A stretch of 64,000 nt of DNA from Patescibacteria group bacterium (GTDB taxonomy: Bacteria > Patescibacteriota > Minisyncoccia > RBG-13-40-8-A). The notes under the pieces are model-generated. The model had not been told where the DNA came from and did no database searches. It was given only the letters and a program-made list of their open reading frames with translations. The stretch is from the NCBI GenBank assembly GCA_018897295.1, contig JAHILA010000014.1, forward strand, positions 3,390 through 67,389, written 5' to 3'. The position numbers and the translations under genes are program-made. Shown here piece by piece: positions 1-64,000 of this stretch. Positions within the stretch are counted from its first letter, which is position 1. The number at the start of each line of letters is the position of its first letter.

Positions 1-1
1 A

Positions 2-1699
2 TTGATTGATCCAGCTGTTTTAAATAGCTTGGAGAAAGAAGCTGTGGAAACGAATAAGAATCTGGAAGAAATTATTTTAGGAAGAGAACTGATTAACGAA
101 ACAAAATTTTACGAACTTAAAAGTCAATTTTTAAAAGTTCCTTTTAAGGATTTGACTGATTATAAAGTTGAGCCAGAAATTTTTAAAATCGTTCCATTAG
201 AAACTGTCCAGCATTACCGCTTTGTTCCCATTAGTGTTGATACAAAGAAAAAAATATTAGAAGCAGGTATGCTTAATCCGGATAATATTGACGCTAAAGA
301 GGCATTAAAGTTCGTTGCCCACCGCAATAATTTAACGCCCAAAATTTTTATTATTACTCTCACCGATTTTAAGAATATCCTTAAAGAATATTCAAGTTTG
401 AAGGGCGAAGTTAAGGAAGCATTAGATGAGCTTAAAAAGGAAATAGAAGAAGAGAAAAAAAATGTTCCTGAAAAAACCGGAAAAGAAGAAATAGAAAAAA
501 TCGCTGAAGATGCGCCAATTACCAGAGTCGTGGCGCTGATTATTAAGCATGCAATTGAACAAAGGGCGTCAGATATCCATATTGAGCCAGAAGAAAAATC
601 AACCAGAGTCCGTTTTAGGGTAGATGGAGTCTTAAAGATTAACCTGATTTTGCCTTTGCGCATTCATCTAGCTATTATTTCAAGGATAAAAATTCTTTCC
701 AATCTAAAAATAGACGAAACCAGAAAACCGCAGGATGGAAGATTTTTTACCGAAACTATGGGGAAGAAAATTGATTTCCGTATTTCTACTCTGCCTACTT
801 ATGCTGGGGAAAAAGTGGTGATGAGAATCCTTGATCCTACAGTGGGATTGAAAAGCTTGGCGGATTTAGGCCTTGAGGACAGAAATTTGGAAATTATTAA
901 TAGGTCAATTAAGAAACCGAATGGATTAATTCTCGTAACTGGTCCGACTGGCTCCGGAAAAACAACCACTCTTTACAGTATTTTGCATCTTTTAAATCAG
1001 GAAGGAGTGAATATTATTAGTTTAGAAGATCCTATTGAATATTATATTGACGGTATAAGCCAGTCCCAGGTTAGGCCGGAAATCGGTTATACTTTTGCCA
1101 ATGGCCTCCGTTCTATTTTGCGCCAGGACCCCGATAAAATCATGGTCGGAGAAATTCGCGATGGTGAAACAGCAGCTCTGGCAGTCCATGCAGCCCTGAC
1201 AGGACATTTGGTTCTGGCGACTTTGCATACCAATGATGCTATGGGTGTGATTCCGCGCTTGATTGATATGGGAGTTGACCGCTACCTGATTCCGCCGACC
1301 CTGATTGTAGCCATAGCTCAAAGATTGGTTCAAAGATTATGCCCAGAAAGCAGGAAAGAAGTTAAGCCGTCAGCAGATATTATGGGATTGATAGATGAAG
1401 AACTCTCAGGCGTCAATGTAGAAACTTTAAAACGATTTAACATTAAAAAACCCTATACTCTTTACGAACCTCAGCTTTCCAAAGAATGTCCCAGGGGGAC
1501 GAAGGGTCGAGTTGGAGTTTTTGAGATAATAGAAATGACTAGCCAGCTGGAAGAAATTATTTTAAAAGACCCGTCTGAAACCAAGATTAGAGAAGAGGCA
1601 AAAAGACAAGGCATGACTACTATGCTTCAGGATGGAGTCATAAAAGCACTCAGAGGATTAGTTGGTTTAGAAGAAGTGAGAAGAGAGGTTGAGGATTAA
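2..1699 (+). CDS. pilB: Type IV pilus assembly ATPase, PilB/GspE family. The 5' end is cut by the window edge.
   Basis: Walker A GPTGSGKTTT and a Walker B/His-box region (LATLHTND). An N-terminal GspII_E_N-like region is present. It precedes the pilT and pilC genes. Confidence 0.9.
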   Translation: MIDPAVLNSLEKEAVETNKNLEEIILGRELINETKFYELKSQFLKVPFKDLTDYKVEPEIFKIVPLETVQHYRFVPISVDTKKKILEAGMLNPDNIDAKEALKFVAHRNNLTPKIFIITLTDFKNILKEYSSLKGEVKEALDELKKEIEEEKKNVPEKTGKEEIEKIAEDAPITRVVALIIKHAIEQRASDIHIEPEEKSTRVRFRVDGVLKINLILPLRIHLAIISRIKILSNLKIDETRKPQDGRFFTETMGKKIDFRISTLPTYAGEKVVMRILDPTVGLKSLADLGLEDRNLEIINRSIKKPNGLILVTGPTGSGKTTTLYSILHLLNQEGVNIISLEDPIEYYIDGISQSQVRPEIGYTFANGLRSILRQDPDKIMVGEIRDGETAALAVHAALTGHLVLATLHTNDAMGVIPRLIDMGVDRYLIPPTLIVAIAQRLVQRLCPESRKEVKPSADIMGLIDEELSGVNVETLKRFNIKKPYTLYEPQLSKECPRGTKGRVGVFEIIEMTSQLEEIILKDPSETKIREEAKRQGMTTMLQDGVIKALRGLVGLEEVRREVED

Positions 1700-1704
1700 A
1701 ATTT

Positions 1705-2775
1705 ATGAAAGATTACAAACCACAACTCGACGAATTGTTGCAGGCAGCAGGAAAACATAGTGCCTCGGATATTCATATTTCTGTAGGTAGGTATCCGACT
1801 TTGAGAATTGACGGCCGGCTAGTAGCTTTAGATAAATATCCTGTTTTGACTGGTGAAAATACAGAGGGGCTAATTTATACTTTACTTTCTGAACAACATA
1901 AGCAAACCCTGCTAGAGAAAAAAGAAGTTGATTTTTCCTATAATTATGAAGATAAGGCCCGTTTCAGAATAAATGCATATTTTCAAAGAGGGTATCTTTC
2001 AGCTGCCTTGCGATTTTTCCCGCCAGAAATAAGGACAATAAAACAATTAAATCTTCCTCCGATTTTAGAAACATTTGTTAAATTATCACAGGGATTATTT
2101 TTGGTGACCGGTCCTTCGGGGCATGGCAAAACCACAACTCTGGCTGCTTTGATTGATTTAATAAACCATACCCAGACAAAACATATTATTACCATTGAAG
2201 ATCCGATTGAATATATGCTTGAGCAAGATAAAAGCATCATTGACCAAAGAGAGGTAGGCAATGATACATTAAACTTTAAAAGAGCTTTGCGCGCTGCCTT
2301 AAGGCAGGATCCTGATGTGATAATGATAGGAGAAATGCGGGACCTGGAAACAATTTCAACAGCATTAACTGCGGCTGAAACTGGGCATTTGGTTTTGGCA
2401 ACTTTACATACTAACAGCGTTTCCCAAACCATTGACAGGATAATTGACAGTTTCCCGCCTAGGGCCGAGAAGCAAGTAAGAACCCAGCTGGCTTCTGTGC
2501 TTATAGGCGTTGCTTCCCAGCGTTTGATACCGAAGCCCGGCGGAGGAAGAATACCGGCAGTAGAGGTAATGATAGCCAATCCTGCAATTCGCAATTTAAT
2601 TCGTGAAGATAAAGTTTTCCAGATAGATTTAGTAATAGAAACCAGCGTCGAGGAAAAAATGATTTCTTTAAACAGATCTTTGGCAGATTTAGTTCACAAA
2701 GGAATGATTTCCATGGAAGACGCAGAAACATATTCTCTGAACCGGTCAGATTTAAAGATGTTGCTAGGAGCATAA
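1705..2775 (+). CDS. pilT: Twitching-motility (retraction) ATPase PilT
   Basis: 356 aa with Walker A GPSGHGKTTT and an ATLHTNS motif. The size and layout are typical of PilT/PilU and the gene sits directly downstream of pilB. Confidence 0.85.
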   Translation: MKDYKPQLDELLQAAGKHSASDIHISVGRYPTLRIDGRLVALDKYPVLTGENTEGLIYTLLSEQHKQTLLEKKEVDFSYNYEDKARFRINAYFQRGYLSAALRFFPPEIRTIKQLNLPPILETFVKLSQGLFLVTGPSGHGKTTTLAALIDLINHTQTKHIITIEDPIEYMLEQDKSIIDQREVGNDTLNFKRALRAALRQDPDVIMIGEMRDLETISTALTAAETGHLVLATLHTNSVSQTIDRIIDSFPPRAEKQVRTQLASVLIGVASQRLIPKPGGGRIPAVEVMIANPAIRNLIREDKVFQIDLVIETSVEEKMISLNRSLADLVHKGMISMEDAETYSLNRSDLKMLLGA

Positions 2776-2781
2776 TTTATT

Positions 2782-3990
2782 ATGAAATTTAATTATCAAG
2801 CCAGAACCAAGGAAGAGAAAACCCAAACTGGAATAATTGAAGCGGGAAGCAGGGAGTCAGCCATTGAAATTCTTCAGCGGCTTGATTTGGTTGTAATTTT
2901 TTTGGAGAAAACCTCTGCCATTCCTTTTTATGCCCGTACATTAAAAATTTTCCAAAAAGTAAAAGTAAAAGAACTGACACTTTTCTACCGCCAGTTGTCA
3001 ATTCTTTTTGAAGCAAATGTTTCACCACTAGATTCTCTGGGGATTCTGGCTAAACAAATTATCAATCCGCTTTTTAAAGAGGTGATATTGCAGGTGGAAG
3101 GTGATGTTAAGGGGGGAGAATCGCTGTCCCAGGCATTGGGAAAACATCCGAAAGTTTTTTTCTCTTTTTATGTGAATGTAGTGAAAGCTGGCGAAGCAAC
3201 AGGAAATCTGTCCGATGTTTTAAAATATCTGGCTGACCATGCTGAAAGGGAATACAATTTAACCAGTAAAGTAAAAGGAGCATTTACTTATCCCATAGCG
3301 ATATTTGCTATGTTTTTGGTGGTTGGGACTTTAATGATGATTTTCGTTGTCCCTCAGCTGACATCAATGATTCAGGAATTGGGGCAAGAGCTGCCTATGC
3401 CGACTAGGGTTTTAATTTTCGTGAGCAACATACTACGTTCTTGGCTTTGGCTTGTTGTTTTGATTATCATTGGTTTGGTTGTAGCAATAGGGAGGTTTGT
3501 AAGGACGCCAAATGGTCGTTTTATTCTTGATACTGCAAAATTAAAAATCCCGATTTTTGGCGAACTTTTTAAGAAAATATATTTGGCAAGATTTTCAGAA
3601 AATTTAAGAACTCTTTTAAAGGGAGGAATTTCCATATTAAAAGCATTAGAGATTACCGGAGCGGTTATCGGAAACAAAATTTACGAAAACATAATTAAAG
3701 AAGCCAGAGAAAAAGTGAGAATCGGAGAAACGATAAGTATTGCTTTATCAAATTATCCAAAAGAAATTCCTCCGATGGTTACGCAAATGGTTTCAGTGGG
3801 AGAAAAGACAGCTCAATTGGATATTATTTTGGATAAGGTTGCCAATTTTTACCAGCAGGATGTTGATAGGATGGTTAACAACATGACTCAGCTTATTGAA
3901 CCGATAATGATTTTAATTTTAGGCGGCGGCGTAGGATTTTTAATTACCTCAATTTTGATGCCCATTTATAACATGACATCGGGAATGTGA
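2782..3990 (+). CDS. pilC: Type IV pilus inner-membrane platform protein PilC/GspF
   Basis: 402 aa polytopic membrane protein with two GspF-like repeats. It lies in the pilB-pilT-pilC order. Confidence 0.85.
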   Translation: MKFNYQARTKEEKTQTGIIEAGSRESAIEILQRLDLVVIFLEKTSAIPFYARTLKIFQKVKVKELTLFYRQLSILFEANVSPLDSLGILAKQIINPLFKEVILQVEGDVKGGESLSQALGKHPKVFFSFYVNVVKAGEATGNLSDVLKYLADHAEREYNLTSKVKGAFTYPIAIFAMFLVVGTLMMIFVVPQLTSMIQELGQELPMPTRVLIFVSNILRSWLWLVVLIIIGLVVAIGRFVRTPNGRFILDTAKLKIPIFGELFKKIYLARFSENLRTLLKGGISILKALEITGAVIGNKIYENIIKEAREKVRIGETISIALSNYPKEIPPMVTQMVSVGEKTAQLDIILDKVANFYQQDVDRMVNNMTQLIEPIMILILGGGVGFLITSILMPIYNMTSGM

Positions 3991-3996
3991 TATAAT
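3988..3996 (+). promoter_or_regulatory. Extended -10 element (TGaTATAAT) in front of the major pilin gene. It overlaps the pilC stop codon.
   Basis: The sequence gTGaTATAAT was read directly about 55 nt upstream of the pilin ATG. Confidence 0.35.
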
Positions 3997-4048
3997 ATAA
4001 TTAAGAAGAAAAGGTCGATTAAAAACGATAAAGTAACAAATTACTTCT

Positions 4049-4504
4049 ATGAGAAAATCTAAAGGTTTTACCCTAATCGAACTTTTGGTTGTTATTGCTA
4101 TTATCGGTATTTTATCAACCATTGTTTTGGTATCATTGAATTCTGCTAGGCAGAAGGCCAGAGATACTCGTAGGCTTGGCGACATAAGACAAGTGGCATT
4201 GGCTTTGGAAATGTATTACGATGATAATGCTTCTTATCCTTCTGTAACCGGCTGTACAGCAGCCAATTGGACCGGGACCCTGGCAACAGCCATTCGGACG
4301 GGCGGTTATATGACTGCACTTCCAATTGATCCGCTGAATTCCGGCAACAATGTTTATATGTTCGGCAGCATTGGCACAAATTACGCATTAAAAGCAACAC
4401 TGGAAAATAATAATGTCGCCTTAAAAGCCGATGTTGACGGTACGGCCATATCCTGTACTTGCAATGATTCGATACCGCCATATTATTATTGCATCCAGCC
4501 ATAA
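4049..4504 (+). CDS. Type IV pilin, major pilin candidate. It has a class III prepilin signal (KGFTLIELLVVIAIIGIL).
   Basis: A short basic leader is followed by G|FTLIE with Glu at +5 and an N-terminal hydrophobic helix. The 151 aa product has C-terminal cysteines. Confidence 0.85.
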   Translation: MRKSKGFTLIELLVVIAIIGILSTIVLVSLNSARQKARDTRRLGDIRQVALALEMYYDDNASYPSVTGCTAANWTGTLATAIRTGGYMTALPIDPLNSGNNVYMFGSIGTNYALKATLENNNVALKADVDGTAISCTCNDSIPPYYYCIQP

Positions 4505-4512
4505 TTTATGTT

Positions 4513-4578
4513 TTAGCTTAACAAACACATTCTGGTTCGATGTTACATCGGACCAGAGAAGTTTGCTAAGCTAATTTT
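4513..4578 (+). terminator. Nested hairpin followed by a T-run between the pilin gene and pilD. It may act as an attenuator or partial terminator.
   Basis: The outer stem is TTAGCTTA with TAAGCTAA. The inner stem is CTGGT(t)CGATGT with ACATCGGACCAG. It is followed by TTTTGT. Confidence 0.4.
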
Positions 4579-4583
4579 GTAAA

Positions 4584-5348
4584 ATGGTATTATTTTATAT
4601 TTTGATTTTTGTTTTTGGGGCAATTATTGGCAGTTTTTTGAATGTTATTATTTGCAGATTGAATACAGGAGAATCAATTTTAAAAAATCGCTCCCATTGT
4701 CCTTTCTGCAATAAAAAATTGGTCTGGTACGAATTGATTCCAATCATAAGTTTTATTATTCAGTTGGGAAAATGCCAGAATTGCCACAAAAAAATTTCCT
4801 GGCAATATCCATTAGTGGAATTTTTTACAGGAATAATTTTTTTCTCAATACTTATTACTCAATATTCGTTACTTAATACTTTGTTCTTGCTTCTTATTTC
4901 ATGTTTTTTAATAATTATTTTTGTTTACGACTTTAAGCATTATCTGGTTGCTGATATAATCATCTATCCAGCTATCATTGTCGCCTTTTTATACCAGCTC
5001 CAATTTCCAATTTCCAATTTCCAATTTCCAATTTTCAATTATTTGTTAGCCGGACTAATAGCTGGGGGATTTTTTCTGGCAATTGTTCTGATTTCTAAGG
5101 GTAAATGGATGGGGGTAGGCGATGTTAAAATCGGGGTTTTAATGGGATTGATTTTCGGGATGCCATGGGTGTTTATTGCTTTATCTCTGGCATTTTTCAT
5201 TGGGGCCATTGTTTCTGTGGCATTATTGGCGCTTAAAAAGAAGACGCTTCAATCAGAGATTCCTTTTGGTCCATTTTTGGTTCTCGCTACTTTTGTCGTT
5301 ATTTTTTGGGGAGATATTTTATTAAATTGGTATTTGAATCTATTTTAA
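4584..5348 (+). CDS. pilD: Prepilin peptidase / N-methyltransferase PilD (peptidase A24)
   Basis: An N-terminal GSFLNV motif and a CPFC...CQNC tetracysteine zinc site are present. The protein is polytopic and located in the pilus operon. Confidence 0.8.
   Translation: MVLFYILIFVFGAIIGSFLNVIICRLNTGESILKNRSHCPFCNKKLVWYELIPIISFIIQLGKCQNCHKKISWQYPLVEFFTGIIFFSILITQYSLLNTLFLLLISCFLIIIFVYDFKHYLVADIIIYPAIIVAFLYQLQFPISNFQFPIFNYLLAGLIAGGFFLAIVLISKGKWMGVGDVKIGVLMGLIFGMPWVFIALSLAFFIGAIVSVALLALKKKTLQSEIPFGPFLVLATFVVIFWGDILLNWYLNLF
5001..5035 (+). repeat. Heptanucleotide tandem repeat inside pilD: (CAATTTC)x3 followed by two degenerate units.
   Basis: Read directly as caatttc caatttc caatttc caatttt caattat. 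It encodes QFPISNFQFPIFNY. Confidence 0.7.
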
Positions 5349-5351
5349 TTT

Positions 5352-5909
5352 ATGAAAAGATTTAAAGGCTATGCCTACCGGCAGGCAGGATTTACGCTTA
5401 TTGAGGTATTGGTAATAATGTTTATTATTTCCACGCTTTCCACTGTGCTTGTGGTTAATTGGCGTAAGAATGAAAAGCGTTATCAGCTTCAGCGTTCAGC
5501 CCAGACAGTTGTTCAAAACTTCAGAAAAGTTCAAAGTATGTCTTTGGCAGGCAAGAATTTGTGTGATCAGGACTCTCCTTGCATCCCTCGGAATTATGGA
5601 GTTCATTTTGGGAAAACCACTTTAACCTCTTATGTCATTTTTGCCGATAAAAATAACAATGGTAAATATGCCAGCGCAGTGGAGACCAATGAACATATAG
5701 AAACAATCTATCTTGAGTCCGGCATAGAACTTTCGTTATCTGTGGACTTAGATGTTGTTTTCTCGGTTCCGGACGGATTCGTTATGATTAATGCGAAACC
5801 GCTGACTACTGAAGCATCTCTGACTATTAAGCGAAGCGGAACAACTTGCCCTTCTTCTAACTGTAAGATCATAATAATAAAGAAAAGTGGCCAAATAACA
5901 ATACAATGA
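5352..5909 (+). CDS. Minor pilin / pseudopilin (GspH/FimT-like)
   Basis: The prepilin N-terminus reads AGFTLIEVLV. The leader is unusually long (MKRFKGYAYRQAG). Confidence 0.7.
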   Translation: MKRFKGYAYRQAGFTLIEVLVIMFIISTLSTVLVVNWRKNEKRYQLQRSAQTVVQNFRKVQSMSLAGKNLCDQDSPCIPRNYGVHFGKTTLTSYVIFADKNNNGKYASAVETNEHIETIYLESGIELSLSVDLDVVFSVPDGFVMINAKPLTTEASLTIKRSGTTCPSSNCKIIIIKKSGQITIQ

Positions 5910-6415
5910 GAAAAATCATATTTGCCAATAAACGAGGTTTTACATTAATGGAAGTGATTGTTGCTGTGGCAATAATTATTACTGCATTGATTTCCTCGTT
6001 AGCATTAATCACTAGCAGTATTTCGAGCATCAGAGAAAATAAGTCAAAAATTATCGCAACAGGCCTTGCCCAAGAGGGCTTGGAAGTTGTTAGAAATATC
6101 AGAGACAATAATTGGCTTATTTATAAAAGAAAAGCTAATGACTGGAGAGACGGATTGTCAGCAGGAAATTATCGGGTTCAATTTGATCAAGAGAGTTTGC
6201 TTTCATTTAGTTCGGTGCCTTTAAAAATAAATACCACAGATGGACGTTATCAGTATTCCAATGGGAATAATACTATTTATTACAGAAAAATAATAATTCA
6301 GGATATAGACGTTGACCAATTTAAAGTAGTCGCTGAAATCAGTTGGCGAGAGGCGGGAAGAGATAATTTAATCAGCGCCGAAACCAGATTTTATAATTGG
6401 TTAAAAGAAGAGTGA
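5906..6415 (+). CDS. Minor pilin (PilV/GspI-like)
   Basis: The N-terminus reads RGFTLMEVIVAVAII. The gene is translationally coupled to its neighbours. Confidence 0.7.
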   Translation: MRKIIFANKRGFTLMEVIVAVAIIITALISSLALITSSISSIRENKSKIIATGLAQEGLEVVRNIRDNNWLIYKRKANDWRDGLSAGNYRVQFDQESLLSFSSVPLKINTTDGRYQYSNGNNTIYYRKIIIQDIDVDQFKVVAEISWREAGRDNLISAETRFYNWLKEE

Positions 6416-6416
6416 T

Positions 6417-6914
6417 ATGAAAAAGGCCATGCCTGCCGGCAGGCAGGGTTTTACATTAATAGAGCTTCTTGTTTCGATGTCCATATTCATAATAGTGATT
6501 ATGGTAGTTTTGGGTTTGTTTTCTGCAGCTATAAAAGCGCAGAGAAAAGCATTTGCTATGCAAGACGCCCAAGAAAATGCTAGATTTTTAATGGAATTTA
6601 TGGCTAAAGAAGTAAGGATGAGTGTAATTACTAGTAGTAATGGAACTTCACCCAATTTGACGCTTACGCGCTCTGACGGCGATAGTGTTACTTATAGTAT
6701 CAGTAGTAATAAAATTTACAGAAATAGTATTCAGGTAAGTTCTGATGAAGTTTATATTTCCGGAACTTTTTACACAGAAGGAGTTGGTTCTGAAGACGGC
6801 TTACAGCCAAAACTGACAATTGCGTTGAAGATTAAGACAACAGGCACTAAAGTCGAGGAAAGGGCCGAGATTAATATCCAAACTACTCTTTGCCAGAGAA
6901 ATCTTGATTTATGA
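6417..6914 (+). CDS. Minor pilin (PilW/GspJ-like)
   Basis: The N-terminus reads QGFTLIELLVSMSIF. The leader is long (MKKAMPAGRQ). Confidence 0.7.
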   Translation: MKKAMPAGRQGFTLIELLVSMSIFIIVIMVVLGLFSAAIKAQRKAFAMQDAQENARFLMEFMAKEVRMSVITSSNGTSPNLTLTRSDGDSVTYSISSNKIYRNSIQVSSDEVYISGTFYTEGVGSEDGLQPKLTIALKIKTTGTKVEERAEINIQTTLCQRNLDL

Positions 6915-7258
6915 AAAAATTAAAAAATAATAAAAAAGGGGCATCACTTCTTCTTGCGCTGTTGATTATATCAGCGGTTTTAAGTATTGCTTTCGGCATT
7001 TCGGAATTAAGTTTAGGAGAAATAAAGATTTCCCGCGATGCGCCTAAATCATTAATTGCTTATTATGCTGCTGATGCCGGAATTGAATGCCAAATGTTTG
7101 CCGACAGATTAAGCAAACCTAATTGTTCAAGCGCCTGCATAGATGTTAATTCTAAAATTTGTTATAAAATAACTATTTCTGGTGTTAGCCCAAAGAGAAC
7201 AATCAAATCTTCTGGCATATATCAGGATATAATAAGAGCTATCGAATTAACATATTGA
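6911..7258 (+). CDS. PilX-like minor pilin / pilus assembly protein
   Basis: A hydrophobic N-terminus and an AYYAADAGIE motif resemble the PilX_N signature. Confidence 0.55.
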   Translation: MKKLKNNKKGASLLLALLIISAVLSIAFGISELSLGEIKISRDAPKSLIAYYAADAGIECQMFADRLSKPNCSSACIDVNSKICYKITISGVSPKRTIKSSGIYQDIIRAIELTY

Positions 7259-8151
7259 TAAACATGATCAAACCAATTAAGAGTATTTTAAAAATCATTA
7301 AAAAACCGATTGTGGCTGCAATTTTAGTTTCTCTGATTATTGGTTTTATTGGCGGTTTTATTGGCGGATTTTTAGGCAAAGATTTTGTTTTTGGCAACAA
7401 ACAGGAAATTCCCGAAAGAGTTTTAAAAACAATTCCTGAAGTGGTTAAAGAAGTTTCACCAGCGGTAGTGAGTGTGATTATCAGTAAATATGTGCCGATT
7501 TTAGTACAGGAATATTACAATCCTTTTGGAGAAAACAGTCCTTTTAACATTATGATTCCGAGGATAGTTGAAAAAGGCAAAGAATTAAAAGAGGTCGGTG
7601 GGGGCAGTGGATTTATTGTTTCTTCTGACGGTATGATTGTGACTAATAAGCATGTGGTATTGGACGAAAAAGCCCAGTATACAGTTTTGGTCAATGACGG
7701 CAACAAGTATTCGGCCAAAGTTTTGGCCCGCGACCCAAATCAGGATATAGCAATTATAAAAATTGAGGCCAATGGCTTATCAACAGTTAATCTTGGTGAT
7801 TCTGACAGTATTGAGATAGGGCAAAGCGTGATTGCCATTGGCAATGCTTTGGGTGAATTCAGAAATACAGTCAGTGTAGGAATTATTTCTGGTTTAATGA
7901 GAACCATTACTGCTGGCGGAGGCGGGTTTGAAGAAAAATTGGAAGAAGTTATTCAGACAGATGCAGCAATTAATCTGGGAAATTCCGGCGGGCCATTGCT
8001 CAATCTTTTTGGCGAAGTAATCGGAATGAATACTGCTATGGCGACTGATGCGGAAAATATCGCTTTTGCAATTCCAGTAAACAAAATCAAGAAAGATATC
8101 TCAGACGTAGAAGCCACAGGAAAAATCAATAGTGAAAACAAAACAGAATAA
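7255..8151 (+). CDS. Membrane-anchored trypsin-like serine protease (S1C / HtrA-like) without a PDZ domain
   Basis: The His (TNKHVV), Asp (DIAIIKI) and Ser (GNSGGPL) catalytic triad motifs occur in the canonical order. An N-terminal TM segment is present. Confidence 0.75.
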   Translation: MINMIKPIKSILKIIKKPIVAAILVSLIIGFIGGFIGGFLGKDFVFGNKQEIPERVLKTIPEVVKEVSPAVVSVIISKYVPILVQEYYNPFGENSPFNIMIPRIVEKGKELKEVGGGSGFIVSSDGMIVTNKHVVLDEKAQYTVLVNDGNKYSAKVLARDPNQDIAIIKIEANGLSTVNLGDSDSIEIGQSVIAIGNALGEFRNTVSVGIISGLMRTITAGGGGFEEKLEEVIQTDAAINLGNSGGPLLNLFGEVIGMNTAMATDAENIAFAIPVNKIKKDISDVEATGKINSENKTE

Positions 8152-8222
8152 ATCAGTGTTTATGTTTATTGTTTATGTTTATTGCGGTTTATTACATTTA
8201 TATATCCTGTATTTGTATACAT

Positions 8223-8250
8223 TTCTTCACGATCGAGAAAAAGTGTATAT
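8223..8250 (+). promoter_or_regulatory. Copy 1 of a 28-bp motif, TTCTTcACGATCGaGAAAAagTGTATAT
   Basis: It is near-identical to the motif at 8900-8927 and contains the palindrome CGATCG and a TGTATAT(A) -10-like end. Confidence 0.5.
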
Positions 8251-8280
8251 TTTTTTAAAATAATATGTTATGATGTATTT

Positions 8281-8841
8281 ATGAAATATAAATTACCGTT
8301 TACTGAAAAATTACTTTGGGATTTATATAATTTCAGCCATAAGACAGGAAGATTAATACTTAAAGCGCTTCCTAAAAAACATGGGTTGCCTTTTTCTAGT
8401 TTTAATATATTTAGAGATGAATGGACGAGTGAAAATAAGAATAAATATCTAAGAAAACAAAGTAGGAAAAAATTTGCCCTTTTAGTTTATCGACTTAAAA
8501 AGCAAGGGTATCTAAAAAAATTAAAAATTAAAGATAATTCAGCAATTGCGATTACTCAACAAGGACTAGATAAGATTTTAAGGATTAATTTTAAATTAAT
8601 GGATAAAAAAATCAGAAAAGATAATAAGTGGCAGATGGTTTTATTTGATATCCCTGAGGATAAGAGAAGAGGTAGGGATTTGTTTAGAAATGAATTAAAG
8701 TATCTAGGGTATAAAATGCTTCAAAAAAGTATTTGGGTTTGCCCATATGACACATTAAAAGAAACTAAGGATTTGATTAAAAGATATAATTTAGGAATTT
8801 GGGTAGAATTGCTTTTAGTTAATAAAATTGGGTTAAAGTAG
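8281..8841 (+). CDS. Winged-helix + Cas2/PaaX_C-fold protein; putative transcriptional regulator
   Basis: The C-terminal segment WQMVLFDIPEDKRRGRDLFRNELKYLGYKMLQKSIWVC matches the Cas2 / PaaX_C core pattern (hydrophobic-YD-...-R...-G-Q-SV-C). Start is taken at the internal Met (MKYKLP) rather than the track start 8182. Confidence 0.5.
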   Translation: MKYKLPFTEKLLWDLYNFSHKTGRLILKALPKKHGLPFSSFNIFRDEWTSENKNKYLRKQSRKKFALLVYRLKKQGYLKKLKIKDNSAIAITQQGLDKILRINFKLMDKKIRKDNKWQMVLFDIPEDKRRGRDLFRNELKYLGYKMLQKSIWVCPYDTLKETKDLIKRYNLGIWVELLLVNKIGLK

Positions 8842-8899
8842 TTTGGATATTAATTTAATGTGTGAATTATATATACAGATTCTTACGATCGCGAAAATT

Positions 8900-8927
8900 T
8901 GTATATAATGAATATTGTTTTTTATTG
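8900..8927 (+). promoter_or_regulatory. Copy 2 of the 28-bp motif, TTCTTACGATCGcGAAAAttTGTATATA
   Basis: It is a direct repeat of 8223-8250 with 24 of 28 positions identical. Confidence 0.5.
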
Positions 8928-8948
8928 TTGTTTTTCGGTCAATTTTTC

Positions 8949-8977
8949 TTGACAAGATTTTTATTTGGGCGCATAAT
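8949..8977 (+). promoter_or_regulatory. Sigma70-like promoter: TTGACA, 17-nt spacer, CATAAT
   Basis: Read directly. It lies about 75 nt upstream of the ATG at 9052. A strong RBS (AAAGGAGG) follows. Confidence 0.55.
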
Positions 8978-9051
8978 ACCAATATACCCTAAAAGGGTAC
9001 GCAATTCCGCAAGGAATATGCACTTTATAAAAAAAAGGAGGAACAACTATA

Positions 9052-9735
9052 ATGAGTAGAACAACCTTTTCCATTCCAGGATGGTATGTGGAGTTTCGGT
9101 CCAGCGTATTGCGGCAATTGCCGCGGCCAGGAGATGGTCTCCAAAACATCGACCAGATTACAGCAGGGGGCTGGGTTAAAAATCAGGCAGCTTTGAAAAA
9201 TGTGTTGGCTCAAACTCTGATTCCGCCAAAATCTGTGTCTCCGGAGAAGTTCGGCCTGTTCATTGATCTCGGCATTATCACGGTGCCGGACAACTATGTT
9301 CACGATACCCAACTGGCCTCGTTTGAGAAAAAGAACCACGACAAGTTCCGTTTCTACGACGATGACATTACCGACAAGAATTTCGCCAAGGTTACGACAA
9401 AACTCGTGCCTGGCCAAAAGTTTCACGTCAAGGTCTTTAAGCTTATAGGAGCCACGACCGTCAAGGAACGTCTGGCGTTTTACAAAAGTCAAAACGCGGC
9501 TCTGGTCGGAGCCCAGGGTATCTCTCTTATATTCGAGCAGAAGAGGAATCTGTTGTCCAGGGGACTCTCATATTACTCTTTTAATGAGAAGGAAGCTCTC
9601 TGGATAGATACTGACGGTCATTACAGAATGCCATTTCTTGATCTGGATTTGATCGGGAACTGGGGTATTGGTCTTGATTACCTCAATTATGATTGGTCCA
9701 ACAAATGCTTGATTTGTTGTTTCTACCTAATTTAG
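9052..9735 (+). CDS. Hypothetical protein encoded by a GC-rich gene that is probably horizontally acquired
   Basis: It has a strong SD (AGGAGG) and a clean rho-independent terminator. GC content is visibly higher than in flanking DNA (about 45-50 % against about 33 %). No domain was recognised. Confidence 0.6.
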   Translation: MSRTTFSIPGWYVEFRSSVLRQLPRPGDGLQNIDQITAGGWVKNQAALKNVLAQTLIPPKSVSPEKFGLFIDLGIITVPDNYVHDTQLASFEKKNHDKFRFYDDDITDKNFAKVTTKLVPGQKFHVKVFKLIGATTVKERLAFYKSQNAALVGAQGISLIFEQKRNLLSRGLSYYSFNEKEALWIDTDGHYRMPFLDLDLIGNWGIGLDYLNYDWSNKCLICCFYLI

Positions 9736-9748
9736 TTTTTGAACGACA

Positions 9749-9778
9749 GGGGCCCTTGGTGGGCCCCATTTTTTTTAT
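9749..9778 (+). terminator. Rho-independent terminator
   Basis: GGGGCCC, loop ttggt, GGGCCCC, followed by a T8 run. Confidence 0.85.
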
Positions 9779-9787
9779 TTAATATTC

Positions 9788-9815
9788 TTGACAAGAAAAT
9801 TCTACTTGCTATAAT
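9788..9815 (+). promoter_or_regulatory. Canonical sigma70 promoter (TTGACA, 16 nt, TATAAT) for clpB
   Basis: Both hexamers are perfect. Confidence 0.7.
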
Positions 9816-9819
9816 TAAA

Positions 9820-9846
9820 TTAGCACTCTCGTATAGAGACTGCTAA
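9820..9846 (+). promoter_or_regulatory. CIRCE-like HrcA operator: TTAGCACTC, N9, GACTGCTAA
   Basis: It matches the CIRCE consensus TTAGCACTC-N9-GAGTGCTAA with one mismatch. It lies between the -10 element and the clpB start. Confidence 0.65.
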
Positions 9847-9854
9847 TTAAATAT

Positions 9855-12476
9855 ATGCGGTTGGATAAATTCACAACTAAAGCGCAGGAGGCATTGCAGG
9901 ATGCTCATGGCATTGCTTCGGAAAAAGGACAGCAGCAGGTTGATGCGCTTCATTTATTAAGAGCCCTACTCATACAGGAGGGATCTTTGGTTTTAGCTGT
10001 GTTCCAAAAATTAGGGAACAATATTGAGAAATTGGAAAAAGATATTGATATTGGATTAACAAAACTTCCCCATATTGCCATTGCAACTCCTGGAATGTTT
10101 CAGGCATATCTAACCCAGGAACTGGGAAAGATTTTAGAACAATCATTTAAAGAAGCGGAAAAATTAAAAGATGAGTTTGTTTCCACGGAACATTTTCTTT
10201 TGGGTATGCTTTTAATTCCCTCCAAAGTTAAAGATGTTCTGGAAAGCAACGGCTTAAATTATGATAAAGTTTTGAAAGTTCTGGCTGAACTTCGTGGAGG
10301 AGAACAAGTGACTGATATGGAGCCAGAAACCAAATATCAGGTTTTGGAAAAATATACCCGCAATTTAACTGAATTATCACGTCAGGAAAAACTAGACCCG
10401 GTTATTGGTCGGGACAATGAAATTAGGAGAGTAATGCAGGTTTTAAGCAGAAGAACAAAAAATAATCCGGTTTTAATCGGCGAAGCAGGCACAGGTAAAA
10501 CAGCTATTGTTGAAGGCCTTGCGCAGAGAATTGTCAGTTCTGACGTGCCAGAAACATTAAAGGAAAAAGAAATTATTGCTCTAGATTTGGGTAGCATGGT
10601 TGCAGGCACGAAATTCAGAGGAGAATTTGAAAGCAGATTAAAAGCTGCTTTAAGGGAGATTGACCGCGCAAAAGGCAAATTTATTTTATTTATTGATGAG
10701 CTTCATACTTTGGTTGGCGCTGGGGCAGCCGAAGGAGCGATTGATGCTTCTAATATGCTCAAGCCAGCCTTGGCCAGAGGAGAGCTTCATGCTATCGGCG
10801 CCACTACTTTAAAAGAATATCAGAAGTATATTGAAAAAGATCCTGCGTTGGAAAGAAGATTCCAGCCGATTTATGTCAAAGAACCGTCAGTTGAAGATGC
10901 TGTTGCTATGCTACGCGGAATCAAGGAAAAATACGAGGTCTATCATGGAGTGAGGATTACTGACCCGGCAATTATGGCTGCCGTAAACTTGTCTTCACGA
11001 TATATTTCTGATCGGTTTCTGCCGGATAAGGCAGTGGATTTAATGGATGAAGCAGCTTCTGCTTTGAGAATGGAAATCGACAGCATGCCTATTGAATTGG
11101 ACCAGATGAAAAGAAAGCAGATGAAACTGGAAATTGAAGCCAGGGCGCTAAAAATGGAAAAAGACGCTGATTCTAAAGAGGGATTAAAAGCAATTAAGCG
11201 AGAAATCGCCGAATTGAAAGAACAAAGCAGGGAAATGGAAATTCAGTGGAAAACAGAAAAAGATATTATTTCCAAAATCAGGCAGAATCAAAAACAAATG
11301 GAATCTTTAAAACAGGAAGCGGATATTACTGAAAGAAAAAGCGACTTACAAAAAGTAGCTGAAATCAGATATGGTAAAATTCCCCAATTAGAAAAAGAAA
11401 TCAAAGAAGAACAGAAAAAACTTTCTGGAATCCAGAAAAATAGACAGATTTTAAAAGAAGAAGTAAATGTTGAAGATGTGGCAAAGGTAGTTTCTCGCTG
11501 GACAGGAATTCCGGTTTATAAAATGCTGGAAGAGGAAACTTCCAAATTATCGCATATGGAGGATGAATTGGGAAGGCGAGTACTTGGACAGGATGAAGCA
11601 ATTTCTATTGTTTCTAATGCCACCAGGAGAAGCAGGGCAGGGATTTCTGAAGAGAACAGGCCAATTGGTTCATTTATGTTTCTCGGTCCCACAGGAGTGG
11701 GTAAGACCGAGTTAGCTTTGGCATTGGCTGAATTTATGTTTAATACTGAAGATGCAATTGTGCGTTTAGATATGTCCGAGTATATGGAGCGCCATACTGC
11801 TTCCAAGATTATTGGCTCCCCACCAGGCTATGTTGGCTATGAAGAAGGCGGGCAGCTGACCGAAATTGTCAGGCGTAGGCCATACAGCGTGATTCTTTTT
11901 GATGAGATTGAAAAAGCCCATCCTGAAGTTTTTAATATTTTATTACAGATTTTAGACAGGGGACGGCTTACTGATGCCAAGGGCCGGTTGGTTAATTTTA
12001 AGAATACAATTATAATTTTAACTTCCAATGTAGGCAGTGAAATGCTTCAGCAAATGGCAGAATTCGGTTTTTCTCATTCTGGAGAAGCGAAACAGAAAAA
12101 GCACGATGAAACAAAATCCAGAATTATGGAATCATTGAAAAACCAGTTCAGGCCGGAGTTTTTGAATCGTTTGGACGAGATTATTATCTTCAATGGCTTG
12201 GGCATTGAAGAGGTAAGGAAAATTGTTGATTTGCAGTTAAATTTAGTTGAAGAACGGTTGAAGCACAAGAAAATCAAAATTAATGTTTCGATTACTGCCA
12301 AGAATTTATTGGCTGAAAAGGGTTTTGACCCTGATTACGGAGTCAGGCCGTTAAAAAGAAAAATTCAGCAACTGGTCTTAGATCCATTAGCCAAAATGAT
12401 TGTTGAAGGAAAAATCAAAAACGGAGATAAGATTAAAGTAGATACGAAGGGGGAGAAAATAACCATAAACGCTTAG
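9855..12476 (+). CDS. clpB: ATP-dependent chaperone / disaggregase ClpB
   Basis: 873 aa. It has a Clp_N region, two AAA+ modules (GEAGTGKT and GPTGVGKTE Walker A) and a long coiled-coil middle domain. Confidence 0.95.
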
Positions 12477-12486
12477 TTGCCCACTA

Positions 12487-12515
12487 TTTACAAATTTTTA
12501 AAATACTGCTATACT
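12487..12515 (+). promoter_or_regulatory. Promoter-like element: TTTACA, 17 nt, TATACT
   Basis: Read directly. It is upstream of the 12554 ORF, which has a strong RBS. Confidence 0.4.
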
Positions 12516-12553
12516 AAAAATTCTGTTCATTTTATTAAATAAAGGAGAAAAGA

Positions 12554-12964
12554 ATGAAAAAATTAATTGTCAGTGAAGTGATTTCAGTTATTCTGGTTCT
12601 TGGAATTTTTCTGCTTATCTTTACCTTTCTTGACGGTTGGGAGAAGATTGGTTGGGAAAGATATGAAGTTGCTGTTGTCGCTGCTTTTACTGCTGCTGCT
12701 CTTGCTGTTTTTGCTGCTCTTGCCATTACTGTTGCTGTTTTTATTGTTGCCGCTGTTGCTACTCTTTTCGCTACTGTTGTTGCCGTTGCCATTCTTGCTG
12801 TTGCCGCTGATGCTTTCACTACTTTTGCTGTTGCTGCTGTTGCCGTTGTTGCTACTTTTGTTGTTCTTATTGTTATTATTGGTGACGAAAAGGACAAGTT
12901 TTCTTTAAGGGTAGAAGCAGTGGCTATAGTTATTCCTATTGTTCTGATTACCTTTTTTCACTGA
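12554..12964 (+). CDS. Small hydrophobic Ala/Val-rich low-complexity protein, probably membrane-embedded
   Basis: RBS AAGGAG is 6 nt before the ATG. The repeat region is read as NNT codons (GCT/GTT/ACT/ATT/CTT/TTT), which gives strong triplet periodicity in this frame. Confidence 0.4.
   Translation: MKKLIVSEVISVILVLGIFLLIFTFLDGWEKIGWERYEVAVVAAFTAAALAVFAALAITVAVFIVAAVATLFATVVAVAILAVAADAFTTFAVAAVAVVATFVVLIVIIGDEKDKFSLRVEAVAIVIPIVLITFFH
12660..12890 (+). repeat. Cryptic (GYT)n trinucleotide low-complexity tract
   Basis: Runs of gct/gtt/gcc/act were read directly. It produces ORFs in three frames. Confidence 0.8.
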
Positions 12965-12999
12965 ACATTTGACCATTTAATTTAAAAAAGGAGGAGAGA

Positions 13000-13218
13000 A
13001 TGATAAAAGCTGTTTTGAGAGAGAGGGGAATAATTCAATTAGTGCCAGGAAACGATGCAGAGGAAGAGCGAGTTAGGGTATTCGCTCTAGAAAAAGGTAT
13101 TGACGAGGACGATTTTTGCGGAAAAGTAAGTATAAGTCTATCGCCACCAATTATTTGTCGAGGCAGAAGGGTAAAGAGGAGAACTCTTAATATCCGTCTA
13201 CTTTGTCGAAGGCGTTAA
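13000..13218 (+). CDS. Hypothetical small protein (72 aa) with an Arg-rich C-terminus; an ncRNA cannot be excluded
   Basis: It has a strong RBS (AAAAGGAGGAGAGA-ATG) and is followed by a clean terminator. The region is locally GC-richer and no homolog was recognised. Confidence 0.3.
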   Translation: MIKAVLRERGIIQLVPGNDAEEERVRVFALEKGIDEDDFCGKVSISLSPPIICRGRRVKRRTLNIRLLCRRR

Positions 13219-13233
13219 AAAAAAGAAAGAAAT

Positions 13234-13275
13234 GGGGCAACAACCGAAAGGATGTTGCCCCTAATTTTTTTATTT
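13234..13275 (+). terminator. Rho-independent terminator
   Basis: GGGGCAACA, loop accgaaagga, TGTTGCCCC, then TAATTTTTTT. Confidence 0.8.
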
Positions 13276-13295
13276 GATATATTTAAATAGACAGT

Positions 13296-13856
13296 ATGGA
13301 TAACATTCCAACAATTGACAGAGAAAAAGAATTGCTTTCTCAGATTGCTTCGGGGGATAAAGAGGCCTTTGGCCAACTTTATGATTTATACGCCCCGAGG
13401 ATTTTCCGTTTCATCCGACTAAAGGTCGGTTCGCAGGTTTTGGCAGAGGACTTATCATCAGAATCTTTCTTAAGAATCTGGGAATATCTTAAAAACCCGG
13501 AGATAAGAATAGAGGAGACATTCCAAGCGCTTTTATATAAAGTTGCCAGAAATCTGATTATTGATTATTACAAGAAAAAAAGCTCGCAGGAGGTTCTTAT
13601 TGGCGATGATTTCCATTTATTTTTAAATGAGGAGCCGGCTAAAGATGAGATTGCTTCCAAAGAAACATCTGACCAGATTCACAGGGCAATAATACGCATC
13701 AAAGAAGAGTATCAGGATGTCTTAATCTTGTATTATATTGATGGGCTTTCAGTACCACAAATCGCCAAAACAATGGATAAATCGCAGGGCGCAATCAGGG
13801 TGTTGATTCATAGAGGTTTGAAGTCCCTAAAAGAGCATTTATCAGAAGAGGAGTAA
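13296..13856 (+). CDS. RNA polymerase sigma-70 factor, ECF (sigma-24) subfamily
   Basis: 186 aa with a region-2 pattern (FRFIRLKV...) and a region-4 HTH (LSVPQIAKTMDKSQGAIRVLIHRGLKSLKE). Confidence 0.85.
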   Translation: MDNIPTIDREKELLSQIASGDKEAFGQLYDLYAPRIFRFIRLKVGSQVLAEDLSSESFLRIWEYLKNPEIRIEETFQALLYKVARNLIIDYYKKKSSQEVLIGDDFHLFLNEEPAKDEIASKETSDQIHRAIIRIKEEYQDVLILYYIDGLSVPQIAKTMDKSQGAIRVLIHRGLKSLKEHLSEEE

Positions 13857-13940
13857 GGGGTGTAATGAAAGTGTAACAAAAGGGGGTAGTTATTCGTCTT
13901 ATATAGTAGAGCGAAACCAGAGCGATTGGAGGGATGATCT

Positions 13941-14714
13941 ATGGATGAATTTATTGTCAAACAACTGAAAAATTTAAGAAAGGTTAGGCCGTCCACTTCT
14001 TGGCTGGAAAGTCAAAGAAGTTTTTTGCTATCTAAAATAGCGCAAAACAAACCAGAGGAAAAGAAAAGCATTTTTACTTTTCCTATTTTTAATATTTCAA
14101 AACTATTCAGGCCAGTATTCGTGGTAGCTATGGTTCTGATTGTTTTTGCAAGTTCGTTGGGAACCATTGGCGTAATCAGCGCTGCCCAGAATAGTTTGCC
14201 TGGAGACGCATTATATGTCTTGAAAACAACATTTGAAAAAACCCAAATGACCTTTGCTTACGGCGACCAGAACAAGGTTGAACTTTCAATAAAATTTGCC
14301 ACCCAGAGAATGGACGAATTTGCGCAAGTGGCAAGCAAGCCGGAAAAAAGAGATGATATTGAAAAAACAGTTCAAAATTTAAATGCGCAGTTAGTTACTG
14401 TTCAGGAAAATATGGATAAATTAAAAGACAAGAACTCCGAGAAAGCAGCTGAAGTGGCGAGATTAATCAGCAACCAAACTAATTCTTATAAAGAGACATT
14501 AATTAAAACAAGTAATCAATTGGCTTATCTGATGCCGGAAGAAAGCAAGAAAATAAAAGCAGAAATTGACCAAGCATTAATTGAAGTTGACAAAACACAG
14601 GAAAAAGCGGAACAGATAATCAAGACAGAAGAAGATAAAACAGAAGAAACGCCCGTAGAAGAAACAATTATTTCACCTTCTTCAAGCTTTGAAGAAGTTA
14701 ACGAAATAAAATAA
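13941..14714 (+). CDS. Putative anti-sigma / sigma-associated single-pass membrane protein (DUF5667-like)
   Basis: It lies directly downstream of the ECF sigma. It has one TM helix, a PGDALYVLK motif and a coiled-coil, acidic C-terminus. Confidence 0.5.
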   Translation: MDEFIVKQLKNLRKVRPSTSWLESQRSFLLSKIAQNKPEEKKSIFTFPIFNISKLFRPVFVVAMVLIVFASSLGTIGVISAAQNSLPGDALYVLKTTFEKTQMTFAYGDQNKVELSIKFATQRMDEFAQVASKPEKRDDIEKTVQNLNAQLVTVQENMDKLKDKNSEKAAEVARLISNQTNSYKETLIKTSNQLAYLMPEESKKIKAEIDQALIEVDKTQEKAEQIIKTEEDKTEETPVEETIISPSSSFEEVNEIK

Positions 14715-14749
14715 AGGTCGAAAAAAATAACAAATTAAAAAAACTTAAA

Positions 14750-17700
14750 ATGAAAAAATTATTATCGATTACATTAGCTATCACGACAATTGTTTGGCTG
14801 GCTGGTTCATTTATATATGTCCCAGCTGCTCACGCTGCTGTTGTTGATGGCGACGTTGTAAGCCCTGATGCCACATTTGTTGACGCTGATGGAAACACAT
14901 ACTATCCGTATGATGTTTTTATTGTCAAAATAATTGGCACCAAGACCTTCAAACGTTTAGTTTTAAACCCGCAAGTTTTTGAAAGTTACGGCCACTTAAA
15001 GTGGAGTAATATCAAAACAATCTCAGCTGAGACCGTTAAAGGTTATACTACATCTGCTCTAGTAAGAGCGATTGATGATAGCCCTGTTTATGTGCTCGCT
15101 CCGAATGGAGACAGTGGTACAAAGCAGTGGGTTGATGATTTAACTTGCTTCAATTCAAAGAGTTATGACTGGGATTCAGTTTATACGATTAACGCAACAG
15201 ACAGAGACAATTACTCAACTACAACAAGTTTGTGCGGAACAGGTGGCGGAGCTTTGACGCTTTCATTAGCTTCAGACACACCAGCTGCTTCCACACTTCC
15301 TAACACTGCTCAAGGTGTAACCTTTGTCAAATACAATTTAACAGGTTCAGGAACATTAAACCAGATTGTATTCAAAAGAGATGGAGCTGGCGCTGTTGCA
15401 GATTTTGACGACCTCTACATTTACAAAGATGGAGTTCGTTTAACATCGGGCAGGTCAATTACCACTTCAACCAGTAAGGTTACCTTTATTAATTTAGGAA
15501 TTGTTGCTCCAGCTACATTTGAATTAGTAGCTGACATCAGCGGAACAGCTGGTAATGTTAACTATTTCACTGTTGAAATTGCTTCTGATGTTGTTGCTGA
15601 CACAACTGTTAGCGGAACATTTCCAATTAAGAGTAACACAATGGGAATCAGCGGTACTGCTGCTGGCACAATAACTGTTGCCAGGACTGGCTCTGCTACA
15701 AAAAATGTCACCATTGGCGCCTTAGAACAAGAGATTTCTCAATTTAAGGTAACTGTTGCCACTGAAGGAGCTAATGTCTACAGAATTCAATTATTCAACG
15801 GTGGGACAGCAGACAATAATCTAATTACTAATCTTAAACTTAAAGACAATACAGGAGCAACTGTAGCCACAGCCACAAGTATTGGCTCTAGTGGTTATGT
15901 TTCTTTTGTTTTCAGCACACCTTATTATATTCTAAAAGGTGAAAATGAAATTTTCCACATTTATGCTGATATTGGCGCAACAAAACCAGACAGAACAATT
16001 ATTCTCTATCAGGAATTGGCAACCGATATTTTGGCAAAAGGAACTACTTATGGTTATGGCATGACAGCCACTATTACTAGCTTTGATGCTACTGGTGATG
16101 CTGTTACTGTTACTTGTAAGGGTGGTGACTTAACCTTAAACAAAGTTGGTCCAAATGCCACAAGCATTGGAACTACAACTTCTGACACTGTATTCCTTGA
16201 ATACACAATGTCAGCAGCTGCTGACATTACCATTAAAAGAACAGAATTGATATTCTGTGAGGACACTGATGGCAATGGCACATACAATAACGCTTCCACT
16301 AGTGCTGGCGCTGACATTGAAGATATTAAGATAAAAGAAAAAGACAGCGGAGCCATTGTAATTGGTCCAAAAGACGGAACTTCGTTTAATGACGGTGTCA
16401 GGGCTTCTTGTCCTGGAAGTGTTAACGGTCTTTACGAAGCCTATACTGACACTATTGATTTAGCCGCTGGCACAACAAGAACTTTCCAGGTAACTGCTGA
16501 TATTAAGACCTCTAACACTAATAGTGGTCAACACATAGTGGCTAGTTCCAGAATTAAATTTATTCTTTACAGCTATGCTACAATGATTGGCACTACAGGT
16601 AATGTAAGTTATGTGAAGTATGCCGGAACAAGCGATGCTGTTGATGATTCGGCAATTGCTCCGTCAGGAGATATTGCTGGAGAAGAAATGACTATTGCCG
16701 CAGCAAGCTTAGCTATTACCTTGTCGGCAAGTCCATCAGGAGGTGATGTTACTGCAAATGAAAAAGTATATATCAAGGGCCAGGGCGGAGTAGAAGCAGC
16801 TGGATTCGTATTCACTGCTGGTTCGGCTTCTGATATTACAATCAGCACGATTCAGTTGACTGCTTATACAACAGAAAACACTGCAGTTGCATTGATTGCA
16901 GGAAAAGATACTAATTATGTTAAAGATACTGTTGGCAGTGTTTATATCTATGATAAAGACACTGGAGCAATGGTTCCTGGTTCATCCGCAAAAGGATTCA
17001 CCAGTGGAACAAACTATGAAAATGTTGATTTTACTGGTTTGAGTTGGACAATCACAGCCGGGAACTCCAAGACATTATTGGTAAAAACCGATATTTCTTC
17101 AGCTGCTCCAGCCAGCGCGTCTACAGCAGACACCTGGATTGGATTTGACATTCTTGATGTCAGCGCTGATGTTTCAGCTGTTGACGTAGATGGCAATTCA
17201 GTTGACGGAACAGGCGATGCTTCAAACCCATTAGCTGCTACTGTTAACTACGGTGTTGCTGAATATGGCTCATTGGCAGTTGTCGTTGCTTCTGACACGC
17301 CAGATAAAAGTTTGGCGGTTATGGGCACTACTGATAACGAGGTTTCCAAGTTCAAGCTTACTGGAACTAATGAGGCCTGGTACATTGAGACATTCTCAAT
17401 TGTGCTTGACGATGGCCAAGACGTTAGCTTAGACGACACAGATAACTTCAGCGCACTTAAGCTTAAGTACCAAACCCAAGCTCAGTGGGGTTCAAGTGAC
17501 TGGACAATCAGCACGGGCAAGACCTTTGCGAGTACAGCCAGTTTAGCTTTTTCCTTTACTGGTACTGATAGGATTTATATTCCTAAAGATGATAATTCCT
17601 TTGTCACTGTTTTAGCTAGTATTGATAGCTATGATGGTGGTTCTGGAGGAAAGTCAAAAGTTCCTTTTAGAATGTATCCTATTTCCGGTAGCACTAACTC

Positions 17701-18391
17701 ATTCAAGGTCTATGGCGCTCAATCAGGCAAGCAGTTGTCCACGTTTACTGATCCAACTAGCACAGATTACAATCTGCACTTCGTAACTCGCTCTAAGCCG
17801 GTGTTTGCTAAAGTATCAAGCACTGCTACAAACGAGTTAGCCAGATTTACCATCACTGCTGTTGGTTATGATGTTGTCTTTGACGGAACAGCAGGTACCG
17901 AGATAGACATTGCTAGCGCATGCTTGAGGTTTGATGTTGTTGCTTCAACAACTGACGATGCCACTGTTAATCTTTATCTTTATGACTGGAATGAAAATAT
18001 CGTTGCCAGTAGAGAAGCATTGGGTAGTTTAACCGGAAGTGTAACTAGCGTTTCCTTCGTATTTGAAGAGAAAGATGTTACTATTCCGAGTGGCACAACT
18101 AGAGAACTTCACGTTGACTTGGCTGCAGCAGATGCAAGTACTGACTTCTTAAAGACAGACGAATTCATCTATTTGCAGTTGAGAAATGATGATGGAGGCA
18201 ATTTGGCCACTGGTTCAATGGGCTTCGGAGAAAGAGATATTGTTTGGCACGATAGTACAGCCGAAGAAGGTATAAGTACTGTTGATGGAGATGCAAGCGC
18301 CGAGAGCAGATATGGTATGCCATCTCTGATTAAGAACATTGGCCCATTGCCAATTACTTTCACAATCTTGAGAGGAACAGCAACTCCATAA
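14750..18391 (+). CDS. Giant secreted surface protein (1213 aa) with a shared N-terminal 'KRL-x-LNP' module followed by long Thr/Ser/Gly/Ala-rich beta-rich repeats; S-layer or adhesin-like
   Basis: It has a signal peptide ending in AHA|A. The N-terminal roughly 120 aa are homologous to modules in the 18594, 23076 and 59011 proteins. The rest is low-complexity and Ig-like. Confidence 0.7.
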   Translation: MKKLLSITLAITTIVWLAGSFIYVPAAHAAVVDGDVVSPDATFVDADGNTYYPYDVFIVKIIGTKTFKRLVLNPQVFESYGHLKWSNIKTISAETVKGYTTSALVRAIDDSPVYVLAPNGDSGTKQWVDDLTCFNSKSYDWDSVYTINATDRDNYSTTTSLCGTGGGALTLSLASDTPAASTLPNTAQGVTFVKYNLTGSGTLNQIVFKRDGAGAVADFDDLYIYKDGVRLTSGRSITTSTSKVTFINLGIVAPATFELVADISGTAGNVNYFTVEIASDVVADTTVSGTFPIKSNTMGISGTAAGTITVARTGSATKNVTIGALEQEISQFKVTVATEGANVYRIQLFNGGTADNNLITNLKLKDNTGATVATATSIGSSGYVSFVFSTPYYILKGENEIFHIYADIGATKPDRTIILYQELATDILAKGTTYGYGMTATITSFDATGDAVTVTCKGGDLTLNKVGPNATSIGTTTSDTVFLEYTMSAAADITIKRTELIFCEDTDGNGTYNNASTSAGADIEDIKIKEKDSGAIVIGPKDGTSFNDGVRASCPGSVNGLYEAYTDTIDLAAGTTRTFQVTADIKTSNTNSGQHIVASSRIKFILYSYATMIGTTGNVSYVKYAGTSDAVDDSAIAPSGDIAGEEMTIAAASLAITLSASPSGGDVTANEKVYIKGQGGVEAAGFVFTAGSASDITISTIQLTAYTTENTAVALIAGKDTNYVKDTVGSVYIYDKDTGAMVPGSSAKGFTSGTNYENVDFTGLSWTITAGNSKTLLVKTDISSAAPASASTADTWIGFDILDVSADVSAVDVDGNSVDGTGDASNPLAATVNYGVAEYGSLAVVVASDTPDKSLAVMGTTDNEVSKFKLTGTNEAWYIETFSIVLDDGQDVSLDDTDNFSALKLKYQTQAQWGSSDWTISTGKTFASTASLAFSFTGTDRIYIPKDDNSFVTVLASIDSYDGGSGGKSKVPFRMYPISGSTNSFKVYGAQSGKQLSTFTDPTSTDYNLHFVTRSKPVFAKVSSTATNELARFTITAVGYDVVFDGTAGTEIDIASACLRFDVVASTTDDATVNLYLYDWNENIVASREALGSLTGSVTSVSFVFEEKDVTIPSGTTRELHVDLAAADASTDFLKTDEFIYLQLRNDDGGNLATGSMGFGERDIVWHDSTAEEGISTVDGDASAESRYGMPSLIKNIGPLPITFTILRGTATP

Positions 18392-18450
18392 TCTACTGAT
18401 TTTGACCTGAGCTATTTATCCTTGTAAGATAGCGTTCAGGAAAACTTGAA

Positions 18451-18480
18451 AAGCCCCGCATTTGCGGGGCTTTTCATTTG
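18451..18480 (+). terminator. Rho-independent terminator
   Basis: GCCCCGC, loop attt, GCGGGGC, then TTTTC. Confidence 0.8.
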
Positions 18481-18507
18481 GGGTTGCTTTGTTTGGTTTG
18501 TAAATTA

Positions 18508-18516
18508 TGTTATAAT
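18508..18516 (+). promoter_or_regulatory. Extended -10 promoter element: TGtTATAAT
   Basis: Read directly. It is about 80 nt upstream of the 18594 ATG. Confidence 0.4.
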
Positions 18517-18527
18517 CTGGATATATG

Positions 18528-18553
18528 CCAGCCTACGGCTGGTCACCCGTAGG
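18528..18553 (+). promoter_or_regulatory. Two mutually exclusive hairpins in the 5' leader of the 18594 gene
   Basis: Hairpin A is CCAGCC-tac-GGCTGG. Hairpin B is CCTACGG-ctggtcac-CCGTAGG. They share nucleotides and are followed by an A-run. Confidence 0.35.
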
Positions 18554-18593
18554 GTGAAAAAAAATAAAATTTAAAATTAAAAAATTTATATTT

Positions 18594-19961
18594 ATGAAAA
18601 AGTTATTTTTAGCAATATTAATAATCCTTTTGGTTTCTTTTTGGTTTATCCCTTCAAATGTTTCAGCCGCAATTATTATTGATGGCGACTTAATTAAAAC
18701 ATCCGACAATCCGGATGTTTATATTGTTAAACTTGTGGATTCCTTAAAATACAAACGTCTGATTCTAAATCCCGAAATTTTCAACCAATACAGCCATCTG
18801 AAATGGGAGAATATCAAAACAGTCAGCCAAACAGAATTAGATGAATATACAATTTCTGATTTGGTTAGGGCAGTTGGCGATGAAAAGGTTTACAAATTAT
18901 ACTCCAATGGCGATACAGGAGAAAGAAGATGGATAAAAACAGCGGAAGATTTTAATGGCTTTGGTTATAAATCAAATGCTATTTATGAAATTAATTCTTA
19001 TGAATGGAACTTTTATGCTACTGGGTTGGATTTAGCATATCAGTCCCCGGAAGCCCCAAAAACGCCAATAATCCCGATACCCCCAACAAGAACAGAAAAT
19101 ATCACTATAAAAGTTCCTGCTGATTATGCCACTATCCAGTCCGCTTTAGACGCTTCAATTAACGGAGACACGATTTCTGTTTCCAAAGGAACTTATAAGG
19201 AAAATATAGTAATTAGCAAAAATGTAAAACTGATTGGCGAGTCAGCCAATTATGTGACTATTGACGGGCAAGGCAATGATTCGGCCATAGTTATTAATGG
19301 CGCAAGTGATTTTTCAATTCAAAGATTTATCATCAAAAGCCAAGACCAAAAGGCAGTTTATTGCGTTGGTAATAGTAAAACCAAAGGAGTGATTAAAAAT
19401 ATTATTTTTAAAGATTCAAAATGGGGAGTATACACTGAAAACGATTGCGAATTAGTGATTCTTAATAATATTATTTACAATAATCGCGCATTGGATAACA
19501 AAGACGGCGGAGGAATTTTTATTAAAGATAATCTTTCCTATGGCATTACCATTGAAATTCGCAACAATACTATTGATGATAATCACCATGGCATCTGGAT
19601 GGACAATTCTAAGGTTAAAACCATAAATAATATCGTCAGTTCAAACATGGGCAGCGGGATAAGTACGGGCATATATTTAAAAAGCGGCGAGATAAACAAT
19701 AGTTACAGCGATATTTGGGGCAATGGCGCTAATTCTTTTGGTGGAGTGGGATTTGGCGATGGGGGTATTTCTTTGGATCCGCGTTTTGTCAGTACCAGGG
19801 AAAGAAACTATCGCTTGATCTGGGGTTCTGGGGATGTTTCGCCTTGTATTGATGTTGGAAGCCCAAATACCAGTTATAATGACGGAAAGCTTTTTACTGG
19901 CACTAATTACAGAAGCGATATGGGCGCTTATGGCGGATCGGATAATGGCGGCTGGGAATAA
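18594..19961 (+). CDS. Secreted protein with the shared N-terminal module plus a right-handed parallel beta-helix (PbH1) repeat domain
   Basis: It has a signal peptide and a module homologous to the 14750 N-terminus. Repeats of the form NNxI.NN / IRNNTIDDNHHGIWMD are typical of pectate-lyase-fold beta-helices. Confidence 0.65.
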   Translation: MKKLFLAILIILLVSFWFIPSNVSAAIIIDGDLIKTSDNPDVYIVKLVDSLKYKRLILNPEIFNQYSHLKWENIKTVSQTELDEYTISDLVRAVGDEKVYKLYSNGDTGERRWIKTAEDFNGFGYKSNAIYEINSYEWNFYATGLDLAYQSPEAPKTPIIPIPPTRTENITIKVPADYATIQSALDASINGDTISVSKGTYKENIVISKNVKLIGESANYVTIDGQGNDSAIVINGASDFSIQRFIIKSQDQKAVYCVGNSKTKGVIKNIIFKDSKWGVYTENDCELVILNNIIYNNRALDNKDGGGIFIKDNLSYGITIEIRNNTIDDNHHGIWMDNSKVKTINNIVSSNMGSGISTGIYLKSGEINNSYSDIWGNGANSFGGVGFGDGGISLDPRFVSTRERNYRLIWGSGDVSPCIDVGSPNTSYNDGKLFTGTNYRSDMGAYGGSDNGGWE

Positions 19962-19968
19962 CAAGAAA

Positions 19969-21027
19969 ATGGATATTAAGAAAAAAATACTTTTTTTGGT
20001 GACTCAATCCGAGTTTGGCGGAGCCCAGCGCTTTATTTATAATTTGGTAACCAATTTAAATCAGGATAAATATAGTATTGCAGTCGCAGCAGGATTAGAA
20101 GGTGATAATGAAAACGGACTTTTATTTGCTTTAGAGAAAAAAGGGATTGATACAGGACATTTAAGATATCTTAGACGGTCAATTAATCCTTTTTTTGATT
20201 TCTTGGGCGTTATTGAGATTTTAAAATTGATAAAAAAAGAAAAGCCGGATATCTTATTTTTATGCAGTTCCAAAGCAGGATTTTTAGGGAGTTGGGCAGG
20301 AAAAAACAAAATAAAAAAAGTAATTTACAGAATCGGTGGATGGACTTTTAATGACCCTTGGCCAAAATGGAAAAAGAAATTGTATATTTGGATAGAGAAA
20401 ATAAGCGCTGGATGGAAAGATTACATTATCAATAATGCTGAATCAGACAAACAGCAGGCAATAAAAATAGGTATTAAGCCACAAAGGGGAATCTTAACCA
20501 TTTACAATGGAATTGATGCAGATAAACTGAAATTTTTGAATAAAGGAGAAGCAGGAAATTTCCTGCGATTAAATAATTCGGATTTCGTTGTTGGAACTAT
20601 TGCCAATGATTACCCGACTAAGGGATTAAAATACCTAAGAGAAGTCGAAGGAAAATTACAGGATATTAAGCTTGTAATATTGAGCAATATTCCTGACGCG
20701 TATAAATATTTAAAGGCATTTGACATCTTTGTTCTGTCGTCTGTAAAAGAAGGGTTTCCTTGGGTAATTTTAGAAGCAATGTCTGCCGGAGTGCCAATTA
20801 TTGCTACAAAAGTTGGAGCAATACCGGAAATTATCCAAAACAATGAAAATGGCATCTTGATAGAGCCAAAAAGCCCGAAAGCAATTATTGATGCAGTAAA
20901 GTTGTTAATGGATAATAAAGATTTAATGAGGAAATTAGCAATTAATGGCAGAAAAACAGTTATAGAAAAATTTAATCTGGAAAAAATGATTAATAGATAT
21001 GTAGAATTATTCGAATCTACGAATTGA
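19969..21027 (+). CDS. Glycosyltransferase family 4 (GT-B, retaining)
   Basis: The C-terminal EGFPWVILEAMSAGVPIIATKVGAIPEI motif fits the EX7E signature region. Start is set at ATG 19969, just after the upstream stop. The track ORF 19834 is an in-frame upstream extension that overlaps the previous gene. Confidence 0.8.
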   Translation: MDIKKKILFLVTQSEFGGAQRFIYNLVTNLNQDKYSIAVAAGLEGDNENGLLFALEKKGIDTGHLRYLRRSINPFFDFLGVIEILKLIKKEKPDILFLCSSKAGFLGSWAGKNKIKKVIYRIGGWTFNDPWPKWKKKLYIWIEKISAGWKDYIINNAESDKQQAIKIGIKPQRGILTIYNGIDADKLKFLNKGEAGNFLRLNNSDFVVGTIANDYPTKGLKYLREVEGKLQDIKLVILSNIPDAYKYLKAFDIFVLSSVKEGFPWVILEAMSAGVPIIATKVGAIPEIIQNNENGILIEPKSPKAIIDAVKLLMDNKDLMRKLAINGRKTVIEKFNLEKMINRYVELFESTN

Positions 21028-21094
21028 TATGCGAATCTACAAATAATTCGTTGATTCGGATAAATATTCGTATCATTCGGATAATATATTTATG
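21011..21094 (+). repeat. Copy A of a recurrent intergenic cis-element of about 85 bp; forward orientation
   Basis: CGAATCTAC direct repeats with about 20-bp spacing and ATTCGGATA direct repeats with 21-bp spacing. Near-identical copies occur at 21945-22036 (inverted), 26586-26673, 27074-27120 and 28838-28884. Confidence 0.85.
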
Positions 21095-21895
21095 AGGACT
21101 TGTTTTCTCTCAATTGATGTTGAATCCTCCTACGCCCGGACTAAAGTCGGGGCTTCGAAGGACAAGAATCCGTTTGAGTCAGTAGATAAACTTGACTGTA
21201 TTCTTGATATTTTCAGAAAACATAATGTTCCGGCTACCTTGTTTGTGACTGGCGAAGTTTTGGAATATTGCCCTGATTTAGTTAAAAAATGGTCCAAGGA
21301 TTTTGAAATCGGATGCCATAATTATTGGCACGTCCAGCTGGATAAAATTGATTTAGTAGAAAGGGAGAGGCAGGTTAAAAATTTCGTTAATTTATACAAA
21401 GGTATTTTCGGGTTTTCGCCAAAAGGATTCAGGGCGCCGAGAAATGTGATTGATAACCAGCAATTCCCGATTTTAGAAAGATATGATTTTATTTATGATG
21501 CCAGTGTTTTTCCGCGTTACCCCTGGCGTATCGGAGCATATGTCGGATACAGAGGCAGAGCGCCAATTGCGCCGTATTGGCCGAGCAGAAAGAATTACAG
21601 GGAAAAGGGGGACATAAAGATTCTCGAAATTCCCGAAAGTCCGGCTTTGTTCGATGTTCCGTTTGTCGGAACATGGTTAAGGAAACTGGGCGTGAAGTTT
21701 TTTAAATTTATTTTTAAAATAAAAAAGCCGGAATTTATTAGTTTTAGTATGCACTCTTGGGATGGAATTGAGTTTGAAAACGGCAAGAACAGCGGTAAAA
21801 AATATTTAAAACAACTTGATGAAATGCTGGGATTTTTAAAGAAAATAGGGTATAATTTTAAGAGCGGAGAGCAAATTTCATCTGAAATTGCTTGA
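21092..21895 (+). CDS. Polysaccharide deacetylase (carbohydrate esterase family 4, NodB-like)
   Basis: CE4 motifs are present: SIDVE (motif 1 variant), CHNYWH (HxxxH) and FRAPRN (RxPY-like). Confidence 0.65.
   Translation: MRTCFLSIDVESSYARTKVGASKDKNPFESVDKLDCILDIFRKHNVPATLFVTGEVLEYCPDLVKKWSKDFEIGCHNYWHVQLDKIDLVERERQVKNFVNLYKGIFGFSPKGFRAPRNVIDNQQFPILERYDFIYDASVFPRYPWRIGAYVGYRGRAPIAPYWPSRKNYREKGDIKILEIPESPALFDVPFVGTWLRKLGVKFFKFIFKIKKPEFISFSMHSWDGIEFENGKNSGKKYLKQLDEMLGFLKKIGYNFKSGEQISSEIA
21127..21166 (+). repeat. Degenerate in-frame copy of the GC-rich element family inside the CE4 gene
   Basis: cctacgcc...ggggcttcg..gg.caag shares its 5' and 3' signatures with the 62401 copy. Confidence 0.4.
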
Positions 21896-21944
21896 CAGGT
21901 TTTTTTATGCTATAATTAAAAGGTAATAAATAATAATATATTAT

Positions 21945-22036
21945 CCGAATGATACGAATATGTATCCGAATCAACGAATTATTTGTAGATTCGCATATCA
22001 ATTTGTAGATTCGAATAATAAATTCATAAATTTATG
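21945..22036 (-). repeat. Copy B of the recurrent cis-element, reverse complement of copy A. Copies A and B form an inverted repeat of about 80 bp flanking the CE4 gene.
   Basis: The reverse complement matches copy A with about 2 mismatches over about 78 bp. It ends at the ATG of the 22034 gene. Confidence 0.85.
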
Positions 22037-23032
22037 AAAAACAATAAACAATTTCTTAGCGTATTAATAAGCGTTTTAATCTGCGTGTTTGTGTTTGGGG
22101 TAATTGTTTATGCCACAACAACAATCGGAGACAATATTTCCGCAGGCGGGACTTTAAGCGGAACCAATTTTTCAACAAATGATACTTATTACAACACGTT
22201 TGTAGGTACGGGGATAGAAACAACAACCACAGCCAGCTACAATGTATTTGTCGGTTATCGAGCAGGATATTCAAATGATGATGGAGCAGCAGATAGTAAT
22301 ACGGCCGTTGGTTATAATGCCCTTAACCTTAACACCACTGGTGATTCTAATTCGGCAATAGGTTTTTCTGCTCTTGGGAAAAATACTACCGGTATTGCGA
22401 ATTCAGCAATAGGAGTGGGTGCTCTTGGAGGTAATACTATAGGAGGTTATAATACTGCTGTTGGATATATGGCGGGTTATGCTGGAGTTGGAGAATACAA
22501 TAATAATACTCTTGTAGGTTTTAGGGTGGGTTATGGTAGTAGTGGTGTGTTTTCAAATAATACCGTAATGGGTTATGATGCAGGATATAATCTTACAGGA
22601 AATAATAATATTCTTTTTGGATATCAGGCAGGAGACGATTTAACGGCAGGAAGGAATAATATCGTTATTGGATATGATATTGATACTCTTTCTGCCACAG
22701 CAGATAATTATATGAATATTGGAGGATTATTATTTGGAGATTTATCTACTGCCAGCGCCAAGTATCTGGGCATTCTTGATTCTTCGCCCGCTTACACTCT
22801 TTCTGTTGACGGCACTGCATCTGTTTCGGGAACTACATATTTAGGCGATACTTATTTTAGCGGTGTGGTTTCTGCGTCTGATGCGAATGGTATGTTAGTG
22901 GGGGAAGGAATAAGTATCAAGACTGGAATTGCCTCGCCGAGCGGGGCCTGTGGTACAGCTGGAAGTCTTTATCTGGATACAACAGGGGGTATAAGTAGCT
23001 GTGGCACAGATAATAAGTGGGATCCTAAGTAA
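22034..23032 (+). CDS. Secreted repeat protein with Hep_Hag / tail-fibre-like Gly-Asn-Ala repeats; paralogue of the 60837 gene
   Basis: It has a signal peptide and repeats of the form NTAVGYNAL..NTTGDSNSAIGFSALG. The N-terminal about 65 aa and C-terminal about 60 aa are almost identical to the 60837 protein. Confidence 0.7.
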   Translation: MKNNKQFLSVLISVLICVFVFGVIVYATTTIGDNISAGGTLSGTNFSTNDTYYNTFVGTGIETTTTASYNVFVGYRAGYSNDDGAADSNTAVGYNALNLNTTGDSNSAIGFSALGKNTTGIANSAIGVGALGGNTIGGYNTAVGYMAGYAGVGEYNNNTLVGFRVGYGSSGVFSNNTVMGYDAGYNLTGNNNILFGYQAGDDLTAGRNNIVIGYDIDTLSATADNYMNIGGLLFGDLSTASAKYLGILDSSPAYTLSVDGTASVSGTTYLGDTYFSGVVSASDANGMLVGEGISIKTGIASPSGACGTAGSLYLDTTGGISSCGTDNKWDPK

Positions 23033-23075
23033 TTAGGAACTATAAGTTATTAATTTAATTTAATTTGTTTAATTT

Positions 23076-24368
23076 ATGCGCAAAAAAACTTTAACAATAG
23101 TATTTCTCTTGATTTTTACAGTAAGTATAATCAGCTGGCCATTATTGGCTTTAGCTGCTGATGAAGTTAGTTTTAGCGCTGACACTACAATTTTATTAGG
23201 TAATGGTGTATATTTAACCATATTAAATACAGGGGTCTGCGATGCAATCGTCGTTGGCACAAGTACTTTAACCGTTTCTCTTTCTACTAACTCTTCTTTA
23301 GAAATAAGATCATATAGTAAGTACGTATTGAACAATTCCTTGTTTACAACTGATTGCGAGCATAGCCAGAGTTATTCTCGATTAGTACTTACTGGACAAG
23401 CCGTAGCTACGGATTTGGTGATTACTCCCAATACTTCCGCAACCTGTCCTTCTTGGGGAAGTAGTGGCGGTGGAGGTGGCGGGGCTACTACGACTTCTGC
23501 TCAGCCAACTACAACTACTGGTCAAGTAACTGCCACCGCTTCTGGCGGAGGAAAGACAACTTTTATTACCACTGAAACTGCTACGGCCACAGTTGATTTA
23601 CCGGCAAGCGCGGTTACTTCATCTACAAATATAGCAATATCAATAGAAACCAAGGCAACGGTTACGTCTAGTAAACCAGTGCCATCAGGACAAAATGTGG
23701 TGGGCGGATATATCTATAATTTTACTGCTACTGCTGGGAGTACTGCAATAACTACATTTTCCAAAGACATTACACTGACCTTTACTTATACCGATAGCCA
23801 GGTAACAGGGTTAAATGAAGATACATTAAAGGTTTATTATTGGGACGGAAGTAAATGGGCAGCTTTAACTGGAACACTGAATAAAACGAATAACACGATT
23901 ACTGTTTTAACAAATCATTTTACCTATTTCGCAATATTGGGAGATTCGGGTACAACATCAACAACAATGGCTAAACCAGAAGATTATGGATTAAAAGAAG
24001 GAGATTTAATCAGGGCTCAAGGGGATTTTGACATCTTTATTATCAGCCAGTATGGCTATAAAAGATTATTCCTTAATCCGACTATCTTTAATATGTACGG
24101 CCATCTTAATGGAGGATGGAATGCAGTAAAAACCGTATCTACGGCAACCAGAGATGCGTTTATTACTTCTACTCATTATCGCTTTGTAGATGAAGATAAA
24201 GTATATCATCTGGAAGTAACGGGCGAGGATACTGGTACTTTGCATTGGCTGAATATGACTGGAGAGAATTTTTTGGCTCAAGGAGGAAAATCTGAGGATA
24301 TCTTCACTATTAATAAATCAGAATTGGACTGGTATTCTAAAGGCGCTGATATAACTTCCTTAAAATAA
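23076..24368 (+). CDS. Secreted surface protein with a Thr/Gly-rich linker and the shared module at its C-terminus
   Basis: It has a signal peptide, a low-complexity GGGGGATTTSAQPTTTTGQ linker and a C-terminal 125 aa region about 75 % identical to the 59011 protein C-terminus. Confidence 0.7.
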   Translation: MRKKTLTIVFLLIFTVSIISWPLLALAADEVSFSADTTILLGNGVYLTILNTGVCDAIVVGTSTLTVSLSTNSSLEIRSYSKYVLNNSLFTTDCEHSQSYSRLVLTGQAVATDLVITPNTSATCPSWGSSGGGGGGATTTSAQPTTTTGQVTATASGGGKTTFITTETATATVDLPASAVTSSTNIAISIETKATVTSSKPVPSGQNVVGGYIYNFTATAGSTAITTFSKDITLTFTYTDSQVTGLNEDTLKVYYWDGSKWAALTGTLNKTNNTITVLTNHFTYFAILGDSGTTSTTMAKPEDYGLKEGDLIRAQGDFDIFIISQYGYKRLFLNPTIFNMYGHLNGGWNAVKTVSTATRDAFITSTHYRFVDEDKVYHLEVTGEDTGTLHWLNMTGENFLAQGGKSEDIFTINKSELDWYSKGADITSLK

Positions 24369-24428
24369 CATTGATTTGGACCTTCGCTTCTTCCTTGTAG
24401 GAGTTGAGAAGGAATAAAGAGAAAAATA

Positions 24429-24456
24429 TCCCGACATGGGTCGGGACATTTTTCAT
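24429..24456 (+). terminator. Rho-independent terminator
   Basis: TCCCGAC, loop atgg, GTCGGGA, then CATTTTTC. Confidence 0.8.
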
Positions 24457-24507
24457 TGTTTTGGGGTTGTTTTTTTGCTGTGAAAATGCTATTCTTAATA
24501 CAAATAT

Positions 24508-25527
24508 ATGGGTAATTTCCAAGAGCTAAATAAGCCCGAATTTAAGGCATTATTGGATAAAACGCTTTTTAAGACGTTTTTTCATTCTATAGAATGGCAT
24601 GAATTTTTGGAAAAAGAATTTAAGTGGCTAAAATTTGAATATTATTTGTATAAGTATGATGAGGCAATATTGGTTTTTGGGCGGATAAAAACCTGCCTGT
24701 CAACAGGCATGGAAAAGTTAATTTCTTTGCCTTTTTGTGAATATGGCGGACCACTACCACTAAAGGGAAGTATTATGTGGGAAGAATTTACAAGAGATAT
24801 TTTTAAAGAATTTGGTGATAATATTAAAATTAAAATTCATCCGCGGATTTCAGAAATTTTAGGTAATCCGCGCTCTTCAAGTAATTTATCAAGCTATTGG
24901 TTATATCTGGAAAATAAATCAGAACAGGAAATCTGGGAATCTTTACGTAAAACTTTGAGGCAGGAAATCAGAAATGCCAAGGAGCAAGGTTTGGAAATCA
25001 GGGCTTATAAAAACCCAAAAGAACTGAAGAAATTCTACGATTTATATGCGGCTAATTTGAGACAAAAGAAGACCATTCCTTATCCATGGCCCCTGATTCA
25101 ATTTCTATGTCAAAACCCGTCTAGCGAGCTGTTATTGGCCTCTTATAGGGGTAAAATCGTGGGGGGTGCCTTGTTTCTGAAATATAGCTCGCCTCGCGGC
25201 GAAGCGGGTGGATTTATCCATTATTTCTTGAGCGCCTCGGATTACAAATACCATAATTTCGGCATAGCGCACCTTATTTTATGGGAAAAGATAAAGGGTC
25301 TAATTGGCAAAAATATTACTCTTGATTTAGGCGCTTCGCCACAAGGTTCGGATTTGGAAATTTTCAAGCGCGGGTGGGGAGGAACAGAGTGGCCAATTTA
25401 TCAGATTGGAATAAAAAGAACGGAAGAATCTTTCCGTTCATCAAAAATAATCAGATTTATTTGGGGATTATTGCCGAATTTTATAATTAAAAAACTTAGC
25501 CCATACTTGATAAAATACCGTCTGTAA
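24508..25527 (+). CDS. FemAB-family / GNAT (Acetyltransf_6-like) aminoacyl- or acyl-transferase
   Basis: About 340 aa with a FemAB-like tandem-GNAT architecture (IRAYKNPKELKKFYDLYAANLRQKKTIPYPWPLIQFL). This call rests on pattern recognition only. Confidence 0.4.
   Translation: MGNFQELNKPEFKALLDKTLFKTFFHSIEWHEFLEKEFKWLKFEYYLYKYDEAILVFGRIKTCLSTGMEKLISLPFCEYGGPLPLKGSIMWEEFTRDIFKEFGDNIKIKIHPRISEILGNPRSSSNLSSYWLYLENKSEQEIWESLRKTLRQEIRNAKEQGLEIRAYKNPKELKKFYDLYAANLRQKKTIPYPWPLIQFLCQNPSSELLLASYRGKIVGGALFLKYSSPRGEAGGFIHYFLSASDYKYHNFGIAHLILWEKIKGLIGKNITLDLGASPQGSDLEIFKRGWGGTEWPIYQIGIKRTEESFRSSKIIRFIWGLLPNFIIKKLSPYLIKYRL
25187..25210 (+). repeat. Degenerate GC-rich element copy inside the FemAB-like gene
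   Basis: gcctcgcggcgaagcgggtg compares with gcctcgccggcaggcgggtg in the 31489 copy. Confidence 0.4.
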
Positions 25528-26578
25528 TTTTATTAATATCTTTTTCAGTAAACCAGTTTTGAAGAGGGAAATTAATAATGCGTTTTGCAGTTTCGGCAGT
25601 ATTAGGGAATTCGTTAAATAATGGTTTTTGCCAGATACGCGAACAGAAAATCCCTTTCTTTCTTAATTTATTGAATAATTCGTCGCGGTTTGTATTTTTA
25701 GGCACAAGCGCAGATAAATAGGTAAAAGTATTATTTTCAGATTCCTGCTTGTCTGCCGATGAGGCAGGCACCTCAAAACCTATTTCTGTTAATTTCTTTT
25801 GAAAGTATTTTGCCAAGTTGATTCGTTTATTGAGATTGGTTTCAAGATTATCCAGATAGTAATTTACAATTTTTAAACATCCTTTTGATGCCTTTCTTGT
25901 CTCGTCGTAGCCCCGTAGATGCAGGGGCGAAGGCGGATTAATTCTCCTAAACAATTCCGACAATCCAGCCAGCATTGGAAACAACCTCAAAAATTTTACA
26001 ATATTAAATAATCTTGATTTATATTTTGGCAATTCTAATTCGATTTGATTTTTACAAATCAGCATTCCTCCGTTTATAACAGGAAACAATTTAGCAAAGC
26101 TGAAAAATAAAGCATCCCCGAATTTTTCAGGGGACATCGGTGGCGCAATATGCGCGCAATCCTCAATGATTTTTAAATTATATTTTTTGGCGATTCCCAG
26201 GATTCTATCCATTTCAATTGGCAGTCCGTAAGTGTGGCAGATTAAAATAGATTTAGTCAGTGGAGTAATCTTTGACTCAATATCAATAGAATCAGCATGA
26301 AAAGTTTTGAGATTCGTATCCAGATAAACCGGCTTAATATTATATTTTTCTAAAATCGGTTTTAAAATATCACAGATATAGGCAGGCATAATCATTTCAG
26401 AGTTTTCTAGATTCAGCTGTTGTATTGCTAGCCGGAAAGCAGACCTGCCAGAGTTAGTGAAAATAATTTGGTAATCAGGAAAAATCTTAGCTAATTTATT
26501 TTTTAAATCAGCTTCAGAAAATTTTCTGAAGAATACTCGTAAGGGGAATTTTTTAAATTGTGGATGCGCAAAATACAT
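25496..26578 (-). CDS. DegT/DnrJ/EryC1/StrS-family PLP-dependent sugar aminotransferase
   Basis: About 360 aa with a fold-type I layout. A putative PLP lysine sits in FSFAKLFP. It shows the typical DegT N-terminal substrate region and lies in a glycan locus. Confidence 0.6.
   Translation of the reverse strand: MYFAHPQFKKFPLRVFFRKFSEADLKNKLAKIFPDYQIIFTNSGRSAFRLAIQQLNLENSEMIMPAYICDILKPILEKYNIKPVYLDTNLKTFHADSIDIESKITPLTKSILICHTYGLPIEMDRILGIAKKYNLKIIEDCAHIAPPMSPEKFGDALFFSFAKLFPVINGGMLICKNQIELELPKYKSRLFNIVKFLRLFPMLAGLSELFRRINPPSPLHLRGYDETRKASKGCLKIVNYYLDNLETNLNKRINLAKYFQKKLTEIGFEVPASSADKQESENNTFTYLSALVPKNTNRDELFNKLRKKGIFCSRIWQKPLFNEFPNTAETAKRIINFPLQNWFTEKDINKITDGILSSMG
25901..25937 (-). repeat. 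Degenerate GC-rich element copy inside the DegT gene
   Basis: The reverse complement, ccgccttcgcccctgcatctacgggg, shares the 11-mer ccgccttcgcc and cctgc with the 31489 copy. Confidence 0.4.
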
Positions 26579-26585
26579 AATTTTA

Positions 26586-26673
26586 TTATCCGAATCTACA
26601 AATTAATATGCGAATCTACAAATAATTCGTTGATTCGGATACATATTCGTATCATTCGAATAATATATTTATG
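26586..26673 (+). repeat. Copy C of the recurrent cis-element (forward), in a divergent promoter region
   Basis: It is near-identical to copy A and lies between the divergent DegT (-) and GxxExxY (+) genes. Confidence 0.85.
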
Positions 26674-27069
26674 GAAAAAGTTTATAAAGATGTTTTATAT
26701 CCCGAATTATCATATAAAGTTTGTGGTTTATGTTTCAGAATTCATAATGAATTGGGGCGATTTTATAATGAATTGCAATATGCTGATGCGCTCGAGAACT
26801 TATTTAAAATAGAAAAAGTTGAATATAAAAGAGAGATACCATTGCCGCCGTCATTCAATGGTGAAAACGAAAGAAGAAACATTCCAGATTTTATAATACA
26901 AGAAACGATTATTTTAGACTTAAAGGCTAAACGCATTATTACTAAAGACGATTATTATCAAATGAAGAGATATTTGAACGCTTACAATAAAGAACTTGGA
27001 TTAATTGTAAATTTCAGAGAATATTATTTAAGTCCCAAAAGAGTTTTAAGTAAAAATAATTTAAATTAA
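26671..27069 (+). CDS. GxxExxY-family protein
   Basis: 132 aa. The N-terminal LSYKVCGLCFRIHNELGRFYNELQYADAL matches the family signature. This family is often found in exopolysaccharide loci. Confidence 0.6.
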   Translation: MEKVYKDVLYPELSYKVCGLCFRIHNELGRFYNELQYADALENLFKIEKVEYKREIPLPPSFNGENERRNIPDFIIQETIILDLKAKRIITKDDYYQMKRYLNAYNKELGLIVNFREYYLSPKRVLSKNNLN

Positions 27070-27073
27070 TAAG

Positions 27074-27120
27074 CATTCGTTGATTCGGATACATATTCGT
27101 ATCATTCGGATAATACCATG
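27074..27120 (+). repeat. Copy D (right half only) of the recurrent cis-element
   Basis: cattcgttgattcggatacatattcgtatcattcggataata lies immediately upstream of the 27118 ATG. Confidence 0.8.
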
Positions 27121-28278
27121 CGTATTTTGATGCCAATTTTACATTATCCTCCAATAATCGGCGGCTTTGAGATTTTCTCTCAGAATATTGCCGAGAGAAT
27201 CGGCAAAACCGATAATGTTTTTGTTATTACCAGCAGGGTTGCGAATGCGCCCAGCAAAGAAATAAACAACAATTTAAGAATACTCAGAACCTCGCCCTGG
27301 TCGCTGAAAAACCTGTCTTATAGCAAGCCATGGTTTATTGTTGGGGCAATGATATGGATTTTTTTTAAGTCAATTAAATTGATTAAAAAAGAGAAAATAG
27401 AGCTAATCCATGCTCAAGGGTTTTTGAGCGGAATTATCAGTTTGATATTAAAAAAACTGACAAAAGTCCCATATTTACTTACTATTCAATCGGCTGATTT
27501 TAGTGTATACCATCCACGCTTGAATATCAATATCATTAAGGCGATTTATAAAAAGATGGAAAAGGCGGTTTTTAAAAATGCTGATTATTGCCACGCAGTA
27601 AGCAATTATTTGGCAGACCATATAAGGCAATACTATGTGCAGAAAGTTGAGATGATCCCGAATGGAGTTAATTGGGAAAGATTTAGGCCGGATGTTGATA
27701 AATTAAAAACCAGAAAAGAACTTGGGTTTGATGCGGAAAATTTAATTGTTTGCGTTTCGCGGCTGGAGCATAAGAATGGAACGCACGATTTAATTGAATC
27801 GGTAAAATATCTTCAGGATTTTGATTTTAAACTAATGATTTGCGGCAGTGGTTCAGAAAAAGAAAAATTAGAGAAAATGATAAAGGATTTTAACTTGGAA
27901 GACCGAGTTTTCCTTTTGGGGGATATTCTCCATAGTGAATTACCCAAATATGTTGCTTGCGCGGATATTTTTGTCAGGCCGTCTTTAGCAGAGGGATTCG
28001 GGATAGTTTTTTTGGAGGCAATGGCATGCAGTGTTGCGGTTATCGGAACTCCTGTGGGCGGGATACCCGATTTTTTAAAAGATAGAGAAACGGGTCTTTT
28101 CTGTGAGCCGGGAAATCCGAAGGATATTGCCGAAAAGATAAAAAAACTTTTAGCAGACAAAGAATTATATCAAAAACTGACAGTAAATGGTTTGAAAATG
28201 GTTAGGGAAATATATAACTGGGATCAGGTAGTGAGGAAATTAAAAGAGTTATATACTAAAACAATAAATAATAATTAA
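27118..28278 (+). CDS. Glycosyltransferase family 4
   Basis: An AEGFGIVFLEAMACSVAVIGTPVGGIPDFL motif is present. Confidence 0.8.
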   Translation: MRILMPILHYPPIIGGFEIFSQNIAERIGKTDNVFVITSRVANAPSKEINNNLRILRTSPWSLKNLSYSKPWFIVGAMIWIFFKSIKLIKKEKIELIHAQGFLSGIISLILKKLTKVPYLLTIQSADFSVYHPRLNINIIKAIYKKMEKAVFKNADYCHAVSNYLADHIRQYYVQKVEMIPNGVNWERFRPDVDKLKTRKELGFDAENLIVCVSRLEHKNGTHDLIESVKYLQDFDFKLMICGSGSEKEKLEKMIKDFNLEDRVFLLGDILHSELPKYVACADIFVRPSLAEGFGIVFLEAMACSVAVIGTPVGGIPDFLKDRETGLFCEPGNPKDIAEKIKKLLADKELYQKLTVNGLKMVREIYNWDQVVRKLKELYTKTINNN

Positions 28279-28283
28279 GAAGT

Positions 28284-28316
28284 AACCCGCCGCAAGCGCG
28301 AAGCGCAAGCAGGCGG
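28284..28316 (+). repeat. Intergenic GC-rich hairpin element related to the in-frame GC-rich elements
   Basis: cccgccgcaagcgcgaagcgcaagcaggcgggcaag. A CCCGCC...GGCGGG stem encloses GCGC-GAA-GCGC, and the 3' end ggcgggcaag is shared with the 31489 and 62401 copies. Confidence 0.5.
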
Positions 28317-28325
28317 GCAAGAAAT

Positions 28326-28862
28326 ATGAAAAAAGTTATTCCATTTTTAGCAATAGCTTTTGTGGTCATCGGAGCAGCGCTGAGATTTGCTCCGCATTTT
28401 CCGAATTTTGCGCCAATTGCGGCAATGGCATTATTCGGCGGAGTTTATCTTAATAAAAAATATGCCTTGATCGTTCCGATAGTTGCGATATTTGTCAGTG
28501 ATTTGTTTATTGGTTTTTACGATGCCAAATTAATGGCAGGGGTATACTTAAGTTTTATTTTGGTTGGTTTAATCGGATTATTTATTAAGAAACATAAAAA
28601 TATAGGCACAATAATCGGCGGAACTGTTTTAGGTTCTGTTTTGTTTTTTCTGATTACCAATTTTGCTGTTTGGGCGTTCTATTCGTGGTATCCGCACACT
28701 TTAAATGGCTTAAGTCAGTGTTTTACAATGGCATTGCCATTTTTCAGAGGTACGTTAATTGGTGATTTGTTCTATGTCGCAATTCTATTTGGAGTTTATG
28801 AAGTGGTTATAGCTTCGGTTAGAAAAAAACATTTATTAGTAGATTCGAATATTAATTTGTAG
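28326..28862 (+). CDS. Integral membrane protein with 5-6 TM helices; possibly a small-substrate transporter component
   Basis: It is polytopic and hydrophobic with a FAPHFPNFAPIAAMALFGG N-terminus. Its function is not recognised. Confidence 0.3.
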   Translation: MKKVIPFLAIAFVVIGAALRFAPHFPNFAPIAAMALFGGVYLNKKYALIVPIVAIFVSDLFIGFYDAKLMAGVYLSFILVGLIGLFIKKHKNIGTIIGGTVLGSVLFFLITNFAVWAFYSWYPHTLNGLSQCFTMALPFFRGTLIGDLFYVAILFGVYEVVIASVRKKHLLVDSNINL

Positions 28863-28884
28863 ATTCGAATAATATATTTATATG
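28838..28884 (-). repeat. Copy E of the recurrent cis-element (left module inverted, fused to the conserved AATAATATATTTAT end)
   Basis: gtagattcgaatattaatttgtagattcgaataatatatttat lies upstream of the 28882 ATG. Confidence 0.75.
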
Positions 28885-29940
28885 AAAATCGTAATTGCAT
28901 CAGGAATATACCCGCCGGATATTGGCGGACCAGCAACATACTCGCAAACTACTGCGCGGGAATTTACTAAACAAGGAATTAATGTCTCTTTGATTTGTTA
29001 TTCGGATAAAAAACAAGAAGATAATGAAAATTTTAAAATTGTCAGAATTTTAAGAAAAAATAAATTATTCAGATATTTATTGTATTTTTGGAACCTTTTG
29101 AAATTAGCCAGAAATTGCGATGTAATTTATGCCCAAGGTCCATTAGCAGCTGGTTTGCCAACAATGTGGGTGAGTAAAATTTTGAGAAAGAAATTTGTGA
29201 TTAAAGTTGTTGGTGATTATGCCTGGGAACAAGGGGTAAATCAATTTGGCGTTAAAGAATTAATTGAAGAATTCCAAAATAAAAAATATAATTCCAGAAT
29301 TGAAAGAATAAGAAGAATTCAGAAAAAAGTTTGTAAAAGCGCGGACAAAATTATTGTCCCGAGCGAGTTTTTAAAGAAAATAGTAAAAGGCTGGGGGATT
29401 AATGAGAATAAAATTAAGGTTATTTATAATGCTTTTTCGGGAATTGAAAATTGGAAATCGGAAATTGAAAATTTGAATTTAGATGGCGATATAATTATTT
29501 CAGCTGGTAGGCCAGAGCCATGGAAAGGATTTGATACTCTAGATGAGATAATGTCGGATTTGCTAAAAGAAAATCCGAAATTCAAATTGGTTATAGCGAC
29601 TAAATTATCTCATAATGAACTAATGGCGTATTTTAAGACAAGTATGATTTTCGTACTGAATTCCGGGTATGAAGGATTTTCGCATATCCTTTTGGAAGCA
29701 ATGGCTTGCGAATTGCCTGTGATTACAACCAATGTTTGTGGGAATCCCGAAATCGTCAGAAACAGTTATAATGGATTATTGGTTGAGTATAATAATAAAG
29801 AGCAAATAAAAAATGCTATTTTAAGATTATGGAAAGATGAAAATTTGCGAAGAAAATTTATTGAGAACGGAAAAAAGACATTAGAGAAATTTAAATTAGA
29901 AATAATACTGGAAGAAACATTAAACGTTTTAAGACCATGA
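28882..29940 (+). CDS. Glycosyltransferase family 4
   Basis: A YEGFSHILLEAMACELPVITTNVCGNPEIV motif is present. Confidence 0.8.
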   Translation: MKIVIASGIYPPDIGGPATYSQTTAREFTKQGINVSLICYSDKKQEDNENFKIVRILRKNKLFRYLLYFWNLLKLARNCDVIYAQGPLAAGLPTMWVSKILRKKFVIKVVGDYAWEQGVNQFGVKELIEEFQNKKYNSRIERIRRIQKKVCKSADKIIVPSEFLKKIVKGWGINENKIKVIYNAFSGIENWKSEIENLNLDGDIIISAGRPEPWKGFDTLDEIMSDLLKENPKFKLVIATKLSHNELMAYFKTSMIFVLNSGYEGFSHILLEAMACELPVITTNVCGNPEIVRNSYNGLLVEYNNKEQIKNAILRLWKDENLRRKFIENGKKTLEKFKLEIILEETLNVLRP

Positions 29941-31373
29941 TAGTTTTAATCCAAATTAATTATTCCAAAGACCATTCCGAAGTTACCTTGCCTTTGGGAA
30001 TTTTATCTGTGGGCAGCGCTCTGAAAAAAGCAGGGTTTGAAGTGAAACTAATTAATATTAACGAGAAAATCATTGATAAGGCAGCTGATAAAATTGTCGG
30101 GATGCATCCGGAATTTGTCGGTATTTCGGTAATGACAGGAATGCAAACCAAACACAGCGCGGAATTAAGTAAAAAAATAAAAGAAAAAAATTCACAGCTT
30201 CCGATTACCTGGGGCGGGATCCATCCGTCTCTTCTGCCTGAACAATGCCTAGAAGAAGATTATATTGATTATGTTGTTATTGGCGAAGGAGAAGTAACAA
30301 TCATAGAATTTGCTAATAAATTGAAAAATGGTGAAAGCTTTGATAATATAGCGGGTCTGGGGCACAAAAAAAACAAGAAAATAGTAATCAACCAGCCACG
30401 GGAATTCATAAAAAATCTGGATGATTACAGGTTGGATTTCAGTTTGGTTGATATTGAAAAATATCTTTTCCGGTTGAAAGGCGCAACGCGGACAATAGCT
30501 TATAAAGCAAGCCGTGGATGCACTTTTAATTGCGCTTTTTGTTATAACAGGGCATTTAATAAAAACAGATGGAGGGTTTGGTCAGTAAATTCAGTTGTTG
30601 AAGACGTCAATTTTTTAAAAAAAGAATACGGAGTTGATGCGATAAAATTTTATGATGATAATTTTTTTATTGATAGTCAAAGAGCATTGGAAATATTGGA
30701 AAAAATTGACATACCAGCGCATACAGAAATCAGAATTGATATGATTACTGATGATTTGGCGAAAAGATTAAAAGAATTAAAAGTCAGCGAACTGCTTATT
30801 GGCATAGAATCGGGCAGCAACAGGATGCTGAAATTAATCAATAAAGGTTATACAGTTGATAAAATAAAAGAAGGTGTAGAGATATTGGCGAAGCATGATC
30901 TTTACGTCACTTATTCTACAATAGTCGGATTACCCACAGAAACAAAAGAAGAATTTAATAAAACTCTTGATTTGATGTCTTGGGTTCACAAAATACATGC
31001 TAGGGCAGGATTTACGCTTGGGGCATATTTGCCCTATCCTGGCTCATTGATGTATAAATTTGCAATAGAACAAGGATTTAATCCGCCGATTAAAACAGAA
31101 GACTGGGGAAGCATCGATAGATTTAGAAAAGATTTTTTATCTCCTTGGGTTGATGCCAAAAAAGTGTGGAGAGTCAGGGAGTATTTCAAATTTTTCAGTT
31201 ATAAAATCGGATTTCTAAACAAATGGGTTGAATATAGAATCAGGAAAAAGTTTTTTAAATTCGCCATTGATATACCAGTTATTGAATATTTTGCCGGGTT
31301 GGCAATCGAGGAAAAAGGGTTAATCGGAAAATTTTTAAGAAAAATCCATTCTTTTGTTAAAAAATTCAAGTAA
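29937..31373 (+). CDS. B12-binding-domain radical SAM enzyme (class B)
   Basis: An N-terminal B12-binding Rossmann region (GISVMTG) is followed by CTFNCAFC (CxxxCxxC). It has an ATGA overlap with the upstream GT. Confidence 0.8.
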   Translation: MIVLIQINYSKDHSEVTLPLGILSVGSALKKAGFEVKLININEKIIDKAADKIVGMHPEFVGISVMTGMQTKHSAELSKKIKEKNSQLPITWGGIHPSLLPEQCLEEDYIDYVVIGEGEVTIIEFANKLKNGESFDNIAGLGHKKNKKIVINQPREFIKNLDDYRLDFSLVDIEKYLFRLKGATRTIAYKASRGCTFNCAFCYNRAFNKNRWRVWSVNSVVEDVNFLKKEYGVDAIKFYDDNFFIDSQRALEILEKIDIPAHTEIRIDMITDDLAKRLKELKVSELLIGIESGSNRMLKLINKGYTVDKIKEGVEILAKHDLYVTYSTIVGLPTETKEEFNKTLDLMSWVHKIHARAGFTLGAYLPYPGSLMYKFAIEQGFNPPIKTEDWGSIDRFRKDFLSPWVDAKKVWRVREYFKFFSYKIGFLNKWVEYRIRKKFFKFAIDIPVIEYFAGLAIEEKGLIGKFLRKIHSFVKKFK

Positions 31374-31374
31374 T

Positions 31375-32535
31375 ATGAAACTTTTAATCATTTCAGGCGA
31401 TACAGCCTTGGCTCAGGGCAAAAAAGGGCCATTTTATTATGTGTTGGAAGAATTGTCTAAATATTGGGAGAGGATTGATATTATCTGTCCCCGCCTTCGC
31501 CAACCTGCCTCGCCGGCAGGCGGGTGCTTCGGCGGGCAAGCAAAACCATGTGTTCAAAAATTTTTTAATAACGTATATGTGCATAGTTCTAATTTGCCTT
31601 TAATCCTTCAGCCGTGGTTTATTTTTAAAAAAGGAGCAGAGATTTATAAAGAGCAGAAATTTGATTTGTTCACAATTCATAGCTATCCTCCTTTTTATAA
31701 TGATATTGGCGGATTGTGGCTTTACAATAAAATAAAAACCCCTTACTTTTTAGAAGTAATGCATATCACTGGTTATCCCAAAGCAGGGAATTTTAAGGAG
31801 TGGTTTTATAAAATTTTAACTAAATATTTTATAAATTTTTTTTCAAAGAGAGCTAAAGCAATTAGAGTGATTAATCAGATACAAACACCAGAATTTTTGA
31901 AAAAAGCAGGGGTTGATGAGAAAAAGATAAAAATTGCACCGGCATTTTATATCGATTTTGAAGTATTTAAACCCAATGCCGCAGAAAAAAAATATGACTT
32001 GGTTTTTTCCGGTCGATTAGCGAAGAATAAAGGTATATTTTTATTACTGAAAGCAGTGAGAAGTCTCAAATCACAGATTCCAAACATCAAGCTTGTAATT
32101 ATTGGAAGTGGGCCGTTGGAGAAAAGGATCAAGAAATATATTATAAAGAATAAATTAGAAAATAATGTGGAATTTGTCGGTTGGTTGCCGACCATAAATG
32201 ATTTGGCGAGAATTTATAATCAATCAAAAATTTTAGTTATGCCGTCATTTAACGAAGGTGGACCGAGAGTAACCTTAGAAGCAATGGCTTGTAAAGTGCC
32301 GGTTATTACAAGCAGAGTCGGGGTGATGCTGGATATAATTAAGCATGGTGAAAATGGAATATTTATCAAATGGAATGCCGAGGATATTGCTGAGAAGATA
32401 ATTTTATTATTAAAGGACGACAATCTAAGGCAGAAGATAGCTGAAAACGGCTGCCAAACAATCCAACGATTTGAAAGAAAAAAAGTAATTGAAAATTATG
32501 CAAAAATATATCAAGCTTTGCTACGTTCTGCCTGA
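31375..32535 (+). CDS. Glycosyltransferase family 4 carrying an in-frame GC-rich element insertion
   Basis: A NEGGPRVTLEAMACKVPVITSRVGVMLDI motif is present. Start is set at ATG 31375 immediately after the upstream stop; the track 31354 start overlaps the upstream gene. Confidence 0.75.
   Translation: MKLLIISGDTALAQGKKGPFYYVLEELSKYWERIDIICPRLRQPASPAGGCFGGQAKPCVQKFFNNVYVHSSNLPLILQPWFIFKKGAEIYKEQKFDLFTIHSYPPFYNDIGGLWLYNKIKTPYFLEVMHITGYPKAGNFKEWFYKILTKYFINFFSKRAKAIRVINQIQTPEFLKKAGVDEKKIKIAPAFYIDFEVFKPNAAEKKYDLVFSGRLAKNKGIFLLLKAVRSLKSQIPNIKLVIIGSGPLEKRIKKYIIKNKLENNVEFVGWLPTINDLARIYNQSKILVMPSFNEGGPRVTLEAMACKVPVITSRVGVMLDIIKHGENGIFIKWNAEDIAEKIILLLKDDNLRQKIAENGCQTIQRFERKKVIENYAKIYQALLRSA
31489..31548 (+). 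repeat. GC-rich palindromic element of about 57 bp, in-frame within the GT4 gene. It is translated as [20 protein letters not shown].
   Basis: ccccgccttcgccaacctgcctcgccggcaggcgggtgcttcggcgggcaagc is about 93 % identical to 62401-62457. Confidence 0.85.
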
Positions 32536-33610
32536 TTATAATTCCAAAACAGACAGCCATTTTTTCCATCTGTATGAATTTTTGGAAAAGGCGTCTAAAA
32601 AACTGGACATATTTTTAATCGTAGAAAGAAGTAGTAGCAACAAAGAAGATATCGGGAGTGTTATGCCGGATATAAAATTTATTTATATCCAAAAATTTAA
32701 GTTTATCCCTTTTCGCTTTATTGAGAGTTTTATTGCTGTTTTAATCGCCAGAATTAAAGGATATAAAAACTTTTATACCCATTATTGTTATATCGGCGGA
32801 ACCAACGCCGCAATTATATCCAGGGTTTTCGGCGGGAAGTCGTATTATTGGAATTGTGCCATGAATTGGTTGTTTAAGAAAAAAGATTCTTCAAAAATAG
32901 GATATGAATTGTGCTTGAAATGGTCTCATTATCTGGTAACCGGCAGCGCGGGGATGAAGAAAGGATATATTGAACATTATCATCTGAGTCCGGAAAGAGT
33001 TAAAGTAATGCCTAATTGGATAAACCTGGAAAGATTTAAACCGGGAAACTTCCAGCCCAAGGCTGGTCCGCCTCGGGCGGAAAAGACTTTATTATTTATT
33101 CATTGGCTTTCAAAAAGGAAGGGCGCGGATATGATTGTGCCGATAGCAAAACATTTATCCCAAATACTAAATACAAAATACAAAATATTGGTTGCAGGCA
33201 ATGGTCCGTATGGAGATGATTTATTGAAAGAAATAGAGGAAAACAAATTAAAAAAAATTATCGAAGTTTTGGGAGCCATTCCTAATGAAAATATAATTAA
33301 GTATTACGAAAAGACGGATATATTTATCATGCCGTCTATGGAAGAAGGATTTCCGAGAGTGTTGTTGGAAGCAATGGCAATGGGCGTTCCTTATATTGCT
33401 TCCGATATCGGAGCAGTCAGGGAAATTTCTTCGGAAATCGCTCAAAGATTTCTAGTCAGGTCAGGAGACGCCGAAATGTTTGCCCATAAAATAGAAAACT
33501 TAATATCGGACGAAAGGGTATACGAAGATTTCAGAAAAGAAGAATTGCAAAAAATCAAGGAATATTCAATAGATAAAGTGATTGATATATTTGTAAAATT
33601 ATTTAAATGA
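32489..33610 (+). CDS. Glycosyltransferase family 4
   Basis: An EEGFPRVLLEAMAMGVPYIASDIGAVREI motif is present. The start is either 32489 or 32498, and the gene overlaps the upstream gene. Confidence 0.75.
   Translation: MKIMQKYIKLCYVLPDYNSKTDSHFFHLYEFLEKASKKLDIFLIVERSSSNKEDIGSVMPDIKFIYIQKFKFIPFRFIESFIAVLIARIKGYKNFYTHYCYIGGTNAAIISRVFGGKSYYWNCAMNWLFKKKDSSKIGYELCLKWSHYLVTGSAGMKKGYIEHYHLSPERVKVMPNWINLERFKPGNFQPKAGPPRAEKTLLFIHWLSKRKGADMIVPIAKHLSQILNTKYKILVAGNGPYGDDLLKEIEENKLKKIIEVLGAIPNENIIKYYEKTDIFIMPSMEEGFPRVLLEAMAMGVPYIASDIGAVREISSEIAQRFLVRSGDAEMFAHKIENLISDERVYEDFRKEELQKIKEYSIDKVIDIFVKLFK
33051..33081 (+). repeat. Possible degenerate GC-rich element copy in the GT4 gene
   Basis: cccaaggctggtccgcctcgggcgg compares with ccaacctgcctcgccggcaggcggg. 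Confidence 0.3.
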
Positions 33611-35031
33611 AATTAATTCTTACAACTAGTCCTAGAGCAGAAGGCGACTTGGAAAGAAAGGGTCTGCCGTTTTTGGGCATTGGTTATATTGCCGGCTATA
33701 TGGAAAAATTCAGCCATCATCAGGTTGAGATTTTTGATGCTCATACTTATGGTTTGACCGCGTCTGAAGCAGCTGGGAAAATACTGGCTAAAAATCCGGA
33801 TGTTGTTGGTATACATTCTATTACCGACAACAGATTTAAGGCGATTGCTTTGGCGAAGGGACTAAAAAAGGAAAATAAAAATGTAATTGTTTTAATGGGT
33901 GGCCCGCATTTTTCTTTGACAGCGAAAAATGCTTTGGAATTGGTTCCAGAAATAGATTATATTATCAGAGGCGAGGGTGAAAAAGCAATTGTTCAATTAT
34001 TAGATGTTTTGGAAAATAAAGGGGACATTTCAAAAGTTTCAGGATTGGCTTATAGAGATAAAAATGGCCAGATTATAGAAAAACCATTAACTGATTTGAT
34101 AATGAACTTAGATGAGCTTCCAATGCCCGCTTGGCACCTATTTGACCTTAAAGAGTATAACAAGCCCATAGATGGCACAAACGTTCGTTCTGTAGGCGTT
34201 TTAAGCGCCAGGGGATGCCCAAATGTATGCGTCTACTGCGCTAACGCCAGATCAGTACTGAGATTAAGAAGTCCGAAAAATTTCATTGACGAGGTTGAGT
34301 ATTTGCATAAGACATACGGCTATCACGGTTTTGATTTTTGGGACGACACTTTAACCATGGTGAAAAGCCACGTTACGGCTGTTTGTGAAGAAATTATCAA
34401 AAGGAAACTGGATATAATTTGGTATGCCCGGGCAAGGGTTAATACCGTAGACAAAGAATTACTGCAATTAATGGGAAAAGCAGGATGCATCAGAATCAGT
34501 TTTGGTGTTGAATCTGGGAGTCCGAGAATCATAAAAATTATTAAGAAAAACATCACCGTTGAACAAGTGTTGAATGCCGTGCGATGGTCATCGGAAGTCG
34601 GCATGGTAGTGGTTACCAATTTTATGGTTAATTTGCCGGAAGAAACATTAGATGATTTAAAACAAACAATAGGCCTGATGAAAGAATTGAGCAAGATTAA
34701 AAATTCTTATCCCGCTTACGGCTTCACGGTTATTTATCCAGGCACGGAGCTGGAATTGATGGCAAAAGAACGAGGATTGATGCCGAAAGATTTTTCCTGG
34801 AACAGCCCGTACCAGTCGCCAAAATATAAAGTTGCCGGAACCGATCCATCTTTGTTTTATATGGAATGGCCTGGTGCTGAATTGGAGAAAATAAAAGCAA
34901 TTATGGTAAGAGGCTTGGGAATTAAGGGCAATGTTTTTAAAAAAGGATTTAATAAGCTAAGAAAAATAAAATCATTCGGCGAATTGAAAGAATTGGTTAA
35001 AACGGGAATTGATTATTTTTTTAAATTTTAA
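33607..35031 (+). CDS. B12-binding-domain radical SAM enzyme
   Basis: It has a B12-binding N-domain and CPNVCVYC. It is paralogous to the 29937, 36784, 39804, 46357 and 47746 genes. Confidence 0.8.
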   Translation: MKLILTTSPRAEGDLERKGLPFLGIGYIAGYMEKFSHHQVEIFDAHTYGLTASEAAGKILAKNPDVVGIHSITDNRFKAIALAKGLKKENKNVIVLMGGPHFSLTAKNALELVPEIDYIIRGEGEKAIVQLLDVLENKGDISKVSGLAYRDKNGQIIEKPLTDLIMNLDELPMPAWHLFDLKEYNKPIDGTNVRSVGVLSARGCPNVCVYCANARSVLRLRSPKNFIDEVEYLHKTYGYHGFDFWDDTLTMVKSHVTAVCEEIIKRKLDIIWYARARVNTVDKELLQLMGKAGCIRISFGVESGSPRIIKIIKKNITVEQVLNAVRWSSEVGMVVVTNFMVNLPEETLDDLKQTIGLMKELSKIKNSYPAYGFTVIYPGTELELMAKERGLMPKDFSWNSPYQSPKYKVAGTDPSLFYMEWPGAELEKIKAIMVRGLGIKGNVFKKGFNKLRKIKSFGELKELVKTGIDYFFKF

Positions 35032-35037
35032 ATAAAA

Positions 35038-35682
35038 ATGTCCAAAGAAACTCTTAATAAAATTTATCACTATCATCACACAGCCGAAAAACGAGAAGAT
35101 TTCGTTTCTTTTGGAATAATTAAAGGAAAGTTATTTTCCGAATGGATTGGTCGAGAGAAAAAGGTTTTGGATTTGGGTTGTAGAGATGGTGCTTTAACAA
35201 AATATTTTATTAAAGGAAACGAGGTTTTGGGCGTAGACGTGGATTGCGAAGCTTTAAAAAGATGCGAAGAGAAACTTAATATAAGAACAAAATGGCTTGA
35301 TTTAAATGATGATTGTGATTTATCCAAAGAGTTTGATGTTGTAGTGGCCAGTGAGATATTGGAGCATCTCTATTTTCCCGAAAAGGTTTTAGGAAGAATT
35401 AAAAACATTCTTAAAGAAGATGGATTATTTATTGGTTCGGTTCCCAATGCTTTTAGTTTGAAAAATCGTTTTAGGATTCTTTTTGGCAGGAAAAAAGGAA
35501 CACCATTAAACGATCCTGTACATATTAATCATTTTTCTTATAAAGAACTTAAACAAATTTTAAACAAAGAGTTTAAACAGGTTAGAATTTATCCCGTTAT
35601 TCAGAAAAAGTATAGTTGGCTGGCAAAAATTTTTCCATCGTTAATTTCTTATCAATTGATTTTTAAATGCAAAAATAAATGA
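35038..35682 (+). CDS. Class I SAM-dependent methyltransferase
   Basis: Motif I reads VLDLGCRDGALTKYF and a motif II/III pattern follows. Confidence 0.75.
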   Translation: MSKETLNKIYHYHHTAEKREDFVSFGIIKGKLFSEWIGREKKVLDLGCRDGALTKYFIKGNEVLGVDVDCEALKRCEEKLNIRTKWLDLNDDCDLSKEFDVVVASEILEHLYFPEKVLGRIKNILKEDGLFIGSVPNAFSLKNRFRILFGRKKGTPLNDPVHINHFSYKELKQILNKEFKQVRIYPVIQKKYSWLAKIFPSLISYQLIFKCKNK

Positions 35683-36803
35683 AGCTAATCTATTTAACAT
35701 CTAATCAATTTCCTTCACAAATGGCCAATAGTCAGCAGATTTTAAATACTTCAAGAGGGTTTTATAAGTTATTAAATAAAGATTTTTTGTTGATTATTGC
35801 TAATGCTTTTGAGTCGTTAAAAGGCGTTAATTATAAAGAAGTGGGCTTTAATAAAAAAGGACTGAGAACTTTTTATTATTTTTTTTGGACGTTTAAATTC
35901 TTTTTTAAAAATATTAACAAAAAAGATTATAATATTGTTTATTGTAGGGATTCAAACTTGCTTTTAATATTGAGCCTTTTGAAAAATCTTTTCCATTATA
36001 AAATAGCTTTAGAGTATCATAGATTTGAAAAGACATCAAAAGAAAAATTTATTATAAAACATGTTGATTATTTTATTGTTATTACGAATTATTTTAAGGA
36101 CTTGCTTATAAAAAAATTTAATGTTTCTAAGGATAAAATTATTGTTGTGCCCGATGCAGTTGATTTAAAGGCATTTGAGGCAATTGATATTTCTACACAA
36201 TCCATCCGCCACAAATTAAATTTACCCCTCGATAAAAATCTAATTGGTTTTATTGGCAGGTTTAAAACAAAAGGCCAGGAAAAAGGCATAAAAACAATGA
36301 TAGAATCGCTTCGATTTTTAGACGATTTAGACATAAGTATGTGTTTTGTTGGAGGAACAGAAGACGAAATAGAAGAATATAAAACAATGGCTGATAAATA
36401 TAATTTTGGACATAAGTGCATTTTTATAAAATATCAATTGACAGAAATGGTTCCGTTTTATGCGAAGGCTATGGATATTCTTACTATGCCATTTCCTTGG
36501 ATAGAGCATTATGCTTATTATATTTCACCAATGAAAATGTTTGAATATATGGCCGCCGGGAAACCAATTGTGGCTTCAGATTTACCGTCAATTAGAGAAA
36601 TTCTCAACAATAATAACGCAATCTTAATAGCGCCAAATAACCCCAAAATGCTGGCAGAGGGAATTAAAACCATTTTGAATGATTCATTTTTAGCAGAAAA
36701 GATTTTAAGCCGGGCGTCAGAGGATGTTAAAAAATACACATGGGATAAACGGGCCGAGAGAATAATAGATTTTTTAAAAAAAGATGAAAATATTATTAAT
36801 TAA
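35679..36803 (+). CDS. Glycosyltransferase (GT4-like, GT-B fold)
   Basis: A C-terminal FEYMAAGKPIVASDLPSIREIL motif is present. Confidence 0.65.
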   Translation: MKLIYLTSNQFPSQMANSQQILNTSRGFYKLLNKDFLLIIANAFESLKGVNYKEVGFNKKGLRTFYYFFWTFKFFFKNINKKDYNIVYCRDSNLLLILSLLKNLFHYKIALEYHRFEKTSKEKFIIKHVDYFIVITNYFKDLLIKKFNVSKDKIIVVPDAVDLKAFEAIDISTQSIRHKLNLPLDKNLIGFIGRFKTKGQEKGIKTMIESLRFLDDLDISMCFVGGTEDEIEEYKTMADKYNFGHKCIFIKYQLTEMVPFYAKAMDILTMPFPWIEHYAYYISPMKMFEYMAAGKPIVASDLPSIREILNNNNAILIAPNNPKMLAEGIKTILNDSFLAEKILSRASEDVKKYTWDKRAERIIDFLKKDENIIN

Positions 36804-38118
36804 ACCAAAATCATTTTTCAGCGCCAAGGGGGCTGGTCCACCGCTTAGTTTAATGTATATTGCTTCCTTCTTGAAACAAGGTGGCCATCAGGTGATTTTA
36901 AGGGATTTCATGGTCTTTAAGGGAGATATGAAAGAAGAATTAGAAAAATTAATAAAAGAAGAAAATATCAAAATAGCCGGTGTCACTTGTAATTCTCACG
37001 AGCGATTTGAATCTTTTGACGTTATTAAATTGCTTAAAAAAATTGATTCAAATATAATTACTATTTTAGGTGGACCCCATCCAACCATTTGTCCTCAGGA
37101 AACAATTAAAAATTTACCCGAATTGGATATTTTAGTTACAAATGATGGAGAGAATGCAATGAGAGTAATTATTGATTGTTTGAATAGCAAGAAAGATTTT
37201 GAAAATATTGGAGGCATCATTTATAGAACCAGACAAGGCGCGATTAAAGAAAATCACGTTGGTCGTATAGTAGTAAACCTGGACGAATATCCTTTTCCAG
37301 ATTTTAATTTAATCAATATGGATGATTATCAGCTTACGGTACCCATTAAAGGTAAACCTATGTCAGTACCGATAATTAGTAGCCGCGGATGTCCTTTTAA
37401 TTGCGGTTTTTGTGCTGCCAAAGAAACAAATTATGGTCGAATAAGATTTCGTTCTATTGACAATATAATTGAGGAATTAAAAATTTTATTGCCTAAGTTT
37501 CCCGGTTATCATATTTTCATTTATGATGATCATTTTTTAGTAAATAAAGATAGAATATTGGAGTTTTGTCAAAAAGTTAAAAAGGAAAATTTAAAATTTA
37601 AATGGGCCTGTTATGGCAGAGTTGATTCTATAGATGAAGAAATTGTTACAGCAATTAAAGAGGTTGGTTGTGTTATGATTTCTTTTGGTATTGAATCCGG
37701 CAGTAAAAAAATGTTGAAAAAAATGAATAAATTAATTTTACCCAATCAAATTATAAAGGCGGTTAAAATAGTTAAAAAACATGGTATTTCTGCTCGCGGT
37801 TCGTTTATTTTTAATTATCCAGACGAAAATATTTTTGACGTTATAAAAACTTTTTGGTTGATATTTAGATTAAAATTAACTCCTGAAGAATTTGCTATTG
37901 GGCCTTATACGGTATTATATCCAGGCACTCAATTATTTGCTGATTATAAAAATAAATGCTTGCCAGAAAATTTTAATTGGAATAAAAAATATGAAAATTT
38001 GCCTAATTATAAAGAAGTGCCGATTTATCAACCAATATTTTTTTCTTTACGGCTTTGGTTTATTCATTTTTTAAGGAAAATTCATAAAGCTTTTAATATT
38101 TTAAAATCTAAATTATGA
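36784..38118 (+). CDS. B12-binding-domain radical SAM enzyme
   Basis: It has a B12-binding N-domain and SSRGCPFNCGFCAA. Confidence 0.8.
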   Translation: MKILLIKPKSFFSAKGAGPPLSLMYIASFLKQGGHQVILRDFMVFKGDMKEELEKLIKEENIKIAGVTCNSHERFESFDVIKLLKKIDSNIITILGGPHPTICPQETIKNLPELDILVTNDGENAMRVIIDCLNSKKDFENIGGIIYRTRQGAIKENHVGRIVVNLDEYPFPDFNLINMDDYQLTVPIKGKPMSVPIISSRGCPFNCGFCAAKETNYGRIRFRSIDNIIEELKILLPKFPGYHIFIYDDHFLVNKDRILEFCQKVKKENLKFKWACYGRVDSIDEEIVTAIKEVGCVMISFGIESGSKKMLKKMNKLILPNQIIKAVKIVKKHGISARGSFIFNYPDENIFDVIKTFWLIFRLKLTPEEFAIGPYTVLYPGTQLFADYKNKCLPENFNWNKKYENLPNYKEVPIYQPIFFSLRLWFIHFLRKIHKAFNILKSKL

Positions 38119-39188
38119 CAGTTTGTTTTTTTGGCACATATGAACAAAGTTTTTCCCGAAACGCCGTTTTGATTAAGGGATTAAAAGAAAACGGAGTAGA
38201 GATTATTGAATGTTGTTCCAGATTTTTAGGCTGGAAGAAATTTCCTATTCTTGTTTTCAGGTTAATAAAAAAACATCGGCAAATTAAAGATAAATATGAT
38301 TGTATAGTAGTTGGCTTTCCAGGTCATTACATTATGTTTTTGGCAAAGATTTTAAGCAAAAAACCAGTTATTTTTGATGTTTTTGCTTCTAAATACATTA
38401 CTGAAATTGAAAGGAAAAAACTAGGTACAAATTCTTTAAAAGCCAAATTTTATTATTTTGCTGATTGGTTTTCCTGTAAATTAGCCGATAAGATTTTATT
38501 AGATACAGAAGAACATATTAAATATTTTGTTAAAACTTTTAAATTGCCAAGGAATAAATTCGAAAGAATTTTTGTTGGGACGATTGAGGATGTTTTTTGT
38601 CCTCGACCTCAAATTTATCATGAATGTTTTACGATTCTTTTTTATGCCAAGGTTACTCCAATGCATGGTTTCGAGCATATTATCAATGCGGCAAAAATTT
38701 TAGAAAAAGAAAAAGATATTTGTTTTGAAATAATCGGCAAAGGAAAACTATATGAAGATAAGATAAAAAATTTAGATAATTTAACCAATATTAAATTAAT
38801 TGATCAAATAGCCTATGAGGAATTGCCAAAACATATTCAAGAGGCCGATGTGTGTTTGGGAATTTTTGGTGGAACTCAAAAAGCGATGCTTGTTATTCCC
38901 AATAAAGTATATGAGTCAATGGCCATGGGGAAGCCATTTATTACGGGAGATTCTCGTGCCGTGCGCGAATTGTTGATAAATAAAGAGAGCGTTCTTTTTT
39001 GTAGAATGGCCGATTCGAATGATTTAGCCGACAAAATTATTGAATTAAAACACGAAGAGGCAATGAGAAAGAAAATTTCTTATGGCGCCAGAAAGGTTTT
39101 TGAAGAACGGGCAAGTTCTGTTGTTATTGGAAAACAATTAAAAGAGATTTTATTTTTAATGGTAGACAAAAATGAAAGAAAAAATTAA
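38115..39188 (+). CDS. Glycosyltransferase, GT-B fold (GT4/GT1-like)
   Basis: An E..MAMGKPFITGDSRAVRELL C-terminal motif is present and the N-terminal half has an acceptor-binding Rossmann fold. Confidence 0.6.
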   Translation: MTVCFFGTYEQSFSRNAVLIKGLKENGVEIIECCSRFLGWKKFPILVFRLIKKHRQIKDKYDCIVVGFPGHYIMFLAKILSKKPVIFDVFASKYITEIERKKLGTNSLKAKFYYFADWFSCKLADKILLDTEEHIKYFVKTFKLPRNKFERIFVGTIEDVFCPRPQIYHECFTILFYAKVTPMHGFEHIINAAKILEKEKDICFEIIGKGKLYEDKIKNLDNLTNIKLIDQIAYEELPKHIQEADVCLGIFGGTQKAMLVIPNKVYESMAMGKPFITGDSRAVRELLINKESVLFCRMADSNDLADKIIELKHEEAMRKKISYGARKVFEERASSVVIGKQLKEILFLMVDKNERKN

Positions 39189-39807
39189 AAAAATAATTCC
39201 TAATTTTTATACTAAGGCCAGGAAAACTTATTTTGGTAAAAACTCAAATTCTCTTAGAAGATTTTCTACTTATTGGTATTTGAAACTGAAATACAGTTTG
39301 TTTTCTATAGAAGAGAAAAATATTAAACTGCACCTGGGTTGCGGTCGTCAAAAAAAGGATGGATTTATAAATATTGATTACAATAAAACAAAGATAACCG
39401 ATTATGTATTAAATGTAATTAATTTGCCGTTCCCCCCTGGATCAATTGAGCGAATAGAATGTTATCACTTAATAGAACATTTTTCGATAAAAGAAATTCC
39501 TTATGTTTTTTCAAATTGGTATAAAATTTTAAAACCAGGGGGAGAGTTGGTTATGGAGTTTCCGGATTTTGATAAAAATATAGAAGCATATTTAAAAGAA
39601 GGGGACGAAAAAAGATTATTTAACATTTTTGGCGCCCAAAGATTTTTAGGCGATGTTCATCTTTGGGGCTGGAATTATGAACGTATAAAAACAGAATTAG
39701 AAAAGTACGGTTTTATAGGGATTAAACAAGAAGAACCTAGGGATTACCATATAAAAGAGGAAGATTGTATTAGGGTTGTGGCATGTAAAATAAAACAGAA
39801 AATATGA
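39172..39807 (+). CDS. Class I SAM-dependent methyltransferase (Methyltransf_11/23-like)
   Basis: LHLGCGRQKKDGFINID and ILKPGGELVMEFPD motifs are present. Confidence 0.7.
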   Translation: MKEKIKKIIPNFYTKARKTYFGKNSNSLRRFSTYWYLKLKYSLFSIEEKNIKLHLGCGRQKKDGFINIDYNKTKITDYVLNVINLPFPPGSIERIECYHLIEHFSIKEIPYVFSNWYKILKPGGELVMEFPDFDKNIEAYLKEGDEKRLFNIFGAQRFLGDVHLWGWNYERIKTELEKYGFIGIKQEEPRDYHIKEEDCIRVVACKIKQKI

Positions 39808-41285
39808 AAAAAACAATTTTACTTTTTATGCCTAATCCTTCTGAAGACAGGAAAAGAGAAACCCCGTTGAATCTAATAGCAATTTCTGTGTTTTTAGAAA
39901 AGGAGGGATATGATATTAAAATCTTTCATTCTTTTGATAAGAATCAGGCATTGATGTACGCAGACAAAGCGCTTTGTGTCGGCATAACAGCTATGACGGG
40001 TTATCAAATTTATGACGGATTACAATTCGCCAAATTGGTAAGAGAAAAAAATCCAAACGTGCCTATTGTTTGGGGAGGAATCCATCCTACAATTAAGCCC
40101 ATTCAAACGGTTGAACATCCATTGGTGGATATCGTGGTCAAGGGACAGGGAGAAGATACTTTTACTGAGCTTGTCCATAGATTAAACAACAATGAGAGTT
40201 ATGACGATATTCGAGGGATAACTTTTAAAAAAGACGGGAAAATAATCGATAATCCGACAAGGCCATTTAAAAGTATAAATGATTATCCTTTATTCCCATA
40301 CCATGTTTTGGGCGATAGTATTGAACAATATATTAGGAAAAATAATTATGCCAGCAGAAGTTTGGTTTATATCACCAGCTCGGGATGTGTTTTTAATTGT
40401 GCTTTTTGTTATTTGTCTAATCCTGCTTTTAGCAGGAAATGGGATGCTTATCCGGCCGAAAGAGTAGTTGACGAATTAGAGTATTTAGTTAAAACCTACA
40501 ATATTGATGGTGTAGAAATTAGAGATTCTAATTTTTTCGTAAATAAGCAGAGGGTTTTGGATATCTGTTCTGGATTATTGGAACGCAATATACATTTAAG
40601 CTTTTCTACGGTTAATGGCAGGGCAGACCAATTAGCCGGATATACTGATGATGAATGGAAGCTTTTGCGAAAGGCAGGAATCAGAGAACTTTTAATCGGT
40701 GCTGAATCAGGAGACAAAGAAACGCTAAATTTAATTAATAAGCAACTTTCAATAGACATGGCGATAGAATGCAATAGAAAAGCCCGAAAATATGATATTG
40801 ATATCCTAAATTCATTTATGACCAGTTTTCCCACAATACCACCAAAAAAAGAACTAAATAACACGTTTGAACTAATCTGTAGGATTTTTAAAGTCAATCC
40901 TCTTGCCAAAACTTTCTTATTTTTTTACACCCCCTATCCTGGCACTTCTTTGTATGAGTTAGCTCTTCAACAAGGATTTAAAGAACCAAAAAACCTGGAA
41001 GAATGGGGTGGGTTTGGACTAACTAGCGTAACCACTCCATGGACAAGCAAGTCTCACATTGGGAAAGTCCTATTATTAAAAGATTTATTTGTTTTAAAAA
41101 GGATTATTAGCGAAAACCATCTTAAACTTAAAAAAAGTTGGAAACATTTATTGTTAAAAAAAATGGGCATATACGCATTATTAAATTGGTGGATTGATTT
41201 AAGATTTAAATATAAATTTTATTTTTTTCCAATTGAGCGTATTTTATCTTTTTATCAAAACCGAAAGACACGAGAAGAGAAATAG
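39804..41285 (+). CDS. B12-binding-domain radical SAM enzyme
   Basis: It has a B12-binding N-domain and SSGCVFNCAFCYL. Confidence 0.8.
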   Translation: MKKTILLFMPNPSEDRKRETPLNLIAISVFLEKEGYDIKIFHSFDKNQALMYADKALCVGITAMTGYQIYDGLQFAKLVREKNPNVPIVWGGIHPTIKPIQTVEHPLVDIVVKGQGEDTFTELVHRLNNNESYDDIRGITFKKDGKIIDNPTRPFKSINDYPLFPYHVLGDSIEQYIRKNNYASRSLVYITSSGCVFNCAFCYLSNPAFSRKWDAYPAERVVDELEYLVKTYNIDGVEIRDSNFFVNKQRVLDICSGLLERNIHLSFSTVNGRADQLAGYTDDEWKLLRKAGIRELLIGAESGDKETLNLINKQLSIDMAIECNRKARKYDIDILNSFMTSFPTIPPKKELNNTFELICRIFKVNPLAKTFLFFYTPYPGTSLYELALQQGFKEPKNLEEWGGFGLTSVTTPWTSKSHIGKVLLLKDLFVLKRIISENHLKLKKSWKHLLLKKMGIYALLNWWIDLRFKYKFYFFPIERILSFYQNRKTREEK

Positions 41286-41321
41286 CATAATAAAGATTTT
41301 AAAATCAGGAATAAAATTATC

Positions 41322-41738
41322 GTGGCCATTGCATCAAATACGAAAAAGGATTATATTATAAATATAATGTACAAAAATATATTATTGACCATATTAGTAG
41401 CATTATTTACGATATTTAGTCAGACATTTTTAAAAAAAGGTCTTAAAATAATCGGCGAATTAAAAATAGCTGGTTTTCATGATTTGGGTGTAATTATTTT
41501 AAAATTAATTCAGAACAAGTTTATCATTATTGGTGTACTTATTGCGGCTGGCGGCGCTTTTTTATGGTTGATGGTTATTTCAAAAATGGATCTCACCACA
41601 GCTTTTCCTATAAGTGGAGCTATATTTTTTGTTTTGCTTTTTTTATTCTCCTGGATTTTTCTAGGAGAAACAATAACGGTTGTTAAAGTTTTGGGCGTTC
41701 TTTTAATACTTTCAGGTGCCTACATAATTTTTAAATAA
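41322..41738 (+). CDS. Small 4-TM DMT/SMR-like membrane protein (ArnE/ArnF-like). It may be a flippase subunit for polyprenyl-phosphate sugars.
   Basis: About 120-138 aa with four predicted TM helices and an EamA/SMR-like pattern. The true start may be an internal Met near 41367. Confidence 0.4.
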   Translation: MAIASNTKKDYIINIMYKNILLTILVALFTIFSQTFLKKGLKIIGELKIAGFHDLGVIILKLIQNKFIIIGVLIAAGGAFLWLMVISKMDLTTAFPISGAIFFVLLFLFSWIFLGETITVVKVLGVLLILSGAYIIFK

Positions 41739-42758
41739 ATGAATCCTCTTATTTCAATAATTATTTTGAATTATAACGGCATGCGTTTTTTAGCCACCTG
41801 CCTGAATTCTCTCAGGAAGCAGATTTATAAAAATTTTGAGATTATCCTGATAGACAATGGATCTACGGATGGATCTGTGGAATTTGTAAAAAGTAATTTC
41901 TCTGAAATAAAAATTATAAAAAATAAAGAAAACCCTGGCTTTGCAGAGGCAAATAATCAAGGGATTAAAGTATCCAAAGGAGAATTTATAGTGACGCTTA
42001 ATAATGATACAATGACAGATAAGAATTGGTTAGAGAATTTGGTCGAGGTGGCTCAAAAAGATAGAAAGATTGGTATGTGTGCTTCCAAAATACTGTTGAT
42101 GAGTGGCCAGAATGAGATTGATTCGGTGGGTGTGAATGTTTGCCTTGATGGGATGACGCGTCAAAGAGGCAGAGGTGAGATTGATAAGGGGCAATATGAT
42201 AGAATTGAAGAGGTGATGTTTCCGAGCGCCTGCGCCGCTTTATACAAACGGGAAATGATTGAAGAAATTGGTCTTTTTGATGAATTATTTTTTGCTTATT
42301 GTGAAGATTCTGATTTGGGTTTAAGGGGTAGGTTGGCGGGCTGGAAAGCGGTTCTATCGCCGAATGCAATTGTATACCACTATTATTCGGGCACCGCTGG
42401 CAAGTATTCGTCCTTTAAAGCCTACCTTGTTGAGAGGAATCATATTTGGCTAGTCGTGAAAAATTTTCCATTAGAACTTCTATTTCTTTTCCCGTTTTTT
42501 ACTTTGTTCAGATTTATTTTGCAATTTTATGCGGTTTTGGCCAAAAGGGGAGCATCGTTTCAATTTGTGAAACAGGGTTCAGTTTTCACTACCGTGGGAA
42601 CGATATTCAAGGCTTATTTTAACGCTTTTAAAAAATTACCGCTATTTATAAAGAAAAGGAGAATCATTCAAAGAAATAAAAAATTATCACGGTATGAATT
42701 TTATCCGCTTTTGCGCAAATATCGGCTAAGCTTTAAAGAATTAACTTTCAAAAAATAA
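41739..42758 (+). CDS. Glycosyltransferase family 2
   Basis: A SIIILNYNG...LIDNGSTDGS pattern and a DxD region are present. Confidence 0.8.
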   Translation: MNPLISIIILNYNGMRFLATCLNSLRKQIYKNFEIILIDNGSTDGSVEFVKSNFSEIKIIKNKENPGFAEANNQGIKVSKGEFIVTLNNDTMTDKNWLENLVEVAQKDRKIGMCASKILLMSGQNEIDSVGVNVCLDGMTRQRGRGEIDKGQYDRIEEVMFPSACAALYKREMIEEIGLFDELFFAYCEDSDLGLRGRLAGWKAVLSPNAIVYHYYSGTAGKYSSFKAYLVERNHIWLVVKNFPLELLFLFPFFTLFRFILQFYAVLAKRGASFQFVKQGSVFTTVGTIFKAYFNAFKKLPLFIKKRRIIQRNKKLSRYEFYPLLRKYRLSFKELTFKK

Positions 42759-42762
42759 AGAT

Positions 42763-43641
42763 ATGGTTTCTATTTTCGAAAAATTAAAACCAGATGTTAT
42801 TGTTTGCCCGTTTTGCAAAGAGTTGCTTATAAAGAAGGAAAAATTTTTATTCTGCTTAAAATGTAATAAAGAATATCCAATAATAAATAACGTTCCATAT
42901 TTTTTGATTGAATCCAACAAGTCAGAATATTCTTTGTCTAGTAGAAATTTTGAATTCCGAAGTCGTATTAGGAATTCGAGAATTTTTAAAATATTGAAAT
43001 ATATTTTTGGAGCTGATTTTGTACCCTATGATCCTTTGAAAAAATTTCATAGTATTTTTTTGGGCACAAAAGATGACAGATTTATTGTGCTGAATTTAGG
43101 ATCCGGCTCGAAAAATTACGGAAGGAGGGTTGTAAATCTTGACGTTGAGGCATTTCCTAATATTGATATTGTGGCAGATGGTTGTTGTCTTCCTTTTGCC
43201 GCTGATACCTTTGATGCGGTTATAGCCGAGGCAGTTATTGAGCATGTGAAGTATCCCGATAAATTTACCGCCGAAATTAAAAGGGTTTTGAAAAAAGGCG
43301 GGGCGATTTTTATTGTAGCGCCATTTGTTCATCCATTTCACAGTTACCCGAATGATTATCAAAGATATAGCATTGAAGGATTAAGAGTTCTTTTTGAAGA
43401 TTTTAAAGAGATAGAAAGCGGAGTTTATCGAGGTCCCAGCGTTGCATTTATTGGCATTTTCAGCGATTATCTTGCTGGAATATTTTCATTTTTGTGCCAT
43501 CCCATTCATCTTCTCATGAAGTCGATTTTTACTATTTTAATATTCCCAATAAAATTTTTAGACATCATTTTGGCTAAAGGCAAAAAAAGCTACATACTGG
43601 CGCACTCGGTATATTATATTGGAAAAAAGGTAAATGAATAA
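42763..43641 (+). CDS. Class I SAM-dependent methyltransferase with an N-terminal Trm112-like zinc ribbon
   Basis: It has CPFC...CLKC followed by VLNLGSGSKNYG and VLKKGGAIFIVAP. Confidence 0.65.
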   Translation: MVSIFEKLKPDVIVCPFCKELLIKKEKFLFCLKCNKEYPIINNVPYFLIESNKSEYSLSSRNFEFRSRIRNSRIFKILKYIFGADFVPYDPLKKFHSIFLGTKDDRFIVLNLGSGSKNYGRRVVNLDVEAFPNIDIVADGCCLPFAADTFDAVIAEAVIEHVKYPDKFTAEIKRVLKKGGAIFIVAPFVHPFHSYPNDYQRYSIEGLRVLFEDFKEIESGVYRGPSVAFIGIFSDYLAGIFSFLCHPIHLLMKSIFTILIFPIKFLDIILAKGKKSYILAHSVYYIGKKVNE

Positions 43642-43643
43642 CA

Positions 43644-45731
43644 ATGAAAATATTTAACTTATTGTTTGAATCTAGGATAAAACAAATAAATTCGCATCTC
43701 TTAGTTGATAAACCTTTATTTTTAATTAAGACAGCTTATCGCTATTTTTTAAAATTTGTTTTTAAGAAAGATTTACTCAGAGGGGCGGTTTTCGCATCTT
43801 CCTACCAATGCAATTTTCATTGTTCGCATTGTTACGCATTGAAATTCAGGAACGCCGGGATTAAAGAGCCGGAGTTTTATGAAAAAGCAGCAATAATCAA
43901 GGAATGTCTTAAGGCTGGCGTGATGGCATTTGATTTTGTGGGTGGAGAAATAGGAATAACGCCAGATTTTATAAATTTACTGAAAATTTGTAGGCCGAAG
44001 AGAACTTTTATTTCTTTGGCATCCAACGCCTTTGCCCTTACGAAAGAAAAAGTGAAGGATTTTAAAAAAGCCGGCGTTGATCAGATCAGTATATCAATAG
44101 ACGGCGGGACAGAACAAGAGCACGATGAATTCAGGAGACAGCCCGGATCGTTTAGAAAATGCTTCGAAGCTCTTGATATAATAAGAGAAGAAGGAATGAA
44201 CCCGGTTATTATTACTTGTGTTGCTCGGAGCGGTACAAGAAAAAAACCCTTTCGTGATTTAGTTGATTATGCCATTAAAACGCGAACGCAATTGATTTTT
44301 ACGCCTCTAATTCCATTTGGCGAGTTGGAAGGTAATTTAGACATTCTTTGTGACGAAGAAGATCTTGATTACATGAAAGAAATGCATAAAAAATACCCTT
44401 TTTTAACGAGAGATAACTATGAAAATATGGGAGAGATAGGTTGTCCGGGAGCTAAGCAGGTTATCTATGTATCTGAATATGGCGACGTGATGCCCTGTCC
44501 TTTCTTACATATCTCTTTTGGCAATATAATGACCGAATCCCTCGTTGATATTAGAGAACAAATGCTAAAGTTGCCGGAATTAAAACGATACAATCCTCGG
44601 TGTTTGGCCGGCGAGGAAACTTCATTTATTAAGAATCATTTGGCAAAACTTGCAAATATCGATAGTTATCCGATAACGGCAGAAAAAGTTTTTTCTGAAA
44701 ATAAGGATCTTTTTAGAGCCAAATCTTTTCATAAAAATATTGCAAAAATAGACCGTCCATGTCCTTTATGCGGTTCCTGGGAAAGAGAAGTAATTTCTAG
44801 TGGACGCGAACATGAATTTAAAGATACAACTCAAGACCTTTTTTTTGTAGTGAAATGTAAAAATTGCGATTTAGTCTATCTTAATCCAAGGCCAGATAAA
44901 AAAGAATTAGACATAATTTATCCAAAAAATTATTGTTGTCACAATGAACAGTATTCGGAAATAAATACAAAAAGAAATTTTTTAGTGCGCCTCAAGAATT
45001 ATTTAAATCATTGTCTGGGATTTCCGAGTAGAATCAGGCAAGTTTTAAAACTTATTCCGAAACAAAGTCAAATAAAAATTCTTGATGTTGGTTGCGGTAG
45101 CGGGGGAGCATTAGATGTTTTTAGGGAGAGTTGTCGGGGAGCACTAACGACCGGAATTGATTTCGATGAAAGGGCAATTAATATTACAGCGGCGAAGGGT
45201 CATTCTGTAATAAAGGCGAAAATTGAGGATGTCGAACTAGCGAAGGAAAATTTTGACATAATTTATTCAAGTAATGTCATTGAGCATGTTTCGGATCCCT
45301 TTCAAATGTTTCAAAAAGTAGCCTTTGCCCTCAAACCTTCAGGAATTTTTTTCTGCGAGACCCCGGACTTTGATTCCGTCGATTCCAAATTATTTGCCAA
45401 ATCTGGCCACTGGGGTGGATTCCATTTTCCGAGGCACTGGACTTTTTTTACGCCTAAGACTTTGGAAAAAATAGCGGATAAAGCCGGCTTGAAGTTGGAA
45501 AAAATTAAACATAGTCCGGTCCCAATTTTTTGGATATGGTCTATGCACTCGCTTTTATATCGGGGGCTGAATCGAAAAAAGCTTGCTGATAGACTATTCC
45601 CCCTAATAGAAAACAGGCAGAATTTTTTTATTTCTTTTTTGAATAAAATTATTTTCACGCTTATTGATATTATATTAGAAAAAACGGTTGGTCGAACAGG
45701 GGTAATGTGTGTTGTTTTTCGAAAAAAATAA
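43644..45731 (+). CDS. Fusion protein: radical SAM (CNFHCSHC) with a SPASM-like auxiliary cluster region, a zinc ribbon and a class I SAM methyltransferase
   Basis: An N-terminal CxxxCxxC is followed by a Cys-rich GCPGAK...PCPFLH segment. The C-terminal part has CPLCG...KCKNC and ILDVGCGSGGALDVF. Confidence 0.65.
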   Translation: MKIFNLLFESRIKQINSHLLVDKPLFLIKTAYRYFLKFVFKKDLLRGAVFASSYQCNFHCSHCYALKFRNAGIKEPEFYEKAAIIKECLKAGVMAFDFVGGEIGITPDFINLLKICRPKRTFISLASNAFALTKEKVKDFKKAGVDQISISIDGGTEQEHDEFRRQPGSFRKCFEALDIIREEGMNPVIITCVARSGTRKKPFRDLVDYAIKTRTQLIFTPLIPFGELEGNLDILCDEEDLDYMKEMHKKYPFLTRDNYENMGEIGCPGAKQVIYVSEYGDVMPCPFLHISFGNIMTESLVDIREQMLKLPELKRYNPRCLAGEETSFIKNHLAKLANIDSYPITAEKVFSENKDLFRAKSFHKNIAKIDRPCPLCGSWEREVISSGREHEFKDTTQDLFFVVKCKNCDLVYLNPRPDKKELDIIYPKNYCCHNEQYSEINTKRNFLVRLKNYLNHCLGFPSRIRQVLKLIPKQSQIKILDVGCGSGGALDVFRESCRGALTTGIDFDERAINITAAKGHSVIKAKIEDVELAKENFDIIYSSNVIEHVSDPFQMFQKVAFALKPSGIFFCETPDFDSVDSKLFAKSGHWGGFHFPRHWTFFTPKTLEKIADKAGLKLEKIKHSPVPIFWIWSMHSLLYRGLNRKKLADRLFPLIENRQNFFISFLNKIIFTLIDIILEKTVGRTGVMCVVFRKK

Positions 45732-46360
45732 TGCCTATCGATTATAAAAAAACTTCATCGCTTCTTTATCAAAGAGACCAATACCGAAAAGGTGGCATTG
45801 GTCGTTGGTATTGGGATTGGCGTGATAAAAAAATACTCGATTTTATTAAAAAAAAACATCAGGATATTTTGGATATCGGTTGCGGTGAAGGTATCACGCT
45901 TGAGAAATTAGTAAACAAATACAAAGATAAAAATATTTTAGGCGTTGATGTAATTGTTGAGAATGTTGATATCTGCAAAAAATACAACCTACCAGTCGTT
46001 CTGGGCGACGTTTATGGTTTAAAAATAAAAGAAGAATCGATTGACCTGTGTATCCTTTCAGAGGTGATTGAACATTTGGACAACGTAGGTTTGGCGCTCG
46101 AAAATATAAAGAGGATTTTGAGACCCGGCGGAGATTTAATCATCGTGTTTCCCAATGACACTTTTTTTAAAATAGCCAGAATACTTTTTTTAAAATTCAA
46201 AGAAGCATTTGCCGATTACGGCCATATTAATCATTTTTCGCCATGGAGTATCGAAAAGATTTTGAGTAGGGCGGGTTTCGAGATTATCAAAATCAAAAAT
46301 ACTCCGTTTGGGTTTTGGATTTTAAGTTTGCATTGCTTAGTCTTAGCGAGGAAAAAATGA
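45731..46360 (+). CDS. Class I SAM-dependent methyltransferase
   Basis: An ILDIGCGEGITLEKL motif is present. Start is probably the ATG overlapping the upstream stop (TAATG); the track ORF begins at 45707. Confidence 0.7.
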   Translation: MPIDYKKTSSLLYQRDQYRKGGIGRWYWDWRDKKILDFIKKKHQDILDIGCGEGITLEKLVNKYKDKNILGVDVIVENVDICKKYNLPVVLGDVYGLKIKEESIDLCILSEVIEHLDNVGLALENIKRILRPGGDLIIVFPNDTFFKIARILFLKFKEAFADYGHINHFSPWSIEKILSRAGFEIIKIKNTPFGFWILSLHCLVLARKK

Positions 46361-47736
46361 AAAAAGTTTTATTTATAAGGGCGATAGATCCCATAAGCGA
46401 AGTGGAAACGAGGTATCCGGGTTTAGGATTGGCTTATTTGGCAAGTGCTTTGCGTTCTCATTTTGGAGACGATTATTTTGATTTTCGGATAATAGAGAAT
46501 GGAAATGAGTCTGAAGTAAAAAGACAGATTTCTCAATTTGAGCCGAATATCGTGGGCATAAGTTCGGTTACGCAAAATTTTAATCTGGCAAAAGAATACG
46601 CGGTTTTCGCGCATAATAGAAATATCCCAGTTATAATGGGCGGGATTCATATTTCAATGTTGCCGCAGTCCTTGCCCAACGAAGCGGTTTTGGGCTGTAT
46701 TGGGGAAGGAGAACGGACGATCGTTGATCTTTTTTGTCTGTTCGAAAAAGCGGGCGAGTTTTCCAAAAAAGAATTAAAAAAAATAAAAGGAATCGTGTAT
46801 CGCGATGATGGCGGGCGACTGGTCGTGAATGAACCAGCGCCACTTATAAGTAATTTAGACGAGATAAAGATGTCGGCGCGCGATTTGCTTGAGATAAAAA
46901 AACATTCTTACATTTTTTCTTCGCGAGGATGTCCGTATAGATGCACTTTTTGCGCGTCATCTCGATTTTGGAATAAGGTTCGGTTGTTTTCGGCAGAATA
47001 TGTGGTTGAGGAAATTAAAGAGCTTTATGAACGATACGGCGTTAGGATGATTAGTTTTTTTGACGACCTTTTTATTATTAGTCCGCAGCGGTTGGAAGAA
47101 ATTGTCGTTTTGTTGGAGAAAGAGGGGTTGTTGGGGAAAATAAAATTTACCGGTTCGTGTCGGGCTAATCTGGTTAATAAAGGAGTAGCTAAAATCCTAA
47201 ATAAATTAGGTGTTGTCTCGGTCGGTCTTGGTTTGGAGTCGGGCAACGAGAGGGTGTTGCGTTATTTGAAAGGAGAGACTGCCTCGGTCGAATTCAATAA
47301 AAATGCCGTGGCTATACTAAAAAAATACGGGATTACGGTTAATGCTTCTTTTGTTATTGGTTCGCCCGATGAAACTGAAGAAGAAATGATGGAAACTTAT
47401 CGTTTTATAAAAAATAATCCTTTGGATTTGGTTGATGTTTATGTTTTGACACCACTGCCCGGTACGCCGATCTGGGAATATGCTAAAACCAGAAATTTGG
47501 TTTCGGATGATATGGATTGGTCGAAGTTTAACGTCAATTTTGAAGTCGGCCATAAAGAAGCGATTATTCTTTCAGAATTATATAATGCTGATCAGCTTTA
47601 CCGGATTTATAAAAGATTCAGGCGATTGCGTTTGTATTTAAATGCAAAAAACATTTGGCACAGTCCGTTTTTAATGGATTTACCTAAATATGTAATAAAG
47701 AAAGTTTTTGAGCGGCTAAAATCATTTTTAGGATAG
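46357..47736 (+). CDS. B12-binding-domain radical SAM enzyme
   Basis: It has a B12-binding N-domain and SSRGCPYRCTFCAS. Start is set at MKKVLFI (46357) overlapping the upstream stop; the track start 46315 is an upstream extension. Confidence 0.8.
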   Translation: MKKVLFIRAIDPISEVETRYPGLGLAYLASALRSHFGDDYFDFRIIENGNESEVKRQISQFEPNIVGISSVTQNFNLAKEYAVFAHNRNIPVIMGGIHISMLPQSLPNEAVLGCIGEGERTIVDLFCLFEKAGEFSKKELKKIKGIVYRDDGGRLVVNEPAPLISNLDEIKMSARDLLEIKKHSYIFSSRGCPYRCTFCASSRFWNKVRLFSAEYVVEEIKELYERYGVRMISFFDDLFIISPQRLEEIVVLLEKEGLLGKIKFTGSCRANLVNKGVAKILNKLGVVSVGLGLESGNERVLRYLKGETASVEFNKNAVAILKKYGITVNASFVIGSPDETEEEMMETYRFIKNNPLDLVDVYVLTPLPGTPIWEYAKTRNLVSDDMDWSKFNVNFEVGHKEAIILSELYNADQLYRIYKRFRRLRLYLNAKNIWHSPFLMDLPKYVIKKVFERLKSFLG

Positions 47737-47745
47737 TTTATCCAA

Positions 47746-49116
47746 TTAGATTTTTGTTAGGATTTTCAGCCCTCGTAGATTGTATAATAAATCCTTCAAA
47801 GATTTTATTGAACTTATCCTCTTCCAGATGTATTTCGGTCTGAAATAAAATGATCTATAAGCAGTTTTTAGATAGCGACGAAGCTTGTTAATTGAAACAT
47901 CGGATAAGCTGATAAGTGGTTTTGCGCTTAGAGCATAAAAACTTTTTGACCAATCGTTATTAATCTTTCTTGATTGTTTTGCTATTTCATAAAGTTCTGT
48001 TCCGGGGTAGGCGGTAGCAATAGCAAACTGGACATAGTCTAAATTTAATTCTTTACTAAATTTAATGGTTCGTTTAATTTCCTCCTCGCTTTCGGTGGGT
48101 ATGCCGAGTATAAAGTATCCCAACATTTGAATATTAACCCCTTTTGTTATTTCGACAGTATTTTTTATTTGTTCAATAGTAGTGCCTTTTTTTAGAAAAT
48201 TTAGGACTCTCTGGCTTCCAGATTCAATACCATAAGCAATTAAATAGCAGCCGGCTTTTTTCATTATTTTGAGTAGTTCTTTGTCGACTAAATTAACTCG
48301 GGTTTCGCACTTCCATTGAATTTTTATTTTATTCTCAATGAGTAGTTGGCAGATTTTTAATACTCGCTTCCTGTCTAAGGTAAATGTGTCGTCGTAAAAT
48401 TGGAGTTCTTTAATGCCATATTTATTTTTAAGTAATTCTATTTCCGAAATAATATTTTCTGGACTTCGGGGTCTAAATTTGGTACCAGTAATTGGCTTAG
48501 AGCAGTAAATGCAATGGTGAGGACATCCTCGACTAGTAAAAATAGTGGTGGCTGGTTTTTTAAGACTATTTAAATATTTAGAATATCTTTTTATGTTTAA
48601 TAATTCTCGGGCCGGGAAGGGTAATTCGTCTAAGTTTTCAATAAAATCAGCGTCAGGGGTATTGATAATTTGTTTATTTCTTCGGAAGGTTAACCCAGGC
48701 AGATTCTCGGGATTTTGTTTTTTTAAGATATATTCAACCAGTTTTGGAAATCTTATTTCTCCCTCTCCTCGAAAAACATAATCAATGCTTTCGGTTTTTT
48801 CTAGCACTTCATTTGGTTTAAGAGTGGCATGGGCTCCGCCTAAAATAATAATTTTTTCAGGGAATTTTTTTTTAATTATTTCTGCCAGGTAAAGAGCTTT
48901 TTTTATATTTGGCGTCACAGCAGTTAAGCCAATAATAGAAGCATTTTCTTTTTTTATAAATTTTAATAGTTTTTCTTCTGAAAATTTTTCTAACAAATAA
49001 TCAAGAATAATAACTCGATAATTTAATTTTTGGAGGGTAGCTGCCAAATAAGCCAGTCCCAGCGGTGGACAGACAAGAGACTTTTTACCTGGCGGATTAA
49101 TGAGAAGAATAGTCAT
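47746..49116 (-). CDS. B12-binding-domain radical SAM enzyme
   Basis: It has TSRGCPHHCIYCSK. It converges on the 46357 gene with only a 9-nt gap. Confidence 0.8.
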   Translation of the reverse strand: MTILLINPPGKKSLVCPPLGLAYLAATLQKLNYRVIILDYLLEKFSEEKLLKFIKKENASIIGLTAVTPNIKKALYLAEIIKKKFPEKIIILGGAHATLKPNEVLEKTESIDYVFRGEGEIRFPKLVEYILKKQNPENLPGLTFRRNKQIINTPDADFIENLDELPFPARELLNIKRYSKYLNSLKKPATTIFTSRGCPHHCIYCSKPITGTKFRPRSPENIISEIELLKNKYGIKELQFYDDTFTLDRKRVLKICQLLIENKIKIQWKCETRVNLVDKELLKIMKKAGCYLIAYGIESGSQRVLNFLKKGTTIEQIKNTVEITKGVNIQMLGYFILGIPTESEEEIKRTIKFSKELNLDYVQFAIATAYPGTELYEIAKQSRKINNDWSKSFYALSAKPLISLSDVSINKLRRYLKTAYRSFYFRPKYIWKRISSIKSLKDLLYNLRGLKILTKI

Positions 49117-49448
49117 TTTTTTCTTTTAGAACTATTTTTGAGAGCTATTTCTCTGATAATTTCGGTGATATTAGTTTCGATTTTCTGAAGCTTAATAAAT
49201 ATTCTAAATACAAGATAGAAGAGCAATACTATTGAGAAGTAAATAGCAACATCTACCCCTCTACCAACCCCCAATATTTTAGCAAAAAAAGCAGTAGTTT
49301 GAGGCAACAGAACAGCTATTAAAATTATTATCCAGAGTATTAACCAGAATAACAATCCCTTCAAAGAGATTTCCCCCCTTTTAAAATTTAAAATTATTTT
49401 TATTATAACAGATAAAGCAAAAACAATTATTAAAAATTGGATAAACAT
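49113..49448 (-). CDS. Small 3-TM membrane protein (DUF2304-like), the usual partner of Ppm1-like GT2 enzymes
   Basis: 111 aa and hydrophobic. It is directly downstream of, and overlapping, the GT2 gene. Confidence 0.45.
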   Translation of the reverse strand: MFIQFLIIVFALSVIIKIILNFKRGEISLKGLLFWLILWIIILIAVLLPQTTAFFAKILGVGRGVDVAIYFSIVLLFYLVFRIFIKLQKIETNITEIIREIALKNSSKRKK

Positions 49449-49452
49449 ATTT

Positions 49453-50154
49453 TTATTTAAATAATTTAAGAATTATTAGTTTAACAAAAGTTTTTAAGCC
49501 AAGAATAAAATTTTGTCCCTTAGAAAGTGAATAATCAGTATAAATAGCCTGAATAGGTACCTCCATTAATTTAAGATTGTGAACCTTAATTTCTTTGATT
49601 ATTTCTGAAGAAACCTCCATAGAGTTGGTTTTAAGATTTAAAAGTTGAGCTGTTTTTTTATTAAAGCATCTTAAACCCGACTGGCTATCAGTTGTCCAGA
49701 TTCCAAACAAGAAACGGGTAATTATATTAGCTATTCGGTTAGCTAATTTTCTTGAAAAGGGCATTTTGGAAGGGACCAATAATCGAGAGCCGATTATAAT
49801 ATCAGCCACTCCATTTTTTATAGGATTGACCATTTTTGGAATATCCTGAGCCTTATGCTGACCGTCGGCATCAAATGTTAAAAAAATATCACCATGTTCC
49901 AGTAACGCCCCTTTAATTCCTGTTGTTAGCGCCCCGCCCAAACCCCTGTTAATTATGTGATGATAAATACTAACTTCTTCTTTTTTTGCGGTTTCATAAG
50001 TTTTATCTGTTGAGCCATCGTCTACTACAATAATATTATCAACGTATTTTTTGACTTCTCGAATAACTTGACCAATGGTTTTTTCTTCATTATAAGCCGG
50101 GATTACTACAAATATTTTCTTGCTTTTTGATGATTTTTGATTTATAGTAATCAT
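49453..50154 (-). CDS. GT2 polyprenyl-phosphate glycosyltransferase (dolichyl-/undecaprenyl-phosphate mannose or glucose synthase-like)
   Basis: 233 aa with VVIPAYNEE...VVDDGSTD and FDADGQH motifs, typical of the DPM1/GtrB/ArnC family. Confidence 0.75.
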   Translation of the reverse strand: MITINQKSSKSKKIFVVIPAYNEEKTIGQVIREVKKYVDNIIVVDDGSTDKTYETAKKEEVSIYHHIINRGLGGALTTGIKGALLEHGDIFLTFDADGQHKAQDIPKMVNPIKNGVADIIIGSRLLVPSKMPFSRKLANRIANIITRFLFGIWTTDSQSGLRCFNKKTAQLLNLKTNSMEVSSEIIKEIKVHNLKLMEVPIQAIYTDYSLSKGQNFILGLKTFVKLIILKLFK

Positions 50155-50219
50155 ATAGGATTATATTTAAATCTTATTATAAGGATATAATATAAAGAGT
50201 TTTTTGTCTACCTTGTTTT

Positions 50220-51659
50220 ATGCAAACAATTAAAGAAAATAGATATTTTTTAATTATACTTCTTGGGTTAACTTTGCTAAGTGCCTTGCTTTGGAGTTGG
50301 GGTGATTTTGGTATTCAGCATAAATTGTTTGCCGACGGAACATATACAGATGATGGGGCTCTTTATGACAAGATTGGCAGAAATATAATTGAGAAAGGAA
50401 TATTTAGTGACGATGGTTCTACGAGGGAAAGTTTGATAGAGCCATTATATCCATTAATTATTGCCGGAGTCTATAAATTAGTAGGACCAAACCAGGATGC
50501 ATTAAGAATTTTAAATTTAATAGTTTTCTGTATTTCGATAATTTTGTTTTATTTTCTTGTCCGTTCTTTGTTTAGACATGAAAAAATTGCTAAAACCTCG
50601 GCAATTATTTTTGCTTTTTGTTATCCTTTGGCAAATGAAGTAGGGCAGATACATCGTGAAGTAATTTTTATTTTTCTAACTTTGCTTTTAGCGTTATTTA
50701 TTTATAAAAGTCAAGAAACTGGTAAAAAAAAATGGTTTTTTGGTTCTGGTATTATATTAGGCCTTGCAATTTTGCTTAACGGTGTTGCCCAATTATTACC
50801 ACTATTCATCTTGACCTGGTTTTTTTGTTTCTATAGAAAGCAGTTTAAAACATTGTTTTTTTGGAAGCGGGTTATTCTATTTATTTTAGGACTGTTAATT
50901 GTGGTTAGCCCTTGGATAATGCGGGATTTATTTAAGAAAGGGAAACTTGAATTTGTGTCGCCAAAAGGAGGTTTGATTTTTTCTCGGCGTGTCGAAATAA
51001 TGAATGGTATTAAAAATGATTTTTGGTCCCATTTGGTTGGCCAGACAGTAGGATACTATTTTGTTCAGAAATTTGATCCAGATGTTGATATTAAAAAATT
51101 GTGGAAACATCCTTTAACTATTGATTTGGCAGAAAAAATCGAAAATTCTAAAAAGGAATACGGAGATGTTGAAATCCAACTAATAAAGAATGGTCTAAAA
51201 GAAATTATTAGTAACCCTGTAATGTTGGTTGCCGCTTCATTATTAGATTTTATAAGATTAAATAGCCCTCTTTTACCGGCAAAGAATTTTTCTGTTAGAG
51301 AAGCATCTACTTTATTCGTTCAATATCGTTGGAATCACGTGCCAAATTATATTAAAACCTCATTTCTTATATTTGTTCGTTTAGTTTGGTTATTGTTTTT
51401 TGCTTTGGTTGTTTATGGTATCGTGAAATCTAAAAACAAATTGTCCGTTTTAGCTCCTATTTTATTGTTAATAATTTATTTTAATTTATTTTATAGCTTG
51501 ATTCATGGCATCCCGCGTTATGCCTATCCCATTTATCCTTTTTATATTATGTTTTTTGTGGTGGGGATTTTTGCTTTTTATTCAAAGTTTTTTCGCCGTG
51601 ATAGTCATCATACTAGTCAAGCCGAACTTAGCCAAGAGATGACTCAGGGGTCGAAATAG
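50220..51659 (+). CDS. GT-C fold glycosyltransferase, GT39/GT83-like (PMT / ArnT family)
   Basis: 479 aa and polytopic. The N-terminal region with a DDG/DE loop motif resembles PMT/ArnT. It is transcribed divergently from the GT2 gene. Confidence 0.55.
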   Translation: MQTIKENRYFLIILLGLTLLSALLWSWGDFGIQHKLFADGTYTDDGALYDKIGRNIIEKGIFSDDGSTRESLIEPLYPLIIAGVYKLVGPNQDALRILNLIVFCISIILFYFLVRSLFRHEKIAKTSAIIFAFCYPLANEVGQIHREVIFIFLTLLLALFIYKSQETGKKKWFFGSGIILGLAILLNGVAQLLPLFILTWFFCFYRKQFKTLFFWKRVILFILGLLIVVSPWIMRDLFKKGKLEFVSPKGGLIFSRRVEIMNGIKNDFWSHLVGQTVGYYFVQKFDPDVDIKKLWKHPLTIDLAEKIENSKKEYGDVEIQLIKNGLKEIISNPVMLVAASLLDFIRLNSPLLPAKNFSVREASTLFVQYRWNHVPNYIKTSFLIFVRLVWLLFFALVVYGIVKSKNKLSVLAPILLLIIYFNLFYSLIHGIPRYAYPIYPFYIMFFVVGIFAFYSKFFRRDSHHTSQAELSQEMTQGSK

Positions 51660-52451
51660 CCAACAGAATAGATAAGAAAGAATAAAATTCGTTTTATCAT
51701 TTTTACACTTAAAAACATAATTCAGTGTTTTTAGAAATATTTTCGGATTAGGGTCGAATTCAATCTTTTGTGTTTTGAAACCAGCTTTTTCCAGAAGTTG
51801 ATTTATTGTTTTGGGAGTAAAATGATAAAGATGGCGAGGGCAGTCAAGACCAAACCATTTATTTTTAAATATTTTTGCCGACAAACTGCGGAAATTTGGA
51901 CCGTAAATAATTATTTCTCCATTTGGCTTTAGAAGGTTTTTTAATTGTTGCAGAGTTGTAAGGGGATTATTGAGATGTTCCAAGCTATTATTCAGGTTTA
52001 TAATATCAAAATAATTAAATTTATAATTTGCGTCTTTAAGTTCTCCGCAAAAAATATTTAGTCCTTTCTCTATAGACTGTTTACAAGCATATTCATTTAT
52101 ATCCAAGCCATATAGTGCCCAATTGGGGTGGCTTTTTTTAATTTCTGATAATTGATTTCCGCTCCCGCAGCCAAAATCTAAAAAATGTAATCTACTTTGG
52201 TCTTCTTTATGGTTTACTCCTTTCTTATGTGAAGATGTGTTTATTTTTTTGGACTGATACGTTTTATAATCAGGAGGATAATATTTTTTTAATCCCTCGA
52301 GGGTGGGCTGGGGATTTAAATAGACCAGACCACAATTAAGGCATTTAACAATATTAAACTTAGTATCGTCTACCTTATGAAGCAGATCTTTGCCGGCAAA
52401 CAATTGTTTCGTTTCATCTTTATTACAAATAATGCATTTGATTTGATTCAT
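51582..52451 (-). CDS. Class I SAM-dependent methyltransferase with an N-terminal zinc ribbon
   Basis: It has CIICN...CLNCGLVYLNPQP followed by FLDFGCGSGNQL. Confidence 0.7.
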   Translation of the reverse strand: MNQIKCIICNKDETKQLFAGKDLLHKVDDTKFNIVKCLNCGLVYLNPQPTLEGLKKYYPPDYKTYQSKKINTSSHKKGVNHKEDQSRLHFLDFGCGSGNQLSEIKKSHPNWALYGLDINEYACKQSIEKGLNIFCGELKDANYKFNYFDIINLNNSLEHLNNPLTTLQQLKNLLKPNGEIIIYGPNFRSLSAKIFKNKWFGLDCPRHLYHFTPKTINQLLEKAGFKTQKIEFDPNPKIFLKTLNYVFKCKNDKTNFILSYLFCWLFRPLSHLLAKFGLTSMMTITAKKL

Positions 52452-52456
52452 ACAGA

Positions 52457-53707
52457 TTATTTTGTTTTTTTAAGCAGTGAAGAAGCTAAGCCTAAACCAA
52501 TAAATCTTGCAATCACTCTCGCAATAATTGCGCCCCAGAGGCCATAAAAATAGATGAATAAAAATAGAACAATTATTTGAATAATAGAGCTATAAATATT
52601 GAGCTGATATAGTTCTTTTTTTGCTGATATAGATTGCAATGCAGCAATAGGAAGCATTACGATTGTCGCGATTAAAGAAATAGCATAGATTTGAGAATAA
52701 GATATTGACTCAAGATATTGCGGGAAAAATATTTTGAAGACCAAAGGAGCGACGAGTATATAAATAATAGTTATAACAGATATTACTAATCCAAACTTCA
52801 ACATCTTTTTTAAAATACCCTGTTTAATTTCCTCTATTGTTCTTTGCGAGAATTTGGGCAGGGCTAAAAGATGGATGTTTTTGAATAATCCCTTTATTTG
52901 ATCTATGGGCACGACAGCAAATGAGTAAATTGCTAATTCAATGGCTCCCAAATAGTGAAAAATTAAAATTTTATCTATTTGGCTTGCTATTGCGTCAAAG
53001 ACCCCCATCAAACTCAAATGTTTGCCATAGGAAATTGTTTTTGGATCTTTTTTTTCGTTGGGTTGGAATTTTTTGAGAGTAATTTTTAAAAAAATAAGAC
53101 GAAGCAGCGTATTAGGGACAAAATAGGCAAAGATAACAAGAAAAATATTGTTGGTTAGAAAAAGCGTGACCATCATTATTGCTGCGGCGATGACTTGGGT
53201 AATGATATCGTATTTTGTAGAAAATTTAAAAAGTTTTCTGCCAGTCAACAAAGAACTATAAATAGCCAGAGAATCCATAAAGGGAAGGAAGGCTGCCGCA
53301 ACCAAAAAACATAAAGTTAAAGCAATATCACCATGAAAATAATAATAGCCGGCTAAAACAATACTGATTAATCCTCCGAATAACCCCCATTTAATTTTGG
53401 TTTTTAAGGCGGAAACAAAAGTACCTTCATAACCGCGGGCAACCGCTTGAATAACCGCGGTGTTTATACCAGAAAGAGTAAAGATAGTCAATAGACCTGC
53501 CAATGACAAAATATATTTATAAATACCGTAAATTTCTTTTGATAATAAATTAGCAAATGCGATTGTCAATAAAAAAGAGGCAATCGTAGAAACAATTTTC
53601 CCAAAAGTTAACCAAAAGCCACCTTCTACTAGATATACCATATCAGTTTGAGTGTATTTTTGACTCCAGCGTAGCAGATTGTAAATTTTTGATTTTATTT
53701 TCTGCAT
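52457..53707 (-). CDS. Polysaccharide biosynthesis flippase (Wzx-like, MOP superfamily)
   Basis: 416 aa with about 12 TM helices, in the typical Wzx size and position next to the initiating transferase. Confidence 0.65.
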   Translation of the reverse strand: MQKIKSKIYNLLRWSQKYTQTDMVYLVEGGFWLTFGKIVSTIASFLLTIAFANLLSKEIYGIYKYILSLAGLLTIFTLSGINTAVIQAVARGYEGTFVSALKTKIKWGLFGGLISIVLAGYYYFHGDIALTLCFLVAAAFLPFMDSLAIYSSLLTGRKLFKFSTKYDIITQVIAAAIMMVTLFLTNNIFLVIFAYFVPNTLLRLIFLKITLKKFQPNEKKDPKTISYGKHLSLMGVFDAIASQIDKILIFHYLGAIELAIYSFAVVPIDQIKGLFKNIHLLALPKFSQRTIEEIKQGILKKMLKFGLVISVITIIYILVAPLVFKIFFPQYLESISYSQIYAISLIATIVMLPIAALQSISAKKELYQLNIYSSIIQIIVLFLFIYFYGLWGAIIARVIARFIGLGLASSLLKKTK

Positions 53708-55077
53708 TATCTACCTCCTCCTTTAAGGACGATGTTAATTGTTTTAAGAACTATGCTTGAATCAAAGATGAAGGAACGGTTTTTTATATAATATAAATCG
53801 TATTGAACTTTCTCAAAATTATCTGCAACAGATGAACCATAGCCGTATTTTATCTGCGCCCAGCCAGAGAGTCCTGGCTTTATTAAGTATCTTTCCTGGT
53901 AGAAAGGGATGTGTGCTTTGAGTTCTTGGTGAAATTCCGGTCTTTCTGCCCGTGGTCCCACAAAACTCATTTCTCCTATAATAATGTTCCAAATTTGCGG
54001 TATCTCATCTAATCTTGTTTTTCTTAAAAATTTTCCGAATTTAGTGATTCTGGAATCTTTTTGTGTAGTCATTTTTGGTCCGTCTTTTTCCGCGTCTTTT
54101 ATCATTGAGCGGAATTTTACAATTTTAAATGGCCTGCCACCTTGTCCGACTCTTATTTGTGTATAGAATATTTTGCCTCGCGATTCCAGTTTTACGATAA
54201 TTGCAATTAGTGGCCAAAATGGCAAACTAATTACTAGAAGAAATAATCCGAAAATAAAATCAAATAATCTTTTAGCGACTTCATAAGGTTGTTTTTTCTC
54301 CTGGGATATATTTTCTAGAAACCAAACTTCATTAATTGCCGTAAGTGGAATTTTTTGCGTTATGTTTTCATAGAACTCGGGCAAATTTACAAAGTCAATT
54401 TTATATTTAATGCATTCAAAAAGATTTTGGATTAATTCCTGTGATTTATAAACCTCTGGCGTGACAATCGCTATGTTTACTCTTTCTTGTTGTAATGTTT
54501 CTCTTAAGTTCTTAAATCCTTGTGTTATTTTTATTTCGGGCAATTCGGTTCGGTCGACTTCTTCATGATTCTCAATAATTAATTTCAGTTTGTAGCCCAA
54601 TTGAGGATTTTTGATTATTTCTTTTGCCAACTCAATGGCTTGTGGATTGTAGCCGATAATCGCTATATTGGTTTTTAGTTTTAAAGATCCTGCTAATAAA
54701 TTAAATAAATATCTCCAGCCGTAGAATAAGAATACGAAAAAGACGATATTTAAAAATAGGTTTGTTTTTGGCGTGATTGAAGATATAATGAATCCCGGTA
54801 TGATGTAAAAAAATGCAATTGAAATTAATCCGCCAATAATTAATGCTCGGATTAGGGCCGAAGAAAAAACGATATTATTTTTGGCAATATCTATTTCGTA
54901 GAGATTGTGAATATAAAAAACAATTATCCAGACCAAATAAACAATTGAAAAGGGGATAAAGTGGGCTTGAAAAGTGCCAAAATCAAACTCTTTATAGCGG
55001 ACTATAAGAGCGATGGTCAAAGAAACGTATAAAATAACTAAATCTCCGATAAGAAGGATTAATTTCTTTGTTTTCAT
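53707..55077 (-). CDS. Polyprenyl-phosphate glycosyl-1-phosphate transferase (bacterial sugar transferase; WbaP/PglC-like initiating enzyme)
   Basis: The C-terminal domain has KRLFDFIFGLFLL...KFRSM...PQIWNII.GEMSFVGPRAERPEF, the bacterial sugar transferase signature. Confidence 0.8.
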   Translation of the reverse strand: MKTKKLILLIGDLVILYVSLTIALIVRYKEFDFGTFQAHFIPFSIVYLVWIIVFYIHNLYEIDIAKNNIVFSSALIRALIIGGLISIAFFYIIPGFIISSITPKTNLFLNIVFFVFLFYGWRYLFNLLAGSLKLKTNIAIIGYNPQAIELAKEIIKNPQLGYKLKLIIENHEEVDRTELPEIKITQGFKNLRETLQQERVNIAIVTPEVYKSQELIQNLFECIKYKIDFVNLPEFYENITQKIPLTAINEVWFLENISQEKKQPYEVAKRLFDFIFGLFLLVISLPFWPLIAIIVKLESRGKIFYTQIRVGQGGRPFKIVKFRSMIKDAEKDGPKMTTQKDSRITKFGKFLRKTRLDEIPQIWNIIIGEMSFVGPRAERPEFHQELKAHIPFYQERYLIKPGLSGWAQIKYGYGSSVADNFEKVQYDLYYIKNRSFIFDSSIVLKTINIVLKGGGR

Positions 55078-55119
55078 ATTGGCTTCATTCTATCTCAATT
55101 TATTTTTATTGACAATAGT

Positions 55120-55148
55120 TTGACACGAAATTTATGTAAACATATAAT
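55120..55148 (+). promoter_or_regulatory. Sigma70 promoter: TTGACA, 17 nt, TATAAT. The -10 element is 10 nt from the ATG, so the mRNA may be leaderless.
   Basis: The hexamers and spacing were read directly. The ATG at 55158 lies 9-10 nt after the -10 element. Confidence 0.55.
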
Positions 55149-55157
55149 AATTGTATT

Positions 55158-57392
55158 ATGGTTATTTCTGAAGCTTTTGCGAAAATACTCCGTTGGGGGG
55201 TTTTTATTTCTTTGTTTTTGCCGTTGGTAATTTTCTCTCAATATCTATCGCCGTTTCATTTCGGCAAGGTGATTATTTTTAGAATCCTTGTGGGAATAAT
55301 GGCGGTTTTTTATATTCCGTTAATCATTGTTGATAAGAGATATCGGCCAAAGTGGACAATGATTTTAATCAGTATTTCTGTTTTTGCTTTTCTGTATTTA
55401 TTCAGCGGCTTAGTAGGAAATAGTTTTTATTCCAGTTTTTGGGGGACGATTGAAAGAATGGGGGGAATTTTCAGTTTTTTGCATTATTTGGTCTATTTTC
55501 TAATTTTAATTAGTATTATTAAGAAAGAAGTTGACTGGGATAAAATTTTAAAAGTTTCGCTTTTTGTTGGTTTTCTTTCTATTCTTTTCGCTTATGGTCA
55601 GCGCCTGAAATTGGGCAATTTTTTCGTTGGCTGGCAGCATGGAGATAGGGTAATTGGCACCATTGGCAATCCTGCTCTTTTTGCCGGCTATCTTTTATTT
55701 ATTCTATATTTGGCAATTTTATTTCTCTCTAGAAAAATAACTCGGCCTGCTGAGAAAGGGTTTTTTGCTGCTATTCTTATTTTGGGCGTTCCGGTTTTAT
55801 TGATGACCGCAGTAAGAGGAGCTATTATAAGTTTTTTTGGCAGTCTTTTGCTTCTGGCATTGTTTTTTCTTTTTTTCCAGAAAAGCCGGAGAATAAAGAT
55901 TCTTTTATTGGTAGCAATTATTGTTTTCGTAATTTTTGGTACCATTATCTGGTTAGAGAAGAATAAAGATTGGGTTAAAAATAATAGTTTACTGCAGCGA
56001 ATCACTGATATTTCTTTTAAGAGTGACACTATCCAAACCAGATTATGGTCATGGGAAAGCGCAATCAATGGCTGGAAGGAAAAACCGATTTTCGGATGGG
56101 GTCCGGAAAATTTTACTTTTCTGCATATGAAATATTTTGATTCCCGACATTTTTCCGGCCTGGGGTCCGAAACAATTTGGGACAGGGCCCATAATATAAT
56201 TTTGGAAATGCTTTCAACCATGGGCATAGTTGGTCTTTTAAGTTATATTTTCATTTTTTTCAGCATCTTTTATATTCTGATTAAAAAATTTAAGCAAAAG
56301 CAAATCGAGAATTCTGATTTTGGCATAATTATAGCAATGCTTATTGCCTATATTGGACAGAATTTGTTTATCTTTGACACATTTGCTAATTATTTTTTAT
56401 TCTTTTTGATATTGGGATATATAAATAATCTTCATTTAAAAGAGGAGACCTATTCAATACCGACAAAAGAGCCATCTGTCTTTTTGGCTGCGATTTTATT
56501 GGTTTTTGTCTTAATATTGACATATCAAACCGGAATTAAACCGGCAAAAGCCAATTATGCCTGCACTAGAGCAATTGTAGCTGGCCAAAGGGGAGATGCG
56601 AATGAGGCTTTCCAGTATTACAAAAAAGCATTGAGCTATGATAATCCGCAGGTTAATTATGACATAACCCACAAATTAGCTACTTTTACCATACAGCTTA
56701 TTGAAGCACAGAGACAGAAGAATAAAACCATTGATGTAAATTTGGCGCATTACACAATTGAAGCAGTAAAAAAGAATATCGAAAGATTTTCCCTAGACAC
56801 AACGCCTTATCTTTATGTTGGAAGAATGTATATTCTTTTAATCGATGAGGAGGCGGATACAGCTGGTAAACTGGCAGAAGAATTCATCGGCAAAGCCCTG
56901 GATTTAAATAGAAAGAATCCAAGAATATGGTATGAACTTGGACAAGCGCAATTATCACTCGATAAATATAAAGAGGCCTATGATAGTTTCAAGGAAGCAT
57001 TAAACCTTAATCCGCAGGTAGCCATTTCTTACTGGTTTTTGGGTATGGCTGCTTATGAAAATGGCCAATACGATTCAAGTCATTACCAAGAAGCTGCTCA
57101 ACTTGTTGAAAAGGCGATAGTAATGGGATACAATTACAAAGGCAGTATAAATGATTTAATGCGTTTAGTTCATATTTATGACAAGGTCGGGAATTATAGT
57201 AAAATTGTAGAAGTTTACAAGTTGGCAATATTGAAACAGCCAAGCAATGCTCAACTGCATGCTTCTTTGGCTGCTGCATACGCTAAAATTGGAGATTACG
57301 AAAATGCTAAAAAAGAAGCGCTGAAATCAGCTGAAATTGATCCGAATTTTAAATCAGATGCCGAGAAATTCATTAATTCATTGCCGCGTTAA
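55158..57392 (+). CDS. O-antigen ligase-domain (Wzy_C) membrane protein fused to C-terminal TPR repeats. It may be an O-oligosaccharyltransferase or a ligase.
   Basis: It is polytopic with a WSWESAINGWKEKPIFGWGPENF / RAHNIILEMLSTMGIVG Wzy_C signature. The C-terminal 250 aa carry TPR-like repeats. Confidence 0.7.
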   Translation: MVISEAFAKILRWGVFISLFLPLVIFSQYLSPFHFGKVIIFRILVGIMAVFYIPLIIVDKRYRPKWTMILISISVFAFLYLFSGLVGNSFYSSFWGTIERMGGIFSFLHYLVYFLILISIIKKEVDWDKILKVSLFVGFLSILFAYGQRLKLGNFFVGWQHGDRVIGTIGNPALFAGYLLFILYLAILFLSRKITRPAEKGFFAAILILGVPVLLMTAVRGAIISFFGSLLLLALFFLFFQKSRRIKILLLVAIIVFVIFGTIIWLEKNKDWVKNNSLLQRITDISFKSDTIQTRLWSWESAINGWKEKPIFGWGPENFTFLHMKYFDSRHFSGLGSETIWDRAHNIILEMLSTMGIVGLLSYIFIFFSIFYILIKKFKQKQIENSDFGIIIAMLIAYIGQNLFIFDTFANYFLFFLILGYINNLHLKEETYSIPTKEPSVFLAAILLVFVLILTYQTGIKPAKANYACTRAIVAGQRGDANEAFQYYKKALSYDNPQVNYDITHKLATFTIQLIEAQRQKNKTIDVNLAHYTIEAVKKNIERFSLDTTPYLYVGRMYILLIDEEADTAGKLAEEFIGKALDLNRKNPRIWYELGQAQLSLDKYKEAYDSFKEALNLNPQVAISYWFLGMAAYENGQYDSSHYQEAAQLVEKAIVMGYNYKGSINDLMRLVHIYDKVGNYSKIVEVYKLAILKQPSNAQLHASLAAAYAKIGDYENAKKEALKSAEIDPNFKSDAEKFINSLPR

Positions 57393-57404
57393 AACAATAA
57401 ACAG

Positions 57405-57971
57405 ATGAATAAAAAAACATTAATTATTCTGGTAATATTATTTATTATATTAACAGGATTGGTTCTGGCTTATTTTTTTATTTTTAAAAAGACGCTGCCA
57501 CAGCAAAACGCACAAACCGAAATAAACAAAGACGGCTTCGTTATTGAATTACCAGATGGATGGGTGGAGGTAGAAGCTGTAATGGGTTCTTTTGCAACAG
57601 CAATGAATAATAAAGAACAGATTAACAATGCGGATGCTGCGAAAATAGGTTTTAGGAGTTATTACTCTGTTGTTTACGATACTTTTAATGAAAAAACCAA
57701 TAATGATTATCTGGAGAAAATAGAAACTTCTTTAAAGGGAAATTTTCCAGAAGTAAAAATATCAAAGGAGGAAGGCAGGAATATGGATGGCGAACCAATT
57801 TATTTTATGGAAACAGACATTATTCAGCAGGATATTGATTTTAAAGTTTTATTGGCTGTAAATATTAAGGATAAAGATGTCTGGATAATCTCGTTCAATA
57901 CGCTTGAGGAAAGCTGGGAAGGATACAAAAATCTATTTTATCAAATTGCGGGAAATTTCCAGATTAAGTAA
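57405..57971 (+). CDS. Hypothetical membrane-anchored extracytoplasmic protein
   Basis: It has an N-terminal TM segment. No motif was recognised. Confidence 0.4.
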   Translation: MNKKTLIILVILFIILTGLVLAYFFIFKKTLPQQNAQTEINKDGFVIELPDGWVEVEAVMGSFATAMNNKEQINNADAAKIGFRSYYSVVYDTFNEKTNNDYLEKIETSLKGNFPEVKISKEEGRNMDGEPIYFMETDIIQQDIDFKVLLAVNIKDKDVWIISFNTLEESWEGYKNLFYQIAGNFQIK

Positions 57972-57981
57972 TAAATAAAAT

Positions 57982-58740
57982 ATGGAAGATACAAATAAAA
58001 GTAAAAAGATTAACTGGGCTATAATTGCGCCCGTGATTTTAGCTGTAGTTGTTGCGGCAATTTTCATCTATCTTGATTATAGGAAACCAGGAGATGACCC
58101 AAATTCACCGAATAATTCAACTTCAGAAGAATATAAGCCAAAGCCAGTTTCTCTCAAGGATAACCCAAGGCGTTCTGAAGTAATTACGGATTTCTCCAAA
58201 TATGGATGCGCAAGCCCGGCAACCATTGAGCCCACAATAACAAAAGAACCGGATAAAATATGGACAATACCAAAAGATGGCGGATCTAGTATAGTCAGTT
58301 TGGGCAGATATAAAATCAAAAATTCAGTCAATACGATTTTAGATATACGCAAGCTTTGGCTGTATTTTTTCAGCGACAAATTGAGCGTCAGAGAAGACAA
58401 GGTTTATGCTTTGGAAAAATCATATGTCTCTAAAATGACTTTAGTGGTGAATGGTTATGAGCAGGAAATAAAATTAGGGGGTACAGAATATATGTTGATA
58501 GAACTTTCTGATTATCCTTTAGGTGATATTTATCCCTATGACAGAGAAACGTTTTTGGAGTTTGAGGTTTTAATTGAATTAAAGTGCAATAATCTTCAGA
58601 ATGGAACTTGTCTAAGCAATGAAAATAAATCTTTGGAATTTTTGGACAGAGCTGATATTTCTCCAATGTTCAAGATTTTTGCTCTCGGATGTCAGGAATT
58701 TGATAAAGATATCACTATAGATGCTGAATTTTCTTATTAA
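57982..58740 (+). CDS. Hypothetical membrane-anchored extracytoplasmic protein
   Basis: It has an N-terminal TM segment and a Pro/Ser-rich linker. No motif was recognised. Confidence 0.4.
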   Translation: MEDTNKSKKINWAIIAPVILAVVVAAIFIYLDYRKPGDDPNSPNNSTSEEYKPKPVSLKDNPRRSEVITDFSKYGCASPATIEPTITKEPDKIWTIPKDGGSSIVSLGRYKIKNSVNTILDIRKLWLYFFSDKLSVREDKVYALEKSYVSKMTLVVNGYEQEIKLGGTEYMLIELSDYPLGDIYPYDRETFLEFEVLIELKCNNLQNGTCLSNENKSLEFLDRADISPMFKIFALGCQEFDKDITIDAEFSY

Positions 58741-58744
58741 TACT

Positions 58745-58773
58745 TGACAGCCAATTTTTTACCTGCTAGTATA
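58745..58773 (+). promoter_or_regulatory. Promoter-like element: TTGACA, 17 nt, TAGTAT/TATATA
   Basis: Read directly. It is followed by a GNRA hairpin (TCCC-GAAA-GGGA) and a terminator-like hairpin. Confidence 0.4.
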
Positions 58774-58821
58774 TAAACAGTTGAATGGGTGATCCCGAAA
58801 GGGAAAACTCTATATTTGGGG

Positions 58822-58858
58822 AAAAACGTCTGGCTTTTAGTCGACGTTTTTCTTTCTA
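58822..58858 (+). terminator. Terminator-like hairpin: AAACGTC, loop, GACGTTT, then TTTCTTTC
   Basis: Read directly. It would end a transcript of about 80 nt initiated at the 58745 promoter. Confidence 0.35.
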
Positions 58859-58887
58859 TTTGACACGTATTATTCATTCCAGTTATA
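58859..58887 (+). promoter_or_regulatory. Second promoter-like element: TTGACA, 17 nt, TTATAC
   Basis: Read directly. It is about 125 nt upstream of the 59011 ATG. Confidence 0.4.
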
Positions 58888-59010
58888 CTTAAACTATGGA
58901 TTGTGTTGCTTAAGGAGTTCGGGAACTAGTACCCATTCAACACTAAGTATTGGGGTTTTACTTTCCCGGCTCCTTTGGCAACGCAATTTAGGATATAATT
59001 AATTATAATT

Positions 59011-60813
59011 ATGTTTTTTCCAAAATCTAATTCGATTCAGAAATATAAGAAATTTTTATCAATCCTGCTGGTTTCAGGCGGGATTTTTATTATTTGCAGT
59101 TGTTCTGTTTTTGCTGCTTTTGAAGTTGGCGACAGCAGGGAATTTTTTGTTGATTCATCTTTTGATTATGAAACAAGAACAAAGATAGCAGCTACATTAC
59201 AAAAGGTTTCTGCTAATGCTTATTTTTATGTTGAAGATCCATTTTGGCAGGAATTGTCTCTGGCCCAGCAAAGTTCTTTTCTTGACGGATTAGATGACAT
59301 TGCTGTTCAATTTAATGAGAAAACCTATCCTTCCTTAAGATATATTTTCGGCTCGGAATGGAATCCTGGAATTGATAACGATGAAAGAATTACAATTCTT
59401 CTCACGCAGTTAAAAAAGACAGCAGGAGGATATTTTAATGAAAGAGATGAAGTTGCCAACTTACAGGAACCTACTTCCAATAACAGAGAAATGATTTATA
59501 TCAATGTCAGCCAGGTTGGCACCAGTTTAGTTCACGGTTTGATTGCCCATGAATTGCAGCATATGATTAATTGGAATCAAAAACAAAGACTTAATAATGT
59601 TCAAGAAGATATTTGGCTTAATGAATTGAGAAGTGAATATGCTCCAACAATAGCTGGACTGGATAGCGATTACGTAGGAAGCAATTTAGAAAGGCGCGTT
59701 GAAGATTTTCTTTTCCAGCCATCAGATTCCCTGACCGAGTGGAAAGGCGACAGGTATGATTATCCATCAGTGAATCTTTTGGGCCATTATCTGGCTGAGC
59801 AGTTCGGCGAAGATATTTTTTCTTTAATGATAAAAAACAATAAAGTGGGAATCTACAGCATTGAACAGGCATTAAAAGAAAAAGGATATAGTTCTACTTT
59901 TTCTCAGATATTTAATAATTGGGTAATTGCTGATTATCTGAATGACAAATCAATCTATAGCGGAATATACGGCTACAAAAATCCGTATTTGAAAGGAAAT
60001 GTCCAGATTTCACCAATCACTTACAGCATCGTATCAGCAAGCGTAATTAATATCTCGCAGCAGGTAAAGGATTGGTCGCCCTATTGGTATCGTTTTATTA
60101 ATAAACAGGATGCAAGCACTATTGCTAAAGATTTGGAAATTGAGTTTGAAGGTTTTATGGGACAGGGGGATTTTAATGTTTATTACATCGTTGATTACAT
60201 AGACCAGCAGACAGTAGTTGGAAAATTAACATTAGAAAATCAAAGCGGAGTATTAAAAATACCTGATTTCAAAACAAGAGTTGATTCGGTTACGATTGCT
60301 ATTTCTAATCAATTTAAGAAAAGCGATTTTCAAAGCAATGAACCGACAAATCCTTTTATTCTTTCAGCAGTTACGACTCTCTTTGATGAAATAGTTGAGC
60401 CACCTGGAGAAGAATTGCCCAAGCCAGAGGATTATGGATTAAAAGAAGGGGATTTAATCAGAGCAGTTGGTGATTTTGATATTTTCATCATTAGCCAACA
60501 TGGCTATAAAAGATTATTCCTTAATCCTGTTATCTTTAATATGTATGGCCATTTGACTGGCGGATGGAAAGCAGTTAAAACCGTTAGTCCGGAAGTAAGA
60601 GATGTATTCAAGACATCGAATTATTACCGTTATGTTGATTCGCCCAAGGTTTATAATTTAGAGATTTCCGGCGAGGATACAGGAATTTTAAGTTGGTTAA
60701 ACATAACCGGCGAGAACTTTCTATCTCAAGGCGGAAAACCGGAATCAATATTTATAATTAACAAATCAGAATTGGATTGGTATCCAAAAGGAGAGGATAA
60801 AATGGGGTTGTGA
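59011..60813 (+). CDS. Secreted putative zinc metallopeptidase (HExxH) with the shared module at its C-terminus
   Basis: It has a signal peptide and HELQH within LVHGLIAHELQHMINW. The C-terminal 125 aa are about 75 % identical to the 23076 protein C-terminus. Confidence 0.55.
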   Translation: MFFPKSNSIQKYKKFLSILLVSGGIFIICSCSVFAAFEVGDSREFFVDSSFDYETRTKIAATLQKVSANAYFYVEDPFWQELSLAQQSSFLDGLDDIAVQFNEKTYPSLRYIFGSEWNPGIDNDERITILLTQLKKTAGGYFNERDEVANLQEPTSNNREMIYINVSQVGTSLVHGLIAHELQHMINWNQKQRLNNVQEDIWLNELRSEYAPTIAGLDSDYVGSNLERRVEDFLFQPSDSLTEWKGDRYDYPSVNLLGHYLAEQFGEDIFSLMIKNNKVGIYSIEQALKEKGYSSTFSQIFNNWVIADYLNDKSIYSGIYGYKNPYLKGNVQISPITYSIVSASVINISQQVKDWSPYWYRFINKQDASTIAKDLEIEFEGFMGQGDFNVYYIVDYIDQQTVVGKLTLENQSGVLKIPDFKTRVDSVTIAISNQFKKSDFQSNEPTNPFILSAVTTLFDEIVEPPGEELPKPEDYGLKEGDLIRAVGDFDIFIISQHGYKRLFLNPVIFNMYGHLTGGWKAVKTVSPEVRDVFKTSNYYRYVDSPKVYNLEISGEDTGILSWLNITGENFLSQGGKPESIFIINKSELDWYPKGEDKMGL

Positions 60814-60836
60814 AATAATTAATAAATAAAAAATTT

Positions 60837-61898
60837 ATGAAAAACAATAAACAATTTTTCGGAGTGTTCTTCAGTGTTTTGATTTGTGTGTTTGTATTTG
60901 GAGTGATTGTTTATGCCACAACAACAATCGGAGATAATATTTCCGCAGGTGGGACATTAAGTGGAACTAATTTTTCAACAAATGCCACTTATTACAACAC
61001 GTTCGTAGGTACGGGGATAGAAACAACAACTACGGGTAGTTGGAATACATTTGTTGGTTATCAGGCAGGATATCAGAACGATGATGGAGCGGCTGATCAG
61101 AATACGGCTATCGGTTATGACGCCTTTTATTTAAACAATACAGGACAACGCAACACCGCCGCAGGTACGTATGCTTTATCTAATAGTGTTTCAGGTGACT
61201 ATAATGTTGCGATTGGTAGTTATGCAATGGAACTGAATACAACCGGAGATTACAATGTGGCTGTTGGTGATTCGGCATTAGATTGGAATGAGACGGGTTC
61301 GTATAATGTAGCGATTGGTTGGTCAGCCATGTTAGGAGCCTGGCCTGCTTCTACAGCTAATACAGCTGTTGGATATCGAGCCGGGGACGGCAATAATAGT
61401 ACCGGATATTCATCTTCGAACAATTCAATTTTTGGATATAAAAGCGGATTTAATGTTCGAACAGGTTCAAAGAATATTCTTGTTGGCTATCAAGCAGGAG
61501 ACGCTTTAACCTATGGTTCTAATAATATTGTTATTGGATATGATATAGATACATTAAGTGCTACAGCAGATAATTATATGAATATCGGCGGTCTGATCTT
61601 CGGAGATCTATCTACTGCCAGCGCTAAATATCTTGGTATTCTTGATTCTTCTCCTGCTTATACTCTCTCTGTTGACGGCACTGCCTCTGTTTCCGATACT
61701 ATGTATGTAAAAGATATTTATTTTAGCGGAGTGGCATCTGTTTCAAGCAGCGGCATTCGGTTGGATGATGGAGTAATGATTACTACCGGGATTGCTTCGC
61801 CGAGCGGAGATTGCGGCACATCAGGAAGTTTATTTATAGATAAAGTTAATGCCGGATTATATATGTGTGGCACAGATGCAAGGTGGAATGTTAAATAA
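60837..61898 (+). CDS. Secreted Hep_Hag/tail-fibre-like repeat protein; paralogue of the 22034 gene
   Basis: The N-terminal about 65 aa and C-terminal about 60 aa are near-identical to the 22034 protein at both protein and DNA level. The central repeat region has diverged. Confidence 0.7.
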
Positions 61899-61900
61899 TT

Positions 61901-64000
61901 ATGTTGGAAAAATTATTCGGGGATCCGAATAAAAGATATTTGAATAAAGTCCAGCCGATTGTGGAGAAAATAAATGAGCTCGAAAAAGAATTCGAGCGTT
62001 TTTCTAACGAGGATTTAAAAAATAAAACTAAAGAATTTAGAAAAAAAATAGAAAACTACGGAGGACAGACCTCCGTAGTGCTTGATGATATTTTGCCGGA
62101 AGCATTTGCTGCTGTGCGGGAGGCATCGAAAAGAACTTTAAATCAAAGACATTTTGACGTACAGCTTGCCGGAGGCATTGTTCTGCACCAGGGGAAAATT
62201 GCAGAAATGAGAACCGGAGAAGGAAAAACATTAACCGCAACCCTATCATTGTATTTGAATGCATTAGAGGGAAAAGGCGCGCATCTGGTTACAGTTAACG
62301 ATTATTTAGCCAGAAGAGATGCTGTTTGGATGGGGCAAATATATAATTTTCTTGGATTTAGCGTGGGATGTATAAATCATGAAACTTCTTATATTTATGA
62401 CCCCGCCTACGCCAACCTGCCTCGCCGGCAGGCGGGGGCTTCGGCGGGCAAGCCAGAACTAAAATTAGACAAAGAACGTGATGAGGCGGGTGGGTTCAAA
62501 GTGGTGCAGGAATTTTTGAAACCGTGCAGTAGAAAAGAAGCTTATAGCGCTGATATTTTGTATGGCACTAATAATGAATTTGGGTTTGATTTTTTGCGGG
62601 ATAATATGGCTTATGATAAAAACGAGATGGCGCAAAGAGCTTCTAATTACGCAATTATTGATGAAGTAGACAGTATTCTAATAGATGAAGCCAGAACTCC
62701 TTTAATTATTTCTGCGCCAGATGTGGAATCAGCCCAGCTTTACAAGAAATTTTCCAAAATCGCTCCGCAATTAAAAAAGGACATTGATTTTAAAATTGAT
62801 GAAAAAATGCGCGCGGCAACCTTAACTAATGCAGGCATGGATAAAGTGGAAAAAACCTTGGGAGTCGGGAATATTTATGATGAAGCCGGAATTCAATTAG
62901 TGCATCATTTGGAACAGGCCTTGCGCGCGGAAGTCCTATTTAGAAGAGATAAGGATTATGTGGTGCGCAATGGGGAAGTGATTATTGTTGATGAATTCAC
63001 TGGTAGGTTGATGCCTGGTAGGCGCTATTCCGGCGGGTTGCATCAGGCATTAGAGGCAAAAGAAAATGTGCAAGTACAGAAGGAATCGAAAACTTTGGCA
63101 ACAATTACTTTCCAGAATCTTTTCAGAATGTATAAAAAATTAGCCGGAATGACAGGAACTGCATTAACTAATGCTGAAGAGTTCGACAAGGTTTACAAAT
63201 TGGACACCATAGTTGTGCCGACTAATAAGCCGATGATTAGGAAAGATTTGCCAGATAAGATTTACAAGACCGAGCAAGGGAAATTTAAAGCAATTGTTCA
63301 GGAAATAAAAGAACGCTATGAAAAAGGTCAGCCAGTTTTGGTGGGCACGATTTCAATTGAAAAAAATGAGCATTTGGGAATGCTCTTAAAAAAAGAGGGA
63401 ATACAATGCGAGATTTTAAATGCCAAACAGCACGAAAGGGAAGGCGCGATTATTGCCCAGGCAGGAAGATTAGGAGCTGTGACAGTTGCAACCAATATGG
63501 CAGGTCGTGGAGTTGATATTGTTTTGGGGGGCAACCCTCAAGATCCTGAGCAGGGTCGAAGGGTTTGTGACGTTGGCGGACTTCATGTCCTTGGCACCGA
63601 GCGCCATGAAGCAAGAAGAATTGATAATCAATTAAGAGGAAGGTCTGGCAGGCAGGGAGATCCTGGCTCTACTGAATTTTTTGTTTCATTGGAAGACGAA
63701 TTAATGCAGAGATTCGGTTCTGAGAAGATTAAGACCCTGATGGATGCTTTGAAAATTCCCGAGGACCAGCCAATTGAAAATAAGATGATTTCATCGGCGA
63801 TTGAAAAAGCCCAGGCAAAGATTGAAGGATATAATTTTGATATCAGGCATCATGTTTTGGAATATGACGAGGTGATGAATAAGCACAGGGAAACGATTTA
63901 TAAAATGAGAAAAGAAATTTTATTCCAAGCAACAGATAAAGAGATGCATCAGAAAGTTAAGGAATTAATGACAGAGGACAAGTATAAGCAATATTGTAAT
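61901..64000 (+). CDS. secA: Preprotein translocase ATPase SecA. The 3' end is cut by the window edge. It carries an in-frame GC-rich element insertion.
   Basis: The N-terminus reads [14 protein letters not shown]. Walker A is [13 protein letters not shown] and the DEAD-like motif is [20 protein letters not shown]. The frame stays open to the window end. Confidence 0.9.
62401..62457 (+). repeat. GC-rich palindromic element of about 57 bp, in-frame within secA. It is translated as [18 protein letters not shown].
   Basis: ccccgcctacgccaacctgcctcgccggcaggcgggggcttcggcgggcaagc is about 93 % identical to 31489-31548 but is read in a different codon phase. Confidence 0.85.

Follow-up and report, generated by a model that had tools for sequence, protein, structure and literature searches.

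A translated heptanucleotide repeat in the prepilin peptidase gene of a Patescibacteria group bacterium, a candidate on/off mutation point for pilus biogenesis

The window analysed here is the whole 64,000-nucleotide stretch of a Patescibacteria group bacterium (GenBank assembly GCA_018897295.1, contig JAHILA010000014.1, positions 3,390 to 67,389, forward strand). It begins with a type IV pilus operon that contains pilD, the gene for a prepilin peptidase of the A24 family, and a tandem repeat of 7-nucleotide units lies within pilD, between the codons for both catalytic aspartates (Table 1). The product was 100% identical to NCBI’s “prepilin peptidase [Patescibacteria group bacterium]” and matched PF06750 (2.3e-32) and PF01478 (3.7e-12), both beyond the curated cut-offs, giving an A24 N-terminal domain and a Peptidase_A24 domain. 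D116, G179, and D180 were invariant among 34 aligned homologues, and PilD thus has the two catalytic aspartates of A24 peptidases, the second one in a GxGDxK motif. Substrates with a class III signal (G/FTLIE) are encoded nearby, the N_methyl motif being present in four neighbouring genes. In the leader-coding regions of two pseudopilin genes, GC palindromes were seen at 5371-5389 and 6431-6447 (GCCTACCGGCAGGCAGG; GCCTGCCGGCAGGCAGG), encoding YAYRQAG/FTLIE and MPAGRQG/FTLIE.

Table 1. Features of the pilus operon, of pilD, and of its repeat tract (positions in the window)
Feature	Position	Strand	Basis
Type IV pilus operon around pilD	2..7258	+	Pfam; called genes of identical locus L001
T2SSE ATPase genes (two)	2-1699, 1705-2775	+	Pfam
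pilC (T2SSF)	2782-3990	+	Pfam
Pilin gene	4049-4504	+	Pfam
pilD, A24 prepilin peptidase gene, 254 aa	4584..5348	+	ORF, Pfam, NCBI match
Decayed period-7/14 tract, TM2-TM3 outer turn (loop 1, aa 87-100)	4844..4881	+	TRF
Catalytic Asp116 codon (YDFK), 5' of tract	4929..4931	+	Invariant in 34-sequence alignment
Codons 139-153 (LQFPISNFQFPIFNY), predicted TM4 end, uncharged outer turn, TM5 start	4998..5042	+	AlphaFold model, charge reading
Five perfect CCAATTT units	5000..5034	+	Sequence, TRF, run-length test
Degenerate sixth unit TCAATTA	5035..5041	+	Sequence, TRF
TAG stop met after loss of one or gain of two units	5047..5049	+	In-silico variants
TAA stop met after gain of one or loss of two units	5096..5098	+	In-silico variants
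Catalytic Asp180 codon (GVGDVK), 3' of tract	5121..5123	+	Invariant; missing from every out-of-frame variant
Pilin-like genes with N_methyl motif (three)	5352-5909, 5906-6415, 6417-6914	+	Pfam
Small ORF, no family match	6911-7258	+	Pfam

Read directly from the sequence, the tract is (CCAATTT)x5, all units perfect, and measures 42 bp with the degenerate sixth unit included; in the other register, CAATTTC is perfect four times at 5001-5028 and is followed by CAATTTT and CAATTAT. The original prediction had described a (CAATTTC)n repeat of three perfect and two degenerate units, which gave the place, the unit, and the peptide correctly and under-counted the units. TRF reported the tract at 4999-5040 (period 7, 6.0 copies, 97% matches) with a score of 77, the highest among 74 TRF rows for the whole window. 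The longest run in which each base equalled the base 7 positions on was 29 bases and lay at this tract, against a mean of 8.7 and a maximum of 14 for period 7 in first-order Markov simulations of the window (n=200), and the longest self-match runs at other periods in the window were just 8-12 bases. A 14-mer pattern of the tract (≤2 mismatches) gave 11 matches, compared with 3.9 ± 1.9 in shuffled sequence, where 0 of 100 shuffles reached 11. By TRF score, pattern search, and Markov run lengths, the tract is therefore far beyond chance. Weaker period-7 tracts were also seen in the window at 29437-29477, in ORF 28882..29940 (unit AATTGGA/AATTGAA, the reverse complement of the pilD unit; 5.1 copies, 79%; also readable as two copies of 21 bp), and at 33162-33187, in ORF 32489..33610 (AAATACA, 3.7 copies).

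The translated tract amounts to about two copies of QFPISNF, and the peptide QFPISNFQFP named by the original prediction is contained in the encoded LQFPISNFQFPIFNY. The AlphaFold model of PilD (mean pLDDT, 84.7) has helices at 124-144 and 149-171 with a four-residue turn in between, and block 141-150 has the lowest pLDDT of any 10-residue block in the model (64). The tract-encoded segment is without charged residues, whereas the aspartate-bearing loops of PilD are rich in Lys and Arg. From the positive-inside rule, and from the established A24 topology, in which the active-site aspartates face the cytoplasm, the tract is thus predicted to code the extracytoplasmic turn between TM4 and TM5. 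On this model, the turn that the tract encodes is an outer one, uncharged and structurally permissive. The decayed tract in loop 1 reads CTCAATA CTTATTA CTCAATA TTCGTTA CTTAATA (TRF period 14, 2.7 copies, 75% matches), and orthologs have perfect heptamer arrays at the loop 1 position, which is a second heptamer hot spot.

Consequences of unit changes were computed by in-silico translation. Loss of one or gain of two units gave products of 152 and 159 aa, and gain of one or loss of two units gave products of 173 and 166 aa; D180 was missing from every one of them. Gain or loss of three units kept the frame (261 or 247 aa). Since 7 is not a multiple of 3, only three-unit changes preserve the pilD frame, and the original claim that a changed unit number would frameshift the peptidase is borne out by computation, with every variant of one or two units ending before the second catalytic aspartate. 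The tract therefore shares with simple sequence repeat (SSR) contingency loci an in-ORF run of identical tandem units whose length is not a multiple of 3 and, as computed and not measured, a unit change that yields a null product and a further change that restores the frame.

Unit number was compared among the window and three sequences of the same species (L001, L002, and L003; DNA from GCA_022012975.1, GCA_018895295.1, and an ENA contig) and two assemblies of a sister species (L004 and L005). No unit-number difference was found among the four same-species assemblies, which are consensus sequences and blind to minority variants: all three fetched sequences had the identical 42-bp tract length, and GCA_022012975.1 was identical to the window across the aligned pilD stretch. 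The tract of the sister species (PilD 86% identical at the amino acid level) was also 42 bp, so that the polymorphism that the original prediction had proposed to look for among strains was absent from the six assemblies compared, all of which had the same count. The 90% protein cluster of PilD had three members of 254 aa each. An exact look-up against ~15 billion proteins gave no match for any of the six variant proteins predicted (-3 to +3 units), a search with the N-terminal 146 aa of PilD found no truncated close relative (≥90% identity), and an alignment-based scan of genome contigs returned mostly distant phyla, with the own species not among the matches listed and the best listed match 59% identical. 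Single substitutions within the tract, C5022G (Q147E) and C5007T (P to S), were seen in L002 and L003; each breaks the run, and tract perfection is therefore not strictly kept.

The constant count across six assemblies and the interrupting substitutions in two strains both favour an account to which we give a substantial minority of our confidence, namely that the tract is a tolerated by-product of a general bias toward 7-nucleotide slippage. Arrays would then persist only where the protein tolerates insertions, in in-frame lengths, and frameshifts would be merely deleterious or steps to gene loss. Against it stands the way in which the tract has changed between the two species. The sister species has (CAATTTT)x4 where the window has (CAATTTC)x4, with the same base changed in each unit, and a tract of the same length with an identical change in all units is concerted evolution; homogenisation outpaces divergence. 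L109 and L111 keep the terminal units CAATTTT and CAATTAT, which in L004 read TAATTTT and TAATTAT.

Relatives had tracts of other lengths. P0007, P0012, and P0020 read LYQLQFSIFNY at this position, exactly 7 aa (three units) shorter, with an in-frame tract of ~21 bp; L109 and L111 had in-frame tracts of 60 bp, and L107 (78% identical) was without the tract. The original prediction had named, as what would speak against it, orthologs that conserve the peptide without a DNA repeat; DNA repeats are present in orthologs. Length differences within four large 90% clusters (263/249, 261/241/271, and 265/245/280 aa) had been considered as 6-unit indels and were merely alternative start-codon calls. 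In the DNA set first fetched, every array-bearing pilD was in frame with respect to its array and the sole frameshifted gene was that of L098.

The N-terminal search also returned truncated PilDs of other CPR species, ending in the TM4-TM5 loop. Four such loci were fetched, and in each the reading frame shifts from 0 to -1 within loop 2; intact (ON) partners of the broken alleles were identified by BLAST against already fetched proteins. In L112 (P0222, 154 aa), the frame breaks inside TAATTTT CAATTTT CAATTAT, and addition of one 7-nucleotide unit gave a 247-aa protein 98% identical overall to the natural intact P0218, with which it shares the loop ALIFNFQFSIFNYSIFSAF; the differences were a 4-aa indel and one substitution near the N terminus. 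L114 (P0174, 158 aa) with one unit added had the exact loop of the natural intact P0171 and P0175, and all nearby residues but one matched P0200. The deficit is 7 nucleotides in both, because a 1-nucleotide repair would leave the loop two residues shorter than in the natural proteins. ON and OFF alleles exactly 7 nucleotides apart (L112 versus P0218; L114 versus P0171 and P0175) therefore occur in relatives, as in SSR contingency loci, and the OFF alleles stand at assembly-consensus frequency in two independent species with the rest of the operon intact, which argues against a mere by-product. Judged from these assembled alleles, the one-unit pairs in two other CPR species show slipped-strand on/off mutation at the orthologous tract for the family. 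Five repaired proteins of L112-L114 had no match in an exact look-up.

The other two broken genes are of a different kind and count for the by-product account. Compared with their intact partners, L115 has a 25-nucleotide deletion in the TM4-TM5 loop (partner, P0244) and L113 a 61-nucleotide deletion there (partner, P0243), the latter comparison ruling out an 8-nucleotide duplication in L113. Such deletions are irreversible and look like gene loss, not switching. The pilD gene of L098 is frameshifted at a T8 run, 3' of loop 2 and away from the heptamers, and was rejected as evidence of unit slippage. The orthologous site in the window is a G5-A-T6 run (GGGGGATTTTTT) at 5064-5075, encoding GGFF right after the tract; the run in L098 (about 6510-6545) has T8 and the frameshift, and P0216 and P0233 are frameshifted just past the same run, making this site a second frameshift hot spot in CPR pilD, of homopolymer type.

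That the same -1 frame break falls at the same place in two species would also be expected of a programmed ribosomal frameshift or recoding site, from which out-of-frame alleles such as L112 and L114 would still be expressed. We regard this as the least credible of the explanations considered, and hardly credible at all: the pilD of the window is a single intact frame, natural in-frame alleles are known for both broken genes, no slippery heptamer of the form X XXY YYZ occurs among the 0-frame codons CAA TTT CCA ATT TCC AAT TTC, and no downstream structure accompanies the tract, which folds no better than its shuffles (z = 0.96).

Near-identical PilDs were also found to differ in whole turns. 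In P0009 versus P0010, and in P0174/L114 versus P0242 and P0171, the TM2-TM3 or TM4-TM5 turn is wholly different and the flanks are identical, as if loops were swapped like cassettes between strains. A 29-nucleotide GC-rich double hairpin, CCGCCCGAGGCGGACCAGCCTTGGGCTGG, occurs with 0 mismatches both in the window (33052-33080, minus strand), in frame inside the glycosyltransferase-like ORF 32489..33610 (peptide PGNFQPKAGPPRAEK), and in L110 (10458-10486), from another species, where it is inserted in PilD loop 2 and flanked by CAATTTT units; L109, L111, and L098 have related hairpins in their PilD loops. The 29-mer calls Rickettsia palindromic elements to mind and has the look of a small palindromic element able to enter coding DNA without breaking the frame. 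Another GC-rich palindromic element, ccccgcctWcgccaaCCTGCCTCGCCGGCAGGcggg.gcttcggcgggcaagc, has two copies in the window, at 31504-31520 and 62416-62432, ~31 kb apart in AT-rich surroundings. A further repeat family of ~40-90 bp, rich in ATTCGNAT / TAGATTCG, was seen at 21000-21090, 21938-22020, 26583-26666, and 28831-28871, directly 5' of three start codons (ATG at 21092, 26671, and 28882), and one copy, inverted, precedes 22034; these repeats may be shared operator or promoter elements.

Period-7 arrays were not confined to this gene. Across ~1.19 Mb of non-redundant fetched loci, TRF arrays (≥3 copies, score ≥40) numbered 99 at period 7, compared with 17 at period 9, 12 at period 8, 10 at period 14, 7 at period 12, 4 at period 6, and 1 at period 5; perfect arrays (≥3 copies) numbered 24 at period 7 and 3, 1, 3, and 2 at periods 5, 6, 8, and 9. 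The metagenome loci had been fished partly by a repeat-derived peptide pattern, and genome-contig loci fished without that pattern still had 12 perfect period-7 arrays. The period is thus exactly 7, in excess over other periods, as in the heptanucleotide class of long SSRs. Inside pilD lay 28 of the 99 arrays; TRF on the fetched pilD ORFs put the period-7 hot spots at the TM2-TM3 turn (aa ~88-112) and the TM4-TM5 turn (aa ~139-190). A protein-level lag-7 signal was tried and was too blunt (18.3% in the loop 1 region versus 8-13%, but 10.5% in the whole loop 2 region). A further 19 lay in other ORFs, several of them near the N terminus, and 36 lay outside long ORFs.

Prepilin leader-coding regions, just upstream of G/FTLIE, held 16 of the 99 (e.g., KLKIENWKLKINKG/FTMIE and TSYKLQATHSSRG/FTLVEM), and all 16 were in frame. 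Leader arrays were seen in L074 (6892-6917 and 7534-7559), L077 (8170-8258), L093 (800-830 and 2609-2639), L094 (4826-4859), L101 (5613-5646), L102 (8090-8122), L106 (8047-8077), L109 (3491-3524), L019, and L043. Paralogous pilin genes within one locus have the same leader array; the pilin genes of the window are without heptamer leader arrays. In L101, L102, and L106, the arrays are followed by AKQAG/FT leaders, which are similar to the pseudopilin leaders of the window.

That arrays in relatives sit close to the starts of pilin genes would suit a sequence-specific DNA or RNA signal, such as a heptad operator, a protein-binding RNA, or an internal promoter from which the downstream pseudopilin genes are transcribed. 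Operators built of 7-bp heptads do exist in other systems, as for the omega repressor of pSM19035. We nevertheless hold such a signal to be very improbable. The units at the same two PilD loops are many and unrelated between lineages (TTTCGGA, TTCAAAT, TTAGGAA, TTCTATT, AGTTATC, CATAATT, TGGTATC, and others), which disfavours a sequence-specific binding signal and leaves the period, not the sequence, as the property that the arrays share. No promoter-like site, terminator, or Rfam match was found in the tract, nor any folding beyond shuffles.

The wider survey bears on the by-product account in both directions. Arrays lie also in intergenic DNA and in non-pilus ORFs (glycosyltransferase genes of the window; a 664-695 aa ORF in L101 and L102), every prepilin leader array is in frame, and an excess of heptamers is a known general feature of bacterial SSRs: heptanucleotides are described, in passages of PMC4679880 and PMC4692102 that both cite Mrazek 2007, as outnumbering all other classes of long SSR in many bacteria and are attributed to polymerase slippage. 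On the other side, many CPR lineages have arrays at the same two PilD loops, built from unrelated units, and published coding-region repeats most often have multiple-of-three units (PMC4679880), yet units of 7 dominate inside genes here. It is therefore the translation of heptamer arrays that is unusual, and their presence in membrane-protein turns and prepilin leaders challenges the multiple-of-three expectation for in-gene repeats.

The mechanism of the pilD tract is that of SSR contingency loci, and three sets of known repeats resemble it in different ways. Closest by unit length (7 nucleotides) is the (ATCTTTC)n tract of Haemophilus influenzae hmw1A/hmw2A, in which slipped-strand mispairing changes the unit number and the expression of a surface adhesion structure; located between two promoters, it grades transcription, and the constructs described had 13-24 units (PMC8262952). 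The pilD tract, by comparison, is a coding tract of 5-6 units in the gene for an enzyme, where its effect would come from a translational frameshift. In mode of action, the nearest parallels are coding-region tracts of Neisseria, CTCTT in the leader-coding region of opa and poly-G in pilC. Shared with these are a unit that is not a multiple of 3, a position in an ORF where the peptide matters little, and translational ON/OFF control of a surface or pilus function. Phase variation of Opa has been described (PMC3745409), and N-terminal enrichment of coding-region contingency tracts has been discussed (PMC3315296). The Neisseria tracts differ in unit length, in their pathogen context, in high measured rates, and in the many OFF genes per genome, whereas the pilD tract targets a prepilin peptidase in an environmental CPR bacterium.

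A 7-nucleotide period in strong excess over neighbouring periods, as here, is found in cyanobacterial STRR, in GGGAATC-type repeats of Xanthomonas and Nostoc, and in TAACTGA repeats of Beggiatoaceae. The tract length of heptameric long SSRs varies among close relatives, and polymerase slippage is the proposed origin (PMC4692102, PMC4679880); an STRR can sit inside a functional gene, rnpB, according to a passage of PMC2858038 citing Vioque 1997. Repeats of the STRR type are mostly intergenic, with one or few unit sequences per genome, whereas the CPR arrays described here are protein-coding, translated, and diverse even within one locus (e.g., L008), and have an obvious consequence for the reading frame.

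Taken with its relatives, the pilD tract is, in our judgement, rather likely to be a slipped-strand on/off mutation point for pilus biogenesis. Replication slippage would make this heptanucleotide SSR and keep it homogeneous; gain or loss of one or two units would bring translation to the stop at 5047 or 5096, with loss of the catalytic Asp180; prepilins would then go unprocessed and pilus assembly would halt, until a later slippage event brought the frame back. The genome studied here would be in the ON state. For this species, on/off slippage is inferred, and it may occur at a useful rate, be reversible, and be beneficial. The switching rate may be low, since five units are few next to classical contingency tracts. 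The phase-variation switch of the original prediction is thus upheld in its marks of slippage (concerted evolution, three-unit alleles, and 7-nucleotide ON/OFF pairs in relatives), and the constant count in this species counts against it. The constant count, the two interrupting substitutions, the short tract, and the deletion alleles in relatives weigh against a fast, classical contingency locus. Even as an on/off mutation point, the tract is more probably a hazard that the cell tolerates than an evolved, adaptive contingency locus.

In cultured CPR bacteria, type IV pili are linked to host-cell attachment and thought to serve DNA uptake. No paper found in a literature search connected CPR or Patescibacteria with phase variation through SSRs or with pilus-gene heptamer repeats; a paper on “hypervariation” in Gracilibacteria is unrelated and concerns 9-mer PTD repeats. 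Only tentatively, and as an idea that we think on the whole unlikely, we suggest that CPR/Patescibacteria may have evolved lineage-wide heptanucleotide contingency tracts in type IV pilus genes that switch pilus production stochastically. Such tracts would lie where the peptide matters least, namely in both outer turns of PilD and in the cleaved prepilin leaders, and the PilD loops would also take up in-frame GC-rich palindromic inserts and would themselves be swapped in the manner of cassettes between near-identical strains. Pilus production is thought to underlie attachment to hosts, uptake of DNA, and exposure to phages specific for pili, and no earlier phase-variation system would be on record for CPR bacteria. 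Regulators are few in CPR bacteria, most of which are uncultured; for such cells, an on/off point in the single prepilin peptidase gene, heritable and stochastic, would be a way to vary pilus display, and mixed populations of piliated and non-piliated cells would be predicted in metagenomes.

Follow-up and report, generated by a model that had tools for sequence, protein, structure and literature searches.

An open reading frame on the plus strand of the window (the whole 64,000-nt stretch of DNA that was analysed) contains a long central tract in which every codon ends in a pyrimidine, mostly T. The tract can be read without stops in frames +1 and +2 and also on the minus strand, as had been noted in the original prediction. 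The locus raises the questions of whether it is a gene and in which frame, what kind of product it specifies, and what keeps its third codon positions so uniform. The explanation that best accounts for the whole, and that we consider fairly probable, is a gene for a membrane protein whose centre is a spacer derived from a triplet repeat, with the third-position pyrimidine actively kept. The features on which the argument rests are the following:

12487-12515, plus strand: promoter-like site with -35 TTTACA (12487-12492), a 17-nt spacer and TG-extended -10 TATACT (12510-12515)
12542-12547, plus strand: Shine-Dalgarno sequence AAGGAG, 6 nt before the ATG
12554-12964, plus strand: coding sequence, stop codon included, of a small predicted membrane protein of 136 aa (open reading frame list, relatives, purifying selection, five-helix AlphaFold2 model)
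12554-12664, plus strand: N-terminal module, comprising MKK, predicted transmembrane (TM) helix 1 (residues ~9-26) and the GWEK..G.ERY loop (family-conserved positions)
12668-12883, plus strand: degenerate (GYT)n tract, codons 39-110 (codon counts and statistics, minimum free energy (MFE) of the mRNA, tracts of relatives, model helices)
12884-12961, plus strand: C-terminal module, comprising a charged loop (DEKDK..R) and the last predicted TM helix (conserved columns; model helix 112-134)
12600-12908, plus strand: frame +2 poly-Leu open reading frame, 102 aa, which arises from the triplet pattern and is not conserved as a product
12535-12897, minus strand: antisense Thr/Ala-rich open reading frame, 120 aa, which arises from the (GYT)n/(ARC)n pattern and is not a gene

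The gene, its family and its product

The open reading frame at 12554-12964 is a real gene, with exactly the coordinates, strand and 136-aa length first proposed for it, and it specifies a small protein with five predicted membrane helices in an uncultured Patescibacteria (CPR) bacterium. The promoter-like element and the strong ribosome-binding site that had been described upstream were both present, the former being sigma-70-like with 10 of 12 matches and a TG ahead of the -10 region. The locus is probably a stand-alone gene, predicted to be strongly expressed, that would encode a polytopic inner-membrane protein of predicted topology.

An exhaustive profile search retrieved 53 clusters of relatives (50% identity) at E≤1e-3, and 18 at E≤1e-10, with proteins of ~95-180 aa that share a common architecture across clusters. 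A word-indexed search with a 32-sequence profile, in which low-complexity words dominate, added four usable proteins. The window protein aligned to the family over its full length (alignments A3 and A5), matched the family HMM with E=1.4e-32, and contains the N-terminal module, the C-terminal module and the variable hydrophobic centre with pyrimidine-ending codons. No match to the protein was found in Pfam, NCBIfam, PHROGs or PADLOC; a PDB sequence profile search returned MakB alone, at a noise level (E=0.35), and literature searches for Ala/Val-rich CPR membrane proteins or hydrophobic repeat proteins gave nothing relevant. The family members with a readable context were bacterial. Their distribution was sporadic, with several copies in some metagenomes. 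A scan of the GTDB species representatives with family patterns, which suit the close subfamily only, found no relative, and a scan of viral contigs found no family member. The ClpB encoded in the window is 87% identical to that of Patescibacteria metagenome-assembled genomes, and the gene was absent from the syntenic slot between clpB and an ECF sigma factor in relatives with 83-85% ClpB identity.

Each family member with upstream DNA had its own TTGACA-like/TGnTATAAT-like promoter at an equal distance from the start, and all members had AAGGAG, GGAGG or GAGG ahead of an ATG or TTG start codon; in several relatives the leader contained an inverted repeat. Three members that were found by their N-terminal 37 residues alone (L013, L015 and L017) all ran in frame into the C-terminal module. 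In the end modules dN/dS was 0.08-0.6, mostly 0.1-0.4, with a mean pS of 0.57 versus a pN of 0.19; judged by these rates, the first and last predicted TM helices and their loops are under purifying selection across the family. The earlier reading of frame 1 as a translated gene for a very hydrophobic membrane protein is thus upheld at the level of sequence comparison.

Residues F19, F23, G28, W29, E30, K31, E35, R36 and Y37 of the N-terminal module were invariant or nearly so. This module showed no differences from a 97.6%-identical relative, and contains a 15-nt tandem duplication at 12635-12662. The C-terminal module, which carries eight of the 10 differences from that relative, follows a family pattern of a charged loop and then a helix S-L-x-V-E-A-x-x-I-x-x-P-I-x-L-I-T-F, for which the window protein has FSLRVEAVAIVIPIVLITFFH. 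L118 and E121 were near-invariant in 32 sequences, and A122, I125 and P128 invariant in the close subfamily; Glu121 and Pro128 of the last helix are predicted to be membrane-embedded. Charged ends had been supposed for the protein; the charged residues instead lie in the loops on either side of the tract and in the N-terminal MKK. AlphaFold2 modelled the window protein as five helices (mean pLDDT 78), the tract forming three Ala/Val-rich helices (34-58, 63-84 and 87-109) in which confidence was lowest (pLDDT 60-75), the program being blind to the membrane. A 108-aa family member was modelled with three helices (pLDDT 82); in the models the centre forms a single helix in the shortest member and three helices in the window protein. 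The terminal helices and their loops (MKK-TM1-GWEK..ERY, and the charged loop with the buried-Glu last helix) would be the functional, conserved parts, while the centre would be a hydrophobic spacer whose helices are encoded by G-(C/T)-T codons. With an odd number of helices in the centre, the first loop, which is acidic, and the last, which is K-rich, would remain on opposite membrane faces.

That the true product lies in another frame or strand, as the poly-Leu protein of frame +2 (through internal initiation or frameshifting) or the minus-strand Thr/Ala-rich protein, is scarcely credible. Both open reading frames, to which attention had been drawn earlier, are indeed open; the T at position 3 of frame 1 is position 2 of frame +2, where the variation seen is largely synonymous for Leu, and the ERY motif creates a +2 ATG right before the tract in most members. 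However, L007 lacks this ATG, in L006 a stop follows it four codons later, and frame +2 stops short of the conserved C-terminal module. Position 1 is G in 65-92% of codons, which fits Ala, Val and Gly rather than the genome's usage for Leu (TTA 37%, TTG 26%). The antisense frame has no minus-strand promoter-like site in 12300-13400, and frame 1 is the only one that agrees with the dN/dS of the flanks. Both are largely refuted as products, which leaves them as by-products of the triplet pattern; in L018 a gene caller chose this wrong, antisense strand.

A further proposal had been a toxin of a type I toxin-antitoxin-like pair. A membrane-damaging toxin of this or a holin-like kind, controlled by an antisense RNA or a partner gene, would suit a small, extremely hydrophobic protein with a strong promoter and ribosome-binding site and a sporadic, sometimes multicopy distribution; the inverted repeat in the leader of several relatives could be an operator. 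Nonetheless, a typical type I toxin is a single-helix peptide of fewer than 60 aa, against 136 aa and five helices predicted for the present protein. The search for antisense RNA signals that had been proposed found none in 12300-13400: the minus strand contained no promoter-like site, and Rfam gave only two sub-threshold chance matches in this region, both downstream of the gene. No neighbour within 1.5 kb (orf72 included) and no flanking sequence was conserved across the family loci, PADLOC and PHROGs gave no match, the scan of viral contigs found no member, and the end modules have long been under purifying selection across the 53 clusters. A toxin is, on this evidence, highly unlikely, and we retain the reading of a membrane-protein gene with conserved ends.

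Composition and length variation of the tract

The tract comprises 72 codons (216 nt, near the ~230 bp first given) and consists, as claimed, almost entirely of NYT codons (61/72). The codons are GCT (20), GTT (18), ACT (7), GCC (6), ATT (6), TTT (5), CTT (5), TTC (2), and one each of GTC, GAT and GGT, so that 63 of the 72 have T, and none a purine, at the third position. GCT accounts for 20 of the 26 Ala codons and GTT for 18 of the 19 Val codons. Ala and Val together make up just 45 of the 72 residues, the remainder consisting of T, I, F and L with a single D and a single G; the product is very hydrophobic, as stated, but not Ala/Val-only. The 63 third-position T compare with 31.8 expected from the amino acids (z=7.8), a number reached in 0 of 200,000 simulations. 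The best 72-codon stretch in the other frames and strands of the window had 39 NYT codons. The gene has an unbroken run of 73 NNY codons, compared with a maximum of 24 and a median of nine in the other 56 genes, and an NYN run of 47 triplets (maximum in the other genes of the window, 20). The GC content of the tract (0.44), which had been called anomalous, is not so, because it lies only at the 93rd percentile of 216-nt windows; the genuine anomaly is the depletion of adenine (6.5% versus a mean of 33%, with an AT skew of about -0.6). U makes up 50% of the tract. Tandem Repeats Finder detected only short, low-scoring periods of 9, 15 and 18 nt; the window tract is therefore not a clean tandem array.

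Among family members, whose sequences come from metagenome assemblies in which repeats can be mis-assembled, centres of 34, 72, 75, 77, 79, 80, 83, 93, 103 and 105 codons were found, and these were not alignable with one another. Size groups of about 35, 52-58, 72-83 and 93-105 residues were seen; the 52-58-residue centres of two deletion alleles (P0022 and P0010) fit an odd-helix rule poorly. One metagenome contained three near-identical copies, L008, L015 and L017, with tracts of 75, 105 and 80 codons, respectively. Their promoters, leaders, end modules and the 23 nt after the stop were about 95-100% identical, while their tracts differed mainly at codon position 2, with one clear GCT insertion and GTT deletion. 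The pairs P0008/P0010 and P0015/P0022 were identical save for indels of 37 and 31 residues, respectively, with the direct repeats VTAAVIAVGA and AAVVAA at their borders. In five of 11 tracts, internal duplications (which reach 39 nt) exceeded codon-shuffled controls. All the length changes seen were multiples of 3 within the coding sequence and left the C-terminal module in frame. An on/off phase switch acting through frameshifts or promoter spacing was rejected, the changes being in frame and internal to the coding sequence.

The window tract itself behaved differently. Its longest internal duplication (12 nt) was not beyond chance (P=0.86 against codon-shuffle controls), and in its one close relative, 97.6% identical (L002-L004), the tract had the same length, with two substitutions in 216 nt. 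Slippage is thus deduced from other members of the family and was not seen in the window lineage. The suggestion of an expansion-prone tract, variable in length among relatives, holds at the family level (34-105 codons, with the 75/80/105-codon copies and the 31- and 37-residue indels), but a fast contingency tract in the window genome is not supported, given the equal length in its close relative. These comparisons support the tract being a cryptic (GYT)n repeat, prone to expansion and contraction at the family level; by the same comparisons, the window copy is old, has degenerated and is stable at present.

Instability of CTG.CAG triplet repeats is well known, and GCT belongs to the CTG repeat class. 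The centre would descend from a (GCT/GTT)n triplet repeat of this class, and would gain and lose codons, and blocks of 20-110 nt, in frame by slipped-strand mispairing or direct-repeat recombination; such gain and loss would account for centres of 34 to about 105 residues. A more speculative extension, which we hold to be quite improbable, is that the number of helices crossing the membrane shifts with in-frame slippage in the core, which may flip or re-register the C-terminal helix with its buried Glu, making a heritable, reversible switch of topology or length in which the U-only wobble position keeps the repeat translatable, unstructured and expandable.

That a diversity-generating retroelement (DGR) has the tract as its variable region is a practically negligible possibility. 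DGRs are common in CPR bacteria, and their variable codons derive from AAY template codons; variable positions 1 and 2 next to a fixed pyrimidine at position 3 resemble such codons. Yet the 64-kb window contained no second copy of the tract (best BLASTN match 33 nt, E=0.01), and an adenine-tolerant scan of it produced only noise. Further, position 2 is limited to C or T rather than being any base, and DGR mutagenesis does not alter length, whereas the tract ranges from 34 to 105 codons. A DGR target is refuted for the window, there being no template repeat in its 64 kb.

The third-position pyrimidine

Every family centre showed the same bias, with T at the third position (T3) in 0.49-0.99 of codons and a pyrimidine (Y3) in 0.81-0.99, whereas the ends of these genes had T3 of 0.22-0.48. 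In the L008/L015/L017 trio, with a flank dS of about 0.1, there were no non-T third positions in the 75 tract codons of L008 or the 80 of L017. The native tract mRNA had an MFE of -23.1 kcal/mol, compared with -75.5 ± 5.5 kcal/mol for synonymous recodings (z=9.6); codon-order shuffles gave -26 kcal/mol. Across the family the recoding z was 4.8-9.6 in A/V/G-rich centres and -3 to 0.9 in the N-terminal modules of the same genes, the use of the window's codon usage for the other members making these values approximate. Composition, however it arose, entails the low folding energy, which by itself is therefore no proof of selection on RNA structure. We infer that the third-position pyrimidine, mostly U, is actively maintained. 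Since the tract is nearly free of A, U at position 3 would alone leave the G-rich mRNA coding for Ala, Val and Gly without pairing partners, so that the transcript and the single-stranded DNA would keep almost no structure and a very high U content.

Concerted evolution through rapid turnover of the repeat is an alternative way of keeping T3 uniform. A passive origin, in which fast slippage homogenises a (GCT/GTT)n array and selection at the protein level keeps only the Ala/Val mix, is possible, though we think it unlikely. It would agree with the tracts of L008, L015 and L017, which are scrambled at position 2 and unequal in length between near-identical flanks, so that turnover there outpaces point substitution; with the internal duplications; and with the fall of T3 from 0.99 to 0.49 as centres become more complex, as in decay from a pure repeat. 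However, the distant members L012, L018, L019 and L020 keep Y3 at 0.81-0.92 in complex centres that lack repeat structure, with the synonymous sites of the flanks near saturation. The window tract is stable and without a duplication signal, yet it has no purine-ending codon, and homogenisation should also have removed the C/T mix at position 2. A different cause, which appears distinctly unlikely, is that the NNY/NYN run is a SECReTE or U-rich signal of membrane-protein mRNAs, through which an RNA-binding protein such as a cold-shock protein localises or stabilises the transcript, low structure being secondary. The tract, with 73 NNY and 47 NYN triplets, falls under the published definition of at least 10 uninterrupted NNY triplets (PMC6625729), E. 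coli CspE and CspC bind U-rich RNAs that code for transmembrane helices (PMC4520561), and a cold-shock-domain open reading frame lies near the family member L013 (2675-2872). Function of the motif, though, has been demonstrated in yeast only, and the third-position bias is missing from TM1 and TM5, the conserved helices of these genes, which would be odd for a general targeting signal. Moreover, runs of at least 10 already occur in 26 of the 56 other genes of the window, so the threshold is unspecific in an AT-rich genome. Active maintenance of the pyrimidine, with its effect on mRNA folding, is the reading that we prefer.

Comparison with known systems

In-frame variation of repeats in envelope proteins is an already known process, exemplified by the size variants of Mycoplasma Vlp/Vsa and the Gly/Ala repeats of mycobacterial PE_PGRS proteins. 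The likeness to these lies in a coding low-complexity region that is resized in frame, by slipped-strand mispairing or direct-repeat recombination; in the present family this takes the form of 1-, 31- and 37-codon indels, and of 75-, 80- and 105-codon tracts between near-identical flanks. The Vlp/Vsa and PE_PGRS repeats, however, are exposed, hydrophilic or Gly-rich and serve antigenic or size variation, whereas here the repeat is predicted to form membrane-embedded helices. The unit also differs, since it is a 3-nt G-Y-T that is degenerate but keeps its third base fixed, and the window copy is not currently variable. The family brings annotation pitfalls as well: it has no domain-database entry, it breaks metagenome assemblies, and gene callers may pick the wrong strand.

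SECReTE is an NNY pyrimidine-repeat motif of secretome mRNAs that is also enriched in B. subtilis and that enhances membrane localisation of the mRNA, its stability and protein output (PMC6625729); U-rich membrane-protein mRNAs are likewise bound by CspE/CspC in E. coli (PMC4520561). Both the motif and the present tract have a pyrimidine at every third base in an unbroken run within a membrane-protein mRNA. The run described here differs in being several times longer than others in the window, confined to the variable centre and missing from the conserved TM helices of the same gene; a role in localisation would be by analogy. The silk fibroin of B. mori shows a comparable isocodon bias (GCU 71%, GGU 56%; PMC4522600), discussed there in terms of mRNA structure stability and tRNA adaptation, with Mita et al. 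1988 cited on fibroin mRNA structure. In both cases a repetitive coding sequence rich in Ala and in G favours, for each amino acid, a single codon ending in U well above genome usage, and the bias has been tied to mRNA secondary structure (the MFE shift here being about 52 kcal/mol). Fibroin, however, is a eukaryotic secreted fibre and the present product a bacterial 136-aa membrane protein, in whose mRNA the effect is a near-absence of structure. With one wobble base fixed over 70-100 consecutive codons, the family would be an unusually clean candidate for selection at synonymous sites, and recoding, with a folding effect of about 50 kcal/mol, could test the RNA-structure and U-rich-mRNA hypotheses directly.

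Finally, de novo transmembrane segments have been described to arise from thymine-rich sequence, in new open reading frames that emerge from yeast intergenic DNA (PMC7005711). The likeness is that T-rich DNA readily encodes transmembrane helices, the tract being a simple T-rich repeat that would have turned into helices; the difference is that the helices here would have been added by repeat expansion within an existing, conserved bacterial gene. The family may provide a natural example of a conserved gene in which a triplet repeat gives rise to TM helices that are then extended or lost, a system that could probe how many helices, and which sequences, a membrane protein tolerates.

A small membrane protein gene and its family

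The open reading frame (ORF) described in the original prediction is present, together with the promoter-like element and ribosome binding site proposed for it:

12487-12515, + strand: sigma-70-like promoter, TTTACA-17 nt-TATACT, with a TG extension
6 nt before the ATG of the ORF, + strand: Shine-Dalgarno sequence AAGGAG
12554-12964, + strand: ORF with ATG start, small membrane protein of 136 aa
12668-12883, + strand: the tract, 72 codons (codons 39-110)

Sequence searches detected a 96%-identical protein in three assemblies, followed by increasingly distant relatives. An exhaustive profile search covering 1.84 billion representatives retrieved 53 clusters at E<=1e-3 and 18 at E<=1e-10. The members are all about 95-180 aa long and share a common architecture:

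Part 1: MKK and a hydrophobic helix, with near-invariant F19, F23 and G28
Part 2: (N)GW(E)K..G.ERY loop
Part 3: hydrophobic centre
Part 4: charged loop, usually K-rich
Part 5: last helix, S-L-x-V-E-A-x-x-I-x-x-P-I-x-L-I-T-F, with near-invariant L118 and E121

The conserved end modules (parts 1-2 and 4-5) showed dN/dS values of 0.08-0.6, mostly 0.1-0.4, and a mean pS of 0.57 versus a pN of 0.19, synonymous sites being near saturation. The low dN/dS, and a pS far above pN, indicate that frame 1 is translated and under purifying selection. Three loci picked up by the N-terminal 37 residues alone (L013, L015 and L017) all run in frame into the conserved C-terminal module, and a TTGACA-like/TGnTATAAT-like promoter and a strong Shine-Dalgarno sequence were found in all members having upstream DNA. 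By these comparisons, the window ORF is a real gene of a real family. Searches of Pfam, NCBIfam, PHROGs and PADLOC gave no match to the family, and none of significance came from PDB sequences or folds.

The leaders of several relatives contain short inverted repeats between the -10 region and the Shine-Dalgarno sequence (TGATAATTGAATTATCA in L008, about 4360-4380, L017, about 2590-2610, and L015; CTGATTATTATCAG in L007 and L013). These may serve as an operator or form a hairpin in the leader; the window leader has no obvious counterpart. A 15-nt tandem duplication at 12635-12662 of the window (GGTTGGGAGAAGATT / GGTTGGGAAAGAT) codes for GWEKI/GWER, so that in this lineage the conserved first loop looks like a GW-E-K/R motif that has been duplicated, the corresponding sequence elsewhere in the family being GWEKxGQER.

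The AlphaFold2 model of the window protein (32-sequence alignment; mean pLDDT 78, pTM 0.63) has five helices (2-25, 34-58, 63-84, 87-109 and 112-134), with the lowest pLDDT (60-75) in the tract. That of the shortest member (108 aa; pLDDT 82) has three, the centre forming one long helix (34-73). A basic N-terminus (MKK), a net acidic first loop and, in most members, a K-rich last loop suggest a topology with the N-terminus in, the first loop out, the last loop in and the C-terminus out. Such a topology would require an odd number of central helices. One and three fit; the 52-58-residue centres of two family proteins (P0022 and P0010) fit less well, and it is on these alleles that a speculative topology-switch reading is based. 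The strongest candidates for a functional role are Glu121, which is buried and near-invariant, and the residues of the GW..ERY loop. The membrane-protein reading of the original prediction is upheld; the charged residues it had placed at the ends sit in the loops flanking the tract.

Codon composition and length of the tract

The tract consists of GCT (20), GTT (18), ACT (7), GCC (6), ATT (6), TTT (5), CTT (5), TTC (2), GTC (1), GAT (1) and GGT (1) codons. It is almost entirely NYT, as first described (61 of the 72 codons); 63 codons end in T and none in a purine. With codon usage taken from 49 other window genes, the amino acids of the tract would be expected to give 31.8 T-ending codons (z=7.8), and 63 were reached in none of 200,000 simulations. 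All five Leu residues are encoded by CTT, which provides 17% of the Leu codons elsewhere. No 72-codon stretch in any other frame or strand of the 64-kb window exceeded 39 NYT codons, and the uninterrupted NNY run of the gene spans 73 codons, versus at most 24 in the 56 other window genes. Two descriptions need amending. Ala and Val make up 62% of residues in a tract termed 'Ala/Val-only', and its GC content (0.44), described as anomalous, reaches only the 93rd percentile; what is extreme is the depletion of adenine (6.5% versus a mean of 33%).

Centre lengths of 34, 72, 75, 77, 79, 80, 83, 93, 103 and 105 codons were found, the centres being mutually unalignable. Three copies from one metagenome assembly (GCA_004196315.1), in three distinct upstream contexts, are about 95-100% identical in promoter, leader, both end modules and the 23 nt past the stop codon, while their tracts have 75 (L008), 105 (L015) and 80 codons (L017). 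In these, G at position 1 and T at position 3 are kept, and position 2 (C or T) is scrambled; in their alignable part, L008 and L017 are set apart by one inserted GCT codon and a deleted GTT. Proteins P0008 and P0010 are identical save for 37 in-frame residues between two VTAAVIAVGA repeats, and P0015 and P0022 save for 31 between two AAVVAA repeats. Internal duplications exceeded codon-shuffled controls in five of 11 tracts (longest exact duplication, 39 nt). GCT/GTT repeats belong to the CTG.CAG and TTG.CAA classes, and the slipped-strand instability of both is well established. From these alignments, the centre is hypervariable in length at the family level, via repeats.

The window tract equals in length that of its 97.6%-identical relative (2 differences in 216 nt, versus 8 in the 81 nt that follow) and its longest duplication, 12 nt, does not exceed codon-shuffled controls (P=0.86). 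The tract thus descends from such a repeat in a degenerate form that is stable at present. The repeat reading of the original prediction is retained; proneness to expansion, and the length variation that it proposed to look for among orthologous loci, hold for the family (lengths differ among close relatives) and not for the window lineage at present.

The cassette shared by the three near-identical copies (about 620-700 bp: promoter, leader, gene and 23 nt past the stop codon) could be multi-copy or mobile:

L008, 4243-4860
L015, 3244-3900
L017, 2486-3102

Both the L008 and the L015 sequence break off 23 nt past the stop codon, which looks like an assembly break at a repeat. Positions 1-566 and 926-980 of L009 are 100% identical to L008 4295-4860 and 1-55, respectively, with 359 nt between; since L009 links the end of L008 to its start, L008 could be a ~5.2-kb circle, or repeat-flanked. 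L008 also carries genes with PEP-utilizers, PPDK_N and Trypsin_2 domains. L015 (1-543, compared with L017 1840-2580) opens with the rpoD 3' end and the promoter/leader that precedes the L017 family gene, which here drives an unrelated 83-aa membrane ORF (292-543). The GIY-YIG ORF of L017 (2016-2285) is missing from L015, which suggests it to be a mobile insertion.

Genomic context and distribution

The ClpB encoded directly upstream of the window gene shares 83-87% identity with its counterparts in Patescibacteria (CPR) metagenome-assembled genomes. The clpB and ECF sigma genes are syntenic with the window in L023 (ClpB 85%) and L025 (ClpB 83%), where an unrelated non-hydrophobic ORF in a slot of roughly 500 nt replaces the family gene and a 72-aa ORF. 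This slot (window 12477-13295) is variable among related Patescibacteria, holding a 118-aa ORF in L023 (6623-7106) and a 108-aa ORF in L025 (2556-3056). The family HMM found a single copy in the window and none in 23 clpB loci. Other family genes follow rpoD and a GIY-YIG gene in L017, obgE in L013, and LTD and beta-helix surface proteins in L001, and form tandem pairs in L018 and L019. No neighbour within 1.5 kb is common to different family loci; no family gene was found on the viral contigs scanned or, by a close-subfamily pattern scan, in GTDB species representatives. The scattered contexts and lack of a common neighbour thus indicate a stand-alone accessory gene of sporadic distribution.

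The 72-aa ORF (13000-13218) starts 35 nt past the family gene; its Shine-Dalgarno sequence (AAGGAGGAG) is very strong, and no terminator-like site lies between the two. It has an Arg-rich C-terminus and no family match, and was seen only in the 97.6%-identical relative (L002-L004). Upstream of clpB, 8182-8841 encodes a 219-aa protein with a PaaX central/Cas2-like domain; in the two closest genomes, weaker matches that resemble paralogues occur downstream of clpB (L021 6822-7325 and L022 7027-7329). The ECF sigma gene (13296-13856) is followed by a DUF5667 protein gene (13941-14714) and a 1213-aa ORF with no Pfam domain (14750-18391).

Third-position pyrimidines and alternative readings

The centres of all members have 81-99% pyrimidine-ending and 49-99% T-ending codons, the latter reaching 75/75 in L008 and 80/80 in L017, versus 22-48% in the conserved ends of the same genes. 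Among the three near-identical copies, flank dS is about 0.1, from which some ten third-position differences would be expected between the tracts of L008 and L017; no non-T was seen in either. This, and the near saturation of synonymous flank sites across the family, argue that the bias is not a neutral leftover. Nor is it general to transmembrane segments, since the first and last helices lack it and the best other 72-codon stretch of the window has 38 T-ending codons.

The folding energy of the native tract RNA was -23.1 kcal/mol, versus -75.5 ± 5.5 for synonymous recodings drawn from the window's codon usage (z=9.6); shuffling codon order changed it little (-26 kcal/mol). Other A/V/G-rich centres gave z=4.8-9.6, those of ordinary composition a weaker shift (z=0.9-2.4), and N-terminal modules none (z=-3 to 0.9). 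With A, G or C at the wobble position, G-rich Ala/Val/Gly codons would form strong pairs among themselves; with U there and A scarce, G would be left with the C of Ala codons or with U wobble pairing. Since third-position U limits pairing in this way, the explanation preferred here is selection for a coding region that is U-rich and unstructured. The matching strand-asymmetric DNA would likewise be a poor hairpin former, and rapid repeat turnover may contribute by homogenising units.

The tract is open in three frames, as noted originally, but the +2 (poly-Leu) and minus-strand (Thr/Ala-rich) ORFs are automatic by-products of (GYT)n. The +2 ATG is missing in L007 and followed by a stop in L006, this frame never reaches the conserved C-terminal module, and position 1 is 65-92% G, which matches Ala/Val/Gly and not the Leu codons of this genome. 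The source gene caller used the minus strand (2209-2586, 125 aa) for the first tandem copy of L018 (2138-2617), where the HMM matches the plus strand, and the window holds an artefact of the same kind:

12535-12897, - strand: antisense ORF, 120 aa

The family is therefore prone to wrong-strand annotation. The type I toxin-antitoxin reading proposed originally was rejected: size and helix count do not fit, the minus strand at the gene has no promoter-like site, the locus matched no RNA family, no neighbour is conserved, and no defence or phage family matched in PADLOC or PHROGs. A DGR target is opposed by the absence of a template repeat from the window and by the varying tract lengths, and a strict contingency locus by the in-frame nature of all length changes and the stability of the window lineage.

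In-frame repeat variation in an envelope protein is an already known process. What is new is that the repeat codes for the membrane helices themselves, that it lies in an undescribed CPR protein family, and that a single wobble base is kept over 70-100 codons, measurably affecting RNA structure. SECReTE (PMC6625729), defined as at least 10 NNY triplets in secretome mRNAs and reported to be enriched in B. subtilis as well, would by that definition include the 73-codon NNY run, as an analogy only. U-rich membrane-protein mRNAs bind CspE and CspC, and the tract may be likened to them in U-richness, by analogy only (PMC4520561). The GCU/GGU isocodon bias of B. mori fibroin likewise resembles, as an analogy only, the U-ending codon bias of the tract (PMC4522600).

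Follow-up and report, generated by a model that had tools for sequence, protein, structure and literature searches.

Putative mobile promoters (PMPs; Matus-Garcia, Nijveen & van Passel 2012, PMC3488235) are upstream sequences of 50-100 bp that are at least 80% identical and stand ahead of non-homologous genes of one genome, some of them being common to several genera. The Correia elements of Neisseria (CREE/NEMIS) are small, non-coding and strain-polymorphic sequences with inverted-repeat ends, which can create a promoter at one end or at both and change the expression of the adjoining genes (PMC2649163). REPINs are inverted doublets of a short repeat that persist as a genomic population in which singlets are also found, and the protein-coding RAYT gene stays physically linked to these repeats; a promoter or transcription-factor role for REPIN/RAYT is a matter of speculation (PMC8049555). 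A repeat of about 85 bp found in a 64-kb window (the whole stretch of DNA that was analysed) from a Patescibacteria group bacterium resembles all three systems in these respects. We consider it probable, though far from assured, that this repeat serves Patescibacteria as a mobile promoter element with two arms.

The initial annotation had reported this repeat in five copies, made of two distinct modules and located ahead of five genes. Repeat and profile searches of the window confirmed that the element is real and that its copies are located where they had been placed (Table 1). The profile of the 41-nt module found eight modules at exactly five sites (E-values from 4e-9 to 4e-13), corresponding to three full copies (A, B and C) and two half copies (D and E), and the element is absent from the rest of the 64 kb. 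Copies A, C and D are direct repeats (94% identity over 89 nt between A and C), A and B form an inverted repeat of 85 nt (98%), and the 41 nt common to B and D are 100% identical. The motif CGAATCTAC (with at most one mismatch) occurs 19 times versus 8.5 ± 2.8 in shuffled sequences, and ATTCGGATA 38 times versus 22 ± 5; none of 100 shuffles reached either number. The two-module layout holds, but L and R are not distinct motifs: both derive from one repeat unit of about 20 bp (ATTYGTnnATTCGnATAAT) found in opposite orientations. Each arm is made up of two such units in tandem (ATTYGTnnATTCGnATA) and is terminated by a -10-like NATAAT. The full element is a quasi-palindrome (<-<- ->->) whose arms, back to back, face outward, two units facing left and two facing right. 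There are two arm types, R (GTTGATT...GTATCATT) and L' (GTAGATT...GTAGATT), and the 14 non-redundant full elements all combine one of each, with a mean identity of 85% and 57 invariant columns.

Table 1 Coordinates of the repeat copies and associated features in the window
Feature	Position	Strand	Remarks
Copy A, full	21006..21086	.	L arm 21006-21044; R arm 21046-21086, pointing right to CE4 ATG 21092 (+5)
Extended -10-like TGCTATAAT	21908..21916	+	between CE4 stop and copy B
Copy B, full, inverted relative to A	21939..22020	.	R arm 21939-21979; L'-type arm 21981-22020, facing right to ATG 22034 (+13)
Copy C, full	26584..26665	.	L' arm 26584-26623; R arm 26625-26665
GxxExxY / PDDEXK_3 gene, 132 aa	26671..27069	+	between C and D
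Copy D, solo R arm	27075..27115	+	points to GT4 ATG 27118 (+2)
Gene-sized indel relative to L027	28279..28874	+	GC-rich hairpin 28283-28320, DUF6580 gene 28326-28862, arm E
Copy E, solo L'-type arm	28835..28874	+	points to GT4 ATG 28882 (+7)
Empty site, GT4/GT4 junction	32500..32520	+	
Empty site, GT4/rSAM junction	33600..33612	+	GT4 stop overlaps rSAM start (ATGA)

The L arm of copy A points left and overlaps the GT4 ORF upstream over its final 22 nt (stop 21025-21027). In copy B, the R arm faces left, toward the 3' end of CE4, and a 42-nt GC-rich hairpin is inserted within the L'-type arm in two relatives (L037 and L021). Copy C occupies the 92-bp gap that separates two divergent genes: its R arm serves GxxExxY (ATG 26671, +5) and its L' arm a DegT aminotransferase gene (ATG 26578 on the minus strand, +5), which has to be added as a sixth to the five genes correctly listed behind the copies. 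Copy D is a direct duplicate of the R arm of C, both flanking the GxxExxY gene, and the first 28 nt of copy E are shared with the end of the DUF6580 ORF. The CE4, GT4 and GxxExxY annotations are borne out by Pfam and NCBIfam. The extended -10-like TGCTATAAT is kept in L037 and, judging by its sequence, may be an additional promoter that would place B in a 5' leader.

The suggested link between the element and gene starts is upheld. In 604 kb of related DNA, whose loci were gathered by a strict sequence pattern and include many redundant metagenome contigs, an ORF of at least 60 aa starts at +2 to +7 from 69 of 157 arms; among non-redundant arms the proportion is 41/100. Such starts are found at 4.3% of random positions (p = 4e-51) and at 3.9% of other ATAATA sites (p = 2e-29). 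Each of the 42 back-to-back arm pairs is bordered by a gene on one or both sides. Given the tight distance between arm and ATG, the element probably supplies a promoter and a near-zero 5' leader, as had been proposed. No Shine-Dalgarno (SD) site was found for the genes starting just beyond arms, and the NATAAT hexamer starts about 12 nt ahead of the start codon, a spacing that is a signature of leaderless genes (PMC3160421). Since the other genes of the window have strong SD sites or promoters of the form TTGACA-N17-TATAAT, the module-driven genes form a separate class. Spacing and consensus suggest that NATAAT is the -10 box and that transcription would start at the AUG itself or about 2 nt from it at most, producing leaderless mRNAs. 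The first unit of the arm would act as a weak -35 box (TTCGnA, 18-bp spacer). The -35 match of the arms is indeed weak: a promoter scan scores the L'-type arms as TTCGCA-18-AATAAT, and a consensus promoter scan showed no enrichment (41 found versus 34 ± 6 in shuffles). Roughly one arm in two points at no gene, but such arms are nearly as conserved as the gene-facing ones, so a promoter role alone is an insufficient account. The ATTCG units might bind RNA polymerase or some other factor, and so might the units of the arm that faces away, which lie at about -45 to -85.

The element is found in many Patescibacteria genomes, at numerous unrelated loci. In related genomes, it precedes rpoA, rpsK, gap, a clpB-like gene, hsp20, yqeY and an amidohydrolase gene (Pfam assignments), as well as rpsQ, clpP, a grpE-like gene, a prfA-like gene, ftsE and pilC (according to N-terminal sequence); in the DAOSAR MAG, modules are embedded in longer repeats with no start codon after them. 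With such a range of genes behind it, the element does not define the surface-remodelling regulon that had been proposed. Within the window, every copy lies in a single glycan cluster, so local co-regulation is possible. Another interpretation is that the ATTCG repeats are the sites of one transcription factor, for instance a winged-helix response regulator, and that their spread reflects recruitment into its regulon and not mobility. This model is compatible with a mobile promoter and does not exclude it. The units are 20-21 bp apart, about two helical turns, and form direct repeats over the -35 region, as in OmpR/PhoB operators; purifying selection extends over the entire 40 nt, the non-facing arms are conserved as if a factor bound all four units, and several downstream genes are involved in proteostasis (ClpB-like and Hsp20 by Pfam; ClpP, GrpE-like and HtrA-like by N-terminal sequence). 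Nevertheless, the downstream set also contains ribosomal proteins, rpoA, gap, glycosyltransferases, pilC and ftsE. Pho-box-type operators have 7-bp repeats with a periodicity of about 11 bp, whereas the ATTCG pentamers are 8-9 and 11-12 bp apart and the arrangement is also inverted; no regulator linked to the element was identified, and the nested nuclease gene is left unexplained. Moreover, full copies agree in their asymmetric L'/R composition and are about 85% identical with non-motif positions counted, which indicates common descent of the copies and not convergent sites. The OmpR/PhoB-type control that the initial annotation had suggested finds no support, and an operator array in general seems an unlikely explanation for the whole pattern.

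The MITE-like mobile behaviour that had been suspected is supported by orthologous junctions that contain the element in only some of the genomes; where it is missing, the flanking genes simply overlap. The series consists of four junctions, one nested three-state series and the indel of DUF6580 with copy E. The orthologue of the GT4/rSAM junction contains a full element in L051, and an element followed by GxxExxY and an R arm in L015 and L054; that of the GT4/GT4 junction contains a solo arm in L080. In L027, arm E and DUF6580 are both missing and the two GT4 genes overlap directly. These occupancy differences are formally unpolarised between insertion and deletion. No consistent target-site duplication was found (one possible duplication of 11-12 bp was seen, at copy A only), and the 64 kb encode no integrase, transposase or tyrosine recombinase. 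At orthologous sites, the element is better conserved than the adjoining coding DNA (nucleotide identity of 86% versus 75%, 82.5% versus 76% and 80.5% versus 66%); copy C is 100% identical in L027, the wider region being about 93% identical, and one module is 100% identical amid 80% flanks. An element landing between overlapping operon genes would make the downstream gene a separate transcription unit; in the window, CE4, the 22034 gene, DegT, GxxExxY and two GT4 genes would be such units.

Copies A and B do form an inverted repeat around CE4, but the flanking is not precise, as B begins 43 nt past the CE4 stop. They had been taken to delimit an invertible or mobile cassette, and recombination between them could in principle flip the segment 21006-22020 as a phase switch, the inverted repeat being long and nearly identical with 844 nt between its arms. 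Yet the arrangement is identical in the only other assemblies, and all those carrying this CE4 have a single orientation; a short Logan contig merely ends inside the repeats, and no invertase is present nearby. A flipped CE4 would still be behind an R arm, so its expression logic would be unchanged and no switch would result. In JAKJED (L008), GT4 runs with an overlap straight into CE4 and the element is absent, which suggests that A and B were inserted separately, in opposite orientations. A CE4 switch is thus highly improbable. An integron-like cassette array, with the repeats as attC-type recombination sites, deserves even less credit. Imperfect palindromes of 80-90 bp do bracket single genes (CE4, GxxExxY, DUF6580) and the cassettes vary in presence/absence; nevertheless, the window has none of the recombinases mentioned above, the RYYYAAC/GTTRRRY core sites are absent (the sequences are GTTGATT and AATCTAC), and the repeats abut start codons and have single occurrences in ribosomal-protein operons.

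The palindromic structure could also function in RNA, where an L-R hairpin would be an intercistronic processing site, stabiliser or terminator, in the style of REP/BIME or of RNase III-cleaved Correia repeats, without any promoter. Full copies are placed between co-directional genes and fold at -27.4, -24.9 and -19.2 kcal/mol (z of -4.3, -4.4 and -3.3). However, compensatory changes are found in 0 of 29 pairs, variation in the arms simply abolishing pairing, shuffles equalled or exceeded the observed value in 500 of 500 trials, and Rfam gave no match. Moreover, no hairpin can form at the 58 sites with a solo arm, 27 of which have a gene at +2 to +13, and copy C separates divergent genes, which require promoters. 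All this makes the RNA interpretation very doubtful.

The favored hypothesis of a mobile promoter element also takes in the GxxExxY gene. An L arm and an R arm enclose this gene in 13 of 13 contexts, with a constant orientation and at loci that are unrelated (nusG/rplK, lepA/divIC, zf/murB and glycan clusters), and its position is the exact centre of the quasi-palindrome. In a control, the three ORFs that have an L arm abutting their 5' end and an R arm at their 3' end are all PDDEXK_3, as are 9 of 21 doubly flanked ORFs (Fisher p = 1e-10). The protein has the PD-(D/E)XK core fold, with an intact nuclease motif, invariant catalytic residues and a mean column identity of 61% over 30 homologs. 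Because of this systematic nesting, the 85-bp element appears to be the version without a gene of a mobile unit that carries the nuclease. The L-R form would be a MITE/REPIN-like derivative, or the target, of the L-GxxExxY-R unit, and single genes bracketed by arms (GxxExxY, DUF6580) would move as cassettes, probably via arm-arm recombination. A PD-(D/E)XK protein of 130 aa is not among the known transposases, and GxxExxY may be a passenger, namely a small selfish or neutral gene riding one element lineage; the element itself would then spread and be homogenised only through gene conversion or homologous recombination of the host between promoter copies. DUF6580 and a NUDIX gene likewise lie between arms, the majority of elements are gene-less, and both the missing target-site duplication and the arm duplications around cassettes (the R arm of C, and D), as expected from Campbell-type recombination, would agree with this. 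Nevertheless, the fixed nesting at unrelated loci, the precise central placement and the invariance of the catalytic motif speak against a passenger, a role that we regard as possible but rather unlikely.

Free-standing homing endonuclease genes include seg/mob of phage T4, and I-Ssp6803I is a homing enzyme of the PD-(D/E)XK type. As in those systems, a small nuclease gene is present or absent between conserved genes at orthologous sites, and GxxExxY sits at the exact centre of a quasi-palindrome that exists uninterrupted elsewhere; yet cleavage by GxxExxY is putative, and its putative target would be a multi-copy promoter element of the host that is mostly unoccupied. The Correia repeats have no sequence similarity to the element. 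They duplicate a TA target, contain an IHF site, are processed by RNase III and have no known cognate enzyme gene. The arms of the element, by contrast, are tandem 20-bp units followed by a start codon 2-7 nt away; the element shows no target duplication, and a subset of copies encloses a PD-(D/E)XK gene. RAYT is an HUH tyrosine transposase, in contrast to the PD-(D/E)XK nuclease nested here, and REPINs are GC-rich, hairpin-dependent and usually located at gene 3' ends, while the arms of the element abut start codons and their pairing lacks covariation. Finally, PMPs are a purely statistical class, whereas the element has a defined four-unit, two-armed design, a fixed leaderless-type spacing to the ATG, a radiation-wide conservation and an associated nuclease gene.

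The repeat lies at the five places where the initial annotation had put it, as confirmed by a repeat search of the window. A (21006-21094) and C (26585-26673) are direct repeats with 94% identity, whose right half recurs in D. A and B (21935-22019) form an inverted repeat of 85 nt with 98% identity, and B and D have 41 nt in common with 100% identity. The two 9-mers proposed as its motifs are indeed enriched (19 and 38 occurrences vs 8.5 and 22 in dinucleotide shuffles), and none of 100 shuffles reached either count. The two modules, L and R, also exist, but they are one and the same unit in opposite orientations. The consensus of this unit, read from the sequence, spans about 20 bp (ATTYGT-nn(n)-ATTCG-n-ATAAT). 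Two tandem units make up an arm ending in NATAAT, and a full element is composed of two units pointing leftward and two pointing rightward. A two-unit arm profile detected exactly eight arms at the five sites (E values of 4e-9 to 4e-13) and no further arm in the other 56 kb of the window. The window has a GC content of 35% and contains neither tRNA nor tmRNA genes. The region is a large glycan-biosynthesis cluster in which the CE4, GT4 and GxxExxY annotations were confirmed. Rfam scans at gathering thresholds, applied to the window and to eight loci, gave tRNAs as their sole matches.

Coordinates of the element copies and of the associated features in the window and in comparison loci from other genomes and metagenomes (L numbers)
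Feature	Location	Description
Copy A	window 21006-21086	full element, ahead of CE4
Copy B	window 21939-22020	full element
Copy C	window 26584-26665	full element
Copy D	window 27075-27115	solo arm
Copy E	window 28835-28874	solo arm
GxxExxY gene	window 26671-27069	PDDEXK_3, between C and D
CIRCE-like operator	window 9820-9846	between a TTGCTATAAT -10 and the clpB start at 9855
ECF-type sigma factor group	window 13296-14714	just upstream of the glycan cluster
Terminator-like hairpin	window 24421-24454	between genes ending at 24368 and starting at 24508
GC-rich hairpin	window 28283-28320	CCCGCC...GGCGGG, directly upstream of DUF6580
Paralogous protein gene	window 60820-61744	paralog of 22034-23032, behind copy B
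Tandem units	L014:1126-1210	four units in a row
Two L arms	L015:5887-5972	one arm in L054
42-nt GC-rich hairpin	L037:1665-1706; L021 ~6232-6275	orthologous to window ~22000-22005
GT4/PDDEXK_3 gene call	L090/L091:1331-2944	537 aa
23S_rRNA_IVP gene	L092:6035-6451	between gatC and gatA
GxxExxY and NUDIX genes	L097:3001-3903	nusG/rplK locus

The arm pattern was searched in one genome per species and in JGI metagenomes, and it matched at 20 + 58 loci, nearly all of them from Patescibacteria; no match was found in the viral contigs scanned. The same MAGs carry several arm copies on separate contigs, and a strict scan found at least eight sites in JAKJED and at least six in JAZDGD. A variant arm, GTAGATTAGTATTAT-N5-6-ATG, precedes nusG and rplK in a Giovannonibacteria contig. 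The idea that units with an ATTAG variant track one GxxExxY paralog was rejected, as in one locus (L086) the variant also precedes other genes. Local tandem amplification was observed in L014 and in L015. In five loci of the MAG DAOSAR01 (L001, L006, L009, L013 and L020), the arms form part of a repeat some 150 nt long (AATTTTCAATCAAATTCTAAATTCTAAAC...arm...TTTCACATTCGTACATTCGTA), and no start codon follows them. This MAG is labelled 'Candidatus Pacearchaeota archaeon', yet it is probably a mislabelled bacterium, since L020 encodes a bacterial-type prepilin N-terminus (FTLIELLIVIAIIA).

The association of the element with gene starts, and hence its proposal as a putative promoter, holds well beyond the window. 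There, the gene-facing arms stop 2-13 nt short of an ATG, and copy C occupies the whole 92-bp gap of two divergent genes and serves both. Among 157 arms at 105 sites in 604 kb of related DNA, 69 are followed, at a distance of 2-7 nt, by the start of an ORF of 60 aa or more (41/100 in the non-redundant set), compared with about 4% under the null (4.3% of random positions, p = 4e-51; 3.9% of other ATAATA sites, p = 2e-29). The arm-to-start distances peak at 5 and 7 nt. All 42 back-to-back arm pairs have a neighbouring gene, 40 of them on one side and 2 on both. There is no space for a Shine-Dalgarno site between arm and start codon; other genes of the window have strong Shine-Dalgarno sites or conventional TTGACA-N17-TATAAT promoters.

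In bacterial leaderless genes, a -10-like hexamer upstream of the start codon is a published signature (PMC3160421; also PMC4007540, PMC12340547), defined by a hexamer that lies about 10-12 nt ahead of the start and by the lack of a Shine-Dalgarno site (PMC3160421). The terminal NATAAT of the arms starts about 12 nt ahead of the start codon and thus matches this signature; it ends 3-8 nt upstream of the ATG in 70/76 cases and has the sigma-70-type form (A at position 2, T at position 6) without a Shine-Dalgarno site. From these sequence features we infer that the arms would be promoters giving leaderless starts. A candidate -35 box (TTCGCA/TTCGGA), with a spacer of 18 bp where 16-18 bp were sought, agrees with the consensus at 3-4 of 6 positions; L' arms pass a 9/12 scan and R arms fail it, and consensus promoter matches are not enriched relative to shuffles. 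The literature search found no papers on leaderless genes or promoters in Patescibacteria.

The arms are conserved beyond what surrounds them. A non-redundant set of fourteen full elements, taken from different loci and genomes and each made up of one L'-type and one R-type arm, has a mean identity of 85% and 57 invariant columns. The general survey of element and flank identity was dominated by duplicate assemblies, and its informative part consists of three hand-picked orthologous pairs, in which the element exceeds the adjacent gene in nucleotide identity (86 vs 75%, 82.5 vs 76% and 80.5 vs 66%), and of one module pair, in which the arm is 100% identical and the flanks 80%. In L027, a second assembly with about 93% DNA identity over the region, C and D are unchanged. 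Arms without a facing gene are nearly as conserved as the facing ones (median E of 1e-9.1 vs 1e-9.7), with a slight relaxation of the terminal ATAATA (kept in 20/34 vs 30/38). The constraint therefore exceeds a single -10 box.

What the arms precede does not fit the surface-glycan regulon that had been proposed: in other genomes, the same arms stand ahead of ribosomal, rpoA, gap and proteostasis genes. According to Pfam, the genes behind them include RpoA, ribosomal protein S11, GAPDH, Hsp20, YqeY, GtrA, an amidohydrolase, a HAD hydrolase, GT4s, B12-radical SAM enzymes, GxxExxY and a ClpB-like AAA+ protein that is orthologous in two MAGs. N-terminal sequences suggest S17, ClpP, a GrpE-like protein, a release factor, FtsE, PilC, a PBP, MgtC, AsnB and receiver-only response regulators as well. 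The postulated OmpR/PhoB-type operator, with tandem half-sites for a winged-helix response regulator, has the unit spacing of 20-21 bp as its sole support; the half-site periodicity of about 10-11 bp does not appear (ATTCG pentamers are 8-9 and 11-12 bp apart). A dedicated regulator that binds the ATTCG units is possible, and such a factor would be compatible with the arms being promoter elements.

Two other regulatory features were observed in the window. Ahead of clpB there is a CIRCE-like operator (TTAGCACTC-N9-GACTGCTAA), and in other Patescibacteria MAGs the ClpB-like gene has a two-armed element in its place. The operator has one mismatch to the HrcA consensus. Behind the ECF-type sigma factor (Sigma70_r2/r4_2) come a DUF5667 protein and a 1213-aa protein without family match; no link of this group to the element was found.

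Could the element act as RNA? Full copies fold stably, but no compensatory change was found in 29 pairs, all of 500 shuffle trials reached the observed pairing value, and solo arms work without a partner, so that a hairpin was rejected as the selected feature. An integron origin was likewise discarded: neither IntI nor another recombinase is encoded in the 64 kb, and AATCTAC/AATCAAC and GTTGATT stand where attC core sites would have RYYYAAC ... GTTRRRY. Elsewhere in the window, a hairpin with a 15-bp stem and T-runs on both strands resembles a bidirectional terminator. Near the window end there is a paralog of the family-less protein encoded behind copy B, and DNA of the L037 ortholog matches window 60820-61118 at 85%.

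The suggested mobility is retained in part. The element is present or absent at orthologous junctions: copy A is lacking in L008, where GT4 and CE4 overlap; a full element of L008 faces an empty junction in L043; that of L051 is missing at window 33607, where GT4 and rSAM genes overlap by ATGA; and the solo arm of L080 is missing in the window near 32510. The GT4/rSAM junction exists in three states, with nothing (window), with the element (L051), and with the element, GxxExxY and a second R arm (L015, L054). In L027, two GT4 genes overlap that are separated in the window by a GC hairpin, DUF6580 and arm E. As the empty states are intact overlapping operon junctions, we infer that insertion is more parsimonious than precise deletion. 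No consistent target-site duplication was found at four filled/empty junctions, with a possible one of 11-12 bp at copy A alone. The other part of the suggestion, an inversion switch around CE4, was rejected: only one orientation is seen in the assemblies, and inversion would leave the arm driving CE4 unchanged. The element would be an example of operons split by a portable promoter, and its repeats explain contig breaks around short genes, which matters for assembly and binning.

Other candidate small insertions were observed. In L037 and L021, a 42-nt GC-rich hairpin (GCCTGCCCGACATCGCCTTTGGCTTAGTCAAAAGGCGGGCGG) lies between the units of copy B's L' arm, where it would part the -35 unit from the -10 unit; this hairpin resembles another small insertion element, unrelated to the first. 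The GC-rich hairpin ahead of DUF6580, within the indel absent from L027, may be a terminator or another such GC-rich insertion. Two assemblies of one contig, GCA_022012975.1 (JAKLRE010000002.1; L093) and GCA_018895295.1, measure 131,987 and 131,944 nt, and the extra 43 nt come close in size to one arm or to the 42-nt hairpin.

The gene between C and D belongs to the widespread GxxExxY/PDDEXK_3 family (PF13366, 81 bits for a cut-off of 22; TIGR04256, 77 bits for a cut-off of 35), and its product has the catalytic E ... PD ... (D/E)xK residues and the alpha-beta-beta-beta-alpha-beta core. The function of the family is given as 'unknown' (PMC3424549), no published account of it was found in the literature search, and a PDB sequence search returned nothing meaningful. 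GxxExxY genes are nested in element arms in 13 independent contexts, with protein identities of 52-100%, at loci as diverse as nusG/rplK, lepA/divIC, zf/murB and several glycan clusters. In all other contexts obtained, L-oriented units adjoin the GxxExxY ATG, R-oriented units come after the stop, once with an extra NUDIX gene in between, and the R arm runs into the ATG of the next gene; the orientation of the gene relative to the asymmetric arms is always alike. The gene takes the place of the quasi-palindromic centre: ...CTACAAAT continues directly into AATTCGTTG... in an intact L-R element, and into the ATG in a nested one, with ATTCGTTGATTCGG after the stop. Among 606 ORFs of arm-bearing loci, examined as a control, only three combine an abutting L arm at the 5' end with an R arm at the 3' end, and each of them is GxxExxY; 9 of the 21 ORFs flanked by arms on both sides are GxxExxY (Fisher p = 1e-10, subject to redundancy and ascertainment of the loci).

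GxxExxY proteins might, tentatively, be dedicated nucleases of the element family that mobilise the element or home into its quasi-palindromic centre; that GxxExxY rides in the element as a passenger is an alternative of similar probability. If they were dedicated nucleases, Patescibacteria would carry a domesticated system that joins a nuclease to a portable leaderless promoter, splits operons into transcription units of one gene each and reshuffles cassettes of single genes. The element ties this large orphan family to one specific DNA sequence, and binding and cleavage assays with an 85-bp substrate could test the family's function directly.

Some related arrangements were also seen. In L097, an L arm is followed by GxxExxY, a NUDIX gene and a weak R arm, so that the NUDIX gene would be an extra cargo gene inside the element. 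The gene call of L090/L091 combines GT4 N- and C-terminal domains with a PDDEXK_3 domain in mid-protein (29% identity to the window protein) and may be a GT4 gene with an insertion or the product of wrongly merged calls. The 23S_rRNA_IVP (four-helix-bundle) gene of L092 is a further small orphan inserted singly into a conserved operon; its contig, from Buchananbacteria, contains a nested GxxExxY as well.

Patescibacteria/CPR do not grow alone, and to our knowledge almost nothing is known of their transcription signals. The element offers a concrete candidate promoter type that can be tested, since its transcription start is predicted to coincide with the AUG, and it could help in annotating the transcription units and leaderless genes of these bacteria.

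No prior description of the motif was found in the literature search, and the element has to be placed by comparison with known systems. It corresponds to the operational definition of putative mobile promoters (PMC3488235), with copies of 50-100 bp that share at least 80% identity (A/B 98%, A/C 94%) directly upstream of non-homologous genes. The closest system in its working is the Correia element, a short sequence with inverted repeats that is able to generate a promoter at one end or at both (PMC2649163), but there is no sequence relation to it and no TA duplication. As in MITEs, the inverted arms form terminal inverted repeats of a small, non-coding, multi-copy element, but a fixed-length target-site duplication is lacking. 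The L-GxxExxY-R units share its arms and might stand in for the autonomous, transposase-encoding partner of a MITE, but the PD-(D/E)XK nuclease of 130 aa that they encode is not known as a transposase. Like REPIN/RAYT systems (PMC8049555), the element combines a doublet with an associated gene; unlike them, it has no compensatory pairs that would reveal selection for a hairpin and no HUH (Y1) transposase, the nested gene being of PF13366/TIGR04256 with a PD-(D/E)XK fold. The position of GxxExxY at the element centre, with the element alone in L051 and with the gene in L015 and L054 at one junction, would be compatible with a free-standing homing endonuclease, whose gene sits in its own recognition sequence; if GxxExxY instead mobilises the element, the pair would be a RAYT/REPIN analogue built on a PD-(D/E)XK enzyme. 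Since defining features of Correia elements, REPIN/RAYT and MITEs are missing in each case, we regard it as a MITE/REPIN-like element that Patescibacteria carry, with proposed promoters in its arms and a PD-(D/E)XK gene nested in it.
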